From positions 744,001 through 808,000 of the forward strand of contig NW_027271249.1 of the NCBI RefSeq assembly GCF_040938485.1: a stretch of 64,000 bases of DNA, in the 5' to 3' direction. Under the pieces are notes generated by a model. It made no database searches, had not been told where the DNA came from, and worked only from the letters and a program-made list of their open reading frames with translations. Below, piece after piece: positions 1-64,000 of this stretch. How positions within the stretch are numbered: the first letter of the stretch is position 1; every line of letters starts with the position of its first letter. Origin of the DNA: Diadema antillarum. Taxonomy: Eukaryota. The translations under genes were made by a program, and so were the position numbers.

Positions 1-1937
1 TTCTTTCGAAAACAATGTCATACCGGTATAATTTTTCCATTTCCTGGACGAAAAATGTCGAACTCACTAGGCCTACTTCTCCATGTTACCAGTGTCTCAT
101 CTGTGAATTACTTCAAAAGCAGATTAAAAAAAAAACAAACTTGTTATCAGTACATTAAAAAATAGATGAATAAGTAAATGAAATTTGTCAGAATTGTTAA
201 TCCAAGGTAGATAAACACTTATTTATACACACTATTGTTATGCTTGGCGAAGTCTGTGAATATGTATTCTTTTTTTTTCAATTATTGTGTGTGTGTGCGT
301 GTGTATGTACGTCAGGGCATCTCAACAAAAGTTGTGTGTTTGTGTAACTTCTCGGGTCATGTTCCCCTTACCTACTCAGCACTACACTACCTCACTTCAT
401 ACATTATATACATGTAGCTATCATTTTTCCCATAAATATGAATGTTCCCCTGTATTTTGTGATTGATCTGACTGGAATAACATGTAACTGAATTAATACC
501 AGGAAACACAATCATGAAAACTGACAGAAAAAGTATTTATTTGCTGTCACTGTGGGTCTCAAACCATTTTCTCATTTACGTTGCTATTATGTTCAGTAGC
601 AAGTACATTCAAGTCAATAACATGTAACTGAATTAAAATTGAAATTGAGGAATGAGATTTATGGTCCTATGGTCCTATCTGTCATAGGACAATGACCAAT
701 GAATGCTTCAGTGAAACCTATTAATACTGACTAATAATGTACTTTGCATCTCCCACAAAATCAGACCTCATTACAACTGAATACACCATAAAGCTTTACT
801 ATTTATCCAATTTTAATCTAAAATCATAAAGCGTTAGTGATTGTGTAATAATATACGATACGTGTAGCAATGATGTCTGGAATGATAGGATACGTTGTGT
901 TTGCTGTTTCAACAATCAAGATGTAGAAATGCACTGACGTCTACAACTTCTTTCCGCATATTGATGTATATACCTTAAAGCAAACACGGTTACAGCAAAA
1001 TTCTCATTTGCGAAGTCATTTCTAGGCGCCATTGATAAGGAAAAACAACAATTGATTATAATGTGTTCCGCTATAACAAAATGCGCACCGCTTACGAAAC
1101 TACGGGGGAGAAGAAACATTTACAGAGTTTTTCTTTGTGTGCCAACACTTTAAAATTCAGAGTGTTTAAAATAAAAATAAAATCATTATTTTCGAACTAT
1201 CATTGGTTCACATAAAGTTAAGAAGGGAGCGACACGGAAATACACGAGAAATCCTGAAGGTTATGTTATTCAGAATTATTCCGCTAGATCGTTAATCCTA
1301 ATATGAAATAGGGTTTGTTATTCCGATCAACGGATGAATGCCGAGTCAGATGTTCATTAATCCGACAATGAAATGGGTTCGTTATAAGGAGCATTTGTAC
1401 CGTTTGTCAGAAGGTTCATTATTCGGAAGGTTTGATAGTCCGTTAATGAAATAAGGTTCGTTAATTCAGAACTTGAGGACTAACAACCCTCTTCAGAATT
1501 ACAAACCTGATTAACAAACCTTATTTCATACTCGGATTAACACATTGTTTGAATAACGAAACTGATTTCACTTTCAGATTTATGAACCTTTAAATAACTA
1601 CCCTTTCTTAACTGTTAGATTAGCGAACCTCCGGAAAAACTGGCCGTATTTCACATTTGGATTAACGAAACTTCCCAATAACAATGAATAATGACCCTTA
1701 TATCATTTTCGGATGAACCCCAAAAACAATAGGAGCCAAACTTTGACCTTCATTCACCTAAAAACAACAATTCAGCAGTATCATTGTTTCGATCAACCGA
1801 AACGACACATGTGTCTATGGCGCTTACAAAACAACCACCAAAACATGACCATGACCCTAAAAGAGGCTGGAGCCTTGGAACAGCATTGCCAGGAAGAATA
1901 AGGTTATAAATTTCACCATGATACATGACTATATAAG

Positions 1938-1970
<33 letters not shown>

Positions 1971-2468
1971 TATTGGGGGGGGGGGAGGACCATCAAAAAC
2001 CAACCAAAACTTAACCCTCTAGGCTCTATCAATATTACAGACATTGACGCAAATACGCTCAAACATTACATATATCTTTGAAACATCTACGTGTATTTTC
2101 AATAGTGTAAAAAATAAAAATAAGATACCACAGATTAAGCGATGGATGGAGTATTATACATTTATACATTAATGGGTGTTACGCATGTGTTACCAAATCA
2201 CCAACGCCCATACATTTTAGAAGACAATGTCTTTTAACCTCTTTATATTAGTGGGTGTCTTGTAATTAGTGGGTGTGTCAGCGCCCGTAAATGATTAAAA
2301 AAAACATACTGGGTTAAAATATGTCACAATATGTTTCACAGAACCCCCATATACATACATACACAGACACCCACATCAACACACGCACACACGCACACAC
2401 ACACACACACACATATCACATATTCATACATTATATATTCAATTCAATATATTTATATATATATATAT

Positions 2469-3419
2469 TGTAGCCTTCTCTCCTTCTGCCGCTAGTGTAT
2501 ATGTTATTATACGCTGTGTGCCATCCGGCCCCGGCAACTAGCTGGAGAAGGGTCAGGATGGTCCGAGCTAGGCTGGGGTCCGTTTGGTTGAAATATACAA
2601 CCAGGCGTGGAGAACGGCGTTGAAATGTACCATATTGCTGGGTTACTTACTACCAGTCTATTCCCATTACTTGCTTACTACCAGAATACTACCAGTCACA
2701 ATTCATCCAACGAAGATACCAGTACCAGAGCAGCTCATCCAATCGCAGATACCAATACCAGTGCAGCTCATCCAATCGCAGATACCAATACCAGTTCACT
2801 CGCATATCATTTCATCAGTTCCGTAATTGCACTGCACTACTCACCAATACTTGTGTTATACTGCAGCAGACTTCAAATGAAACGGTCCAGGCAGTAGTAT
2901 CCACTTCAATCAACGCTTTATTGACACTACTTATATCCACACTTTGGCCCGTATCTAGGCCCACCCAGCTGGCTTATCCACACTTTGGCCCGTATCTAGG
3001 CCCACCCAGCTCTATCGGCCTGTATCCAGGCCCACCCAGCTGTTTCGATACATATTCGACCTCTTATTATTCTCCGACCGCTATATTTCCGAAACAGTTA
3101 CGCATTTTACTTACTGACCTTTTCCTAACATACTAACGCTTATTAACCTTCCTCATCATACGGAAATGATTAAATAACGAAGCAATAATTGTATGAAAGA
3201 TTATTACTGAACATAATCGCATCTCCAACAATTATTACCCCTCTAAAATTCCTAACAAAACAATCCATAAACGTCAGTTTCCTTGAAACTGATCGATTCA
3301 TGATCGATTGCTAAAATAATCGATCGATTATATATTCGACCACGAAACTTTCAATATTGGGCTAATTTTCACCCTTTTTCTTACTAATACACTAATCTAC
3401 CAATTCTCCATTGGTTACA
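2469..3419 (-). repeat. 3' LTR of the Gypsy element (951 bp)
   Basis: Runs tgtagcc...ggttaca. Differs from 16236-17184 by about 3 substitutions and one 2-bp indel by eye. Contains internal ~33-bp and ~40-bp tandem duplications and a minus-strand AATAAA at 2917-2922. Confidence 0.97.
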
Positions 3420-3424
3420 CGACA

Positions 3425-3434
3425 CCCCTCCCTC
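3425..3434 (-). promoter_or_regulatory. Polypurine tract (GAGGGAGGGG) with adjacent hairpin
   Basis: Purine run 5 nt upstream of the 3' LTR on the minus strand. Inverted repeat agctcgg/ccgagct at 3439-3455. Confidence 0.75.
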
Positions 3435-4447
3435 GCTAAGCTCGGTCCCCGAGCTGACAAATAACAACTCGACAACTTGAACAGGTAAGTATAAAATACA
3501 ACAAAATGCAACACTCGATAAAAACCTTGCTACTATCTCAACGTCTTGATAGCATTTTCCTCAAACATCCAACCACATAACGTTTTATACCAAACATCTG
3601 TACGTTCTAACTTCCGCACGAATGGAAACCTTATGAGCACTGCTCAAATCACAAAATCCTACCGGGTCTCACCTCCTATAAACATGAACATGAACATGCT
3701 GTAATCTGTCTTCTAGCGCATTGTGCTGAATGAGCAAAACATGGCACCTCCCATCTTAATGGACCTTCACTGTTTGATTTTCATCCTAACAAATCAAATA
3801 AATGATACCAGCCTAATCAAACATACATCATCCAAAATTACTGCTAAAACTCTCCTCAAACAGAACACGGTCTCTATCACTTTGGTCCTATTTCTTCTTG
3901 AAAGAGAGACAAAATATAATTCAGTGCGATTACTCCAAAACAACCTGGTTTTATCTAAACCGCAACTAATATAAAAATCCACAGTCTGCACTGTTAATCC
4001 CAATATGATAACAAAAAGAATACCTCTCTGGTAGTATGGTCTTTGCTAAACATCGTTATCTTCCATCACTACCAATTAAGTGAATACCTACTTGGTATAA
4101 ACTGAAGTGCTTATGGTTACCTATAACACAACATTAATATCTGCCACTCGAAAACCAAAACCCTACATTTGACATATGTGAATAGTTGAAATAACAACTA
4201 GGTGTATGGAAATTGTACCATTTTCACACCATTTTATACCATATGTGAGCACAACATAGAATCTTAGCATAAGAAACCAAGTCCAGTGCGATACTTAATG
4301 TCCAATGATTACAGCTCATAAATCGGCAAAGCGTCCATCATGCTCATCCCGGTTTCCGTCCTTTCATTTATTTATTGTCCATAAATGTTTCAAAGTTTAA
4401 ACCAAATTAAAAGAACACTGGTTGCTACGTTAAACTGGTTCCCTTGC

Positions 4448-5197
4448 TCAATCGTCGGCCACGATATCTGTCTGCACCTCCAGCCACTCCCCGGCTGTAG
4501 TGATGTACCGCTCAATACGCCTTGTCCACACACGGCCTGGCCGCAACACCCGCCTGGTAGTGTTATCGATGCTGTCCGTCAGACTAGTGGCCTGCTCGCA
4601 CTGGCGCAACTGCAAAAGTCTGTCCCTGATGATGGTCCCGTCCAGATCCGCTGGCCTCACCTGTACCTCGGCATCAACAGCCATCTTAACCTCTGACCCT
4701 CTGGAGGCGGAGGCGACCGGGGACCTTGGAACCTCCCTCTTTCTACCCCCAGTCAGGTCCAATAGCTCACACTCGCTGTCTTGCTCCAGACACGCCTCGT
4801 CAATTAAAGGCGTCTCACCCCGTGATGGTGAAACGCGCCGAGCGGGTGACATGCTGCTAGATGGGACCCTCTTACGCCCCACTGCCACAGGTGACCGGCT
4901 CCTGCTTCTGTCTTTGTTGGGCGTGCTTGGGGCCTTATTCTTAACCGGTGCGGAGACGGGGGTCTTGGTGTGTACCCTGATGGTTGGAGCGCAATTAGAG
5001 GCATGCTCCCCATAATGTCTTTCCAATTCCTTACGATACGTGGTCCTAAATGAGCAACGGTCGCAGTAGTACTTTGGAGAATGTACGTCCTGCTCGTGTC
5101 TCTTCACCGAAGCCCGCGAGGCATAGACTCGTGAACACACCGGGCAGCGGTATGTTTTCTAGGGGTCCTTTTCGTCTCTTCTCTCCTCGGTGGGCAT
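4448..5197 (-). pseudogene. Extra ORF4 of the Gypsy element: tandem C2H2 zinc-finger protein with a premature stop
   Basis: ATG at 5197 (accATG) gives MPTEERRDEKDP, then TAG at 5161-5159. The frame continues KTYR-CPVC...HEQDVH and CDRC...HYGEH (two C2H2 fingers), an Arg/Ser/Pro-rich linker, and a stop at 4448. Confidence 0.75.
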
Positions 5198-5331
5198 GGT
5201 CTTAAAAATAATGATAACAAAACACACACAAAAAGAAGGCATCATTGAATTGTCCGATTTGGTACTGGCGTGTATGCTAAACTTATCCAGTCACTCCACA
5301 TACAACGACAATCACTGTTCCGGCACTGATA

Positions 5332-5955
5332 TCACTTGCAGAATCCGAAACACCAACAATCTGCGCGACCAGTATCTGGCCTAGCCCATACCGGCTCCTG
5401 AACTAGATGGGGGTAGCACTCGTGAGTCCCACACGGCGTATGCAGTTTATGTCGGTAACAGTCTACGACAGATCTGCTACCACGCAGGAAGTCGAGGCCC
5501 AATATTCCTTCATGGCGTATGTCAGCAACAATTACGTCTGCCGTATACGATAGAAGTCCCAATTGTAAAGCGACTGTTGCCTTCCCATCCATTGCCAATA
5601 GCGATCCGTCTGCCATCATCATCGGCTCATCCAGTGGGCTTAACGGTGGCTTACTGCTCGAGTCAATCGTGTCGTAAATCCTCCTGGCTATGAAGGAATG
5701 GGTTGAGCCGGTGTCCACCAACGCTTCAACTCGTGCCCCATTTACTGTGGCTTTTATAAACAGTCCGTGCCAAGTCCCATCCAGAACTGTCCTTTGCTCA
5801 CTTTCAGCAACATTACTGCCCCCAGCGGACCACTGTTCACCCCTCTGGTTCCTCGCCATGTCGGAAATGTCCTGCATGAATGCGAATACCAAAAATGAAA
5901 TAACATGAGATTTCAGTCCCAAAACAGTGAGAGTTCGACATGCCGATATGTGCAT
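5332..5955 (-). CDS. Extra ORF3 of the Gypsy element: stand-alone retropepsin-type aspartic protease
   Basis: HGLFIKATVNGARVEALVDTGSTHSF ... EGILGLDFL. Catalytic DTG at 5715-5707. Open frame; the start may be ATG 5955 or ATG 5859. Confidence 0.88.
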   Translation of the reverse strand: MHISACRTLTVLGLKSHVISFLVFAFMQDISDMARNQRGEQWSAGGSNVAESEQRTVLDGTWHGLFIKATVNGARVEALVDTGSTHSFIARRIYDTIDSSSKPPLSPLDEPMMMADGSLLAMDGKATVALQLGLLSYTADVIVADIRHEGILGLDFLRGSRSVVDCYRHKLHTPCGTHECYPHLVQEPVWARPDTGRADCWCFGFCK

Positions 5956-5957
5956 GC

Positions 5958-8900
5958 CTAGAAGTATCTGGGGGGACGTCTGTTCCGTCTCGGGTATAGG
6001 TGCGGTTCATAGCTGGAATCTCTTCCAGGCTCATCACCTTCCAACGCCAGCTCTGTTGATACAGCCTCATCAACTTGATTTGGGTGGGCATCTGAACCTC
6101 CATCAGACTCCTCGTCATCTGTAGCCGGTTCTGGTACAGCCTCCTCTACTTGTTTCGGTATGAACTCCCACACTGGCCTCTGCACCCCTGTATATGGCTT
6201 CAGGCGGTCCACATGAACCACCAGCGGCCTGGTCCTTGGTGAAAGCTGCAGCCGTAGCGTAACATCTGATAGTTTCGTGACGATCAAATATGGCCCCAAC
6301 CATTTCGTCTGCAACTTGGGACTGCAGCCCTTCTTCCGCATCTTTCTCCGGAGCCACGCATACTGCCCAACATTGTATGCTGCGACATGGGCCCTCTGAT
6401 CGTAAAACCGCTTCTGTTTTCTGCAGGCCAGCCCCAATCTAGCTCGTGCACGGTGATGTGCTCGTCTCATCCTTGTACGGAGATTCTCTGCATAATCTGT
6501 GCAGACCTCCTCCTGGTGGTCAGCATCATCTGGTTCAGCGACATCGCCTGGCATCAGCACCTCTCTTTCCATTGGGAAGCCGCTGGTTCTCTGTTGCAGT
6601 GGAGCACGCGGTGTTCTACCAGCACCCTTTCTCCTTGCACATATGTCACATTCACGCAGAGCAGACCGGAAATCTGCTGCCATCCCAATCCAGTAGTATC
6701 GTAGCCGAGCACGAGCTAGCGACTTGCCCATACCAAAATGGCCACCAGTCATAGAAGCGTGAACCGCCTGAATCACATCTCTCACAAGGACTCTTGGTAG
6801 GATAATCTGCCTCCTCACAGTGCTACCATCCGCTGCCTCCCAGCGACGGACAAGGACCCCGCTGCTAACCTCCAGCGCTTCCCAGTGATCCAAGAGCTGT
6901 CTTGCTTTGGCAGACCATGATGCTGCTTTTTCATCAGACGGTCGCTCAGCTGCCAGTTTAGCGGCACGAACCGGATTGATGTCCTCGTCTTGTTCCTGTA
7001 AACTGCCGATGTCGGGAGCCTCATCTGCTTCTTGCTCTACCAGTACCCTGGCTTGGTCTGCTGGTATCTCCTCATCACAACCGCATTGTCTACATGGTCG
7101 GCGTGACAACCCGTCTGCATTGCCATGACTTCGCCCTTGCCTATGACGGATCTCAAAATCATATTCCGAGATCAACTCCAACCACCTTGCCAGCTGACCC
7201 CTGGGGTCCTTGAATCTGACAAGCCATTGCAGCGAGCCATGATCTGTCCGTATCACCACATGACGGCCGTATAGGTACTGACGAAACTGCTTCAGAGAGA
7301 CCACCACTGCTAGGAGCTCCTTCCTCGTCACGCAGTAATTTCTCTCCGCTCTCCTCAGTGTGCGGCTTGCATATGCCACCACCCTCTCAGCACCATCTTG
7401 GACTTGGGAAAGCACGGCCCCAACACCAACGTCGCTGGTATCAGTATCGAGGATATAACTGCCATCTGGGCGTGGATAGGCCAGGATAGGAGGCGATGAT
7501 AATCTCCCCTTCAGCTCATCGAATGCCTCTTGGCATTCTTTCGTCCAGAGGAACTTGTGATTTTTCTCCATTAGCTGGTGGAGTGGTTTGGCGATGGAGG
7601 CGAAGCCTGCAACAAACCTGCGGTAGTACGATACCAGCCCCACAAAGCTCCTCACTTCCTTGGTGGTCCTCGGTGTTGGCCATTGTTGAATGGCGGATGT
7701 CTTGTCTGGATCTGTTGTCACTCCATCCTTCGACACGATATGCCCCAGGTACCTAACGCTGGTGTGAAATAGCGAGCACTTCGACGGCTTAAGCTTCAAG
7801 CCGGCCTCACGGAGTCGCTGGAAAACCACTCGAAGTCGTGACAGCTCATCTTCCACTGTCTTGCCAAAGACAATCACGTCGTCCAAGTACACAAGCAACA
7901 TTTCCCAGGTAAGGCCTGCCATCACTCTATCCATCAGACGCTCGAAGGTGGCTGGCGCATTACATAGCCCGAAGGGCATAACGCGCCAGGCATACAACCT
8001 GCCATTAGCGATGAAGGCTGATTTCTGCTTAGCCTGCTCGTCAAGCTGCACTTGCCAATACCCACTGGCAAGATCGAGGGTTGAGAACCACTTTGCCCCG
8101 CTGAGTGCATCCAGTGTGTCATCTATTCTGGGCAGCGGATAAGCGTCTTTCAGTGTTGCAACATTCAGTTGGCGGTAGTCTATGCACATCCTCTTGCTCC
8201 CATCCTTCTTTGTGACCAAGACCACGTTGGAAGACCAAGGACTGCTTACTTGCTCAATCAGCCCCTGAGATAGTAGCTGATCTATCTGTCTGTCAATCTC
8301 CGCCCTCTGCTCTGCTGGATATCGTCTTGGTGCTTGTCGCACTGGTCTCGCATCACCAGTATCAATGCTGTGCTGGACTAGATCAGTTCTGCCCAGATCT
8401 GTTGGTCCATGTGAGAAGACATCTGCAAAATCTTCCAGCAGCTCTGCTACTTGCGTGTGGTACTGCTCTGGGACCTCTTCAATGCTTCGCTCGTACAGCT
8501 CTACCACATGTGATGGCATGCCATCACCACCGTTCACGTCACGTGGAATTACCTCGACCTGTTCAGCGTTTTGGAGCTGAGTCAGACACGCCACCATAGT
8601 GCCCTGCTTCACCACTCTCTCTTCCTTTGTGGGGTTGTAAACTCTGATAGGGAGTACCTCAGCATCCGCCTCAACGACAGCCCTTGCTACCAGCAAGCCC
8701 TTACTGAGGGTCTCAGCCTGGTTGGTAGGAGCTTCCAGCAGGCCAACTCCTGCGATTGGTTGTGGCCTTCCACCTGCCACCATGCCTTTCAATATTGCCT
8801 CGTGTCCTGGGGGTACTGAACTGGTCTCGCTTGCTATGATTCTGCGGCAGAAAGGCTGACCCCGATGATCTTTGCATTGGATCGTCTCCCATGGCAGCTG

Positions 8901-9234
8901 CAGCTCCAGTTTGCGGCAATCCAGCACCGACTGTGTTTGCATCAAGAAGTCCAACCCGATGATACCCTCATTGTGAAGATTGGCCACCGTCACCTCAAAC
9001 ACGAACAGCAAATGTCCCATCTGGATTTCAGCCAGTGTTTTACCACTGGTCTCGAGTGGAGAACCGTCTGCTTGGCGCACTGTACGAGTTGCTCGCTGCA
9101 ATACCGGCTTCCTTGCATCTTCAATCTTGCTGAAGATCGCATTGGACACATACGTCTGCGATGAACCGGTATCAATTAGGAATGTGATGGGCTGACCGTT
9201 GATCTTAGACTCAACATGAAGACCATGATATCTG
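5958..9234 (-). CDS. pol: pol portion of gag-pol: protease, RT, RNase H, integrase lacking its catalytic core
   Basis: FLIDTGSS and GIIGLDFL (PR); LPRIDD and YLDDVIVFG (RT); DTDTSDVGVGAVLSQ, ELLAVV and TDH (RH); HHCC zinc finger HASMTGGH...CDIC. GFPMER is fused directly to EVLMP, so no DDE core is present; a GPY-like module (WLGPY) follows. Confidence 0.95.
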
Positions 9235-9603
9235 CTATTGATTTGATTTATTTATTCACCGTAAATTCAGCATAAAAAAGAGTACAGTAAAAGTATGACA
9301 AGCAATATAAAACATATGATCAACAGTAGAATAATACATAGAATGCATCAAATATGGAAAAGAGGAAGAAAACAAGAGAGGGAAATAAGCAACGAATATG
9401 TACGGTAGGATAGCCCATTCAGCTCAGTCTACGAAGACATGGCTGTTCTTCCATGGGGTCCTAGTATAAAATTGATATTGACATCAGGAAAAAAAAACAA
9501 AACAAACATTCAAACTGTAAAAAATATGTATATCACTGACAAGAGAAAAAAGGACATTGTATGTCGACTAAGCTACAAAGAAAGTAAACATACTATAAAA
9601 GGA

Positions 9604-12600
9604 TTACAAAAAATCTGGAACAAATGATATCAATTTACTAGAAAATGAAGCAGGACTACAAACAACTTTTAAGCTTGGAGGGAGATTGTTGTATTGCACA
9701 GCACCCCTATAATAAAAAGTTCTTTTACAGTATTCTGTCCTGGGTTTTGGCAATGCTAAGTTACCTGTTGACCTAAGTAAATAATTAAAATGACAATATT
9801 GGAATTGATCTTTTAAATACGGAGGTGCAAAATCATGTAATGTCTTAAAAACCATGGTGTTTAAATGGCAACAACGACGAGCTGCTAAAGACTTCCAGCC
9901 TAGACGTGCATGCAGCTCTCTGACCGACATATGTCTATACGGACTTATTCCTAATATTATTCGACATGCTCTGTTTTGAAGTTTCTGTAATAACCTTGTG
10001 TGTTTAGAACTGGTTGAACCATATATGACATCTCCATAATCAAAGATAGGAAGAATAATTGCGTTATAAACAACTTTTAGATTGGACAGATTGATTGTAT
10101 GTCGTAATCGGGATAACAACCGTACCAATTTACTTATTCGAATGCACATCTTATCAATATGGAGGTTCCATTTCAGACATGGATCTAAGATCATGCCAAG
10201 ATATTTCGTAGAATGTACCTGACAGATAATATTTTCATTTACCAATAAATGTAGTTTATTGCACTTTTTTAACTTCATCTGAGAGCCGAATAACATACAA
10301 ACCGTTTTATCTTGATTGAGGCTCAACTTCGATTCACACAACCAGCTAAAAATGTTCTGTAGTTCAGAATTCAAAACAGACTCAATCATAATGATGTCTG
10401 AATGTGAAAAATAAATAACAGTATCATCAGCGTATAAATGTATTGAACAGGAATGGACTTGTTTGACTATGCTGTCAATATATATGATGAACAAGAGTGG
10501 GCCCAAAATTGACCCTTGCGGAACACCGTAATCGATATTGGCTTCCACTGATGTTGATGAACTAAAATGTGTATATATTCTGCGATCAGTTAAATAACTA
10601 GAGAACCATGACAAACAACTCTCAGCAACACCTATAGCAGATAACCTTTTTAACAGAATGCAAGGATCAACAGTATCGAACGCTTTGCGTAAGTCTATAA
10701 ACACTGCACCGGTGTACTGACCGTGGTCAATGGCGGTCAGCCAATCATCAGTTACTTTTAGTAAAGTAGAAATGGTTGAATGATTTTTCCTAAAGCCCGA
10801 CTGGGCTTGGGATAAAATATTGTTATCTTTCAAGTAATTAGTCAGTTGGACTTGAACAAGCTTTTCCAATATTTTAGATACCGAAGACAGAATAGAAATG
10901 GGTCTATAATTATTTGGGGATGCTCTGTCTCCAGTTTTATATATTGGAATTATTTTTGATCTCTTCCAATTGGAAGGAAATGTACATTCTGATAAAGATC
11001 TATTGAATATGTGGGTCAATGAAGAAACAATAACCGGAAGAGCCATTTTTAGCATTATCATAGAAATATTGTCTACTCCCGTAGATTTCTTATTACTCAT
11101 TCCCAGAATTGTTTTCATTACATCATCTTCTGTTACTGAATTAAATTCAAAACATGATTGGACAGAATTAATATCAACAGTATCATTTCTGAAATCCGGA
11201 ATAGTAGCCGCTAGTTCGGATCCTATATTTGCGAAAAAATCATTGAATTGATTAGCCAAAACTGAACTGTTATTGCTATCAGTGCTGTTGTTAACAAGCT
11301 TTTTTGACGGTAGGAGCGGTTTAAGCACCGACCAAACATTTTCACCGGAAGAGCAATTAAAAACATTTGATAATTGTTTAGAGAAGTATTCTTTTTTTGC
11401 CAATCTGCATTGCTTTGTTACTAAGTTTCTGACTTTACGATACATATTCATAATATATTCATCATTGTATTTTGAGGCCTTTCGTTTCAGATCATCTCTC
11501 TTTTTCATTAACATTTTAATATTTGCGTTTATCCAGGGGGCAGGCTGTTTTCGTACGCGTTTCTTTTTAACCGGGGCAAATTTTTCAATCGAATCCATAA
11601 AATATGTTTCCCAAAGTTCAATTGCTTCATCAATAGTTGTGGCTGCTGATATTTCATGCCAAGGGTGATTAGACAAATGAATACGAAAGGCTTCCAAATC
11701 TACATTTTTTAAATTTCGGTAACTTATAATCCTAGGACTTTGCACAGATTTAAAATTCAAAATCAAATAACATAAATTGTGATCACTCAGTCCAACATTA
11801 ATTACTCCATAAGCTTTTACTATATCAATCGCATTGGTCATCATATGATCTATTAAACTCCTCGTATTATGCGTGACTCGAGTAAACTGCGTGGTATTTA
11901 TTTGCTGCAATGAAAATAATGTATTTATTTCTTCAAAACGCTTCAAAACATTCGACTTATATTTCTTGCGAATATCACAATTTATATCTCCCATCACAAT
12001 AATATTTAATCTGAAAGTATCAACAAAGGTTAAAACATTTTCATATATATTCATAATTTCAATTTTGCTGTCAGGAGGGCGGTACCAGGACATAAACAAA
12101 AAAGGTGCACATGATTTCGGTCGGACTCTGATCAAAATAAGCTCCAGCGAATCAGTTACATCAGAATGTATCACCTCATAAGGAATTGAATTGCGAATAT
12201 AAATAGCAACACCACCGCCATTACGATTCCGATCCTTACGGATTATATCGTAATGTTGAATACCTATTTCATTATCACTTATAGAATCATCCAAAAGTGT
12301 TTCATTCAAAGCTAAAATATGAATATTATTATCATATAAAAACAGTTTTATTTCTTCAACATTACGATATAAGCTACGAATATTAAGGTGAGTACATTTA
12401 AAATCATTATTTTTGAAGTGATCGTATTGTCGTGATACATCAGAACCATCATGCTCATTATCGTAACGAGAGCTCACAGGAGGTGTGATGAATTCTCTAG
12501 TATCAATATTTGACTCATCAGGTATACAATTAGCAAAAGGTAAGCACTGAAAAACGCATTTTGTACATCTCCAGTTCAAAAATTCATATTGTACATCATC

Positions 12601-12726
12601 ATAATGTTCATTTTTTACGCCTTCACATTTTGTGTGCGACCAGGCTGAGCATTGGGTGCATTGTAATCCTCTTTGGTTGTTTTTGACTGCCTTAGTACAT
12701 ATAACACAAGGGTATTGCACAGTCAT
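9604..12726 (-). CDS. LINE ORF2: PHD finger, APE endonuclease, reverse transcriptase
   Basis: CVIC...CTQC..SHTKC...CTKC (PHD); LNET, GDINCD and SDH (APE); DLRKAFDTV, GVPQGSILGPLLF and YADD (RT). Uninterrupted. Likely start is MTVQYPC at 12726 (the ORF track extends to 12795). Confidence 0.95.
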   Translation of the reverse strand: MTVQYPCVICTKAVKNNQRGLQCTQCSAWSHTKCEGVKNEHYDDVQYEFLNWRCTKCVFQCLPFANCIPDESNIDTREFITPPVSSRYDNEHDGSDVSRQYDHFKNNDFKCTHLNIRSLYRNVEEIKLFLYDNNIHILALNETLLDDSISDNEIGIQHYDIIRKDRNRNGGGVAIYIRNSIPYEVIHSDVTDSLELILIRVRPKSCAPFLFMSWYRPPDSKIEIMNIYENVLTFVDTFRLNIIVMGDINCDIRKKYKSNVLKRFEEINTLFSLQQINTTQFTRVTHNTRSLIDHMMTNAIDIVKAYGVINVGLSDHNLCYLILNFKSVQSPRIISYRNLKNVDLEAFRIHLSNHPWHEISAATTIDEAIELWETYFMDSIEKFAPVKKKRVRKQPAPWINANIKMLMKKRDDLKRKASKYNDEYIMNMYRKVRNLVTKQCRLAKKEYFSKQLSNVFNCSSGENVWSVLKPLLPSKKLVNNSTDSNNSSVLANQFNDFFANIGSELAATIPDFRNDTVDINSVQSCFEFNSVTEDDVMKTILGMSNKKSTGVDNISMIMLKMALPVIVSSLTHIFNRSLSECTFPSNWKRSKIIPIYKTGDRASPNNYRPISILSSVSKILEKLVQVQLTNYLKDNNILSQAQSGFRKNHSTISTLLKVTDDWLTAIDHGQYTGAVFIDLRKAFDTVDPCILLKRLSAIGVAESCLSWFSSYLTDRRIYTHFSSSTSVEANIDYGVPQGSILGPLLFIIYIDSIVKQVHSCSIHLYADDTVIYFSHSDIIMIESVLNSELQNIFSWLCESKLSLNQDKTVCMLFGSQMKLKKCNKLHLLVNENIICQVHSTKYLGMILDPCLKWNLHIDKMCIRISKLVRLLSRLRHTINLSNLKVVYNAIILPIFDYGDVIYGSTSSKHTRLLQKLQNRACRIILGISPYRHMSVRELHARLGWKSLAARRCCHLNTMVFKTLHDFAPPYLKDQFQYCHFNYLLRSTGNLALPKPRTEYCKRTFYYRGAVQYNNLPPSLKVVCSPASFSSKLISFVPDFL

Positions 12727-13001
12727 GTAGCAAAGATATGTATTAAAAGGACCGGGTAAATGAAGAAAAAAATAAGTAAAAGAAAAAAAAAACACAGAAA
12801 GATATATAACAAAAGATTGAAGTTACGCAAGACTTGAGAGAGAGAGAGAGAAAAAAAAACACTACAGTCAATTTACTAAATGAATAGAACAAAGTTGAGA
12901 ATGCATCATAATCACTTTTACACTTATTTGGAAGCAAACTCTTATACAATAGAGCAGACTGATGTGGACCGGCATATCTATACAGTGCCAAATTCAGAGA
13001 G

Positions 13002-13778
13002 TCATATCAAGTCTAAGTCACTTTCGGAATTTATCGCACGCTTGATAGTTTTCCCGCCAGTAGCAGGGAGCAGGGCAACCACTCTCCCATCGGAAGTCCA
13101 AGCTGACAGCACCTTGCGACACGCTTTGGTTTTGCGAAGCAGCGAAGCATTTTCCTTTGTAAGATCTTCATCGATGCCCATCTTGGAACCCTTGAGTGCA
13201 CGCCGTTTGGAAATGACAAGCTTCCTTACGCGATATGAAACGAACTTCACTATAATTGGACGAGGCTTCGTTTTGTTGTTCCGCGAAGCGCGACTGCTCC
13301 TCCTCAGAGATCCGTCCGGGCTTTCACTATCGCTAGGGGATCCGATGCGGTGAGATCTTTCGATGTCATTCTTTGTGAGCGGTATTTTGAGGATTTCGTT
13401 CACAATGTGGCAAACTTGATCATCTGTGCTCTCGCCCTTTGACTCCTCCACGCCATAGAATCTCAGACAATTACGTCTTGAGTATTGCTCTTGTGCGCAG
13501 ACACCTCGCTGAATGCTCTGAACAAGGTTGCGCTCCTTGTCAAGAGCTTTGTGTAGATTCGTGATTTCGGTTGACTGGACCTCAATGCGCTTTTCCAAGT
13601 CCATTATCTTAGCCTCATTTGCCTCAACACGTTGGGCAATGCTTGATAATTCAGCTTGCACGGTTTCACGGACAGCATTCCTGATTGCTTGGAGGAATGC
13701 ATCTCCTTCAACAAAAGCTTTCATTGTCTCATCAATGATGGCTCTGACCTTTTCCTGAGTCATCGACGCATTAGGCAT
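13002..13778 (-). CDS. LINE ORF1: coiled coil plus L1-type RRM nucleic-acid chaperone
   Basis: Coiled-coil N half, then EQYSRRNCLRFYGVEE, IERSHRIG, PRPIIVKF and IDEDLT motifs typical of CR1/L2 ORF1. Likely start is MPNASM at 13778. Confidence 0.88.
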   Translation of the reverse strand: MPNASMTQEKVRAIIDETMKAFVEGDAFLQAIRNAVRETVQAELSSIAQRVEANEAKIMDLEKRIEVQSTEITNLHKALDKERNLVQSIQRGVCAQEQYSRRNCLRFYGVEESKGESTDDQVCHIVNEILKIPLTKNDIERSHRIGSPSDSESPDGSLRRSSRASRNNKTKPRPIIVKFVSYRVRKLVISKRRALKGSKMGIDEDLTKENASLLRKTKACRKVLSAWTSDGRVVALLPATGGKTIKRAINSESDLDLI

Positions 13779-14418
13779 GATGGCGGATGAGTTATTTGCA
13801 ATGACGATATAAATCGTATGACGGGTAGAGCTATACAAACGCCCAAGTGAGAGAAGTCAAATGACAGTTGAAAGTCTTAAATACAAATAAGGTTGTATCG
13901 TTGAAAATGACTCAAAGATGACAGATAAAACTCCCTTAGCTCCAAGAGTCAAATCAGTTCACACGACCATTTTCAACATGGCGTCGGCCATTGGTGTGTG
14001 TAGTACCCATTTCAACAAGTGGTTACATGCGGAGTTCAAAATGATGAATACGGTGCATTCTCAAATGGAGACATTAGGCAGTGTTAATGTATCATAGATA
14101 CTGCAAGAGTGGCCATATGAAAACAATCACAGACTATGCAAAATGTATGTCGGAAAGGTATATGCACGAGCTATATACGCGGTGAGTAATGGACATTCAC
14201 ATACCACGCTTGCATAATATAGGTTCCATCACGATTGTACCGCCTTTGGCCGCCACAGTACGCAATCACGTCCAAGTTCCACGATCACTCTTTCTTGAGA
14301 ATATGAGTTTATCCAACAAGTTTCAGACACATGGCCGCTGTGATTTTGTAAGAAATACAAAATCCAAGGAAAGTTCTCTGAGTCTATGGACGAAAATTCC
14401 AGTTTCTTCAATAAAAAT

Positions 14419-16191
14419 TCAGTGAAAGTAGAGTGATGATTGGAGAGACTCGTTTCTGTGTCTATTGCCAACTGGCCGTGCTTGCTCTGCTTGTTCAGCC
14501 TGGGGTGCTCGCTGTGGTTGTTCTGGTGTCCTTTGTTGCACGCCACCAACATCGCTACGAAGTGGAGCTGGTCCCCACTCTGGCTGACTGCGTGCTGGTA
14601 TCTGCTCGATATTTGATGCTTGGGGGCAGTGCCTCCAACCATGGCCAACTTGATTGCAGTGGTAGCACCTCCTTCTGTCTGCATCGATGTTTGCTGGCAT
14701 ACTTCTAAGTGGTTGCTTCACTAGACGTGGGCAATCTCGTTTCCAATGGCCAGCTTGGCCGCAATTGAAACAATTGTTGCTCTGGTCCCCAGGCAGTGAT
14801 GATGCTGGTACCCTTGCAAATTGTGATGTCGCGTTGGTTCTCGATCGTGTTGGTGGAGAAGATTCCACTCTGGAAATCAGCTCTTCCATTGCTTTCGTCA
14901 TTCGCCTCATAGCGCCGTCTTTCTCCTTGGTTGCAGGGCTCTTCTGCTCTACATCATCAGTCGCCAGTGCTCTGCTATACCGCTGCGACCGGCCATCGCT
15001 TCTCTCCGTCTCCATCCTCAGGAAAGCCTCTGTACTCAATGCTGCTTCAATCGCCTCGTCAAGTGTGCGGGGCTGGGCGCGGAAAAGACCTTCTCGTATC
15101 TCTGCTCTTACGACCGCGTCCATGAAGTGGCCTCTTGCTAAGCGATCTTGCCCCGCCTCGTCAAATTCTTGGTAGGCTAATGCAGTCAGCTCCCGAATAC
15201 CTTGTCCCAACTCCTGCAGAGTTTCCTTTGGTTTCCTCCTCCTGGTCCGCAGCTCAGCCAAGAAGACTTCGGATTTGCCTGCTGGGCCGAACCGTTGCTT
15301 AAGCCTATTTACCAGCTCGCTGTACGTTAACCTCCTTCCTGTCTGTTGAACAAGGACCTTTACAGCTGGGCCTCGCATGCTGGCAGCCAAATACTGCAGT
15401 GCTTCATCTTCGGACCATCCGTTCACCCCTGCGCAGGCCTCAAAATGACTCAAATAGTCAAGAATCGGCCCCCTGCCGTCGAATCTATCGGGAGTCATCC
15501 GCAGCTTATCTCCACCTCTATATCTGCGCTGGTAACTGCCTTCGTCCCACAGTTCTGGTCTTCGCCACGGTGTACCCATTGCTGATGGCGCTGCTGATGA
15601 ATTACCTCCAGCACCTACCAGAACTTCATTTACTGGTGCTGGCTGGTTGCCCGTTGCTGGTGTCTCCCAACTGGTCTGCTGGATCCTGCTGGGGCCGCCT
15701 GCCATCCTACCTTCACATGTAGGACCACTCTGCCATTGCTGACTTCCAGTCATCATGCCGACACCAAACCGTTGCGCTGTAACTGGTTGATTGCGATACC
15801 TGCTGTATCCATCGTTGACTGATCTGCTTTCAGGTGTTGCAAAGCTACTGGGGAACGAATGAGGAATCTCAACGCTTCCACCAGATCGCCTTGCAAAACT
15901 AGCAGGAGGAGCTTTACTTCCGGATGACTCTGCTGCAGCATTCGGTGCTGTGGTGAAGCCATCCTGGTCTAGTGGTGTGCTGCTGCTAATTCCTGCCCTT
16001 CCTGAACTCATCGTTCCTGAGCTGGGGTAGCTGGTGGTAGCGGGTCCCTGCGACGGAGCTGGAGTTCTTCCGAGTGCTGCACGAAGATCTGTCATCATCG
16101 CTTCGACGTCTGCCAGCTCCTGTTCTAGCTGCCACCAGATTTCCGCTGGAGTTTGCTGACGCACGCCAGCAGTCCTTGCTGAGTGATGCAT
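14419..16191 (-). CDS. gag: Gypsy gag with two CCHC zinc knuckles; the last ~14 codons and the stop derive from the LINE
   Basis: PDRFDG...FEACAGVNGW and capsid-like region. Knuckles CFNCGQAGHWKRDC and CYHCNQVGHGWRHC. The native frame continues across the TSD into 9234. Confidence 0.93.
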   Translation of the reverse strand: MHHSARTAGVRQQTPAEIWWQLEQELADVEAMMTDLRAALGRTPAPSQGPATTSYPSSGTMSSGRAGISSSTPLDQDGFTTAPNAAAESSGSKAPPASFARRSGGSVEIPHSFPSSFATPESRSVNDGYSRYRNQPVTAQRFGVGMMTGSQQWQSGPTCEGRMAGGPSRIQQTSWETPATGNQPAPVNEVLVGAGGNSSAAPSAMGTPWRRPELWDEGSYQRRYRGGDKLRMTPDRFDGRGPILDYLSHFEACAGVNGWSEDEALQYLAASMRGPAVKVLVQQTGRRLTYSELVNRLKQRFGPAGKSEVFLAELRTRRRKPKETLQELGQGIRELTALAYQEFDEAGQDRLARGHFMDAVVRAEIREGLFRAQPRTLDEAIEAALSTEAFLRMETERSDGRSQRYSRALATDDVEQKSPATKEKDGAMRRMTKAMEELISRVESSPPTRSRTNATSQFARVPASSLPGDQSNNCFNCGQAGHWKRDCPRLVKQPLRSMPANIDADRRRCYHCNQVGHGWRHCPQASNIEQIPARSQPEWGPAPLRSDVGGVQQRTPEQPQRAPQAEQAEQARPVGNRHRNESLQSSLYFH

Positions 16192-16214
16192 GTTGCGCTG
16201 CCCTGTCTACTGCC

Positions 16215-16233
16215 AATCCCACTCCTGACACCA
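16215..16233 (-). promoter_or_regulatory. Primer binding site complementary to the 3' end of tRNA-Leu(CAG)
   Basis: The plus strand aatcccactcctgacacca equals the 3' 19 nt (including CCA) of metazoan tRNA-Leu(CAG) as recalled. It lies 2 nt from the 5' LTR. Confidence 0.9.
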
Positions 16234-16235
16234 CG

Positions 16236-17181
16236 TGTAGCCTTCTCTCCTTCTGCCGCTAGTGTATATGTTATTATACGCTGTGTGCCATCCGGCCCCG
16301 GCAACTAGCTGGAGAAGGGTCAGGATGGTCCGAGCTAGGCTGGGGTCCGTTTGGTTGAAATATACAACCAGGCGTGGAGAACGGCGTTGAAATGTACCAT
16401 ATTGCTGGGTTACTTACTACCAGTCTATTCCCATTACTTGCTTACTACCAGAATACTACCAGTCACAATTCATCCAACGAAGATACCAGTACCAGAGCAG
16501 CTCATCCAATCGCAGATACCAATACCAGTGCAGCTCATCCAATCGCAGATACCAATACCAGTTCACTCGCATATCATTTCATCAGTTCCGTAATTGCACT
16601 GCACTACTCACCAATACTTGTGTTATACTGCAGCAGACTTCAAATGAAACGGTCCAGGCAGTAGTATCCACTTCAATCAACGCTTTATTAACACTACTTA
16701 TCCACACTTTGGCCCGTATCTAGGCCCACCCAGCTGGCTTATCCACACTTTGGCCCGTATCTAGGCCCACCCAGCTCTATCGGCCTGTATCCAGGCCCAC
16801 CCAGCTGTTTCGATACATATTCGACCTCTTATTATTCTCCGACCGCTATATTTCCGAAACAGTTACGCATTTTACTTACTGACCTTTTCCTAACATACTA
16901 ACGCTTATTAACCTTCCTCATCATACGGAAATGATTAAATAACGAAGCAATAATTGTATGAAAGATTATTACTGAACATAATCGCATCTCCAACAATTAT
17001 TACCTCTCTAAAATTCCTAACAAAACAATCCATAAACGTCAGTTTCCTTGAAACTGATCGATTCATGATCGATTGCTAAAATAATCGATCGATTATATAT
17101 TCGACCACGAAACTTTCAATATTGGGCTAATTTTCACCCTTTTTCTTACTAATACACTAATCTACCAATCCTCCATTGGTT

Positions 17182-17184
<3 letters not shown>
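16236..17184 (-). repeat. 5' LTR of the Gypsy element (949 bp)
   Basis: Direct repeat of 2469-3419 with TG...CA ends, followed by (AT)n. Confidence 0.97.
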
Positions 17185-17213
<29 letters not shown>

Positions 17214-19175
17214 CTGTCTTAACAGTTTTCAACTGTGACACGATGTACATATCGCTGATGGTGGCTGTTACATCGTGTCGAAGCGCAATAAAGCACTAAT
17301 CTCGCAAAAAAATTCTGCAACCTGCTTTTACACCATCCTATAGGAATAAATTTGTGTTTTATAATTATAATGTTCACAAAGATATCACCCGACCATTTTC
17401 TCTAGTGCAGTGGAAAGATTTCACTTTGATTTAAAAAAAGAAAAAAAAAGAAAATAAGTATTTTTAAGATACCACTTCGGTCTTTTGACGAACCTTATTC
17501 AGAAACATCCTTCGTTCAACTACGATATACCTTATGGGTAATTCCGAGCAAGCGTGTGCGTGTCATTGTAACATCAAAACCTTTGAAAGCAAAATTCGAT
17601 GGTCGGAAGATAGATGGAGCACCTTTACAAAGGCGTGGTATATTTGCAGCATTCAACGATGGCATTGACTCCCAGCTTTCTTTATTCTTGCTGTAGACAA
17701 GTGTATGGTAATTAATTGAATGGAAATCCATTAGTGGCATTTCCAACTAAAAATAATAAAAGACCTGAACATTCAAGATTGATCTCAGAATGTTTTCCTG
17801 TCGTTTGCTATTTTATGCCATGCAAAAAGAAAAAAAAAAATCAATCGACTAGCAGCATAATTCTTTTGTGTTGTCAGTGTGAATTGAAACTTTGTTTGCA
17901 TCAATGCATTTTCTTGGCTTCTCCGTTAGAATGCCTGTTGTTGATGTTGTTTCGCCAGTGCAAAACAAAATCAAGCGAAAAATTGCGATGCTTGAATCTC
18001 CCCTGCTATGCCTATTGAGCAATAAATAATCATAAACGACGCTGGAAAGCGACCCAGCATAAAAAGAAATCATTTTGAAAAGGTACAGTAACTGTTTGTA
18101 AGGCAGTAACGTTGATACAGCAATAAAACTTTATTCATCGTTTGAATGCAATTTCATTTCTTAATGTCAAATGTCCTTTTTTTTAAAGCGCTATAAGAGT
18201 GAAAAGGCCTTACTTGTTATTTTGAAGCTACGATTTATTCATTTATTGTTAGACATATAAAGATGATCACCGAAAAAAAGCAGCGAAATTCAAATGAGAC
18301 GGTAAAGTATACACTGGAATGACAAGGGCACACATAACTCATGCATGCGCTGAATTACGAAAAAATAACAAAACAGATTACGGTAACATAAAAAGTAAGC
18401 AAACGATAGCTGCCAAAAATGCGTATATATATGATATAAATATATATCACAAAACACAATCGTGCAAACTGAAAAAAAACACTTATTTGCTGTCACTGTG
18501 GTTCTCTAACTACTAGTATTTTCTCATTCAAGTTGATACTATGCTCAGTAGTAAGTACATTCAAGTTTAAAAATGCATGGTTATGTCAGTGCAAAAGATA
18601 TACTGGCACGTCGCAAATTATCACTCTTGTTCTCTGTTTATGTAAAACAACAACAACAACAACAACAAAAGTGACATCGGATTGTGGTGTGATTATGGAA
18701 TAAACGTTACCAGTCACTTTTGTGCGTGAACTCTTGTATAAATTATATTGTATATGGAAATGAAAAGAAATGAAAATGAAGTAAAATGAAAATGAATTGA
18801 AATGAAAATGAAATAAAATGAAAATGAATTGAAATGAAAATGAAACAAACCCTGTTAATACAATGTAAGCCTCATGTTATTTGCTGAAGACTCTGGAACG
18901 TTGTCCTCTGCACAGCATTAAATAATGCTGACTCAATTTTTGAAGTTAAGGAGAGGTCATTTGAACCTCTGAAAGCATCTGTAACTTCCAGGGTCGGACG
19001 GATCCAAGCAAGGATCTTGATGGGGGAGGAATGCAGTCATACCTTTACAAACGCATCGGTTTTTTACTTTTGAGACTTTTTGATATTGAATTGTACATAA
19101 TCAAGTGCTTGGATACTTATCAACAACTATTAACAAATTATCAGATAAGTGCTATGGGAGATCAAAGACAGTTAT

Positions 19176-19344
19176 GGGCCCTGTTTCATAAAGCTGTTCG
19201 TAAAGTTACGAACAACTTACGAGCGACTGGTGATCAGTTCTGATGTGTTATACTTATCAGAAAATATATAATTCAACACAAGAACTGATCACCAGTCGCT
19301 CGTAAGTTGTTCGTAACTTTACGAACAGCTTTATGAAACACCCC
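19176..19344. mobile_element. Foldback MITE (possibly Harbinger-like), absent from the paralogous unit
   Basis: About 60-bp inverted repeats (tgtttcataaagctgttcgtaaagttacg...gatcagttc). The site in unit 2 (~29785) is empty. Confidence 0.8.
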
Positions 19345-20819
19345 ATGGTCAGGTTTGCTATAAACGAGCGTTGTAACCGAAGTTCGCAATCTCTTGGTTA
19401 TTCCAAAAGACAAGCAGGTCATAGTGCGTTTGTCCATGGTTCTTGAACCTAAGAAATTTATTCTAAGTTCATCTTCTCTTCACGCCTATATATCGATCAC
19501 AATCGCTACTGATGTGTAAAAGAGACACAAACCACGCCCACCTTGTAGGAGGTGATACCATTTTTATTTTCAGAGATCAAATTTTGGTATAATAACGCTG
19601 CGCAGGGAGTTCTTTGCGCAGCTTGTTTTAATGCGCCTGCGTATTTCAGGTGTTATCTTTTCATGGTGGTAGTCGTAATGCGACGATAATGAATAGTGAG
19701 TTCGCAGAAGCCTGCTTTGTGTAGCAGTAAATACGACAAAGACATCTTTTCTGGGTGGGCTACAAATAGGCAGCTTCGGACAGGTATAATCCAAACTGAG
19801 ACTGTGAGACATTTTCAACATATCGTTTTCGCCTAACTGGTAACTGGTACAGGGACCCTACTCCTACTTATATCGTAAGTTGCATCTTGTTCATTTAGGC
19901 CTACAGCTTTTCTTCCTCTATGTGTTCAGACGTCATTTAAATTACAAGTATATTTTAACGATCCCGGTATCTCGTCAATGCATATAGCACGCAATCATGT
20001 TGACAGCATGTAATATTCCATCCCCTAATCTTCCAGCTTTCTCGCTTTAATCTCTCTGCGCAGATCGCAACGTTGTACCTGTCTTCAGTTCTTATTTCCC
20101 ATTGCACTTTGCTATTTTTTTGTCATGTTTGGTGTGTGAATGTCATAATTATCTGAAGTGGTAGACGTACACTGTTTCGCGAAATTAACAAGCTATTTAT
20201 TTGTCCTTCTTATTTTCATACGCAATGCATACATATGTCTTTCACAAATCATGAATTATGAATAGGGTTACTATAATTGCAGCTCTTTATTATTCCAGTA
20301 GTGAACTATCAATCCGAACTTTTGTCTTGAGTAGTTCCTATATCGCAAAACGATATCCTATTGTAACAGCGAAATTCTGAATGGTAAGTATGAATTCTAC
20401 AAATTTCAAGAAATATACATCTTCTTCAGAAAAAAAAAATCTTATTGATTATTTTGATCTCTCTCTTACGGCATTTTCTTGCAACTTTGATAATGTACAT
20501 TGATAGACAGGGAGAAATATTATTCTTAATCGTTGTTGTCTTTCTATCTGCGTGGAAATTCAAGGGCAAACACGTCACTGTGAAATGTAATTCGCGTCAA
20601 ATGGCTTATCTTTTTTCTTTCAGGAAATACGACCTTGTCTTCGCCAGCATGTGGTGTTTGGTTGCAGCCATTACTGTCATAGTCCAATGAGACCTATTAC
20701 CGCCTATCGATGCATTTTCTGGTGAAATCACTTCCTCGAATGGTCCAGCCGTAGACGTTGAAGGTGCAGGAACTTCAGGAATTCTCAGAAGCAATCTCTC
20801 ATGGAGTTCCTCTGCAGAA

Positions 20820-21845
20820 ATGGAAGAGACAAATCAAACAGGTGATACACCAAAGCTCGACCCATTGCAATGGACATGGGTCTTTGGGTGGACGTGGGTG
20901 AATGCCCTTGAGATGAGCTGTGCCTGTGTTGGGGTACTGGGAAACCTGCTTGTTATACTCGCACTCCGGATGCAGGCACGAACTATAAAACACTCGACCG
21001 ACATCTTACTCGGAGCACTGGCAGTTTCTGATCTACTGACATCCATTTCCATCATGCCCTTACCTCTTGCTGTAAGAGTGCCGCGAACGCCACTTGGTTC
21101 GCTGTACTGTAAGTTTGCATACCCGCGTTACTTTGTGTGGGTCCCAGTCCACGTGTCTATTTACACTTTAGTAGGAATAGCCATTGAACGCACGATTGCA
21201 ATAGTGAGTCCACTACATTTCAGATCTTACGTCACCACTCGCAAAATTTACACCTACATATCGACGGTGTGTGTCCTGTCGTTTATATCTTGCCTCTATC
21301 CAGTTAAAACGGATGTGGTCAACAACACCTGCAAGGTCCCGTATGGACCAGAGACCAGTGGAACGATCATGTTCTACCTGCTCATGATCAGGTTTGGCAC
21401 ACCTGTGACCATCATGATCGTAACGCAGGCGGCTACGGCGTGGTCACTCCATCGTCAATCACACCGCGTGCGTAAGGGGCTTTCTCAAGCCACCGGGGTA
21501 CCGTCCACTCACATACGGGCTCGCAACCGTATCACCAGGTTGACCTTCCTCATTGTCTTGACGTACATCCTGACATTTGCTCCCCATCACGTGACTGCCG
21601 GGGTATGTGTTCTACAGGGAAAGATATACTCGTACCTGCACAGCCCTCTTCACAGCGCTCTGTCTGTGCTGATTTGTGTCAACTCTTGCGCCAACCCTTT
21701 CATATACGCGTCCCAGTACCCGAGGTTCCGGACCGCCATAAGAGATGCTTTCAAATGCAAACGAGTTGACAACCAGAATCATCCGTTTTTCACTTCAGAG
21801 TCAAATACTTTTCAGCATGAAAAAATACCAAAAAGCAAAGATTAG
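20820..21845 (+). CDS. Intronless rhodopsin-class (class A) GPCR, paralog 1; original N-terminus (ATG 20649) interrupted by TGA at 20688
   Basis: Seven hydrophobic segments, GNLLV, LAVSDLL, YCKF, IERT (DRY position) and NSCANPFIY (NPxxY). The upstream in-frame sequence matches the paralog 2 N-terminus. Confidence 0.9.
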   Translation: MEETNQTGDTPKLDPLQWTWVFGWTWVNALEMSCACVGVLGNLLVILALRMQARTIKHSTDILLGALAVSDLLTSISIMPLPLAVRVPRTPLGSLYCKFAYPRYFVWVPVHVSIYTLVGIAIERTIAIVSPLHFRSYVTTRKIYTYISTVCVLSFISCLYPVKTDVVNNTCKVPYGPETSGTIMFYLLMIRFGTPVTIMIVTQAATAWSLHRQSHRVRKGLSQATGVPSTHIRARNRITRLTFLIVLTYILTFAPHHVTAGVCVLQGKIYSYLHSPLHSALSVLICVNSCANPFIYASQYPRFRTAIRDAFKCKRVDNQNHPFFTSESNTFQHEKIPKSKD

Positions 21846-22009
21846 TTAAAATCGTCAAGAACAGCAATCAACCCCTAAATAAGCGCTGTACGTGATATGA
21901 CTACCCTAAAACAACTCTTTAAAGTGCAATAATAATAACAACATCTATTACTACTACTACTACAAAAGACACTCTGCTACGAGTCGATGAATGTCCACCT
22001 AAAAAGTCA

Positions 22010-23435
22010 TAGAGTTATGACTGACATTTTCACAAGTCTATCAAAGGCTTGTGATACGATTAATCACAGTATCATGACACCAAAATTGTGGTGTTCTTGT
22101 TTTTGTTTTTGTGGTGTTCCTCAGAGTTCTTTTCTAGGACCTTTATTCTTCAATTTACGCAATAAGGACACTGATAATTCATTCCCAGTGATTTCTTTTT
22201 TTTTTAACAGACGGCACTAATATCATTTGTAAACACAAAGATTTGAATGAGCTTCAAAGGCAGGAAATAATGGTTTGCGGAAAAAGAGTATGTAACCCTG
22301 CATCCCAAAAACAAAACGAAAAGTAGACCAAGCATGGATTTTTAGTTAAAAGTAGATCGTGAAAGAGCAGACTCTAAGCTTTAAAATCATGTATAACTCA
22401 ATTCAAATGGACTCTCCTAAAATATCCTAATATTGGAAAGAAATCACTCACTCTGGAAAGTGTGAACTGAGTGAAGAGGCTCTGAAGTACGGGGTCTATT
22501 CAAGCGCTTAATCTTTAACAAGTTGTGCTAGCTGTGCGATGAATGGAAAAAAAAAATAAGTTGAAATTCGGCAAGCTTTATTAACACTTTCTGTAGATGA
22601 TTAATGCCAACTTTCAAAGCAGTAGCATTAAACTTTCCAAAGTTATTAGAGTTGAAAGTGAAGTGTATGGACAGGGTTTTAACAAATGAAAAGAAGAATC
22701 TAAGACACACCCAATCACAGCAGCGTATCCTACCAAAATGTGTTCGAGAAAAACTGCTAAAAACAATTTCCTGTTTGTTTTATGATCCCAAACTTAAGTA
22801 TTGATGTCAAAAAAGACCTGCTCTTTCAGAAAAGATGGAAAAAATCAAGACTGGCCATAAGTTGACCCATTTCACCTATTTTCAGTTCTCACACAAAATC
22901 AATGCGTGCGACGTTTTGTTGGTTTTGTGATGCACGGTCACAATATGGTTTTGTGCCAAGAAACTCTCGGCTAATTGGCAAAAGAAAACATATAATTTTG
23001 TGATATTTAGCAATCACAGTAGATTACATGACTTAAGCGGACATAGATTTACTTTGAATGATGTAAGGATGCCCATAGTAGAGTACATAAGTTCCTAAGT
23101 TCCTAGGGTTTATGTAGGCCCAAAGTTAAATTGGAAGTGTTATAAGAGAAGTTGAGAAAGTATCATAAAACATCGATATTTTGCTCACTTCGGCATATAT
23201 AATTTTTTTTAATTGTGTGAAAAGTTTTTTCGAATGTTGTTCTCTCGGCCGTTCCTATTTCTCGTATTGGGATCTGGTACGCGCATGCACCAATGTCTTT
23301 AAAATAACATCATTCGAATACTAGTAATAGTTGCTGCATCTCCTATGGAAATAATGCTGAACAATGCTATTATGAAGTGGGTCTGATGACAATTCATTAT
23401 ATACGCAGTGTTGCATTTTCAGCAGGGTGTTTTTG

Positions 23436-23475
<40 letters not shown>

Positions 23476-23570
23476 AAAACTATGAACAAAATCATACCAT
23501 CCTGTTTCAGAGGCCTTTTCCCATCAACAAGAGTTTTTCATAATTGTAGCACACGATCATCGGCTTCTGT
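22010..23570 (+). pseudogene. Highly degraded CR1/L2-type RT remnants
   Basis: LSKACDTINHSI and GVPQSSFLGPLFF at ~22030-22150, and IPSCFRGLF...HNCSTRS at ~23490-23560, resemble LINE RT motifs and its C-terminus. Confidence 0.6.
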
Positions 23571-23600
23571 TTACACGTCTTGCAAGTCATATCCCTACTG

Positions 23601-23885
23601 GAAAGAACACAGTGTCCCACAGTGTGTTCACATTGTGTTCATATTGTGTTCACATAGTCGACTATGTAAAAACGCTAGAATTTAACAGTGTTAAGATGAT
23701 TTCGCACTGTGGTGTGGTTTTCACAGAGTGTTCACATAGTAATGCTGTTTCACACTGTGAATTGATGACTCACATTGTGTTCACACTGTTAAAACGCTCG
23801 ACTTTAACAGTGTGAAGGGATTTCACACTGTGGTCACAATGTGTTCACACTGTGTTTCTAACACTGTGGAACACTGTGCTCTTTC
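23601..23885. repeat. Foldback element built of cacagtgtg/cacactgtg motifs
   Basis: Terminal inverted repeats gaaagaacacagtgtcccacagtgt ... acactgtggaacactgtgctctttc. Confidence 0.65.
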
Positions 23886-24744
23886 ATAAACAATGTCATA
23901 TCGGTATAATTTTTTCATTTACTGAATCAAAACTGTTGAACTCGCTACCCCTCCATGTTACGAGTGTCTCATCTGTGAATGGCTTCAAAAGCAGATTTTT
24001 AAAAACTACTTGTTATCAGCGCACTTGAAAAAATGAATAAAAATTTCCAGAATTGTTTATCCAGGGTAGAAAAACACTTCATGCACATTATTGTTATGTT
24101 TGGGAAAGTCTGTGAATATGTATCTTTCCCCCCTCATTATTATCTTTTATTTCGTGTATGTGTGTGTGTGTGTGCTCATGTGTGTGTATGTATGTTATTA
24201 TTGTATCAATTTTATTTAAATGTACATGTACTGCTATATTAGGGCATATTCCCAACAAAAAGTTACGTGTTTGTGTAATTTCTCATGTCATGTCATCCGT
24301 AGCTACTCACTATACACTACCTCACTTATATACATTTAATAGTTGTCACTATTCCCATATGAATGTACCCCTGTATTTATTAGATACTGTGACTGAAATA
24401 ACGTGTATCTGAATTAAAACTGAAATTGAAAATGAGATTTATGGTCCTATGGTCCTATCTGTCATTGAACAATTACCAATGAATGCTTCAGTGAAATCTA
24501 AATGACTAAATGCACTTTGCAACCCCTACGAAATCAGACGTCACTATAACTGAATACACCATAAAGCTTTCAGTTCATCCAATTTTAATCTAAACTCATA
24601 AAGCGTTAGTGATTATGTAATGATCCTATACGATACGTGTAGCAATGACAGAATGATGACTGGAATGATAGGATACGTTGTGTTTGCTGTTTCAACAATC
24701 AATATGTAAAAATGCTCTGAGGTCTACAGCTCCTTTCCGCATAT

Positions 24745-24791
<47 letters not shown>

Positions 24792-26593
24792 TACAGTATA
24801 TATATATATACATAAGAGATATACTTTAAAACGTTCACGATTATAGCAAAATTCTCGTTTACGAAGTAATTTCTAGGCGCCATTGATAAAGAAAAACCGA
24901 CAACTGATTGTAATGTGTTCCGCTAAACGAAATGCGCATTGCTTACGAAATTACGAGGGAGAAGAAACATTCACATAGTTTCTCTTCATGAGCTAAAACT
25001 TTTAAGTTTAGAGTATTCAAATTAAAAATTATAAATTTCGAACTATGATTGGTTCATATAAAGTGAGGAAGGGAGCGTCAAGGATACACACGAGAAATCC
25101 TATAACATGTAACTCATGTAATTATATTACAGATATATTGTAGAATTGACGGAATCGATGATTTTGGAATGTTAATAAAATTGCAGAAAGTTAATGTATT
25201 TGAAAAAATGTCATACAGAGAATAAATCAAATCAAATCAAATCAAATCAAATCAAATCAAATCAAGGGTGATATATTCAGAATATTCCGATGGATCGTTA
25301 TTAAATCCGAATATGAAACAGGGTTCGTTATTCCGAATATGAAATAGGGTTCGTTATTCCGAAACATATGAAAGCCGAGCCAGATGTTTGTTAATCCAAC
25401 AAAGAAATGGGTTCGTTATAAAGAACATTTTGTGGCGTTCTTCAGAACATTCAGTATTGGGAAGGTTTGTATGTCCGTTAATGAAATCCGTTAATTCCGA
25501 ACTCGAGGAGTAACAACCCTCTTCGGAATTAGACAACCCAATTTTGTTTTCGGGTTAACAAACTTTTGAAATAACGAACCTTAATTCTTTTTCAGATTTA
25601 CAAACCTTCAAAATCAACGAACCTTGCTTAATTGTTGTATTAGCGAACCTCCGAAATAACTGACCGTATTTCACATTTGCATTAACGAATCTTCCGATTA
25701 ATGACCCTTATATCATTTTCGGATTAACCGCAAAAGCAATAGGAGTTTAACTTAGTTTTGACCGTCATTCACATGAAAACAACATTTCAGCAGTATCACT
25801 GATTCGGTCGACAGAATCGCCATGTGTATGGCGCTTACAAAAATCCACTAATATATGACCATGACCCTAAAAGAGGCTAAAAGAGGCAACAGCATTGCCA
25901 GAAAGAATATAGGGTTCTAAATTTCACCATGATGCACGTCTATAATATAAGTTTTGTTTTTGTTTTTGTTTTTTTGTTTTTTGTTTTGTTTTGTTTTGTT
26001 TTTTTTTTTTTTTTTTTTGGGGGGGGGGGGAGACCATCAAGAACCAACCGAAAATTAACCCTCCAGGCTCTTTCAATATTACAGACATAGATGCAAATGC
26101 GCTCAAGCATTACATATAGGCCTATCTTTTAACCATCTATTTTTTGACAATGTAAAATACGAAAATAGAATACCACAGATTTAGCGATGGATGAAGTCTT
26201 AAAAATGTATATATTAATGGGTGTTACGCATGTATTACTACATGTACATCACCAACGCCCATACATGTCAAAAGACAACGTCTTGACACCTTTTTATATA
26301 AGTGGGTATTGGCCATGTTTTCTACATTGTGGTTGATACCAGCGCCCGTAAATAATAAAAAAGGCATACTGGTATAAAATTATGTCAAAATATGTTTCAC
26401 AGAACCCCCATATACATATACACATAGACACCCACATCAACACACACGCGCGCGCGCGCAAACACACACATACTTGTATAAGTATGCATATAGGTATTAT
26501 TGTAAATGATTATAGATTATGTTTGTATAAATTCTATATATGTAAATTATATGTTATATACACATATATATGTATATTACATATAAATATATA

Positions 26594-27566
26594 CACTCAG
26601 CAAAGAATGAAAGTTAACACTTTTTCCATCTAATATTTTTCATACAAGATTTAGATAAAAATCAATGTGTCATATACGACATCAATGATTATTTAATTGG
26701 CTATCAACCTGGTAGGTTGATACAAAGGGAAATTTTACGCATGAGTGAACACATTCGTTCTTGTCCTCTAAGGCAGAAAAATAGAAATTGCAGAATTTGA
26801 CATATTTGAAGTCATTTGCAAATGTCCTCCCAGATAGCAATGATAACAAAAGACCAATTTAACTCAATGAGAGACATAAATGAAACAGCAGAAATAAGTT
26901 TCTGTTCCCTTGTTTTCGTTTATATTCAAAACAAGAACACAGTGCGGAAACTGAAGGTGGAACATAAGCATTTTCCATCAATTCAAACTTTAAATGACAT
27001 TGAGAGTAAGCCATAAAGGTGATAAAATCGACAGCATTTCTTCATTTTACCTTTTAATTTACGAATTCACGACACAAATTCAAGAACCAAATATTATTTC
27101 AAGTTTTCTTAATTTGGAATAACGTTTCAAATTTAACTTTCTTTGTTATCATATTTTTTTTCTGTTTTATCTCGTGACTGCGGATTTGACAGAGGATTCT
27201 TCATTTTCCTCCATTATTGTTTGCTTTTCGTTATCTTTGGAGGGTTACAGAGACATTGTTGAGATCATAGGTTGATATTTTTTTCAAATTAATTTGCATT
27301 TCTATTGTGTTGAATTTGTCTTTTGCTCTCATTATTATATAGAAGAGCAAATACGCTTGAACAACAACAACCTGCCCATTTTGCAATTTTTACTTTTGTG
27401 CCTTGGAAGAGAAAAACGAATGCGTTCACTTTTGCGTAAAGTTAACATTTCCATTGACCTACTAGGTTGATAGCTAATAAAATTACCTTTAACATACCAT
27501 TTTTAGCCAGATAGTCTATGAGAAAGATAAACTTGAAAAAGTGTTTACTTTCTTTTTTGCTAAGTA
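26594..27566. mobile_element. Non-autonomous Tc1/mariner-type element with ~200-bp TIRs in a TA site
   Basis: TA|cactcagcaaagaatgaaagttaacac at one end and gtgtttactttcttttttgctaagta|TA at the other. Inner TIR motif attggctatcaacctggtagg / cctactaggttgatagctaat. No ORF. Confidence 0.75.
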
Positions 27567-29012
27567 TATATACAAAGTATATGCATATAATTATATGAAT
27601 ATTTAGGTAACATGAATTAAAAAGTTGTTGTCTTAACAGTTTCAACCATGACACAATGTATATCTCGCTGATAGTGGCTGCTACATCGTGCTGAAGTGCA
27701 ATAAAACACAGATCTCACATAAAACTTTTCTGCACCTGCTTTTTGCATTATCTACGTAGGAATAACCTTGCCTTTTATAATCATAATGATCGCAAATATA
27801 TCATATATAGACCATTCTCTCCACTGGCAGTGAAAAGATTTCACTTAGATTAAAAAAGAAAACAAAATAAAAAAAGAAAATAAGTATTTTAAGATACCAC
27901 TTCGGTTTTTTCAGAACTTTATTCAGGAACATTCCTCGTTCATCTACGAGATATCTTATGGGCAATTTCGAGCAAGCGTGTGCGTGTCATTGTAACATCA
28001 AAGCCATTGAAAGCAGAAATTCGATGGTCGGAAGATAGAGTGAAAATCTGTACAAAGGCATGGTGTATAGCATTCAACGATGGCATTGACTCCCAGCTTT
28101 CTTTATTCTTCCTGTAGACTAGTGCAGGGTAATTAATTGAATGGAAATCCATTAGTGACATTTCCAAGGGAAAAAAAGACCTGAACATTCGAGGTTGATC
28201 TCAGAATGTCTCCCTGTCTTTTGCTATTTCATGCCATGCACAAAAGAAAAATAAATTGACTAGCAGCGAAATTCTTTTGTGCTGTCAGTGTGAATTGAAA
28301 CTTTGTTCGCATCAAATGCATTTTCTTGGCTTCTTCGTAAGGATGCCTGTTGTTGATGTTGTTTTGCCAGTGCAAAACAAAATCATGCGAAAAATTGCGA
28401 TGCTTGAATCTCCCCCCCCCCCCTATTTGGTATACGTTAAAGAAGAGCAATAAATAATCATAAACGACGCTGGAAAGAGACCCAGCATAAAGAGAAATCA
28501 TTTTGAAAAGTTACAGTAACTGTCTGTAAGGCAGTAACGTTGATACAACCATAAAGCTTTATTCATCGCTTGATTGCAATTTCATTTCTTGAAGTCAATG
28601 TCCTTTTTTAAAGTGCTATGAGAATGTAAAATCCTTACTTGCTATTTTGAAGGGACTGTTCATTCATTCATTGTTGGTCACCTAAAGAAGCGAAACTCGA
28701 AAGAGACGGTAAAGTATACACTGGAATGACAAAGGCACGCATAACGAATGCATGAGCTGAATCACGAAAAAAAATCAATAACACAGATTTATATAGGTTT
28801 TGTTTTTGTTTTTGTTTAAATGTATGCCTGTTAATGAAATTTGTATTTCTATATTGTAAACTGACTGTTTTGGGTGCACCGGGTGGGTTGGGGAGGATGG
28901 CCTGAGGGCCGAAGTCATTTAGTTGGCTCTTTCCAGACCCAGGCTACCCAACCTGGTGCTCACTTACCACTCCAGTGCATGTTTTGATTTTGAAGTATGT
29001 ATTATGATATTT

Positions 29013-29157
29013 NNNNNNNNNNNNNNNNNNNNNNNNNNNNNNNNNNNNNNNNNNNNNNNNNNNNNNNNNNNNNNNNNNNNNNNNNNNNNNNNNNNNNNNN
29101 NNNNNNNNNNNNNNNNNNNNNNNNNNNNNNNNNNNNNNNNNNNNNNNNNNNNNNNNN
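29013..29157. other. Assembly gap (145 N)
   Basis: Run of N. Confidence 1.
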
Positions 29158-30984
29158 GCCGTCACTGTGGGTCTCAAACTATTTTCTCACTTACGCTGAT
29201 ACTATGCTCAGTAAGTACATTCAAGTTTAAAAATGCATAGTTATGTCAATGCAAAAGATATACTGGCACGTCGCGAATTATTATTAATGATATGTCAAAA
29301 TGACATTTTAAAAAGAAAGAAATATCTTGCTCTTGATCCTGTAAAACAACAAAAAAAGTGTCATCGCATTGGGGCGTGATTATGGAATGAGCGTTATTAG
29401 CCACTCTTGTACTTTTGTATGATTTACATATGGAAATGAAAAGAAATGAAAAGAAATGAAAATGAAATGAAATGAAAATGAATTGAAATGAAAATGAAAC
29501 TAAGCTACTAATAGAATTCAAGCCTCATAAATTATTCGTTTAAGAGTCTAGAACGTTGTCCTCTGCACCGCAGTAAATAATGCTGACTTAATTTCTGTAA
29601 CTTCCAGGGTCGGAAGGATCCAAGAAAGGATCTTGATGGGCGGAGGAATGCAGTCATACCTTTAAAAAACACATCGGTTTCTGATTCTTGAGATTTTTTG
29701 ATATTGAATAGTACCTAACCTAGTGCTCGGATACTTATCAACAACTATTAACAAATTTTCAGACAAGTACTATAGGAGGTCAAAAATGGTTACATGGTGA
29801 GGTTTGCTAAAAACGAGCGTTGTAACCGAAGTTCGCAATCGCTTGGGTAGTCAGAAAGACACGCAGGTCATAGTGCGTGCGTCCTTGGTTCTTGAACCTA
29901 AGAAATTTATTTGAAGTTCATATTCTCTTCACGCCTATATATCGATCATAATCGCTACTGTAAAAGAGACACAAACCGCGCCCACCTTGTAGGAGGGGAT
30001 ACCATTTTTATTTTCAGAGATAACAAATTTTGGTATAACGCTGCGCAGGGAGTTCTTTGCGCAGCTTGTTTTAATGCGCCTGCGTATTTCAGGTGCTATC
30101 TTTCCATGGTGGTAGTCGTAATGCGACGATAATGAATAGTGAGTTCGCAGAAGCCTGCTTTGTGTAGCAGTAAATACGACAAAGACATCTTTTCTGGGTG
30201 GGCTACAAATAGGCAGCTTCGGACAGGTATAATCCAAACTGAGACTGTGAGACATTTTCAACATATCGTTTTCGCCTAACTGGTAACTGGTACAGGGACC
30301 CTACTCCTACTTATATCGTAAGTTGCATTTTGTTCATTTAGGCCTACAGCTTTTCTCCCTCTGTATGTTCAGAGGTCATTTAAAGTACAAGTATATTTTG
30401 ATGATCTAATCCCGGTATCTCGTCATTGTATATAGCACGCAATCATGTTGACAGCATATAACATTCCATCTCCTAATCTTCCAACTTTCTCGCTTAAATC
30501 TCTCTGCGCAGATCGCAACGTTGTACCTGCCTTCCATTCTTATTTCCCATTGCACTTTGCTATTTTCTGTCATGTTTGGTGTGTGAATGTTTATAACGAT
30601 CCGTTTATCTAAAGTTGTAGGCGTACATTGTTTCGCGAAATTAACAGGGCGTTATTCATTTGTCCTTCTTATTTACGTAAAGCATACATATATCTTTCAC
30701 AATACATGACTTATGAGTAGGGTTACTAGTTACAGAAGTTCATTACACTGCCACTTGTGATCTATCAATCCGGATTTTTGTCTTAAGTAGTTCCTATATC
30801 GCAAAAAGATATCCTAGTGTAACAGCGAAATTCGAAATAATAAGTATGAATTCTACAAATTTCAAGAAATACGGCTTCTTCAGAAATTTAAAAAAAAAGT
30901 TATTCATGATCTCGATCTCTCTCTCACGGAATTTTTTTCTTTCAGGAAAATATATTAAGATAGACGACCTAGTCTTCGGCAATC

Positions 30985-32184
30985 ATGTGGTCTTTGGTTG
31001 TAGCCATTTGTGTCATTGTCCAAGGAGACCTATTACCGCCTATTGATGCATTTTCTGGTGAAACCACTACCTCGAATGGTCCAGCCGTAGACGTTGAAGG
31101 TGCAGGAACTTCAGGAATTGTCAGAAGCAATCTGTCATGGAGCTCCTCTGCAGAAACTGAAGAGGCAAATCAATCTGGTGATACACCAAAGCTCGACCCA
31201 TTGCAGTGGACATGGGTCTTTGGGTGGACGTGGGTGAATGCCCTTGAGATGAGCTGTGCCTGTGTTGGGGTACTGGGAAACCTGCTTGTTATACTCGCAC
31301 TCAGGATGCAGGTAGGAACCATAAAACACTCGACCGACATCTTAATCGGAGCACTGGCAGTTTCTGATCTACTGACATCCATTTCCATCATGCCCTTACC
31401 TCTTGCTGTAAGAGTGCCGCGGACGCCGCTTGGTTCGCTCTACTGTAAGTTTGCATACCCGCGTTACTTTGTGTGGGTCCCAGTCCACGTGTCCATTTAC
31501 ACTCTTGTGGGAATAGCCATCGAACGCACGATTGCTGTAGTGAGTCCACTACATTTCAGGTCCTATGTCACTACACGCAAAATCTACACTTACTTATGGA
31601 CGGTGTGTGTCCTGTCTTTTATATCCTGCCTCTATCCTGTTGAAATGAAAGTGGTCGACAACACCTGCAAGCTTCTGCATGGACCCGAGTCCAGTAAAAC
31701 GGTCGTGTTCTACCTGCTTATGATCAGGTTTGGCACACCTGTTACCATCATGATCGTAACGCAAGCAGCTACGGCGTGGTCACTCCATCGTCAATCACAC
31801 CGCGTTCGCAAGGGACTTTCTCAGGCTACTGGGGTATCGTCCACTCACATACGGGCTCGAAATCGTATCACCAGGTTGACCTTCCTCATTGTCTTGACGT
31901 ACATCCTGACCTTTGCTCCCCATCACGTGACTGCAGGGATATATGTCCTGCAAGGAAAGCTGTACTCGTACCTGCACAGTCCTCTTCACAGCGCTCTGTC
32001 TGTGTTGATTTGTGTCAACTCTTGCGCCAATCCTTTCATATATGCATCCCAGTACCCAAGGTTCCGGACCGCCATAAGAGATGCTTTAAAATGCCAACGA
32101 GCTGACAATCAGAACCATCCGTTTTTCACTACGGAATCAAATACTTTTCAGCAGGAAAAAATACCACAAAGCAAAGAATGGTAA
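30985..32184 (+). CDS. Intronless class A GPCR, paralog 2, full length (399 aa) with N-terminal signal peptide-like segment
   Basis: MWSLVVAICVIVQG hydrophobic leader, N-glycosylation sequons (NLS, NQS), 7TM, IERT and NPFIY. A candidate 5' UTR splice acceptor ttttttctttcag at ~30935-30947 is conserved in paralog 1. Confidence 0.93.
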   Translation: MWSLVVAICVIVQGDLLPPIDAFSGETTTSNGPAVDVEGAGTSGIVRSNLSWSSSAETEEANQSGDTPKLDPLQWTWVFGWTWVNALEMSCACVGVLGNLLVILALRMQVGTIKHSTDILIGALAVSDLLTSISIMPLPLAVRVPRTPLGSLYCKFAYPRYFVWVPVHVSIYTLVGIAIERTIAVVSPLHFRSYVTTRKIYTYLWTVCVLSFISCLYPVEMKVVDNTCKLLHGPESSKTVVFYLLMIRFGTPVTIMIVTQAATAWSLHRQSHRVRKGLSQATGVSSTHIRARNRITRLTFLIVLTYILTFAPHHVTAGIYVLQGKLYSYLHSPLHSALSVLICVNSCANPFIYASQYPRFRTAIRDALKCQRADNQNHPFFTTESNTFQQEKIPQSKEW

Positions 32185-34019
32185 AAGTCATTAAGAAGTG
32201 AAGCCGACGCCTGATGCGCTGTAATTACCTTCTACACCTTCATGCTTTTTACATAGGCCTAGCATGCTTACTCTACGTATATATTTTGTAGCACAACAAA
32301 GCATACCCTACTAAAAGTCAATACATGTCCACGAATTAAAGAAAATTTATTAATAGAGTCATATTCAAAGTTAAACAGAAATTATATTTGTGATCCTACG
32401 ATGTACATTAAATTAGTGGACATGTTGATATTGTGCTCAAAAGGAGCTATGGCAAAATGCATTAGACGATGGCCAATAAATGCCTCAGAGAAATTGAAAT
32501 AATCATGTATGTAAATGCATGTACCATGCATTCACCCCAAAGAAATTGGGCATCATTATAGCTGAATATACTACAGAGTATAGTATTCATCCAATGTATT
32601 TTTTCTAAGATCATAAGGTATAAATTGTGTAATTATATAGGATATGTGTAGTTATGATATATCGGATACTAGGATTCGTTGGTTTCCTTTTCAAAAATGC
32701 ATGACAATCTACAGCCTGGAGGTTACAACTTCTTTACAATTCACCATGTTTATAGCCGATTGATGTTCTATCATTAATTACTATTATGCAGACTGCAGGA
32801 CTGCAGTTTTTCATCATTATAACGAAATTTCGGTGTAGTCCAATAGATTATGTAAACAGATAATGTAGATGATGATTTTAGGACCTGAAGTTTTACTTCA
32901 TGATTTCGGTATAATCATGTTTGTTAAAACGAGAGTACACTGTAGCTGATTACAAACATCCATTTTGATGACGTGTATATTGATTGATAATTTACAAGCT
33001 AAATAACTTTTTTGGACACATAAGAAAAAAAAAAGACAAGAACGAAGTAACCACTGGCGTAGCCAGGGGGGGGGGGGGGGGGCGATGGGGGCGATCGCCC
33101 CCCCCCCCCCCCCCCCTAAGATTTGGACCGGGGATTTGGGAGGCGGAAAAAAAAAATGCGTGTATACTGTATATGCATGCACATGAAGCGGGTCTCCTTT
33201 GCAACCTTTCATCAAATAAGATATTTTTTGAATATTTCACTCAAAGTGTGCACCAGATCGTTGAATTTCAATTCAAAATATGCAAAATCTCTCGTGCTTA
33301 GGAGGGGGATACCCCCTCCCAAACCTTCCCCCTCTGTGCCTCTTTCCCTAGCTTAGTACACTTTTTAGATTTACAAAAAATTATGAATAATTCTGAGTGC
33401 ACAAGACTTATCAAATATATTCCGAAAACTCAAGGTTCCCTCATGTATAAGGGAAATTTCCCCTTTTAATCGACTTTTTCCTCCCTCAGCCCCCCCCCCT
33501 AATCAGTTTTGTGTGTGTGTGTGTGTGTGATTTCCCAAATGTTGATTCCATCAAAAATGCGTAGATGAGATATCTCAATTTCAACCTTAAAAAGGCAAAA
33601 GCTCGATCGGAAGGGAAGGGTGGGGATAACACTCGCCCACGCCTTCTCCCTGCTCCCCCGCCCCTCCCCCCTTCCACCATGTACATGTATAAGAAGTATA
33701 GACTGTGGCTATATACCCAGATCGCTTTATTTCAATTCTAAAAACGCAAAAGCTCCGCGAGCGGGAGGAGGAATCCCCCTTCCTCTATATACCTCACTAG
33801 ACTTTATACATACACACAGATGGTGCACATTCGGAATAAGAGCTAAATTCCGTGATTTTATCACTTCGATGAAAAAGTATTGCACCAAAAATGTGCAACA
33901 GATCGCTGAATTTCAGGTTTGAAAACGCAAAATCACCTTCGTGTGGGAGGGGATATGCCGGCCCTATGAGTTCTACACCCTCGTGTGCATGCTTTTTCTG
34001 TTTGACTGCTGAACAGACG

Positions 34020-35246
34020 GTGTTCATGATATTCAGTGTAAGAATTAATACAAAAAGATTATTTAAATGATACCATTTTATAGGCAAATTGTTCAATAAT
34101 AATATACACTAAATTATACTGCAACTTTAAACAAGTGGGACTGTTTCATCACGTTAAAACACGCAAAAAAGATGTATCAAATTGCACCATTTGCAACATC
34201 AAAATGCAAAAAGTTCTCACCGTGGGAGGGGGTACACCCCCCCCCCCTCCCACACCCTCCCCTCCCCCCTCGCTCTCTCCGCTCTCTCGGGTTCAGTCGC
34301 GTTCATGATATTCAGTGAAAAGAAGTAATACAAGAAGCGTATTTAAATGATAGCATTTTATAGGCAAATTGTTCAATGATAATCTACATCAAAATATACT
34401 GCAACCTTAAACAAGTGGGACTGTTTCACGTCGATAAAACGCGCAAAAACATGCATCAAATTGCACCATTTGCAACATCGAAATGCAAAAAGTTCTCACC
34501 GTGGGAGGGGGGGGACACCCCCTCCCCTCCCCCCTCGCTCGCTCTGCTCGCTCGGGTTCAGTCGCGTTCATGATATTCAGTGAAAAGAATTGATACAAGA
34601 AGTGTATTCAAATTATACCATTATATAGGCAAATTGTTCAATTATAGTCTACATCAAAATATACTGCAACCTTAAACAAGTGGGACTGTTTCACGTCGAT
34701 AAAACGCCTAAAAACATGCATCTAATTGCACCATTTGCAACATCACAATGCAAAAAGTTCTTACCGTGGGAGGGGGACACCCCCTCCCACACCCTCCCCT
34801 CCCCCCTCGCTCGCTCCGCTCGCTCGGGTTCAGTCGCGTTCATGATATTCAGTGAAAAGAAGTAATACAAGAAGTGTATTTAAATCATACCATATTATAG
34901 GCAAATTATTCAATGATAATCTACATCAAAATATACTGCAACTTTAAACAAGTGGGACTGTTTCAACTCGTTAAAACGCGCAAAAACATGCATCAAATTG
35001 CACCATTTGCAACATCAAAATGCAAAAAGTTCTCACCGTGGGAGGGGCACACCCCCCTCCCACACCCTCCCCTCCCCCTTCACTCGCTCCGCTCTCTCGG
35101 GTTCAGTCGCGTTCATGATATTCAGTGAAAAGAGTTAATACAAGAAGTGTATTTAACTTATAGCATTTTAAAGGCAAATTGTTCAATAATAATCTACATC
35201 AAAATAAACTGCTACCTTAAACAAGTGGGACTGTTTCACGTCGATA
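34020..35246 (+). repeat. Tandem array of ~270-bp units (about 4.5 copies; resumes at 37955-38060)
   Basis: gttcagtcgcgttcatgatattcagtg recurs at 34291, 34556, 34828 and 35101. Confidence 0.9.
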
Positions 35247-49205: not shown

Positions 49206-50259
49206 ATGATTTTTATCGATTCAGATGGACTTGACAGATAAGATCGTCTCCCAGATGAAAAAAAAAATAGTAGGCGTGCACAATTATTGATGACGTCGTA
49301 TGATATGAAAGGAAAGTCTAGCGAGTTGTGAAAAGCATTGGTTAAAGGTTTGGAGAAAAAAATGGTTTATTACTGCCACTCTTGCAAGGGGCTAAGTCAT
49401 GTATTTTCTATCCAAAAACACAAATTACAAACGAAAAAGAAAACTGGCATCGGCCCCTGGGATTTGCGGATTGTTGCGGGGTAATCTGATATCACTGGAC
49501 ACACTACGGTGTAGTAGGATGTTTACCCTCTGACGCTTTGTCAGGCAATCTTATCACAAATTTTGAATTTTCGATTTGAACAAGAGGTTCTCCATGATAT
49601 TAACTTACATACTTTTGTGGGGTCAATGTCGTATTTTTAGTTCTGACGCGTGTCTGAAGTGGTGTTCGCGTGCTATACTGAATTTGGTTCGATTTTTGTG
49701 AAGTGCACTCTTCTAATTTTTGTGTTCGCACGCAAACGAGAGGTTCATGACACTATAGTTACTTCTGGTCACCTCCTGCTCTTGACTACGCAATTATAGG
49801 GGTGAAATACTTTTAAAGATACGAGACACCATTAAGCAAACCAGGCATAGAAAAAAAAAGCAACAGCAGCAACAATAAATTGCCAATAAAAAAGACGCCT
49901 TTCCATTTCTTTTCGATATCCCTTTGCCTTCATTGACGTATAGTGTATCCGTTGGATGTCCATGTATTACCAAAAAATTGAAGTTTGAACATTTGACTTG
50001 CTATCTATTTTTTTTCTCGCCAGTATGTTTAAATGCATTGCATAAATGGCGTCAGAGTTGAACTCACGCGGCTTACACCGACGCAAAACCGCAAAATTAT
50101 ACTACATGTACATGTACATTAAAAAAAACCAGAAACATGAACAGAAACTTGGCACAGCCTTACTAACACAGCGAACAGATGTCGTGACGGAGTGTTGTTG
50201 TTTTTTCTTCCTAAAAAATGAAATCAAATAGCCTTACTACACTTACTGAGTTAGACTCT

Positions 50260-52200
50260 TTATTATTATTCTTCAGATTTCTTTGTCTCCGTATTCAACC
50301 ATTATGATGTTGAGTGGTGTGGTTTCTTAATAGTATTGTAGCGAACAACGGGGCTTTGGTACTTATGCAGACCGAGCCGACCGTCCGTTTGATCGAAATA
50401 TACGACCACTCTATGATGAAGAGGATAAAACCTTAAGTTTCCCACCACTTGCACGTCAACCGTCTACACCTTGCACTTCACACCATCTGACTCAAAGGCA
50501 CATTCTCACTTTCACATCTAATTCACCCAACACACTGACAAGTGAATTTTCACTCTCACTCCCGACGTCGTTTCTAGAGTACGTCGTCCTCCGACGTTCG
50601 CCCTGGAAGTACGTCGTTTGTACTTTTCATTTCCAAAGTACTGTACTTCGTTCTCCGACGTCAGTTCTGGAAGTACGTCGGACGTGCTTGTCCTTTCCAA
50701 AGTACTGAACTTCGTTCTCCGACGTCCGTTCTGGAAGTACGTCGAATGTACAATGTACTTGTCCCTTCCAAAGTACTGAACTTCGTTCTCTGACGTCCGT
50801 CCAGATACTCAGTTATCCCACGGTGCAGCAAAGCCCGCTCGAGAATGCTCGCAAAGGCTGCTGGACGAGTTGTCTTCTACTGCAGAACCAGTGGTTCCAT
50901 CCTAGTCCCACCAGCATTCATTCCAATCAATACTTATATTATATTGAACATGAATGCATCACAACTTCAGAGGCGATGTACTGGAACACCAACTTGTTTA
51001 TTTACAGGTATTGTGTGTACATACTGACGTTCACAACTCGTACCGAGCACAAGATAGAGAGACAATGCTATTCTACAGCAATGGCAGCCACACTTGGGTG
51101 ATAGAAGCACTAGGGGTATCTTCATGTTATGGTGTTGTCGGAGGTCATGTGATGATGTCAAAAGTCATTTGAGGTCATATATTAAAGAATATGTGCAAGA
51201 CTCGGTTTTCTATGTTAAAGTTTACCTGCAAGATTCTCTTTTGACAAATAACTTGACATAAGTTGCTTGGATTACAACCTAGCTTGGGTCATAGATGCAC
51301 TGGGGGTACCTTCATGTTATGGTGCCGTTGGAGGTCACGGGATGAAGTCAAAGGTCATTTGAGGTCATACATTAAAGTTTACTTGCAAGACTTTCTTATC
51401 ACAAGTAACTCGACACATAATTATTGCTACAATGGCAATCAAACTTGGGTGGTGGATGCACTGGGGGTACCTTCATGTTATGGTGCCGTTGGAGGTCACA
51501 TGAATAAGGTCAAAGGTCATTTGAGGTCATACGTTAAAGTTTACTTGCAAGACTCTCTTATAACACGCAACTCAGCACATGTTGCTACAATGGCAATCAA
51601 ACTTGGGTGTGGTAGATGTCTCTTGGGAGTTGAAGGTAACCACAAGGTCAAAGGTCACAGACAGGGATCAACGAACTTTTAGGGCCCTATGTTAAGTTTT
51701 TAGGGCGCATTTCGTTTATGGTGCATAACTTTTGATCCCTTTGTCCGTTTGTGACCAAACTTGGATGGAAGATGTCCCTTGGGGAGGTGAAGGTCGTCAC
51801 AAGGTCAATGGTCACAGACAGGGGTCAACAAACTTTTAGGGCCCAATGTTATGTTTTTAGGACGCATTTTGATTGTGTGTGGCTCATAACTTTTGACCCC
51901 TATGTCCGTTTGTGACCAAACTTTGACGGTAGATGTCCCTTGGGGAGTTAAAGGTCATCACAAAGTCAAAGGTCACAGAAAGGGGTCAACAAATTTTAGG
52001 GCCCAATGTTAAGTTTATATGGCGCGTTTCGATTATGGCTCATTACTTTTGATCCCTTTGTCCGTTTGTGACCAAACTTGGATGGTAAATGTCCCTTTGA
52101 GTGTTGAAGGTCACCACAAGGTCGAAGGTCATAAGCAGGTCAATTAACTCCTGGGAATTATAAAAAATATTAATTCCTTGTACGCGAATGGGCGAGACAC
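50260..52200. mobile_element. Repeat element with ~160-bp tandem units rich in GGTCAAAGGTCA (possibly a non-autonomous Helentron/HINE-like element)
   Basis: Short ccgacgtc/gtacgtcg repeats at 50560-50810, three ~160-bp units at ~51080-51560, and four ~157-bp units at 51600, 51756, 51917 and 52073. Family assignment is by resemblance only. Confidence 0.55.
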
Positions 52201-52329
52201 AATTTGGCACTTGCCTTGTATTGGAGTTTCATCTTTATTTTGTCTTCACTTTGTCGTTATTTTGTCTTTACTTTATGTTTACTTTGTCTTTATAATTGTC
52301 AATGAACATGATCGGGGCTCATTGCAGTA

Positions 52330-52570
52330 TCTGGTGGAAGACCCAAGTGCTTGCATCACCGCCTGGCACCATGTCTTCATGCTGTTGATTAGCTTCGTGA
52401 TTCGCTGCTGAGGAATGACGTTCCACTCGTCAAGTAGTATCTAATCAGGGAGTCCTGCCGATGTCGTTGCATTTGTGACCCTCTTCCCCACAGCTCGGCC
52501 AAGTTGATCCCAAAGATGTTCTATGGGGTTGAGGTCGGGACTGCGCACAGGCCAGTCAATTCTAGTGATG

Positions 52571-52610
<40 letters not shown>

Positions 52611-52668
52611 AAAGTTGCACACAAGTCATGCTCTATGTGGTCTTGCGTTGTCATCTTTTTGAAGCATC
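52330..52668 (-). pseudogene. Tc1 transposase C-terminal remnant (DD34E region)
   Basis: The minus strand reads DDNARPHRA*...GITRIDWPVRSPDLNPIEHLWDQLGR, with stops and an internal (CT)n expansion at 52573-52606. Confidence 0.85.
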
Positions 52669-52856
52669 TCAGCTTCAATTTGCCCTATGGCGCGGGCTTT
52701 TTGAGCACACGTGGCATGATGTCAACCATAAAACTTGATGAGCTATCAAAATTGCCTGGCCTGGCACCACTGAAAATTTGAATGTGAAGTTAAGATGTCT
52801 ATTTAAATTTGCCTTCATGTCTGACCAGTGGAGAACTAAAGACATAACACAAATCA

Positions 52857-53092
52857 ACATAAGATACACTCGGTTTGCGGTTCGCCATGCATAGTCCTTA
52901 GAAGAACTGTTGGAATGACAGGAGAAAGATAGAAAGAAAGGTCGGATGAGAGGTGAGAAATTGAGTAAGAGTATTCTTTCTGGAGTGAGTGTAATCCTGA
53001 AAAGGACTGTGAACCAAGGAAAATAGAAGAGTTTAGGAAAGGACTCAACGTTTCGGACAGTTGACTGTCCGTCCTAAGGAGTGAGAGAAAGC
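52857..53092 (-). mobile_element. Penelope-like pLTR/UTR fragment A
   Basis: 236-bp inverted copy of 55913-56148 (about 7 differences by eye); carries the hammerhead motif. Confidence 0.7.
53043..53082 (-). ncRNA. Minimal type I hammerhead ribozyme with core mutation G5U
   Basis: ACTC-CTTAGGA-C-GGACAG-TCAA-CTGTCC-GAAA-CG-TT-GAGT. CUGA is changed to CUUA at 53076. Confidence 0.75.
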
Positions 53093-55912
53093 AGGAGATG
53101 CGGCGGGGTTGAGTAGGCGGGATGCGGACGTGAGTGAAGCTTTTGTATTATTTTCCCACATTTACAATTTTCTCCTATATACAATAACTACTACGCTTAA
53201 CTAGATAACAAGGAGCCGGCCAGCCATTCTGGATATGACATATATGCTACTCCTTTCTCCCTTGTATTATATTCCCTTATATACAATTTTCTCCTTTATA
53301 CAATAACGATTATATTGAATACCATTGCACCGATGGCACGTTCGCCAACGTTAAATCATCATACATGCTAAATATTATATTTGTTAATTATGTCACTATT
53401 ATCTAACAGATAACAAGGAGCTGACTCCTTAACATATCACAAGGTAAGAAATATTTATATTTTCTCTTTATATATCTATATACATGTATATAGGTTACGT
53501 AAATGTCACACAAAATTATATGTTCATATGGAATATATATGTAAATAGTTAAGGTGTTGTTTTGTTTTGCTATTTTCTATGCTTTGTTCTGAAGAAAAAA
53601 TGAATAAAATGAAGAACATTTTATCATTTTGAAAACCTTAAATGTAAAAATTCGGTCATGATAACGTATAAGTGTTTTCTGTCCATTATTCCCAACGCCT
53701 TCTCTCTTTCTTACGAACTTTCCCCTCTTTTTCACCCTTTCACCCCCACCCTTCCCCTTTACACTTTATCCTTTTCTCTCCTTTTTCCTCCCACCATATT
53801 ATAATATAACTGTGGTGATAAACAGATAATGATTGTGTATTAAGACGACTGTGTTTACATCTGCTTCTTTTATAAGCAGGAGGCACTCATTTCTCTATCA
53901 GTAAGACGGGAAATCACTGGCAGACCTATCACCAACTCGGGGGCCATCCCACACCGAGCATATAGCGATCTCCATCCTCTACTGGCACCTGTCAACTGCT
54001 CATCCTACCCGATTTTTTTTTTTATACGTGTATGACGCATCGGATCTCTCCAATAGCCTCCAATCTTAAACAGCCGGGGTCACCAAATAAGCTTGGAGAG
54101 GCTCGATCCGCCTTCACTATCGATGCAATACTATTCTATATGTTTTCTCTGCCATATATATGGTACTATATATAATAGTGATTTCATATCGCCACTTTGC
54201 TATGCAAGAGCATGTTGTTCAATAATTTTACAGCCCTTTGGGCACATTATACAATTATGACACTATTTCATAGACAAGAGTGCGACTGACCTGAAATTTG
54301 TAACTCAAAACTAAATTTTAAACAGGAGCTCTTGATTCTTTCTGGTGACCCCCTTTCTGGACTCAATTATTTTACATTGTTAGGCTTGAAGCCTGCCTTC
54401 TACAACCGCACACTTGTCCCATTAAGAATGCTGTTTCTAACTTTGTTTCCAATATTTATATGATTATAATTATATTATCATCTTTGAATATTACATATAT
54501 GCATGGAGCTCCATGATATAAGCATGAGGTATTAATAGGTTATAGGAACAAGTGCTGTATTGCACTAAAGTTTCTTTTTTCCATATGTATATCTGTTCCA
54601 AGTTTATGAACTCATACAAATATTGATTATTCAGATTTTTTTTATAATTGCCACAAATATTAAGACATTTCGCAGAATTTGAAAACGTTGAACTTAGTCC
54701 AGTATCACGAGCCGCTCCCAGCATTTTATGAAATCCGAGGTCAACCAACAAGCTGAGAGCGGTTCGAAATGTTATAACTGGCAGTTGGTGTATTATATGC
54801 ATTTATTTCATACCCATCAGACATTGTAATGTTTTTCTTGATGGGTTGGTCATTACATATTCTTACAGGCGAGCGAGACCTGTTACAAATTACCAAAATG
54901 GTAATTAGACAGAATTGCGACTGTCCCAAATTTGTTAAATATGTATCAAATTTATACGAGTACTTACTCCATGGTTGACCCACTTCTGGTCTTTATTTTT
55001 TCAGTAGTCACCGGCTTGAGGCCCTTTTTATCATAGTCGCACTTCTGTCTGCAACTTAATGTTAATTATTATAAGAAGGCGAAACCAAAAACATATGTTT
55101 GTGTGGACGTGATATAGAGAGGTATTATGAATAGGCACTATTTTATGTTATGTACATGTATATACATTAGTTTATATAAGAATATAAATCGGTATATACA
55201 TACATATACAGGCGTCTACATTATGGTATATAATATGTATTTAAAAGATTGTTAAGAATTGAATGAATTATAGGAATAATAGGTTATCTTAAAATATATA
55301 TGCATATATACTCATTAAAGACAGGCTATATGTACATATTTTTTGGTAATGTTACCAGAATATAGATAAGAAAGTTAAATACAAGAAGAGTTATGATTAT
55401 TTAGAATAATGTATTATGCAACAGTGGGAATACAGGCGTCCCATAGGTGACAGTTTTGGTGCCTTATAAAATAAACACAGAAATATTTGGAGTTTTGAAT
55501 TTATATCATTACGCATTTGTAAAATGCAAACTATATACACGGTTGTATATACATCATTATGAATTTATATAATATGCGCAATGATATGGTATATCATTAC
55601 GTAAACCCACGTATGAACCCATACTTGGCCGGGGAGCCTCGGCAGTTTTATATATACATGTATATCATTATACAATATCAATTAATGCTTTATAAACCCA
55701 CATGTATACTACTACAAATACTATAGAATAAACCAATTTAAATTGCTAGGAATTCATGAACTCAATACATATCGCTACGTCCGTCATTTCACCTAACAAA
55801 CCACCCATCCTCATTAGCAACTTATGATTTTATATGAAGAATACGCACATTGTGGGGAAAATTATGAATAGATAGGTCCCCATTGAATACAACAATAGAG
55901 TAGAATAGAATA

Positions 55913-56148
55913 GCTTTCTCTCACTCCTGAGGACGGACAGTCAACTGTCCGAAACGTTGAGTCCTTTCCTAAACTCTTCTGTTTTCCTTGGTTCATAGTC
56001 CTTTTCAGGACTACACTCACTCCAGAAAGAATACTCTTACTCAATTTCTCACCACTCATCCGACCTTTCTTTCTATCTTTCTCCTGTCATTCCAACAGTC
56101 CTTCTAAGGACTATGCATGGTGAACCGCAAACCGAGTGTATCTTATGT
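55913..56148 (+). mobile_element. Penelope-like pLTR/UTR fragment B
   Basis: Inverted copy of 52857-53092, preceded by (TAGAA)n. Confidence 0.7.
55923..55962 (+). ncRNA. Minimal type I hammerhead ribozyme with intact core
   Basis: Stem I ACTC/GAGT, core CTGAGGA, 6-bp stem II GGACAG/CTGTCC with a TCAA loop, GAAA, and a palindromic ACGT in place of helix III. Predicted cleavage after 55958. Confidence 0.82.
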
Positions 56149-57474
56149 ACTACACCATGCAAACACCTTCCTTCAAAAATCAACAAAAGAACATGTTCTC
56201 TATTTACTCTTCACGACCATCCTCATTCATAAGGACCGTTCTTGTTCATTTTGCAGCTTTTCAATGCAGACCTTATCAGACACTTTTGAGTACAGCCTTT
56301 TACTTGATAGCATAATCATAATGAGTAGGATATCATTTCAAACAGAATTTAATAATCTTTCTGTTGATATCAAGCATGTATTGTATAGTGCTTACAAACT
56401 GGAGAAATTTACAACTGAAGTCTGATTTCCAAATTTTTTGAGGGGTTTATATTATGTATATCATAATTTGCGTATATCTTTAAATATGTATCTGTGTATG
56501 TATGTGTGAGAGTGTGCCCGCGCGGGTATGGTGTATTCGAGAAAAGTGAATATTGACGATCTACCATATTGATGACAGCAAATTGCACCTTAACCTCCTG
56601 ATGATCGAACGAGCAAAATGTAAAAGAAGAGATGTGATGATCTAACTGTCCGAACCATTCTTCTTTCATATTCCTCCATCATTCATTCGACCATTCTTTT
56701 TACATTCACACACTATCTTTAAGGGCATTATGCATCGACTGATAGAGAAATGACTGAATTTTCCATCAACATGATCAATGACAAAATCTATACCAGAGCT
56801 CGATAGCAATTATCAACGTCTTAACAACGCATAATTATCATGAATACATACAAGAAGTATATACACGCTTTTTGAGTTATGGGAAGTTAATGTGCTTTAT
56901 TGATACACTGAAATTGGATGATAACAGTTCAGCATGATCAACGACATTGGTATTCTGAAAACATTTGTCATTTTTCTTCAAGTTGATCTACTTGATGCGT
57001 TACGTTTCTGTGATGCCTGACAACCTATTGCTCGATTTTTTTTTTCAATGAATATTGCATGCTCTTCTGTAATTACTCTGAAACGTAGATCACTACGATT
57101 TGCGTAGATCCCTTTGATATGGATATCAGTCTATTTTAGTTCTATCAGAGCACACTCAAGAAACATGAACCCCTAAAACAAGCGCAGAGAAACATGATGA
57201 AATTAAACAAGAGGATATGATATTTGTATGTGTAACATAAATGCCAACCTATACCTCAGGTAAGTTAATTGAACTCTTTCATTACTATACCCTGGTCTTC
57301 CAAAATAAGTCTATGCGTTTGACCGTCAGACAAAATGTAATTTCAAGAAAGAGAATTTTTCGGTTACCCAATCTTGAAATTGAGCCCAACATAGGTGCCA
57401 AGACGGCATGACAACATAACGTGTGAACGTGTAATCAATGCACATGTGTTTGGATCCATAACTCTTTAGGTGGC

Positions 57475-60083
57475 CTACTCCGTGGGCAACTTGCACATGA
57501 AGTGGTTGACGAGGGCAGAATCGCAGGGCAAGTCGTTCCATCTCGGGTCGTTGCTCTCGAGCTGCATGTGGACGCAGTCCTCGACGCCGCCCCAGTTGTC
57601 GGGCTGGTTGGCTCTCCATGAGACGAAGTCAAGGGGCGTACCATCAGTCCACACCATGTCGCCCTCGCTGGCGACGTCACTCAGTCCCAGCCACAGCATA
57701 GCATTGCCCTGCAGTAAATACAACACTAGCCATGCTGTACTCTTCAATAATTACCTGATTACGGTTTTATTATGAGTACCAGTGGCGGATGAGGGGGGGG
57801 GGGGGGGTACCGGGCGCCCACTTTTTTTTTTGTCAAAACAAAAGAAATAAAAGGAAAAAATGGATGGGAGCGCGTGCGCCCCTTCCCCCTTTATTTCTTA
57901 AAACCCCCTCCCCCCCCCCCCTTTACGGAATTCCTTGATCAGCCCCTGAGTAGGTGAGGTGGTTATTGACGAGTATGTTTTTTTCCAAAAAAAAAAATCC
58001 CATTTCCTGAGTTGTTTTTTTTACACGCCATTGTTTTGTCCCTGAAAATTATTTTCTTTTATATAATATATTTCATCTTCCTCGTGTCTTTGTGTCTATG
58101 TTGGAATCACAAAAATTGTGTAAATCCTTTCATGAAGGAACATTTTGTTGCAGTGTAATTGTTGTAATTGTCATTTTTATTGAAAATTATTTTATTCATT
58201 TTGTGTCATTGTTGTGTTGCTTTGTCATGGAAGAACATTTTGCAAAGATACGAAGTTTCGGCACTCAGTTGCGTTCACAAAGGAGCCTCTACACTTTTTT
58301 TTATCGCATTTAATATCATAAAAAAGAATAATCCCCTTTAAAAAAAGTTAACGTCCACCACCATCCTTCGCACAAAATTAAAACAATGTTGAATTAACGA
58401 ACGTAAAGTGACAAATTAGGGAGTCTCCTCAAACCGCAAATAAGATGGTATTTTGTTCTTGAACTTGTTTCATTAATTCTTAAATTACTAAATTAAAAGA
58501 ATGAAATACAAATATTCTGTTTATTTAATCATCTTTGTGTCCTTACTCCCTATGTCACTTGAATTCTGAGTTGACAAAAAATTCTAAATTTTCCCACTTC
58601 AATTTTCTTTCAGGTTATAGAGAGATAGAAAGAACGGAAACGTATTTTTGCTATTTCATTCATATCTCATTGATGTCTCATCTCATTCATGTTATTATCA
58701 TTCCCTTGATGGGCATTTCCAAATTAAAGACAACGTGATAATTTTGGCAATTTTTACTTTTGTGCATTGGAGGATAAAAACAATGTGCTCAGTCATGCGT
58801 AAAGTTTCCAGTTATATTGACTTACTAGATTGATAGCCAATATCTTTATTACGGTACAGAATACATTGGTTTTCATGAAAATCTTCTATAAGAAGTCTTT
58901 TGAAAAATATAAAGTGTTTACTTTCTTTTTTACTGAGTATTTGTATCTCAATGAGAATGTATGAGTTACCTTTCTCTCCCCCTCCTCATTTTTTTTTTTT
59001 ATTCTGGAGATGTTCAATACTTTTTTTATCGACAGAAAGGATCATTTTGCGTAAATAATTGCATTTTTCGTAAAGTCATCAACTTTACAAGTCGTTACTC
59101 ACAAGAATTGCAATGTCTCATTCTACATGAATTATTTAATGTAGAAATTCCCAAAATTTAAAAAAGTACATTCTTTTTATTTTTTTTTTTTTGGTAAAAC
59201 TGCTCAGTTTTTTTTCTTTGTACATCAAAAAAAAAAACAACAAACCGAATACGGTTCTCATGGAGAACTGCATACGTTGCAAAAGTCTCTATAGATGGCA
59301 GTGGCATGTAATAGGAGGGAATACCCCTCTCTGCAAATTATTCCTGCTTGTAATGTACGTCCCCGCTATATTCTGTCGACATCTATCTTATCCCTTCTCA
59401 ACGAAACAGACAATTTTACATGTCCTAAGAAGACTTAATAGGAACTGAAAATACTGAAAAAGACAAGTTATACTATAATTCATATGATATAATGTTTTCT
59501 ATGTACAAATATGAATATAAAAATGTCTTAGATGTTTTAGATTTACATAGATAAACAAAATCATGACAAAGATTTCACTTAGTGCTATCAGCTTTTTCGA
59601 CATGCGCCTTTTTATCCCCCCCCCCGACTGAATTTCATTCATTTCATTTATTTCACTTCCAACAATGAGATACATTTACATACACAAAATAACACAATAT
59701 TATTATCAGAACAATGTAGTAAGGAAGAAAAGAACACATGAAATTAACATTACAAAATACGTGAAATATCCAAAACAACCATAGATTCTACAACTGATCA
59801 GAACAAAACAAAAATGAGCAAATATTAGTTCCTCCAGCCTTGCTCTCAAATGATATCTAATTGATTTCACGGACGAGAACACGTTTTTAGAGATCTGTAC
59901 AGCTGTATTTCTTTTACCTCCTGTTGGGTAGCAGCCCTGTAATGTTCGAAGACAAACTCCTGCTCGGCATCCGAGTGAATCGATGCGAGATGACCGATAT
60001 CCACACAGTTCCCTCCGTGAGACACGGTGAAAGTGTTGCACCGTTCCTCGGCCCCTTGCCATGAGAGGCTCTCTGCGACATGC
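57475..60083 (-). CDS. C-type lectin copy 2, exons 2 (60083-59918) and 3 (57708-57475); exon 1 not found in the window
   Basis: Near-identical to copy 1, with QPD/WND retained and canonical CAG/GT boundaries. Block homology to copy 1 runs ~56510-61572 versus ~43480-48530. Confidence 0.88.
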
Positions 60084-62202
60084 CTGTAGAGATACAATTT
60101 GTATTTCATAAGTTTTACCGTTATCAAAATAATGCCAACATGAAAGAACTACACATTCATAAACACTGACGTCATAAATAGTTTCAATTTGTCAGAGTCT
60201 GTCACCAATCATTACCAATAGCTAGAAGTTCAAAGTTACGGAAGTAGATTAATTCGGTAAACTGGCCGGATTTTAATACTTGGACGCCACTCGAGGAACA
60301 GCTGCACAACAACGTTTTTATTCCAAAATTAAGATTTTAGATTTTAACATTCCTTTGGAATTGAAATGTATTGCCCGTATTCAAATCAGATGAGATTGAA
60401 AGAGGTGCATCAGATCTTGTGTATGCGTTCTTTCTTCTTTTTTTTTTTCTTTTTTTTTTTGGGGGGGGGAGGGGGTTATGTGGCTTCAAGGTGCTATCGA
60501 TTTTTTTTTTCAACTTACCAGGAGGAATCAAAATCTACATTGATAAGACATTACATTAGTTCATGTGTGTCAAACATTTCACATAGCGTTGTTTTTCACG
60601 CAAGGGTGACAAAATCGTCATTTTCATCACATGCTTACATGCACTTACACAAATAACGCTCACCAGTTACTCAAATGAGTTTTGTTAATTTTAATATATT
60701 TGTATCTATAGTCCTCATGTAAACTACTATTTTTCCCTTTTAATTCTGAAGAGGGACTTCCAGTTTGTAAGCCTTTGACTACAGTTTTCGGAAAGTGATT
60801 AGGCACTACGAGTATACGCTGATGCTGATCAATTTGGTAACAAAGATTCCAGTTAGTAATTTTCGTCACTTACAATGATAATGTTATTTTTTTTGTCTTT
60901 GCTGCTGTAACCTAATGTAAGGTAAGTAATTAAATCAATTCCGCTGAAATGTGATTAATTTAGTGAAAGAGGTTGATCATGTAATTTAAAAATAACAAAC
61001 AAATAATACAATTCGTGGTTTCTAAGTTTTTCATTTCTGCCATTGTACATGTCATTAATCGCCTATAAATTTATTGTGTGATGGTTCAAATGAAGTCGTA
61101 AACCTACAACAAATTGTATGGAAGTGTCAACAGAAAAATACGATGATCTAGATAATTTTGTTAACAATATCAAGACTATACTTTTCACTTTGTTACATCC
61201 CCAGTTAACAATTTCTTCAGTGTTTCAAACACATAACTCTCCCATGGGAATTTGGCCTGACGTTTGAGTGAATTAATTGCCCTTGTGAAAAAAGTAATGT
61301 TTCCAAAACAACGATGAAACTTTTTTTTTCCCGGAGGGGGGGTCAAATTCAAATGTCCGTCGACAACCGAGAGAAGTGTAGATATGCAATTATTTCTAAC
61401 CGTCCGTGGAAAAAAAAATCATTATATTTCAAACTCCATTGGACCCTCAAATACATGCCCTTGGGAGGCAATCTGTCCTGAACATGGAACATATGCTTTG
61501 CTTTCGAGATCTACAAATTCAAAATGACGTCATTTCCAATTATTGAGAGCAGTCTTCGCATAATCCATAATAGGTTTTCCCTCCTAATTTCATCAGATTT
61601 GCATTCGGATTAACGAGAAGGAGTTCAATGTCAAGCAATTTTCGTCAATGCTTTGCTCTCACGGTTTATTTTAATTCTCTGATCATTCAAATTCGTTTCA
61701 TGTCATTCCTTTTAGATTCTATTTCATTCAATTTAGAGGGAAATTTATTCAATTTAACGACGCAAAGTGGCATTCAATTTAGCGTCAGGTGGATATACGT
61801 TCAATTTCGTCCCAAGTACGAATATCAATTTCATTTACAGGAACACAACTTCGAATTTTAAGCATTCAAAGTCAGTCAACATAAACAAGTTCTGTTGTAA
61901 GTGATTCATACCGCATTTATGCACGTCAAATTCTCATTTTCATTGTTAAAATAATTTGATCATAAAATGTCATCTTCATTTCATCTTTATATCGGTGTAT
62001 TTAATCAGTTGATTTCAGTCATACATGTATTTTACGTTACTCTTTTTGCCCAATCTTTCTTCCAATTTCACTTTATTCATAACATATGGTTGTAACACTT
62101 GCGAAATGGTCATATCTCTCAAATTTTTAAACGTCCAGATGCATTATGTACATTTTGTAAGCCAGCCCTTGGTCGAATTTTTACCTGCCTCGTATCTATA
62201 TA

Positions 62203-62492
62203 CTCTCTAAAAAAAATCGAGTGAAAAATTTCACTCTAAAAAGAGTGAATACAAAAAAGAGTGAATTTCGAGTGAAATTGGAGTGAATTTTGAGTGAAAA
62301 TGCTCATTTTCACTCATTTTGGAGTGACGTCAGGGATCACTCGAAGATTTTGGGGTGATCCCTGACGTCACTCCAAAATGAGTGAAAATGAGCATTTTCA
62401 CTCAAAATTCAGTCCAATTTCACTCGAAATTCACTCTTTTTTGTATTCACTCTTTTTAGAGTGAAAATTTTAACTCGATTTTTTTTAGAGAG
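62203..62492. mobile_element. Near-perfect ~290-bp palindromic MITE, copy 1, flanked by TA
   Basis: TA|ctctctaaaaaaaatcgagtgaa at one end and ctcgattttttttagagag|TA at the other. The arms pair up to a ~14-nt central loop. Confidence 0.85.
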
Positions 62493-63091
62493 TAGGTTTT
62501 CCCGCCCAATTTCATCAGATTTGCGTTCAAATTTAGTGAAAAGGCGTTAAAATTCGAGCGATTTTGGTCACGGCTCTACTCTCGCTGTTCATTTTAATTC
62601 TTTGAGTATTCAATTTAATTTCATGTCATTCCTTTTAGATTGTATTTCATTCAATTTAGAGAGAAATTCATTCAATTTAACGACTCAAAGTTGGCATTCA
62701 ATTTCGCGCAGCTGGATAGACGTTCAAAATCGTGCCAAATATCAGTTTCAATTTCATTTATAGGAACACAACTTCGCACTCCGAACGTTCGAATTCAATC
62801 AACATACACAACTTGTACGAGCCTTTTTTTCACTGTCGTACGATTTGATGATACAATCTTATTTTCTTTTCAAAGTCTTATTTGATTATCTTAATTGTAT
62901 TGGATGTATTTCTTTTCTGTCGACCTTCCTGTCGCTTTCAATTCACCCCTAACAGTAAGGATGTAACATTTAGGAAATAGCCATGTCCCAGAATAATCTT
63001 AGGGGTCCTATAAGTCCAAATCCATATTGATCCATTTTGTTTCCATTCCAATCGGATCAGCTGTAGATAGATCAATTTTACCAAAGGGTTA

Positions 63092-63382
63092 CTCTAAAAA
63101 AAATCGAGTGAAAATATTCACTCCTAAAAGAGTGAATACAAAAAAAAGAGTGAATTTAGAGTGAAATTGGAGTGAAATTTGAGTGAAAATGTTCATTTTC
63201 ACTCGTTTTAGAGTGACCTCAGGGATCACTCCAAAATCTTCGAATGATCCCTGAGGTCACTCCAAAATGAGTGAAAATGAACATTTTCACTCAAAATTCA
63301 CTCCAATTTCACTCTAAATTCACTCTTTTTTATATTCACTCTTTAAAGAGTGAATATTTTCACTCGATTTTTTTTTAGAGAG
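63092..63382. mobile_element. Palindromic MITE, copy 2, opposite orientation
   Basis: Same family as 62203-62492; the central loop ccaaaatcttcga is the reverse complement of that in copy 1. Confidence 0.85.
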
Positions 63383-63773
63383 TATATCTCCAGTTTTGCT
63401 GGTTGTCAAGGTTATGCTTCATCCACTAATTCTGTCCGTATACCTCTGAACGTTTTTAATTTTACGCTTATGAGCCAAAAGAATTAAACAAAAAGAAAAC
63501 GTAATTGTGCTTTCAATAATTCAAAGAAGAGAGGGGTGGTCATACCAGTGAGCATATCGTCATTGCTGAGTAGGCCTAATAGCTTTATCGTTATTAGCTT
63601 CATGTTATACAACAGAAATCTTAAACGTATTTGTGGTGCTATAATATGTATTTTCATAAGGCTGATATCACAAATTATATGACGGTCAATGACGGTTACT
63701 TTGTTTAAATTCTATTAGAATTGGTGAAAAAAAAGAGAATGAGATCATGATTACTTTAAAACTATATATGATT

Positions 63774-63804
<31 letters not shown>

Positions 63805-63807
<3 letters not shown>

Positions 63808-64000
63808 TCAGCAAAAAAGAAAGTAAACGCTTTTTCAAGATTAGATTTCTCATAGAATGTTTGGCTGAAAGCTAATGTATTATATACCATATTAAAGATA
63901 ATTTAATTGGCTATCAACCTGGTAGGTCAACATAAAGGAGAACTTTACGCGTGAGTGAACACCATTGTTTTTCTCTTCCAGGACACAAAAGTAAAAATTG
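63805..64000 (+). mobile_element. Left TIR of another Tc1-like element, following a (TA)n tract
   Basis: (TA)n then cactcagcaaaaaaagaaagtaaac...attggctatcaacctggtagg; same family as 26594. Confidence 0.75.

What the first reader, a model, noticed from the sequence alone, without database searches (positions are those of the whole stretch)
4448..5955. Gypsy element carrying a two-gene accessory module at the env position: a second retropepsin and a C2H2 zinc-finger protein
Seen: downstream of pol and inside the LTRs are an intact stand-alone aspartic protease ORF (DTG, GILGLDFL) and a two-finger C2H2 ORF, both on the sense strand. The extra protease shares the HGL...NG...DTGS...EGI(I/L)GLDFL layout of the element's own protease but is highly diverged, which points to an old duplication that has stayed open. 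No RT or LTR follows it, so it is not a nested element. Established: Metaviridae normally carry one protease, and this slot is empty or env-like. Inference: these are accessory proteins, e.g. a protease acting on host or Gag substrates and a DNA/RNA-binding regulator, analogous to complex retrovirus accessory genes. I cannot tell whether this architecture has already been catalogued.
Basis: partly seen in the sequence, partly recalled or inferred. Interest (0 to 1): 0.85.

Follow-up and report, generated by a model that had tools for sequence, protein, structure and literature searches.

The report
Gypsy retrotransposon with two accessory genes
A family of Gypsy-type retrotransposons in a marine animal carries, after its polymerase gene, a second separate protease gene and a zinc-finger gene. 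Both are kept in the same order and under selection in diverged copies, so this is a retrovirus-style accessory gene set and not debris.

Summary
On the minus strand lies a Ty3/Gypsy element (2469-17184, LTRs 99.3% alike). [quoted passage not shown]

This is not a nested fragment. The order pol-PR2-ZnF-about 1 kb-LTR recurs in five fetched contigs, and parts of it in three more, from five public assemblies (two of them Tara). These copies are only 55-75% identical to the window's. dN/dS is 0.1-0.4 for close pairs, and third-codon-position changes dominate in distant pairs, as for gag and PR1.

PR2 has DTG and ILGLDFL and models as a retropepsin. It forms its own clade, and its closest outside relatives are the family's own PR1 group, which weakly favours an old duplication. 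A related family has the zinc-finger gene directly after pol and no PR2, so that gene is the older one.

Each gene has its own ATG behind a conserved polypyrimidine-AG motif, and PR2's frame relative to pol differs between copies. I infer spliced subgenomic mRNAs. Protein functions are untested.

This copy is defective: gag-pol has one nested non-LTR insertion and one deletion removing the integrase core, and the ZnF gene has one stop. I rate it a new variant of a known kind. Repbase, Dfam and GyDB could not be checked.

The parts
2469..3419 (-). 3' LTR of the element (TG...CA ends; internal tandem repeats of 33 nt x2.8 and 41 nt x2)
   Evidence: LTR alignment, 954 columns with 5 mismatches and 2 gap columns; direct repeats; tandem repeats
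3420..3440 (-). polypurine tract directly upstream of the 3' LTR
   Evidence: read from the sequence
3441..4447 (-). about 1 kb non-coding 3' region between the zinc-finger gene and the polypurine tract. The spacing from the ZnF stop to the next gag start (about 1.9-2.0 kb including the LTR) is kept in siblings
   Evidence: (L005, L009). An ORF in L005/L009 at this position is not conserved
4448..5197 (-). ORF4, the zinc-finger gene: two N-terminal C2H2 fingers, a Ser/Arg/Pro-rich linker and a conserved C-terminal domain of about 75 aa. In this copy it is broken by one in-frame stop; siblings encode 255-272 aa intact
5198..5240 (-). polypyrimidine tract plus AG (3' splice-site-like) ending 3 nt before the ORF4 ATG. 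Conserved in five siblings and in the related family L011
5332..5859 (-). ORF3, PR2: stand-alone retropepsin of 175 aa (DTG, ADGS flap, ILGLDFL) with a conserved Cys/His-rich tail. Intact here. The frame stays open upstream to 5955, but that stretch is not part of the siblings' ORF
5860..5905 (-). T-rich tract plus CAG (3' splice-site-like) 12 nt before the PR2 ATG, conserved in siblings
5958..16191 (-). gag-pol (one continuous ORF in siblings). Broken here by one nested insertion and one in-frame deletion of about 460 nt that removes the integrase catalytic core. Domains: gag with CCHC knuckle 14419-16191; PR1 8865-9242; RT 7734-8213; RNase H 7161-7547; integrase zinc domain 6627-6797; integrase C-terminal SH3 6192-6350
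9604..13838 (-). nested non-LTR retrotransposon in the same orientation. ORF1 is 13002-13838; ORF2 is 9604-12795 (PHD finger, AP endonuclease, RT). Both are open. Not part of the Gypsy element
16215..16233 (-). primer-binding site, 2 nt from the 5' LTR. Identical in L001, L005 and L009 and nearly so in L011
16236..17184 (-). 5' LTR
2440..2468 (.). flanking (TA)n. The same repeat follows the other end at 17185-17213. The element sits in a TA microsatellite, so the target-site duplication cannot be delimited

Best explanation
SHOWN. The window holds a young but defective copy of a Ty3/Gypsy (Metaviridae) LTR retrotransposon family from a marine animal. The family layout is LTR, PBS, gag-pol (one ORF: gag-PR1-RT-RNaseH-IN), ORF3 (PR2), ORF4 (ZnF), about 1 kb, PPT, LTR. 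ORF3 encodes a free retropepsin of about 175 aa with every catalytic and structural motif of PR1 plus a Cys/His-rich tail. ORF4 encodes about 250-270 aa with two C2H2 fingers, an RS/SP-rich disordered linker and a conserved C-terminal domain of unknown fold. Both genes are conserved in order and under purifying selection across subfamilies. A related family has the zinc-finger gene and no PR2, so it is the older of the two. The 3' half of the window's copy (pol tail, PR2, ZnF, LTR) has a different history from its pol, so subfamilies recombine.

INFERRED, origin. PR2 arose by duplication of the PR-coding segment from this family's own ancestry, and was placed between pol and the zinc-finger gene.

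INFERRED, expression. Each gene is translated from its own ATG on a spliced subgenomic mRNA, as with env in errantiviruses and retroviruses and with CERV in Cer1. A conserved polypyrimidine-AG motif sits 3-12 nt before each ATG, and PR2's frame relative to pol varies.

INFERRED, function. The ZnF protein is a nuclear nucleic-acid-binding regulator of the element's own expression, acting either on the repeat-bearing LTR or on export and splicing of the intron-containing genomic RNA. PR2 is an active dimeric protease supplied in trans, uncoupled from the 1:1 Gag-Pol product of a single-ORF element. It would therefore act at a different time or place, or on different substrates, than PR1.
For: Architecture: LTRs, PBS and PPT; Pfam domains. 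Conserved synteny: L001 has gag-PR, RT, RNase H, rve, PR2, ZnF. L003 has IN, PR2, ZnF. L005 (Tara) has pol, PR2 and a 255-aa ZnF ORF, then LTR and gag. L007, L002, L008 and L009/L010 agree. One further contig carries intact copies of both genes. Selection: PR2 omega is 0.10 (window-L008) and 0.25-0.38 (L001-L003). ZnF omega is 0.22-0.31 (L001-L007). For comparison PR1 is 0.07-0.19 and gag 0.20. Third-position excess holds in every domain, e.g. PR2 core 24/9/66 and fingers 6/12/44. PR2 fold: AlphaFold pLDDT 83, core above 90; Foldseek matches to Ddi1 RVP domains and retroviral proteases, E down to 1e-7; sequence profile matches to ASPRV1 and DDI1; invariant D-T-G-S, A-D-G-S and I-x-G-L-D-F-L shared with PR1. 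PR2 clade bootstrap is 94-100%, and its nearest outsiders are the PR1 group. ZnF is older than PR2: L011 has an intact 1769-aa gag-pol, LTRs 99.8% alike, and an ORF3 directly after pol with a homologous two-finger N-terminus (hhalign probability 96.5%, E 9e-10) and no PR2. Separate ORFs: PR2's frame relative to pol differs in the window, L005 and L003 (coordinates). Start contexts are GACATGG and ACCATGC. Acceptor-like motifs are conserved. Mosaic: nucleotide identity to L005 is 84-90% across pol, then 64-73% from the pol tail through PR2 and ZnF and 41-69% across the 3' non-coding region and LTR. dS for PR1 is 0.4-0.6 but saturated for PR2 in the same pair. Not env: no transmembrane segment and no env family hit.
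Against: There are no RNA data. No conserved 5' splice donor was found between the PBS and early gag, so an internal promoter or re-initiation is not excluded. The sister position of PR2 to the PR1 group has only 19% bootstrap support. The ZnF model is poor (pLDDT 54), and its C-terminal domain has no fold match, so the regulator role rests on the fingers and composition alone. Pfam C2H2 scores are just below the curated cut-offs. Known copies come from only five assemblies and the host is unidentified. The family was not found in JGI metagenomes or IMG/VR. In decayed copies PR2 and ZnF break about as often as expected for their length, so there is no sign of host domestication. Selection among copies shows a benefit to the element lineage but does not say which activity is selected.
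Confidence: 0.7

Rival explanations
1. The two ORFs are debris: a fragment of an unrelated or nested element, or chance ORFs in GC-rich DNA, present in this copy only.
For: This copy does contain a nested element and a deletion, so rearrangement has occurred here. Gene models with two protease domains exist elsewhere, but they are chimeras of two elements.
Against: The same order and spacing are seen in at least seven contigs from five assemblies at 55-75% identity. The PR2 clade is monophyletic. There is strong third-position excess. No second RT, gag or LTR flanks the pair.
Confidence: 0.02
2. The module is a conserved passenger with no role in the element's life cycle: a hitch-hiking duplication and a captured host zinc-finger gene that simply have not decayed yet.
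For: No functional data exist. Subfamilies recombine, which can spread a cassette. Outside the fingers, the ZnF protein has no recognisable domain.
Against: dS is saturated between subfamilies while dN stays near 0.2, and omega is 0.1-0.4 in close pairs, the same as for gag and PR1. The zinc-finger ORF persists in a family whose RT is only 67% identical. No host homologue appeared among 5.8 billion proteins in the length range searched.
Confidence: 0.07
3. PR2, and perhaps ZnF, are not separate proteins. They are made as C-terminal extensions of Pol by read-through or frameshifting and released by PR1.
For: PR2 starts within a few bases of the pol stop in the window, and its ORF overlaps the end of pol in L005. 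Amino-acid similarity in the PR2 frame extends a little upstream of the conserved Met.
Against: PR2's frame relative to pol differs in the window, L005 and L003. A conserved Met in good context begins every intact PR2. ZnF is separated from PR2 by about 110-130 nt containing stops.
Confidence: 0.06
4. Same genes, different mechanism. PR2 acts mainly by pairing with PR1 (a heterodimer that tunes or delays Gag-Pol processing) and not as an independent protease. The ZnF protein tethers the integration complex to chosen DNA and does not regulate RNA or transcription.
For: Retropepsins work as dimers (established knowledge), and PR2 keeps the interface and active-site motifs it shares with PR1. C2H2 fingers are typically DNA-binding. 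The element sits in a TA microsatellite.
Against: PR2 and PR1 are only 35-41% identical. One insertion site says nothing about targeting. The RS/SP-rich linker points more to RNA processing than to tethering (for composition; the reading is my inference).
Confidence: 0.15

Closest known systems
Bdelloid rotifer LTR retrotransposons (Vesta, Juno, TelKA) with captured ORF3s (PMC5408684)
   Same: [quoted passage not shown] The ORF3s are described there as typically separate, spliced transcription units, and gains and losses map onto the pol tree.
   Different: The ORF3 types reported there are env-like fusion proteins, GDSL esterase/lipase, DEDDy exonuclease, and coiled-coil or transmembrane proteins. 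No second retropepsin and no C2H2 protein is reported. Here there are two extra genes, not one.
Cer1 of C. elegans and its CERV protein (PMC10309623)
   Same: A Ty3/Gypsy element with a non-env gene at the env position, expressed from a spliced mRNA. CERV is a phosphorylated nuclear protein needed for export of the unspliced genomic RNA. This is the best functional analogy for the RS/SP-rich ZnF protein.
   Different: No sequence relationship was shown. My length-limited search (126-402 aa) could not have returned the 517-aa CERV. CERV is not reported there to contain a zinc finger. Cer1 has no second protease.
Errantiviruses (Drosophila gypsy, ZAM and relatives) (PMC3383448)
   Same: Gypsy elements with a third gene after pol. 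From my own knowledge, that gene is expressed by splicing from the genomic transcript.
   Different: Their third gene is an envelope glycoprotein. PR2 and ZnF have no transmembrane segment and no env similarity.
Stand-alone cellular retropepsins: the DDI1/Ddi1 RVP domain and ASPRV1 (SASPase)
   Same: They have the same fold and active-site motif and are the best sequence and structure matches among solved structures. They show that a retropepsin can work outside a Gag-Pol polyprotein.
   Different: Those are host genes. PR2 is inside a mobile element, next to that element's own PR1, and its closest sequence relatives are Gypsy PR1 domains.
Regulatory genes of complex retroviruses (own knowledge; nothing fetched or compared)
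   Same: They lie near the 3' end, are expressed from spliced mRNAs, and control the element's own transcription or RNA export.
   Different: There is no homology, and no retrovirus known to me encodes a second retropepsin gene or a C2H2 protein. This comparison is an analogy only.

Membership tests
Ty3/Gypsy (Metaviridae) LTR retrotransposon | Long terminal repeats with TG...CA ends, with a PBS after the 5' LTR and a PPT before the 3' LTR | tested here: met
   LTRs at 2469-3419 and 16236-17184, 99.3% alike. The PBS is 2 nt from the LTR and conserved in siblings. A purine tract abuts the 3' LTR. The matching tRNA was not identified; no tRNA gene lies in the window.
Ty3/Gypsy (Metaviridae) LTR retrotransposon | pol domain order PR-RT-RNaseH-IN (integrase after RT) | tested here: met
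   Pfam RVT_1, RT_RNaseH, Integrase_H2C2 and Integrase_p58_C/SH3 occur in that order, with PR1 upstream. The rve core is absent in this copy but present in L001, L003, L005 and L011.
Ty3/Gypsy (Metaviridae) LTR retrotransposon | gag with a CCHC zinc knuckle | tested here: met
   zf-CCHC, E 5.3e-8, in the 590-aa gag ORF.
Ty3/Gypsy (Metaviridae) LTR retrotransposon | Target-site duplication | tested here: inconclusive
   Both ends abut (TA)n, so no discrete duplication can be delimited. A paralogous segment lacks the element.
Retropepsin (peptidase family A2), for PR2 | Asp-Thr/Ser-Gly catalytic motif, flap, and the C-terminal hydrophobic-Gly motif | tested here: met
   D-T-G-S, A-D-G-S and I-L-G-L-D-F-L are invariant in all PR2 and PR1 sequences aligned. 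Pfam hits are above the curated cut-offs.
Retropepsin (peptidase family A2), for PR2 | Retropepsin fold | tested here: met
   AlphaFold model pLDDT 83 (core above 90). Foldseek probability 1.00 to Ddi1 RVP domains and to XMRV, EIAV and HIV proteases.
Retropepsin (peptidase family A2), for PR2 | Homodimeric active enzyme | not testable with these tools
   No multimer prediction or assay was available.
Classical C2H2 zinc-finger protein, for ORF4 | C-x2-4-C-x12-H-x3-5-H spacing, here twice in tandem | tested here: met
   Both fingers are invariant at the Cys and His positions in the full-length siblings. A family profile matches tandem C2H2 domains of HIC2, ZBTB7A and ZFAT, best E 8.7e-5.
Classical C2H2 zinc-finger protein, for ORF4 | Score above Pfam's curated threshold for zf-C2H2 or zf-C2H2_4 | tested here: not met
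   26.2 against 27 and 23.7 against 25.2 bits in P0003 and P0287; 17.2 against 27 in the window's truncated ORF. The models are short and the miss is narrow, so I still call these C2H2-type fingers on spacing and profile evidence.
Errantivirus-type element (env-bearing Gypsy) | The third ORF encodes a membrane glycoprotein (signal peptide or transmembrane anchor, fusion protein homology) | tested here: not met
   No env family hit. The maximum 19-residue hydropathy is 0.2-1.5, below the transmembrane range.
Spliced regulatory accessory gene of a retroelement (Cer1 CERV type) | [quoted passage not shown] | tested here: met
Spliced regulatory accessory gene of a retroelement (Cer1 CERV type) | Expressed from a spliced subgenomic mRNA | not testable with these tools
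   Only conserved acceptor-like motifs before both ATGs were found. No donor was identified and there are no RNA data.
Spliced regulatory accessory gene of a retroelement (Cer1 CERV type) | Sequence homology to CERV | not tested
   The protein search was limited to 126-402 aa, and CERV is 517 aa. No named hit of any kind was returned.

The most novel reading that the evidence does not exclude
A lineage of invertebrate Gypsy elements has independently evolved a complex-retrovirus-like genome in two steps. It first gained a spliced C2H2/RS-rich regulator of its own RNA or transcription. It then gained a second, separately expressed retropepsin with its own substrates or timing. As far as I could find, this would be the first retroelement shown to encode two distinct proteases as separate genes.
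Probability: 0.35. Interest if true: 0.75.

Novelty: new variant of a known kind. Interest (0 to 1): 0.62.

Why it matters
Extra genes at the env position show how simple retrotransposons become complex retrovirus-like agents. Few such genes have been described outside env itself (rotifer ORF3s, Cer1 CERV, plant extra ORFs).

Here two non-env genes are stacked, and comparison with a related family gives their order of acquisition. One of them is a paralogue of a core enzyme. That raises a specific question: why would an element that already makes one protease per Gag-Pol molecule keep a second, free one?

The zinc-finger/RS protein offers a second, independent case, alongside CERV, for the idea that spliced retroelements need their own factor to handle intron-containing genomic RNA. 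The family is young (LTRs 99.3-99.8% alike), recombines between subfamilies and is visible in Tara samples. Expression and distribution can therefore be described without manipulating the element.

Tried and rejected
- Exact look-ups of the window's PR2 and of a neighbouring receptor gene found nothing, so the host genome was not identified. Sample accessions were not found in any paper.
- Scans of JGI metagenome contigs and IMG/VR with ZnF and PR2 alignments found no relatives. One alignment was too diverse to search with.
- Proteins with two protease domains (P0019, P0037) looked like parallels, but they carry two gag/CCHC regions and are chimeric gene models.
- L002 seemed to have PR2-ZnF without pol. 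It is a 5'-truncated copy.
- A possible fifth ORF in the 3' region of L005/L009 is not conserved.
- The ZnF structure model is poor and gave no significant fold match.
- No conserved splice donor was seen near the PBS or the gag start.
- No Rfam family and no tRNA gene lies in the window.
- The first tree script timed out. One bootstrap count was invalid because PR2 cluster members had been left in the comparison set. It was redone.
- Five literature searches found no second-protease or C2H2 ORF3 in an LTR retrotransposon (one search was a syntax error). Repbase, Dfam and GyDB cannot be searched here.
Full report
**1. What is there**

The finding's coordinates correspond exactly to two minus-strand ORFs, 5332-5955 (207 aa) and 4448-5140 (230 aa). 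They lie inside a Ty3/Gypsy element that occupies 2469-17184 on the minus strand.
- The LTRs are 2469-3419 and 16236-17184. They have TG...CA ends and differ by 5 mismatches and 2 gap columns in 954.
- A primer-binding site lies 2 nt inside the 5' LTR (16215-16233), and a purine tract abuts the 3' LTR.
- Both ends sit in (TA)n, so a target-site duplication cannot be delimited. A paralogous copy of the flanking DNA elsewhere in the window lacks the element.
- Pfam finds a CCHC knuckle in gag. In the 1063-aa pol ORF it finds RT, RNase H, the integrase zinc domain and the integrase C-terminal SH3, but no integrase core.
- The element's own protease (PR1) lies just upstream of the listed pol start.
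- A non-LTR retrotransposon with two open ORFs is nested between gag and PR1 in the same orientation.

**2. State of this copy (counts only)**

- gag-pol has one nested insertion and one in-frame deletion of about 460 nt that removes the integrase catalytic core.
- ORF4 (ZnF) has one in-frame stop.
- ORF3 (PR2) is intact.

With LTRs 99.3% alike, the insertion is recent. A copy without an integrase core must have been inserted by proteins supplied from other copies (inference).

**3. The two proteins**

*PR2*
- It matches three retropepsin families above their curated cut-offs.
- It shares invariant D-T-G-S, A-D-G-S and I-x-G-L-D-F-L with PR1.
- Its AlphaFold model has mean pLDDT 83, with the core above 90. 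The model matches Ddi1 RVP domains and retroviral proteases, with Foldseek E down to 1e-7. Sequence profiles match ASPRV1 and DDI1.
- Siblings start at a conserved Met (window 5859), giving about 173-175 aa. A conserved Cys/His-rich tail follows the core.

*ZnF protein*
- Siblings encode 255-272 aa.
- It has two fingers with canonical C2H2 spacing. Pfam scores are narrowly below threshold, but a family profile matches tandem C2H2 domains, best E 8.7e-5.
- A Ser/Arg/Pro-rich linker of variable length follows.
- The conserved C-terminal domain of about 75 aa is predicted as one helix plus three strands at modest confidence and has no fold match.
- Neither protein has a transmembrane segment.

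**4. Is it a family feature?**

Yes. Searching 5.8 billion proteins with the ZnF ORF gave eight relatives, and searching with PR2 gave four close relatives plus one weak match. All are unnamed and come from ENA assemblies.

| Locus | What it holds |
|---|---|
| L001 | gag-PR, RT, RNase H, integrase core, PR2, ZnF |
| L003 | integrase, PR2, ZnF |
| L005 (Tara) | pol, PR2, ZnF, then LTR and gag |
| L007 | end of pol, PR2, ZnF |
| L002 | a 5'-truncated copy |
| L008 (Tara) | PR2 98% identical to the window's |
| L009/L010 | ZnF, LTR, gag |

One more contig carries intact copies of both genes. Identity to the window is 63-98% for PR2 and 55-66% for full-length ZnF relatives.

Breaks in siblings, as counts:
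- L001: pol is in seven pieces, while PR2 and ZnF are intact.
- L003: RT is in three aligned pieces, the rest of RT and RNase H are missing, and ZnF is in two aligned pieces.
- L005: pol is called as two genes across a single aligned stretch.
- L007: PR2 is in three aligned pieces.
- L002: PR2 and ZnF are in two aligned pieces each.

The short genes decay about as expected for their length in dead copies. Their conservation therefore reflects selection in the active lineage, not host domestication.

**5. Selection**

| Comparison | dN/dS (omega) |
|---|---|
| PR2, window-L008 (3 non-third-position vs 9 third-position differences) | 0.10 |
| PR2, L001-L003 | 0.25-0.38 |
| ZnF, L001-L007 | 0.22-0.31 |
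| PR1 | 0.07-0.19 |
| gag | 0.20 |

Between subfamilies dS is saturated while dN is about 0.2. Third-position differences dominate in each domain:
- PR2 core: 24/9/66
- fingers: 6/12/44
- C-terminal domain: 16/6/38

**6. Origin**

PR2 sequences form one clade (94% and 100% bootstrap). In a search of 1.84 billion representatives, the only hits at E below 1e-23 were PR2 relatives. The next best hits, at 38-39% identity, are gag-PR fragments of the PR1 type.

Against 91 protease domains of the wider lineage, PR2 averages 38-41% identity to the PR1 group and a median of 29% overall. The NJ tree puts PR2 next to the PR1 group, but with 19% support. An old duplication within the family's own ancestry is therefore favoured but not proven.

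L011 is a related Gypsy element from the same assembly, with RT 67% identical to the window's. It has an intact 1769-aa gag-pol and LTRs 99.8% alike. Directly after pol it has a 304-aa ORF whose two-finger N-terminus is homologous to ORF4 (hhalign probability 96.5%). It has no PR2. The zinc-finger gene therefore predates PR2, and the 'module' was built in two steps.

**7. Mosaic structure**

Against L005, nucleotide identity is 84-90% through pol. It then falls to 64-73% from the pol tail through PR2 and ZnF, and to 41-69% across the 3' non-coding region and LTR. For the same pair, dS is 0.4-0.6 in PR1 but saturated in PR2. Different coalescence times within one element indicate recombination between subfamilies.

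**8. Expression (inferred)**

- PR2's frame relative to pol differs in the window, L005 and L003 (coordinates), so a fixed frameshift or read-through fusion is unlikely.
- Each gene begins at a conserved ATG in a good context.
- A T-rich tract ending in CAG lies 12 nt before the PR2 ATG in all subfamilies.
- A polypyrimidine tract ending in AG lies 3-6 nt before the ORF4 ATG in all subfamilies and in L011.
- These look like 3' splice sites. I found no conserved donor near the PBS or the start of gag.
- Spliced subgenomic mRNAs are my preferred model, by analogy with errantivirus env, rotifer ORF3s and Cer1 CERV (PMC3383448, PMC5408684, PMC10309623). An internal promoter is not excluded.

**9. 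Function (inferred)**

In siblings gag-pol is a single ORF, so PR1 is made one-for-one with Gag. A free PR2 would uncouple protease supply from Gag-Pol, or give a second specificity. Pairing with PR1 is a rival mechanism.

The fingers plus an RS/SP-rich linker suggest a nuclear nucleic-acid-binding regulator. If the element splices, it needs a way to export unspliced genomic RNA, which is what CERV does for Cer1. Action on the LTR, which carries tandem repeats, is the alternative. None of this is shown.

**10. Novelty**

Extra ORFs at the env position are a known kind of feature. Five searches of the held literature found no LTR retrotransposon with a second retropepsin gene or a C2H2 ORF3. 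Repbase, Dfam and GyDB are not available here, so prior cataloguing cannot be excluded. I rate it a new variant of a known kind.

Consensus lines printed by the alignment tool were not used.
- Comparisons across frameshifts used single aligned pieces only.
- The N runs (29013-29157 and 48171-48315) were left alone. No fetched contig looked human.

Noticed in passing
window 9604-13838 (-): A nested non-LTR retrotransposon with both ORFs open: ORF1 of 278 aa and ORF2 of 1063 aa (PHD finger, AP endonuclease, RT). It was inserted into the young Gypsy copy, so it is itself recent.
   Followed up: partly
window 20820-21845 (+) and 30985-32184 (+): Two intronless rhodopsin-family receptor ORFs (7tm_1, E 1e-32 to 1e-33) in a segmental duplication spaced about 10.4 kb apart. 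They indicate that the host is an animal.
   Followed up: partly
window 2000-2412 and 17215-17698 versus 26044-26473 and 27629-28119: The Gypsy element's flanks are collinear with a paralogous segment that lacks the element and has about 1.15 kb of other AT-rich DNA instead. The insertion therefore postdates the duplication.
   Followed up: partly
window 35147-37231 (+): A second non-LTR reverse-transcriptase ORF (694 aa, RVT_1), unrelated to the finding.
   Followed up: no
L004:1-12125: A contig with alternating gag-N-terminal fragments and ZnF-derived ORFs at a period of about 5 kb. It looks like an array of an internally deleted derivative that keeps part of ORF4 but lacks pol and PR2.
   Followed up: partly
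L011:5938-12336 and 13819-19400: A related Gypsy family with an intact 1769-aa gag-pol and a 304-aa two-finger ORF3 but no PR2. In its first finger, Gln replaces the first His. The element is followed by a long array of tandem repeats with a period of about 1 kb.
   Followed up: partly
window 5958-6250 onward versus L005: Nucleotide identity to the closest pol relative drops from about 85% to about 65-70% at the pol tail and stays low through the LTR. The copy is a recombinant between subfamilies.
   Followed up: yes
window 2703-2795, 2934-3011 (and 16470-16562, 16697-16776): Each LTR holds two short tandem repeat blocks (33 nt x2.8 and 41 nt x2). They are candidate regulatory repeats and a conceivable target of the ZnF protein.
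   Followed up: no
window 4500-5015 (+): A 171-aa ORF antisense to the ZnF gene. It is probably a by-product of the GC-rich, stop-poor opposite strand. Conservation was not checked.
   Followed up: no
P0019, P0037 (proteins): Public gene models with two retropepsin domains (one from the pseudoscorpion Cordylochernes scorpioides). They are fusions of two adjacent elements, not true two-protease elements.
   Followed up: yes

Follow-up and report, generated by a model that had tools for sequence, protein, structure and literature searches.

Contacts between a primer tRNA and its template that reach beyond the PBS are known from the retroviral PAS and from the retrotransposons Ty1, Ty3 and Gypsy. 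The parts of the articles on HIV-1 and on the U5-T-arm contact of RSV and HIV-2 that were accessible (PMC11181671, PMC3185550) describe the PAS as a site before the PBS that is complementary to the T-arm 5' strand and can hide in an intramolecular stem; for HIV-1 the role of contacts outside the PBS is disputed, the 8-nt PAS overlapping another structure (accessible part of PMC3185550). The Ty3 PBS is bipartite, with separate sites for the acceptor, the T arm and the D arm of one primer, its second part lying in U3 about 4800 nt away (PMC5371799, in the portion available). The text obtained for Ty1 (PMC3592414, partial) describes a 10-nt PBS with extra contacts downstream of it, the boxes 0, 1 and 2.1, of which Box 2.1 formed in vitro and is unconfirmed in particles. 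In Drosophila Gypsy a second site for another part of tRNA-Lys,2, 11 nt long and near the RNA 3' end, matches the anticodon and T stems; it bound the tRNA and was not needed for cDNA synthesis (accessible sections of PMC1635307). Finally, the Helenus TRIMs, short non-coding animal elements moved by gypsy elements, carry inside the LTR a tRNA-like sequence unmatched to their PBS (PMC10886601, as far as available).

We analyzed a 64,000-nt stretch of the Diadema antillarum genome (contig NW_027271249.1, positions 744,001 to 808,000), hereafter the window, whose LTR retrotransposon carries, besides its PBS, an island of about 30 nt complementary to two further parts of tRNA-Leu. The island is composed of two adjoining modules, M1 and M2. 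Like the PAS, M1 lies upstream of the PBS and is complementary to the T-arm 5' strand, and a predicted stem between M2 and the PBS depends on the length of the fragment folded. The PAS, however, is 8 nt long and retroviral, whereas M1 is 14 nt long, reaches the variable arm and is fused to an acceptor/D-stem site of 15-16 nt, the whole belonging to a retrotransposon and being known here from sequence complementarity. Ty3, also a Ty3/gypsy element, likewise addresses acceptor, T arm and D arm through sites of their own, but its division of the PBS between 5' leader and U3 is not found here: the PBS is full (18-19 nt of pairing, 19 nt in the window), and the additional sites are located in predicted U5, 85 nt upstream of the PBS and beyond the poly(A) signal. 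Ty1 likewise pairs with its primer outside the PBS, yet the window element combines a full PBS with sites upstream of it. The Gypsy second site also addresses another part of the primer including part of the T stem, its position near the RNA 3' end differing from that of the island in predicted U5. Unlike Helenus and TRIMp3, the window element is coding and 14.7 kb long, and its island matches the primer tRNA and is without a usable B box, which is cut at G57, there being no tRNA call. In the literature searched, with most subscription papers and the Repbase reports outside reach, we came upon no account of a U5 site in which sequences for both freed tRNA strands are fused; to judge by the sequences, the island is most likely an extended primer contact, of a longer and differently built form than the contacts described.

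The window element is a Ty3/gypsy retrotransposon on the minus strand that carries gag and pol and has the following features:

16236..17184, minus strand: 5' LTR, 949 nt, TG...CA on the minus strand, with an (AT)n run beside it
16685..16690, minus strand: AATAAA, the LTR's sole copy, upstream of the island by about 360 nt
16215..16233, minus strand: PBS, 19 nt complementary to the tRNA-Leu 3' end including CCA, 2 nt from the LTR end
14462..16206, minus strand: gag part with zinc knuckle (Pfam), interrupted by the nested insertion
9240..14462, minus strand: nested LINE-like insertion, with PHD, endonuclease and RT at 9604-12822
5958..9251, minus strand: pol, with protease, RT, RNase H and the integrase zinc-binding and C-terminal domains (Pfam)
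5332-6006, minus strand: second aspartyl-protease ORF, between pol and the 3' LTR
4448-5158, minus strand: C2H2 zinc-finger ORF, between pol and the 3' LTR
directly upstream of the 3' LTR, minus strand: purine tract
2469..3419, minus strand: 3' LTR, 951 nt, with an (AT)n run beside it

The purine tract, together with the PBS and the TG...CA ends, is the basis for the assignment as an LTR retrotransposon, and the domain order of pol (protease, RT, RNase H, integrase) is that of Ty3/gypsy elements. Since the two LTRs are near-identical (3 mismatches and one 2-nt indel), the insertion is young. The nested LINE-like insertion is not present in the other copy of the same family, family A, when the two copies are compared. 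The stretch with the extra ORFs (4448-6006) gives a 98% alignment with another copy, and these ORFs therefore belong to family A. A Pfam search of the window pol returned no rve match for the integrase catalytic core, which is missing in-frame from the window copy and from 4/4 other family-A copies checked (among L109, L110, L111 and L300) and is present in the sister families B and C; the latter may supply the core to the young, core-less family A. Runs of (AT)n flank families A, B, C and E (window 2450-2468 and 17185-17201; 3' LTR ends in L293, L294 and L297), which suggests that these families target AT microsatellites. Elsewhere in the window are found two pairs of duplicated segments, one with rhodopsin-family receptor ORFs (19592-21845 and 30035-32184) and one at 43566-46990 and 56611-60050, as well as a further RT ORF on the plus strand at 35129-37231, beside a tandem repeat of 265-280 nt.

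The plus strand reads GTCAGGATGGTCCGAGC at 16319-16335 and at 2552-2568. An earlier note on this DNA, made from the sequence alone, had located this 17-nt motif 83 nt inside both LTRs, and a search of the window with at most one mismatch gave exactly these two matches, 0.00 being expected from 100 shuffles. Every retroelement ORF between the LTRs is encoded on the minus strand; the element RNA therefore carries the complement of this motif and could pair with the tRNA. The island is made up as follows:

16319..16335, minus strand: module M2, the complement of tRNA-Leu nt 1-16 with one bulged base
16336..16349, minus strand: module M1, the complement of tRNA-Leu nt 54-67, adjoining M2
2552..2582, minus strand: the two-module island of the 3' LTR, with the same M1 and M2 as the 5' LTR

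A pattern search of the genome (1.75 Gb) recovered seven host tRNA-Leu genes that begin with the 16 nt which the earlier note had given and that end in the complement of the PBS; the 5' end of the host tRNA thus does not differ from the one given there, and the claimed complementarity of 16 nt at its 5' end, with one bulge, and of 19 nt at its 3' end was confirmed. The naming of tRNA-Leu(CAG) as the primer held in part: four of the seven genes have the anticodon CAG, but the others (CAA, TAA and AAG) have identical ends, so that an isoacceptor of any of the four anticodons may be the primer. Four tandem tRNA-Leu genes with the same acceptor and T arm carry the anticodons CAA, TAA, AAG and CAG (L003-L006, contig C613 of genome G000). 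In an Rfam search of the genome for tRNAs, the loci that were scanned proved to be of Lys, Thr and Ala type only.

M2 covers the 5' strand of the acceptor stem, nt 8-9, the 5' strand of the D stem and the start of the D loop, and its predicted duplex with tRNA nt 1-16 has an energy of -30.9 kcal/mol, to be compared with -36.5 for the PBS and the last 19 nt of the tRNA. M1, which is absent from the earlier note, corresponds to one strand each of the variable arm (3') and the T stem (5') and to the T loop as far as G57 (standard numbering), 12/14 of its nucleotides pairing with the tRNA in the window family. It was recognised by reading 30 loci with the PBS of the window element. The support for this putative module is positional: in each of five LTRs the 17-mer just 5' of M2 is predicted to bind the tRNA segment nt 54-67 better than 648 other LTR 17-mers, and a shuffle test of M1 alone over a 250-nt window gave significance in 0/45 families. 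Two other LTR families contain, 77 and 146 nt upstream of the PBS, a 15-nt stretch perfectly complementary to the tRNA 5' end, with M1 directly 5' of M2 as in the window element. M1 and M2 follow each other as they would in a tRNA complement from which nt 17-53 had been omitted. The base opposite A58, the next after M1, is not T in 28/28 scored copies, and the PBS begins at 59. The distance between island and PBS ranges from 77 to 190 nt, and the island is downstream of the nearest poly(A) hexamer in the LTRs of families A, B, C and D; thus it is likely part of U5 and would be present only at the 5' end of the RNA.

The relatives of the element were collected by an RT search of the genome, which gave 127 matches (family A at 97-100%, B at 81-82%, C at 76-77%, and clusters at 61-70%). 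In the RT tree (24 rows, midpoint root), from which metagenome rows were excluded on account of long-branch warnings together with 12 near-duplicate or PBS-less genome rows, and to which 5 rows were added, A, B and C group together (97/94), with E and F as their sister group (98/98); family D is a coding-decayed relative of B, and A, B, C and D count as one shared origin and are not independent. When the 728-950 nt upstream of the PBS were compared by blastn, the sole match was the island for A-B (46 nt), A-D (51 nt) and B-C (32 nt), with no match for A-C and one 20-nt match for C-D, situated elsewhere than the island. The motif is therefore conserved beyond its PBS-complementary part in sister families whose LTRs otherwise do not align, as the interpretation in the earlier note required. 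A pattern spanning the M1-M2 junction had 525 matches in the genome, against 0 for the reversed control, and all of the 30 junction loci fetched (30/30) are A-D LTRs. Within the island the letters that match only the tRNA are the least variable: the GCCTA block is identical in all five family variants and the CCCAC block shared with the PBS varies. Among family-level changes in 29 island copies, 8/8 transitions keep a G-U pair and none breaks pairing (p 0.04), next to 3 breaking transversions and small indels; two single island copies carry a breaking change, and counting the single-copy breaking transition brings p to 0.14, so that the bias is modest. In family C (19 copies) 2/28 island columns vary as compared with 90/312 others (p 0.013). 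Judged from these comparisons of sequences, the island is under selection. Among the matches listed, DNA contigs crossing the island have 0-3 differences over 235-301 nt and one U3 contig has 24 differences in 301 nt; all are possibly from the same species, and this comparison is not included in the evidence for conservation.

Some individual copies are further rearranged. Family B LTRs (L118/L293, L099 and L112) have come to include one or two decayed copies of the PBS, which L118 shows in both of its LTRs, and the innermost of these copies lies at the PBS distance of families A and C; L103 and L106 have tandem PBS copies; and in family E (L101, L108 and L134) the 5'-end complement is split in two by 14-23 nt.

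We then considered families beyond this clade. Clustering was carried out on 252 distinct genome PBS sites with at least 260 nt upstream, and 45 families were tested by shuffles; the CAG type has the PBS of the window element, and the AAG/TAG type, used by sister clusters, corresponds to the other tRNA-Leu. A cognate nt 1-16 duplex reached by at most 1 of 100 shuffles is found in 7/12 CAG-type families (z -7.7 to -8.8 in A, B and C), the remaining 5/12 showing no significant 5'-end site, and the control segment nt 17-45 was significant in 0/45 families. For the AAG/TAG type (n=29, members chosen by PBS or RT) a site is significant for the cognate tRNA in 3 families and for the non-cognate tRNA in 0 (p 0.02). 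Counterparts with another primer, for which the earlier note had asked, thus exist, but 26/29 of these unbiased families primed by the other tRNA-Leu are without a site. Most relatives being without it, the site is dispensable in relatives, and the full island was found in 0/12 RT-selected loci of sister clusters. The non-cognate V/T segment scored at 0 of 100 shuffles in 2/45 families, so single matches can be due to chance. The acceptor stem of the AAG/TAG-type tRNA-Leu contains a U3-G70 wobble, and this U-G pair makes pairing with the tRNA distinguishable from a hairpin with the PBS: upstream of 288 PBS sites, at a distance of 15-220 nt, we counted the hexamer of the tRNA type 27 times (6 families) and that of the hairpin type once. 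The hexamer is present in 8/29 unbiased families and in 4/29 after removal of LTR-end matches, since 4/8 of these matches, including the long one of L318, coincide in part with an LTR-end motif that is common. A pairing of about 19 nt with tRNA nt 2-23 exists at the LTR end of one gypsy family (RT 58-59%), nt 2-7 overlapping the same motif. In one clade (100/100) a CAG-type family stands beside one of the AAG type, and each has the site cognate to its primer. Taken at the level of sequence, the covariation of such sites with primer identity is real but patchy. In the family of L290, L292 and L267, which uses the other tRNA-Leu, a match of 10-12 nt to its variable arm occurs about 35 nt upstream of the PBS, followed in L290 and L292 by a 7-nt match to nt 2-8, in the same order as M1-M2.

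In other genomes the PBS is mostly not accompanied by such a site. The best 5'-end score of 118 metagenome loci with the same PBS is 10, versus 14-15 here, and 1/67 metagenome families has a z below -3 (the tRNA of the window's own genome was used, and some of the families may not be LTR elements); as 66/67 are without a site, the PBS does not force a 5'-end match. Only one of the 118 loci has an RT near the clade (59%), and in it the island is absent, so that the metagenomes yielded no cross-species set of this clade. The PBS search of viral contigs gave 0 matches. At 9/118 of the metagenome loci (L154, L173, L203, L225, L230, L232, L238, L241 and L249) the PBS match extends to 25-32 nt, through the T loop, and several of these loci come after an LTR-like CA end.

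We consider it probable, at about 0.6, that the island is an extended contact between template and primer by which the two tRNA strands set free on PBS annealing are captured, perhaps swapping with a weak U5-PBS stem. Annealing of the 3' 18 nt of the tRNA to the PBS would free exactly the 5' strands of the acceptor and T stems, and M2 and M1 would capture them, leaving 46/86 tRNA nucleotides paired in family A and 48 in B; with the freed strands held in this way the tRNA would presumably be kept from folding back and displacing itself. In this state the anticodon arm is expected to form a loop, with A58 left without a partner between M1 and the PBS helix. In the free RNA, M2 may instead pair weakly with the PBS (10 bp), so that tRNA binding would exchange one stem for stronger ones. 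Such a clamp would act in primer loading and at the start of reverse transcription, RT displacing it after about 85 nt.

The fold predictions bear on this model to differing degrees. The M2-PBS stem has 10 bp with one bulge and is predicted at -13.1 kcal/mol, versus -30.9 for M2 with the tRNA. In a 181-nt fragment of family A it forms with a probability of 0.74-1.0 per pair, in a 261-nt fragment it is gone, and it is also predicted for B and C, M1 pairing with the PBS in D; the U5-PBS region as a whole folds no better than shuffles (z -0.93). The earlier note had envisaged a stem of 7 nt and a further 9 nt matching only the tRNA: a stem is possible, but it is longer than supposed and the tRNA-only part comes to 6/16. 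The cofolding of U5-PBS with the tRNA that the note suggested yielded the helix at the PBS without that of M2, the state with all three helices being a pseudoknot that is not representable there. A bipartite clamp as then proposed agrees with complementarity and conservation, although the candidate contact is wider than foreseen and would also take the segment of the variable arm and the 5' strand of the T stem. The switch from a PBS-occluded to a primer-loaded state, with M2 released from the PBS stem on tRNA binding, is possible on the folding models, the occluded state being predicted in some fragments but in those only.

As to origin, RT may have copied the primer past A58, selection then keeping the copy. 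In the human tRNA-Lys3, methylation of A58 stops RT (available part of PMC8599865), which is assumed here for the host as well. Two single copies, L284 and L269, have a PBS that runs on for 46-50 nt along tRNA-Leu(AAG), and L269 has two facing PBS copies around tRNA sequence; RT run-through in this genome is shown by a PBS of 49 nt in a single copy; these run-through copies and the collinearity of M1-M2 with the tRNA make an origin by RT run-through likely. A wider joint reading, which we regard as tentative and rather doubtful as a whole, is that Leu-primed gypsy elements repeatedly capture pieces of their primer. It would comprise capture by RT run-through with retention in U5 as a two-strand clamp, a clamp in the A-D clade pairing more than half of the tRNA and leaving only A58 and the anticodon arm free, and a second code for primer identity which changes with the primer and locks the PBS until the right tRNA arrives.

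Several other functions of the island have to be weighed against an extended priming contact. It is rather unlikely that it binds tRNA-Leu for bridging two genomic RNAs, or for recruitment, packaging or strand transfer, and not for initiation. Complementarity and conservation would suit such a role equally well, placing M1 and M2 on one RNA and the PBS on another would avoid the pseudoknot, and the Gypsy second site, unneeded for cDNA synthesis, bridges RNA ends (accessible sections of PMC1635307); yet the 3' end of the RNA would not include an island that follows the poly(A) signal and is 77-190 nt away from the PBS, and the edges of the island coincide with the strands freed by PBS annealing. 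That the island is instead an intramolecular partner of the PBS, in a U5-PBS hairpin switch, its tRNA likeness arising from the self-complementarity of tRNA stems, appears unlikely. Indeed, 15 island nucleotides match the tRNA only, the PBS-shared part of M1 is the most variable, and at the U3-G70 wobble the letter of the tRNA type wins by 27 to 1; the 10-bp stem predicted at 0.74-1.0 per pair in the 181-nt fragment and again in B and C, and the pairing of M1 with the PBS in D, speak for the hairpin, but the stem is weak (-13.1 vs -30.9 kcal/mol), is lost in the 261-nt family-A fragment and belongs to a region with a z of -0.93.

Read on the antisense strand, the island might be a shrunken tRNA gene that works as a promoter for Pol III, as a site for TFIIIC or as the origin of a small antisense RNA. 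Its letters on that strand agree with the A-box consensus, including GG, and are followed by 3-4 T. Helenus LTRs carry a tRNA-like promoter sequence, albeit one not complementary to their own PBS (available part of PMC10886601). The B box, however, is incomplete, A58 and the remainder being absent, differs in A and D and lies 2-4 nt from the A box, while acceptor nt 1-7, outside the promoter boxes, are conserved and track primer identity; ARAGORN called no tRNA over the island, Rfam had no match over the LTR, and we hold this reading to be improbable. The first 16 nt of a tRNA are also the span of short 5' tRNA fragments, and M2 is their near-perfect complement, so that the island could be a site at which such fragments or tRNA halves regulate the element RNA. 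This is highly improbable, as it leaves the fusion of M1 to M2 unexplained and an element would gain little by keeping a silencing target. A neutral relic of a captured tRNA copy, finally, is largely refuted: tRNA copies made by RT run-through do occur in the genome and the island runs collinear with a tRNA complement from which nt 17-53 are taken out, but it persists in LTRs whose other parts can no longer be aligned and varies less than its surroundings within family C.

The putative 30-nt contact forms one conserved island in otherwise diverged LTRs, and nature provides it in full, split, partial and absent versions as well as with a switched tRNA-Leu. These natural variants offer a clean system in which extended priming can be tested with short RNAs and natural controls. 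The contact also points to primer run-through as a possible route by which such sites arise, and to a possible reason why some lineages keep one primer.

What the first reader, a model, noticed from the sequence alone, without database searches (positions are those of the whole stretch)
52857..56148. Inverted pair of Penelope-like repeats with minimal hammerhead ribozymes, one intact and one with G5U
Seen: two 236-bp copies (~97% identical by eye) point away from each other across 2.8 kb of AT-rich DNA. Each has stem I, CUGAnGA, stem II and GAAA, with a palindromic ACGU replacing helix III. Copy A has CUUAGGA. Established: Penelope-like elements encode such minimal hammerheads, which can cleave as dimers, and G5 is a catalytically essential core base. 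Inference: because they are on opposite strands, one transcript through the locus would carry one ribozyme plus its antisense and fold into a ~236-bp dsRNA stem with a 2.8-kb loop (a possible siRNA or editing source). The pair might also bound a composite element inserted between the lectin copies.
Basis: partly seen in the sequence, partly recalled or inferred. Interest (0 to 1): 0.7.

Follow-up and report, generated by a model that had tools for sequence, protein, structure and literature searches.

The report
Split Penelope-type hammerhead repeat pair
The two mirror-image repeats are the two arms of one ordinary insertion of a Penelope-type retroelement fragment, each carrying that element's minimal hammerhead-ribozyme motif, and they are pushed 2.8 kb apart by an unrelated retroposon-like repeat; the kind of feature is already well described.

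Summary
Arms 52857-53092 (-) and 55913-56148 (+) are 236 nt and 97% complementary. Each carries a minimal type-I hammerhead. Copy B is intact, with the predicted cut after 55958. Copy A has G5U at 53076.

The unit is a dispersed repeat with at least 259 candidate copies in a 1.75-Gb genome, which earlier notes call sea urchin. It shows Penelope-like element (PLE) insertion hallmarks:
- an optional 37-nt 3' tail
- head-to-head 5'-truncated partners, one arm tailed and one not
- 7-13-bp target duplications

A model built only from hammerheads downstream of RT+GIY-YIG ORFs of this genome finds B as the best hit in the window and A as the second.

Public DNA contigs show the empty form of the host repeat. 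So 52854-56182 is one inserted block, with a 5-bp duplication (ACAAA).

The spacer is not element interior. It is a 5'-truncated copy of a separate retroposon-like repeat, flanked by AGCTTT. It most likely nested in later (about 55%), or arrived with arm B (about 30%).

No RT/GIY-YIG partner was found for this unit, and no RNA data exist, so the dsRNA/siRNA idea is untested.

The scan has already reported the same kind of head-to-head PLE hammerhead stubs elsewhere in this genome. This is ordinary: a new member of a known kind.

The parts
52849..52853 (.). Left copy of the 5-bp target-site duplication ACAAA in the host repeat
   Evidence: Empty-site joint 52848->56183 with 5 shared letters, seen in 4 DNA runs. 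Sequence read.
52854..52859 (.). 6 nt (TCAACA) between the duplication and the 3' end of arm A. This is junction filler, or the first bases of the tail.
   Evidence: No-tail arms elsewhere end at ...GTATCTTA(T).
52860..53140 (-). Arm A. A 5'-truncated inverted copy of the hammerhead-bearing unit, without the 3' tail. It includes 48 nt of the family's GC-rich 5' extension (53093-53140).
   Evidence: The extension is shared with L004, L005, L013 and L029.
53042..53083 (-). Minimal hammerhead motif of arm A, disabled by G5U (window 53076)
   Evidence: Model R1 gives 14.7 bits, E about 0.15. The allelic copy on C1363 has G5.
53138..53143 (.). Left copy of the direct repeat AGCTTT flanking the spacer. 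Candidate target duplication of the nested repeat.
   Evidence: Read. Spacer-family alignments begin at 53144.
53144..55912 (+). Spacer. A 5'-truncated copy of a separate retroposon-like (LINE-like, unclassified) repeat family, ending in ...AGAATAGAATA.
   Evidence: Many dispersed copies of different lengths all end at 55909-55913. A conserved upstream segment is found in about 28 longer copies. There are no ORFs over 103 aa.
55913..56182 (+). Arm B. A copy of the hammerhead-bearing unit from unit position 1, with the 37-nt 3' tail (56146-56182).
55922..55963 (+). Intact minimal type-I hammerhead motif of arm B, with the predicted cut after 55958
   Evidence: Model R1 gives 21.3 bits, E about 0.0025, the best hit in the window. 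Structure counts.
56183..56187 (.). Right copy of the target-site duplication ACAAA

Best explanation
A and B are the two arms of a single Penelope-type retrotransposition event.

Inferred mechanism, from the published PLE mechanism: the element's endonuclease cut both strands of a host repeat at ...ACAAA.... Each 3'-OH primed reverse transcription of an RNA that ended in the hammerhead-bearing unit. One cDNA started at the outer start site and has the tail (B). The other started at the inner site and has no tail (A). Both cDNAs were 5'-truncated, and their 5' ends were joined head-to-head.

This gave the usual short palindrome-like PLE stub, with a 5-bp target duplication.

Later a 5'-truncated copy of an unrelated retroposon-like repeat inserted at the junction by target-primed reverse transcription. 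It duplicated AGCTTT and pushed the arms 2.8 kb apart.

The hammerhead motifs are inherited cargo of the family. B keeps an intact core and A has decayed (G5U). Nothing indicates a present function at this locus.

Shown: the repeats, the motif, the family signatures, the single inserted block, and the spacer's family membership. Inferred: the order of events and the mechanism.
For: - Arms and motif.
- Family: at least 259 candidate copies at 86-97% identity. There are two alternative 3' ends 37 nt apart.
- Pairs: in about 12 independent head-to-head pairs, one arm has the tail and the other lacks it, as here. The pairs are flanked by 7-13-bp duplications.
- Empty site: joint 52848->56183 skips 3334 nt with 5 shared letters, in four DNA runs of two organisms.
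- Hammerhead class: 13 motifs from this family and from bona fide RT+GIY-YIG elements (Pfam) fit one structure. 90.5% of cells are paired, against 30-46% when the partners are slid. 7 of 13 pairs have compensatory changes, including C3-G8/U3-A8 and a palindromic 15.2/16.2.
- Independent model: a model built without this family finds B first and A second in the 64-kb window.
- Spacer: its copies share a fixed 3' end with variable 5' truncation. AGCTTT flanks it. At C1150 the same family sits at the same unit position with GCTTTCTC on its left side.
- Literature: PMC4209133 (motif features, opposite-strand pairs), PMC8557442 (inverted 5'-truncated partner, tail at one end only), PMC11167929 (two RT start sites, both strands extended).
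Against: - No RT/GIY-YIG ORF was found next to any sampled copy. The unit has no detectable similarity to 20 sampled PLE loci.
- Arm B is truncated at unit position 1-3, exactly where the spacer family sits in two other loci. The nested-insertion reading therefore needs a preferred target site or a coincidence.
- The same spacer-end/unit junction at C1150/C52 and C113 could instead mean common descent from a chimeric template.
- No spacer copy above 80% identity over its full length exists outside the allele.
- Ribozyme activity is unmeasured. Published minimal PLE hammerheads cleave poorly in vitro.
Confidence: 0.75

Rival explanations
1. One event, chimeric template. Arm B and the spacer were copied together from an RNA in which the retroposon-like repeat already lay just upstream of the hammerhead unit. 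That RNA would be a non-autonomous PLE-mobilised composite, as at C1150. Arm A came from a second, uninterrupted template. The cDNAs were joined at 53140/53144.
For: - The spacer-end/unit junction is contiguous at C1150:147485-148145, at its allele on C52, and at C113.
- At C1150 the whole composite lies inside a GC-rich-extended unit.
- PLEs are reported to carry foreign sequence in trans (PMC8557442).
- The block as a whole has one target duplication.
Against: - The AGCTTT repeat flanking the spacer would be chance, about 1 in 500 (my estimate).
- Arm B's unit belongs to the young subfamily (95-97% to other copies). The composites elsewhere are only 77-83% identical, so a young composite master is needed and none is in the assembly.
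- Only 3 composite loci were seen.
Confidence: 0.25
2. Functional hairpin locus. The inverted arms are kept because a read-through transcript folds into a roughly 236-bp dsRNA stem that feeds siRNA/piRNA production or RNA editing.
For: Geometry only. The arms are 97% complementary and 2.8 kb apart, so any transcript across both would pair.
Against: - No RNA run holds the stretch.
- The other haplotype or duplicate (C1363) has deleted window 55281-56052, including the hammerhead half of arm B.
- The arms diverge at the same rate as the flanking DNA.
- Dozens of equivalent pairs exist as insertion by-products.
- The locus sits inside another high-copy repeat.
Confidence: 0.07
3. Two independent insertions of the same family that happen to lie in opposite orientation on either side of an older repeat copy.
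For: - The family is abundant.
- The arms differ in 5' extent and in tail.
Against: - The host repeat is contiguous across exactly 52853|56188 in its empty form, with a single 5-bp duplication outside both arms.
- The one-tail/one-no-tail, 3'-ends-outward layout is the same as in about 12 single-event pairs that have target duplications.
- The arms are each other's closest non-allelic relatives.
Confidence: 0.04

Closest known systems
Minimal hammerheads (min-HHR) of metazoan Penelope-like elements (Cervera & De la Pena 2014, PMC4209133)
   Same: - CUGANGA and GAAA boxes
- an unpaired nucleotide between A9 and G10.1
- the G10.1-C11.1 pair
- a long helix II (6 bp) and a short helix I (4 bp)
- no helix III, but a palindromic 15.2/16.2 (ACGU) that allows dimer pairing
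- mostly single or opposite-strand copies from truncated elements
   Different: The unit is not linked here to an RT/GIY-YIG ORF. Cleavage has not been tested.
Canonical PLE insertion architecture (Craig et al. 2021, PMC8557442; Frangieh et al. 2024, PMC11167929)
   Same: - heavy 5' truncation
- an inverted 5'-truncated copy joined at the 5' end
- a 30-40-bp tail at only one end of the insertion
- target duplications
   Different: - No direct pseudo-LTR or partial tandem was seen in the sampled copies.
- The arms here are separated by 2.8 kb of a foreign repeat instead of abutting.
Animal non-LTR retrozymes (Cervera & De la Pena 2020, PMC7229834; Li et al. 2026 preprint, 10.64898/2026.07.22.740005)
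   Same: Short non-coding hammerhead-bearing units, proposed to be non-autonomous derivatives of PLE pseudo-LTRs.
   Different: - Retrozymes are head-to-tail tandem arrays of type-I hammerhead monomers that give circular RNAs.
- This family is dispersed as single or head-to-head copies. No direct tandem was found.

Membership tests
Metazoan PLE minimal hammerhead (min-HHR) | Conserved core boxes C3-A9 (CUGANGA) and G12-A14 plus A15.1 (GAAA), and H17 at the cleavage site | tested here: met
   Copy B has CUGAGGA ... GAAA ... U17. Copy A fails at G5.
Metazoan PLE minimal hammerhead (min-HHR) | [quoted passage not shown] | tested here: met
   C at 55934, then G55935 pairs with C55950. The same layout occurs in the hammerheads of RT+GIY-YIG elements of this genome.
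Metazoan PLE minimal hammerhead (min-HHR) | Helix III absent or 1 bp, with palindromic 15.2/16.2 for dimer formation; long helix II; short helix I | tested here: met
   ACGU at 55954-57, helix II of 6 bp, helix I of 4 bp. Pair counts: 90.5% of cells paired and 7 of 13 pairs compensatory.
Metazoan PLE minimal hammerhead (min-HHR) | Detected by a structure model of hammerheads from bona fide PLEs | tested here: met
   Model R1, built without this family, scores B at 21.3 bits (E about 0.0025) and A at 14.7 bits. All other window hits have E>=2.
Metazoan PLE minimal hammerhead (min-HHR) | Self-cleavage as a dimer | not testable with these tools
   Needs in vitro transcription. Published min-HHRs cleave weakly (PMC4209133).
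Rfam hammerhead families (types I/II/III, HH9, HH10) | Score at or above the family gathering threshold | tested here: not met
   No hammerhead hit at the gathering threshold or at E<=10. These models require helix III.
Penelope-like element (PLE) insertion | [quoted passage not shown] | tested here: met
   A 37-nt tail is present in part of the copies. About 12 pairs have one tailed and one untailed arm.
Penelope-like element (PLE) insertion | Inverted 5'-truncated copy joined at the 5' end, with a target duplication around the whole | tested here: met
   At this locus, the empty-site joint with ACAAA.
Penelope-like element (PLE) insertion | ORF with RT and GIY-YIG endonuclease belonging to the same element | tested here: not met
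   - No ORF lies upstream of the unit in sampled copies.
- blastn and nhmmer find no match between the unit and 20 GIY-YIG loci.
- Only a small sample of at least 585 GIY-YIG candidates was examined, so an autonomous partner may exist.
Penelope-like element (PLE) insertion | Direct pseudo-LTRs (partial tandem) | tested here: not met
   No direct unit-unit arrangement in about 40 sampled loci.
Animal non-LTR retrozyme | Head-to-tail tandem array of hammerhead monomers | tested here: not met
   The only tandem array (C526) repeats a 55-nt internal piece that lacks the hammerhead.

The most novel reading that the evidence does not exclude
The retroposon-like spacer family may target one specific site of the PLE unit, just before GCTTTCTC and 10 nt upstream of hammerhead helix I. 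Its exact 3' end abuts that base in at least three independent loci (window, C1150/C52, C113), with flanking duplications of different length (AGCTTT here, GCTTTCTC on the left side seen at C1150). That would be a retroposon that parasitises PLE ends. Alternatively, the PLE machinery repeatedly mobilises this foreign sequence as cargo.
Probability: 0.3. Interest if true: 0.35.

Novelty: new member of a known kind. Interest (0 to 1): 0.17.

Why it matters
It matters little beyond annotation.

- It shows that a long-range inverted repeat with ribozyme motifs in a lectin gene cluster is the by-product of a known retrotransposition mode plus a nested insertion, not a designed hairpin locus.
- The family gives a clean natural data set for the PLE mechanism: about 12 pairs with one tailed and one untailed arm, each with target duplications. 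This fits the two RT start sites and double-strand priming found in vitro.
- The recurrent junction with a second repeat family is a small open question.

Tried and rejected
- **Rfam.** Scans at the gathering threshold and at E<=10 gave no hammerhead hit. The weak mir-568/mir-297/histone stem-loop hits in the AT-rich spacer and arm are chance.
- **9-mer as target duplication.** AAATCAACA occurs at both outer junctions. I rejected it in favour of ACAAA once the empty-site contigs were seen. Six of its letters belong to the tail consensus.
- **Spacer as a spliceosomal intron.** PLEs can retain introns, and in Drosophila virilis the intron ends at helix I. No register of the 8-nt repeat gives GT-AG, GC-AG or AT-AC (read).
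- **Spacer as PLE interior.** It has no ORF over 103 aa. Other unit copies have a different, GC-rich upstream region.
- **Retrozyme tandem array.** Not found.
- **Link to RT/GIY-YIG elements.** I checked coordinates, blastn and nhmmer. Nothing was found.
- **Pfam on the CCHC-like piece upstream of the spacer family.** Nothing was found, so 'LINE-like' rests on its 3'-end/5'-truncation pattern only.
- **Further genome sequence.** The C113, C52 and C1150 junctions were therefore judged from coordinates alone.
- **RNA evidence.** No RNA run holds the stretch.
- **Cofolding two B monomers.** It only gives the trivial helix-II duplex and says nothing about catalysis.

Full report
**Observation.** The repeat finder reports one long inverted repeat in 52-57 kb. 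Its arms are 52857-53092 and 55913-56148: 236 nt, 97% complementary, 2820 nt apart.

Copy B, read on the plus strand, is:
- ACUC (55923-26)
- CUGAGGA (55927-33)
- an extra C (55934)
- GGACAG / UCAA / CUGUCC (55935-50)
- GAAA (55951-54)
- CG, U16.1, then U17 (55958)
- GAGU (55959-62)

Copy A on the minus strand is the same, except that G5 is U (window 53076).

Rfam finds no hammerhead at the gathering score or at E<=10. That is expected for a motif without helix III.

**The unit is a dispersed repeat.** The genome (G000) is 1.75 Gb in 2963 contigs. Earlier notes of this scan call it a sea urchin. A whole-genome search finds at least 259 candidates; the 40 scored are 86-97% identical.

Aligning 30 copies with their flanks shows three things:
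- The family extends 5' of the 236 bp into a GC-rich region. Arm A keeps 48 nt of it, up to 53140.
- There are two alternative 3' ends. One is ...GTGTATCTTA. The other lies 37 nt further on, at ...CAAAAATCA (56182 in arm B).
- Many copies start within a few bases of helix I.

Only 12 of 28 distinct sampled copies keep an intact motif. The others carry single hits in the core or the helices. The allelic copy A on contig C1363 still has G5. The G5U change is therefore ordinary decay.

**Hammerhead class.** Published features of metazoan PLE minimal hammerheads (PMC4209133) are:
- the two core boxes
- the G10.1-C11.1 pair
- palindromic 15.2/16.2
- a long helix II and a short helix I

All are present here.

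This genome holds hundreds of GIY-YIG matches, often in inverted pairs. Two were checked, and each has RVT_1 plus GIY-YIG in one ORF. About 0.65 kb downstream of the stop codon, each carries a 41-42-nt motif of the same layout.

An ungapped alignment of 13 such motifs, five from this family and eight from the other families, fits one structure:
- 90.5% of cells are paired, against 30-46% when the partners are slid.
- 7 of 13 pairs show compensatory changes.
- These include C3-G8 versus U3-A8, and CG/GC/AU at 15.2/16.2.

One caveat applies. The motifs were picked with a pattern that required the boxes and a helix II of at least 5 bp. Helix II pairing is therefore partly by construction. Helix I, the 3-8 pair and the palindrome were not required.

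A covariance model was built only from the eight motifs outside this family. It finds copy B as the best hit of the 64-kb window (21.3 bits, rough E 0.0025, full length). Copy A is second (14.7 bits). Everything else has E>=2.

**PLE insertion signatures.** The literature describes three features:
- An inverted 5'-truncated copy adjoins the 5' end.
- A 30-40-bp tail is often present at only one end (PMC8557442).
- That tail comes from two adjacent RT start sites, with both target strands cut and extended (PMC11167929).

In this family, about 12 independent head-to-head pairs have one arm ending with the tail and one without. They are C359, C458, C578, C1031, C284, C644, C1265, C126, C391, C526, C954 and the window. 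In every one the 3' ends point outward.

The sampled pairs are flanked by direct repeats of 7-13 bp. Examples are AGATAACACC, ATATATATGT and TATATACA....

The window pair has the same layout: A has no tail, B has the tail, and the 3' ends point outward.

**One inserted block.** The flanks (52300-52887 and 55975-56415) belong to a very high-copy repeat. Contigs of four public DNA runs from two organisms contain the empty form. It joins 52848 to 56183, skipping 3334 nt, with 5 letters (ACAAA) fitting either side. Loose ends read straight from 52852/52853 into ...GAACATGTTC....

So 52854-56182 is a single insert with a 5-bp target duplication (52849-52853 and 56183-56187). The 9-mer I first took for the duplication overlaps the tail consensus, and this result supersedes it.

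Contig C1363 is collinear with window 24.8-57.2 kb at 93-97% identity. It is an alternative haplotype or a recent duplicate. It carries arm A, the spacer and the 3' part of arm B. It lacks window 55281-56052, and it has 5.7 kb extra at the position of 53519.

**The spacer.** It has no ORF above 103 aa. It is a member of another repeat family:
- One copy covers it end to end at 80% (C113).
- About 30 copies cover it in blocks at about 71%.
- Many short dispersed copies cover only its last 150-750 nt.
- All of them end at 55909-55913.

This is the pattern of a retroposon with a fixed 3' end (...AGAATAGAATA) and 5' truncation. A 470-nt segment seen in L036 lies directly upstream of about 28 of the longer copies at 90-94% identity. 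By eye it contains a CCHC-like motif of the kind found at LINE ORF2 ends. Pfam finds nothing there, so the class is not established.

The same junction, spacer 3' end followed by GCTTTCTC and the hammerhead unit, is also contiguous elsewhere:
- At C1150:147485-148145 and its allele on C52, at 79%, it runs to the untailed end of the unit.
- At C113 it runs for at least the first 45 nt of the unit.

At C1150, the left end of the spacer family is preceded by the family's GC-rich region and GCTTTCTC. That looks like an 8-bp target duplication in an uninterrupted unit. In the window, the spacer is flanked by AGCTTT (53138-53143 and 55912-55917), and family homology starts at 53144.

No register of the repeat gives intron boundaries.

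**How the spacer got there.** I favour a later nested insertion by target-primed reverse transcription (about 55%). It would use the same first nick as at C1150 and a different second nick.

The alternative is that arm B and the spacer were copied together from a chimeric RNA (about 30%). That reading has two costs:
- It needs the AGCTTT repeat to be chance.
- It needs a young composite master that is not in the assembly.

It has one advantage: it explains without coincidence why arm B begins exactly at unit position 1.

**What was not found.**
- No RT/GIY-YIG ORF lies next to any sampled copy. blastn and nhmmer find no similarity between the unit and 20 PLE loci.
- No direct tandem of units exists in the sample.
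- The family is therefore best called a non-autonomous, PLE-type hammerhead-bearing retroelement whose autonomous partner is unidentified.
- No RNA run holds the stretch, so the hairpin-RNA idea is untested. The deletion of half of arm B on C1363 and the many equivalent pairs argue against selection for it.

**Verdict.** The 2.8-kb loop is a separate repeat. The whole is a known kind of structure, and this scan has already met it repeatedly in the same genome.

Noticed in passing
L016 (G000:C526:1116906-1118541): Next to a head-to-head pair, a 55-nt array of about 27 copies built from unit positions 156-202 lies inside the arm that ends with the tail. A piece of the PLE unit has expanded into a small satellite.
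   Followed up: partly
window 52300-52887 and 55975-56440: The DNA that hosts the insertion is itself a very high-copy repeat, with summed contig depth in the thousands in four runs. Repeat boundaries lie near 52442/52449, 52704/52707 and 56439. It is unclassified.
   Followed up: no
window 24787-57207 versus G000:C1363:350100-383314: A 33-kb collinear copy at 93-97% identity sits at a contig end, probably the other haplotype. Relative to the window it has a 5.7-kb insertion at 53519 and a 772-bp deletion of 55281-56052.
   Followed up: partly
window 43434-48531 and 56457-61572; ORF 57475-57747 (-): A tandem duplication of about 13 kb period at 87% identity carries C-type-lectin-like coding sequence (WTDG...WND...C motifs by eye).
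   Followed up: no
L057-L074 (e.g. L058:2515-2556, L066:779-820, L073:3206-3246): At least three other PLE families of this genome carry minimal hammerheads about 0.65 kb downstream of the RT+GIY-YIG ORF. Two of them have the U3-A8 core variant. One shows an A-U to G-C compensatory change in helix II between subfamilies.
   Followed up: partly
unit positions 8-19 (window 55920-55931 in arm B): The 5' ends of truncated copies cluster within about 10 nt of the 5' edge of hammerhead helix I, and position 11 is the most common start. This may mean an RNA 5' end or an RT stop at that point. Copies do not start at the predicted ribozyme cut (unit position 47).
   Followed up: partly
window 2469-3419 and 16236-17184: Direct repeat of 951 bp at 99.5% identity, 13.8 kb apart. 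This is compatible with the LTRs of a young LTR retrotransposon.
   Followed up: no
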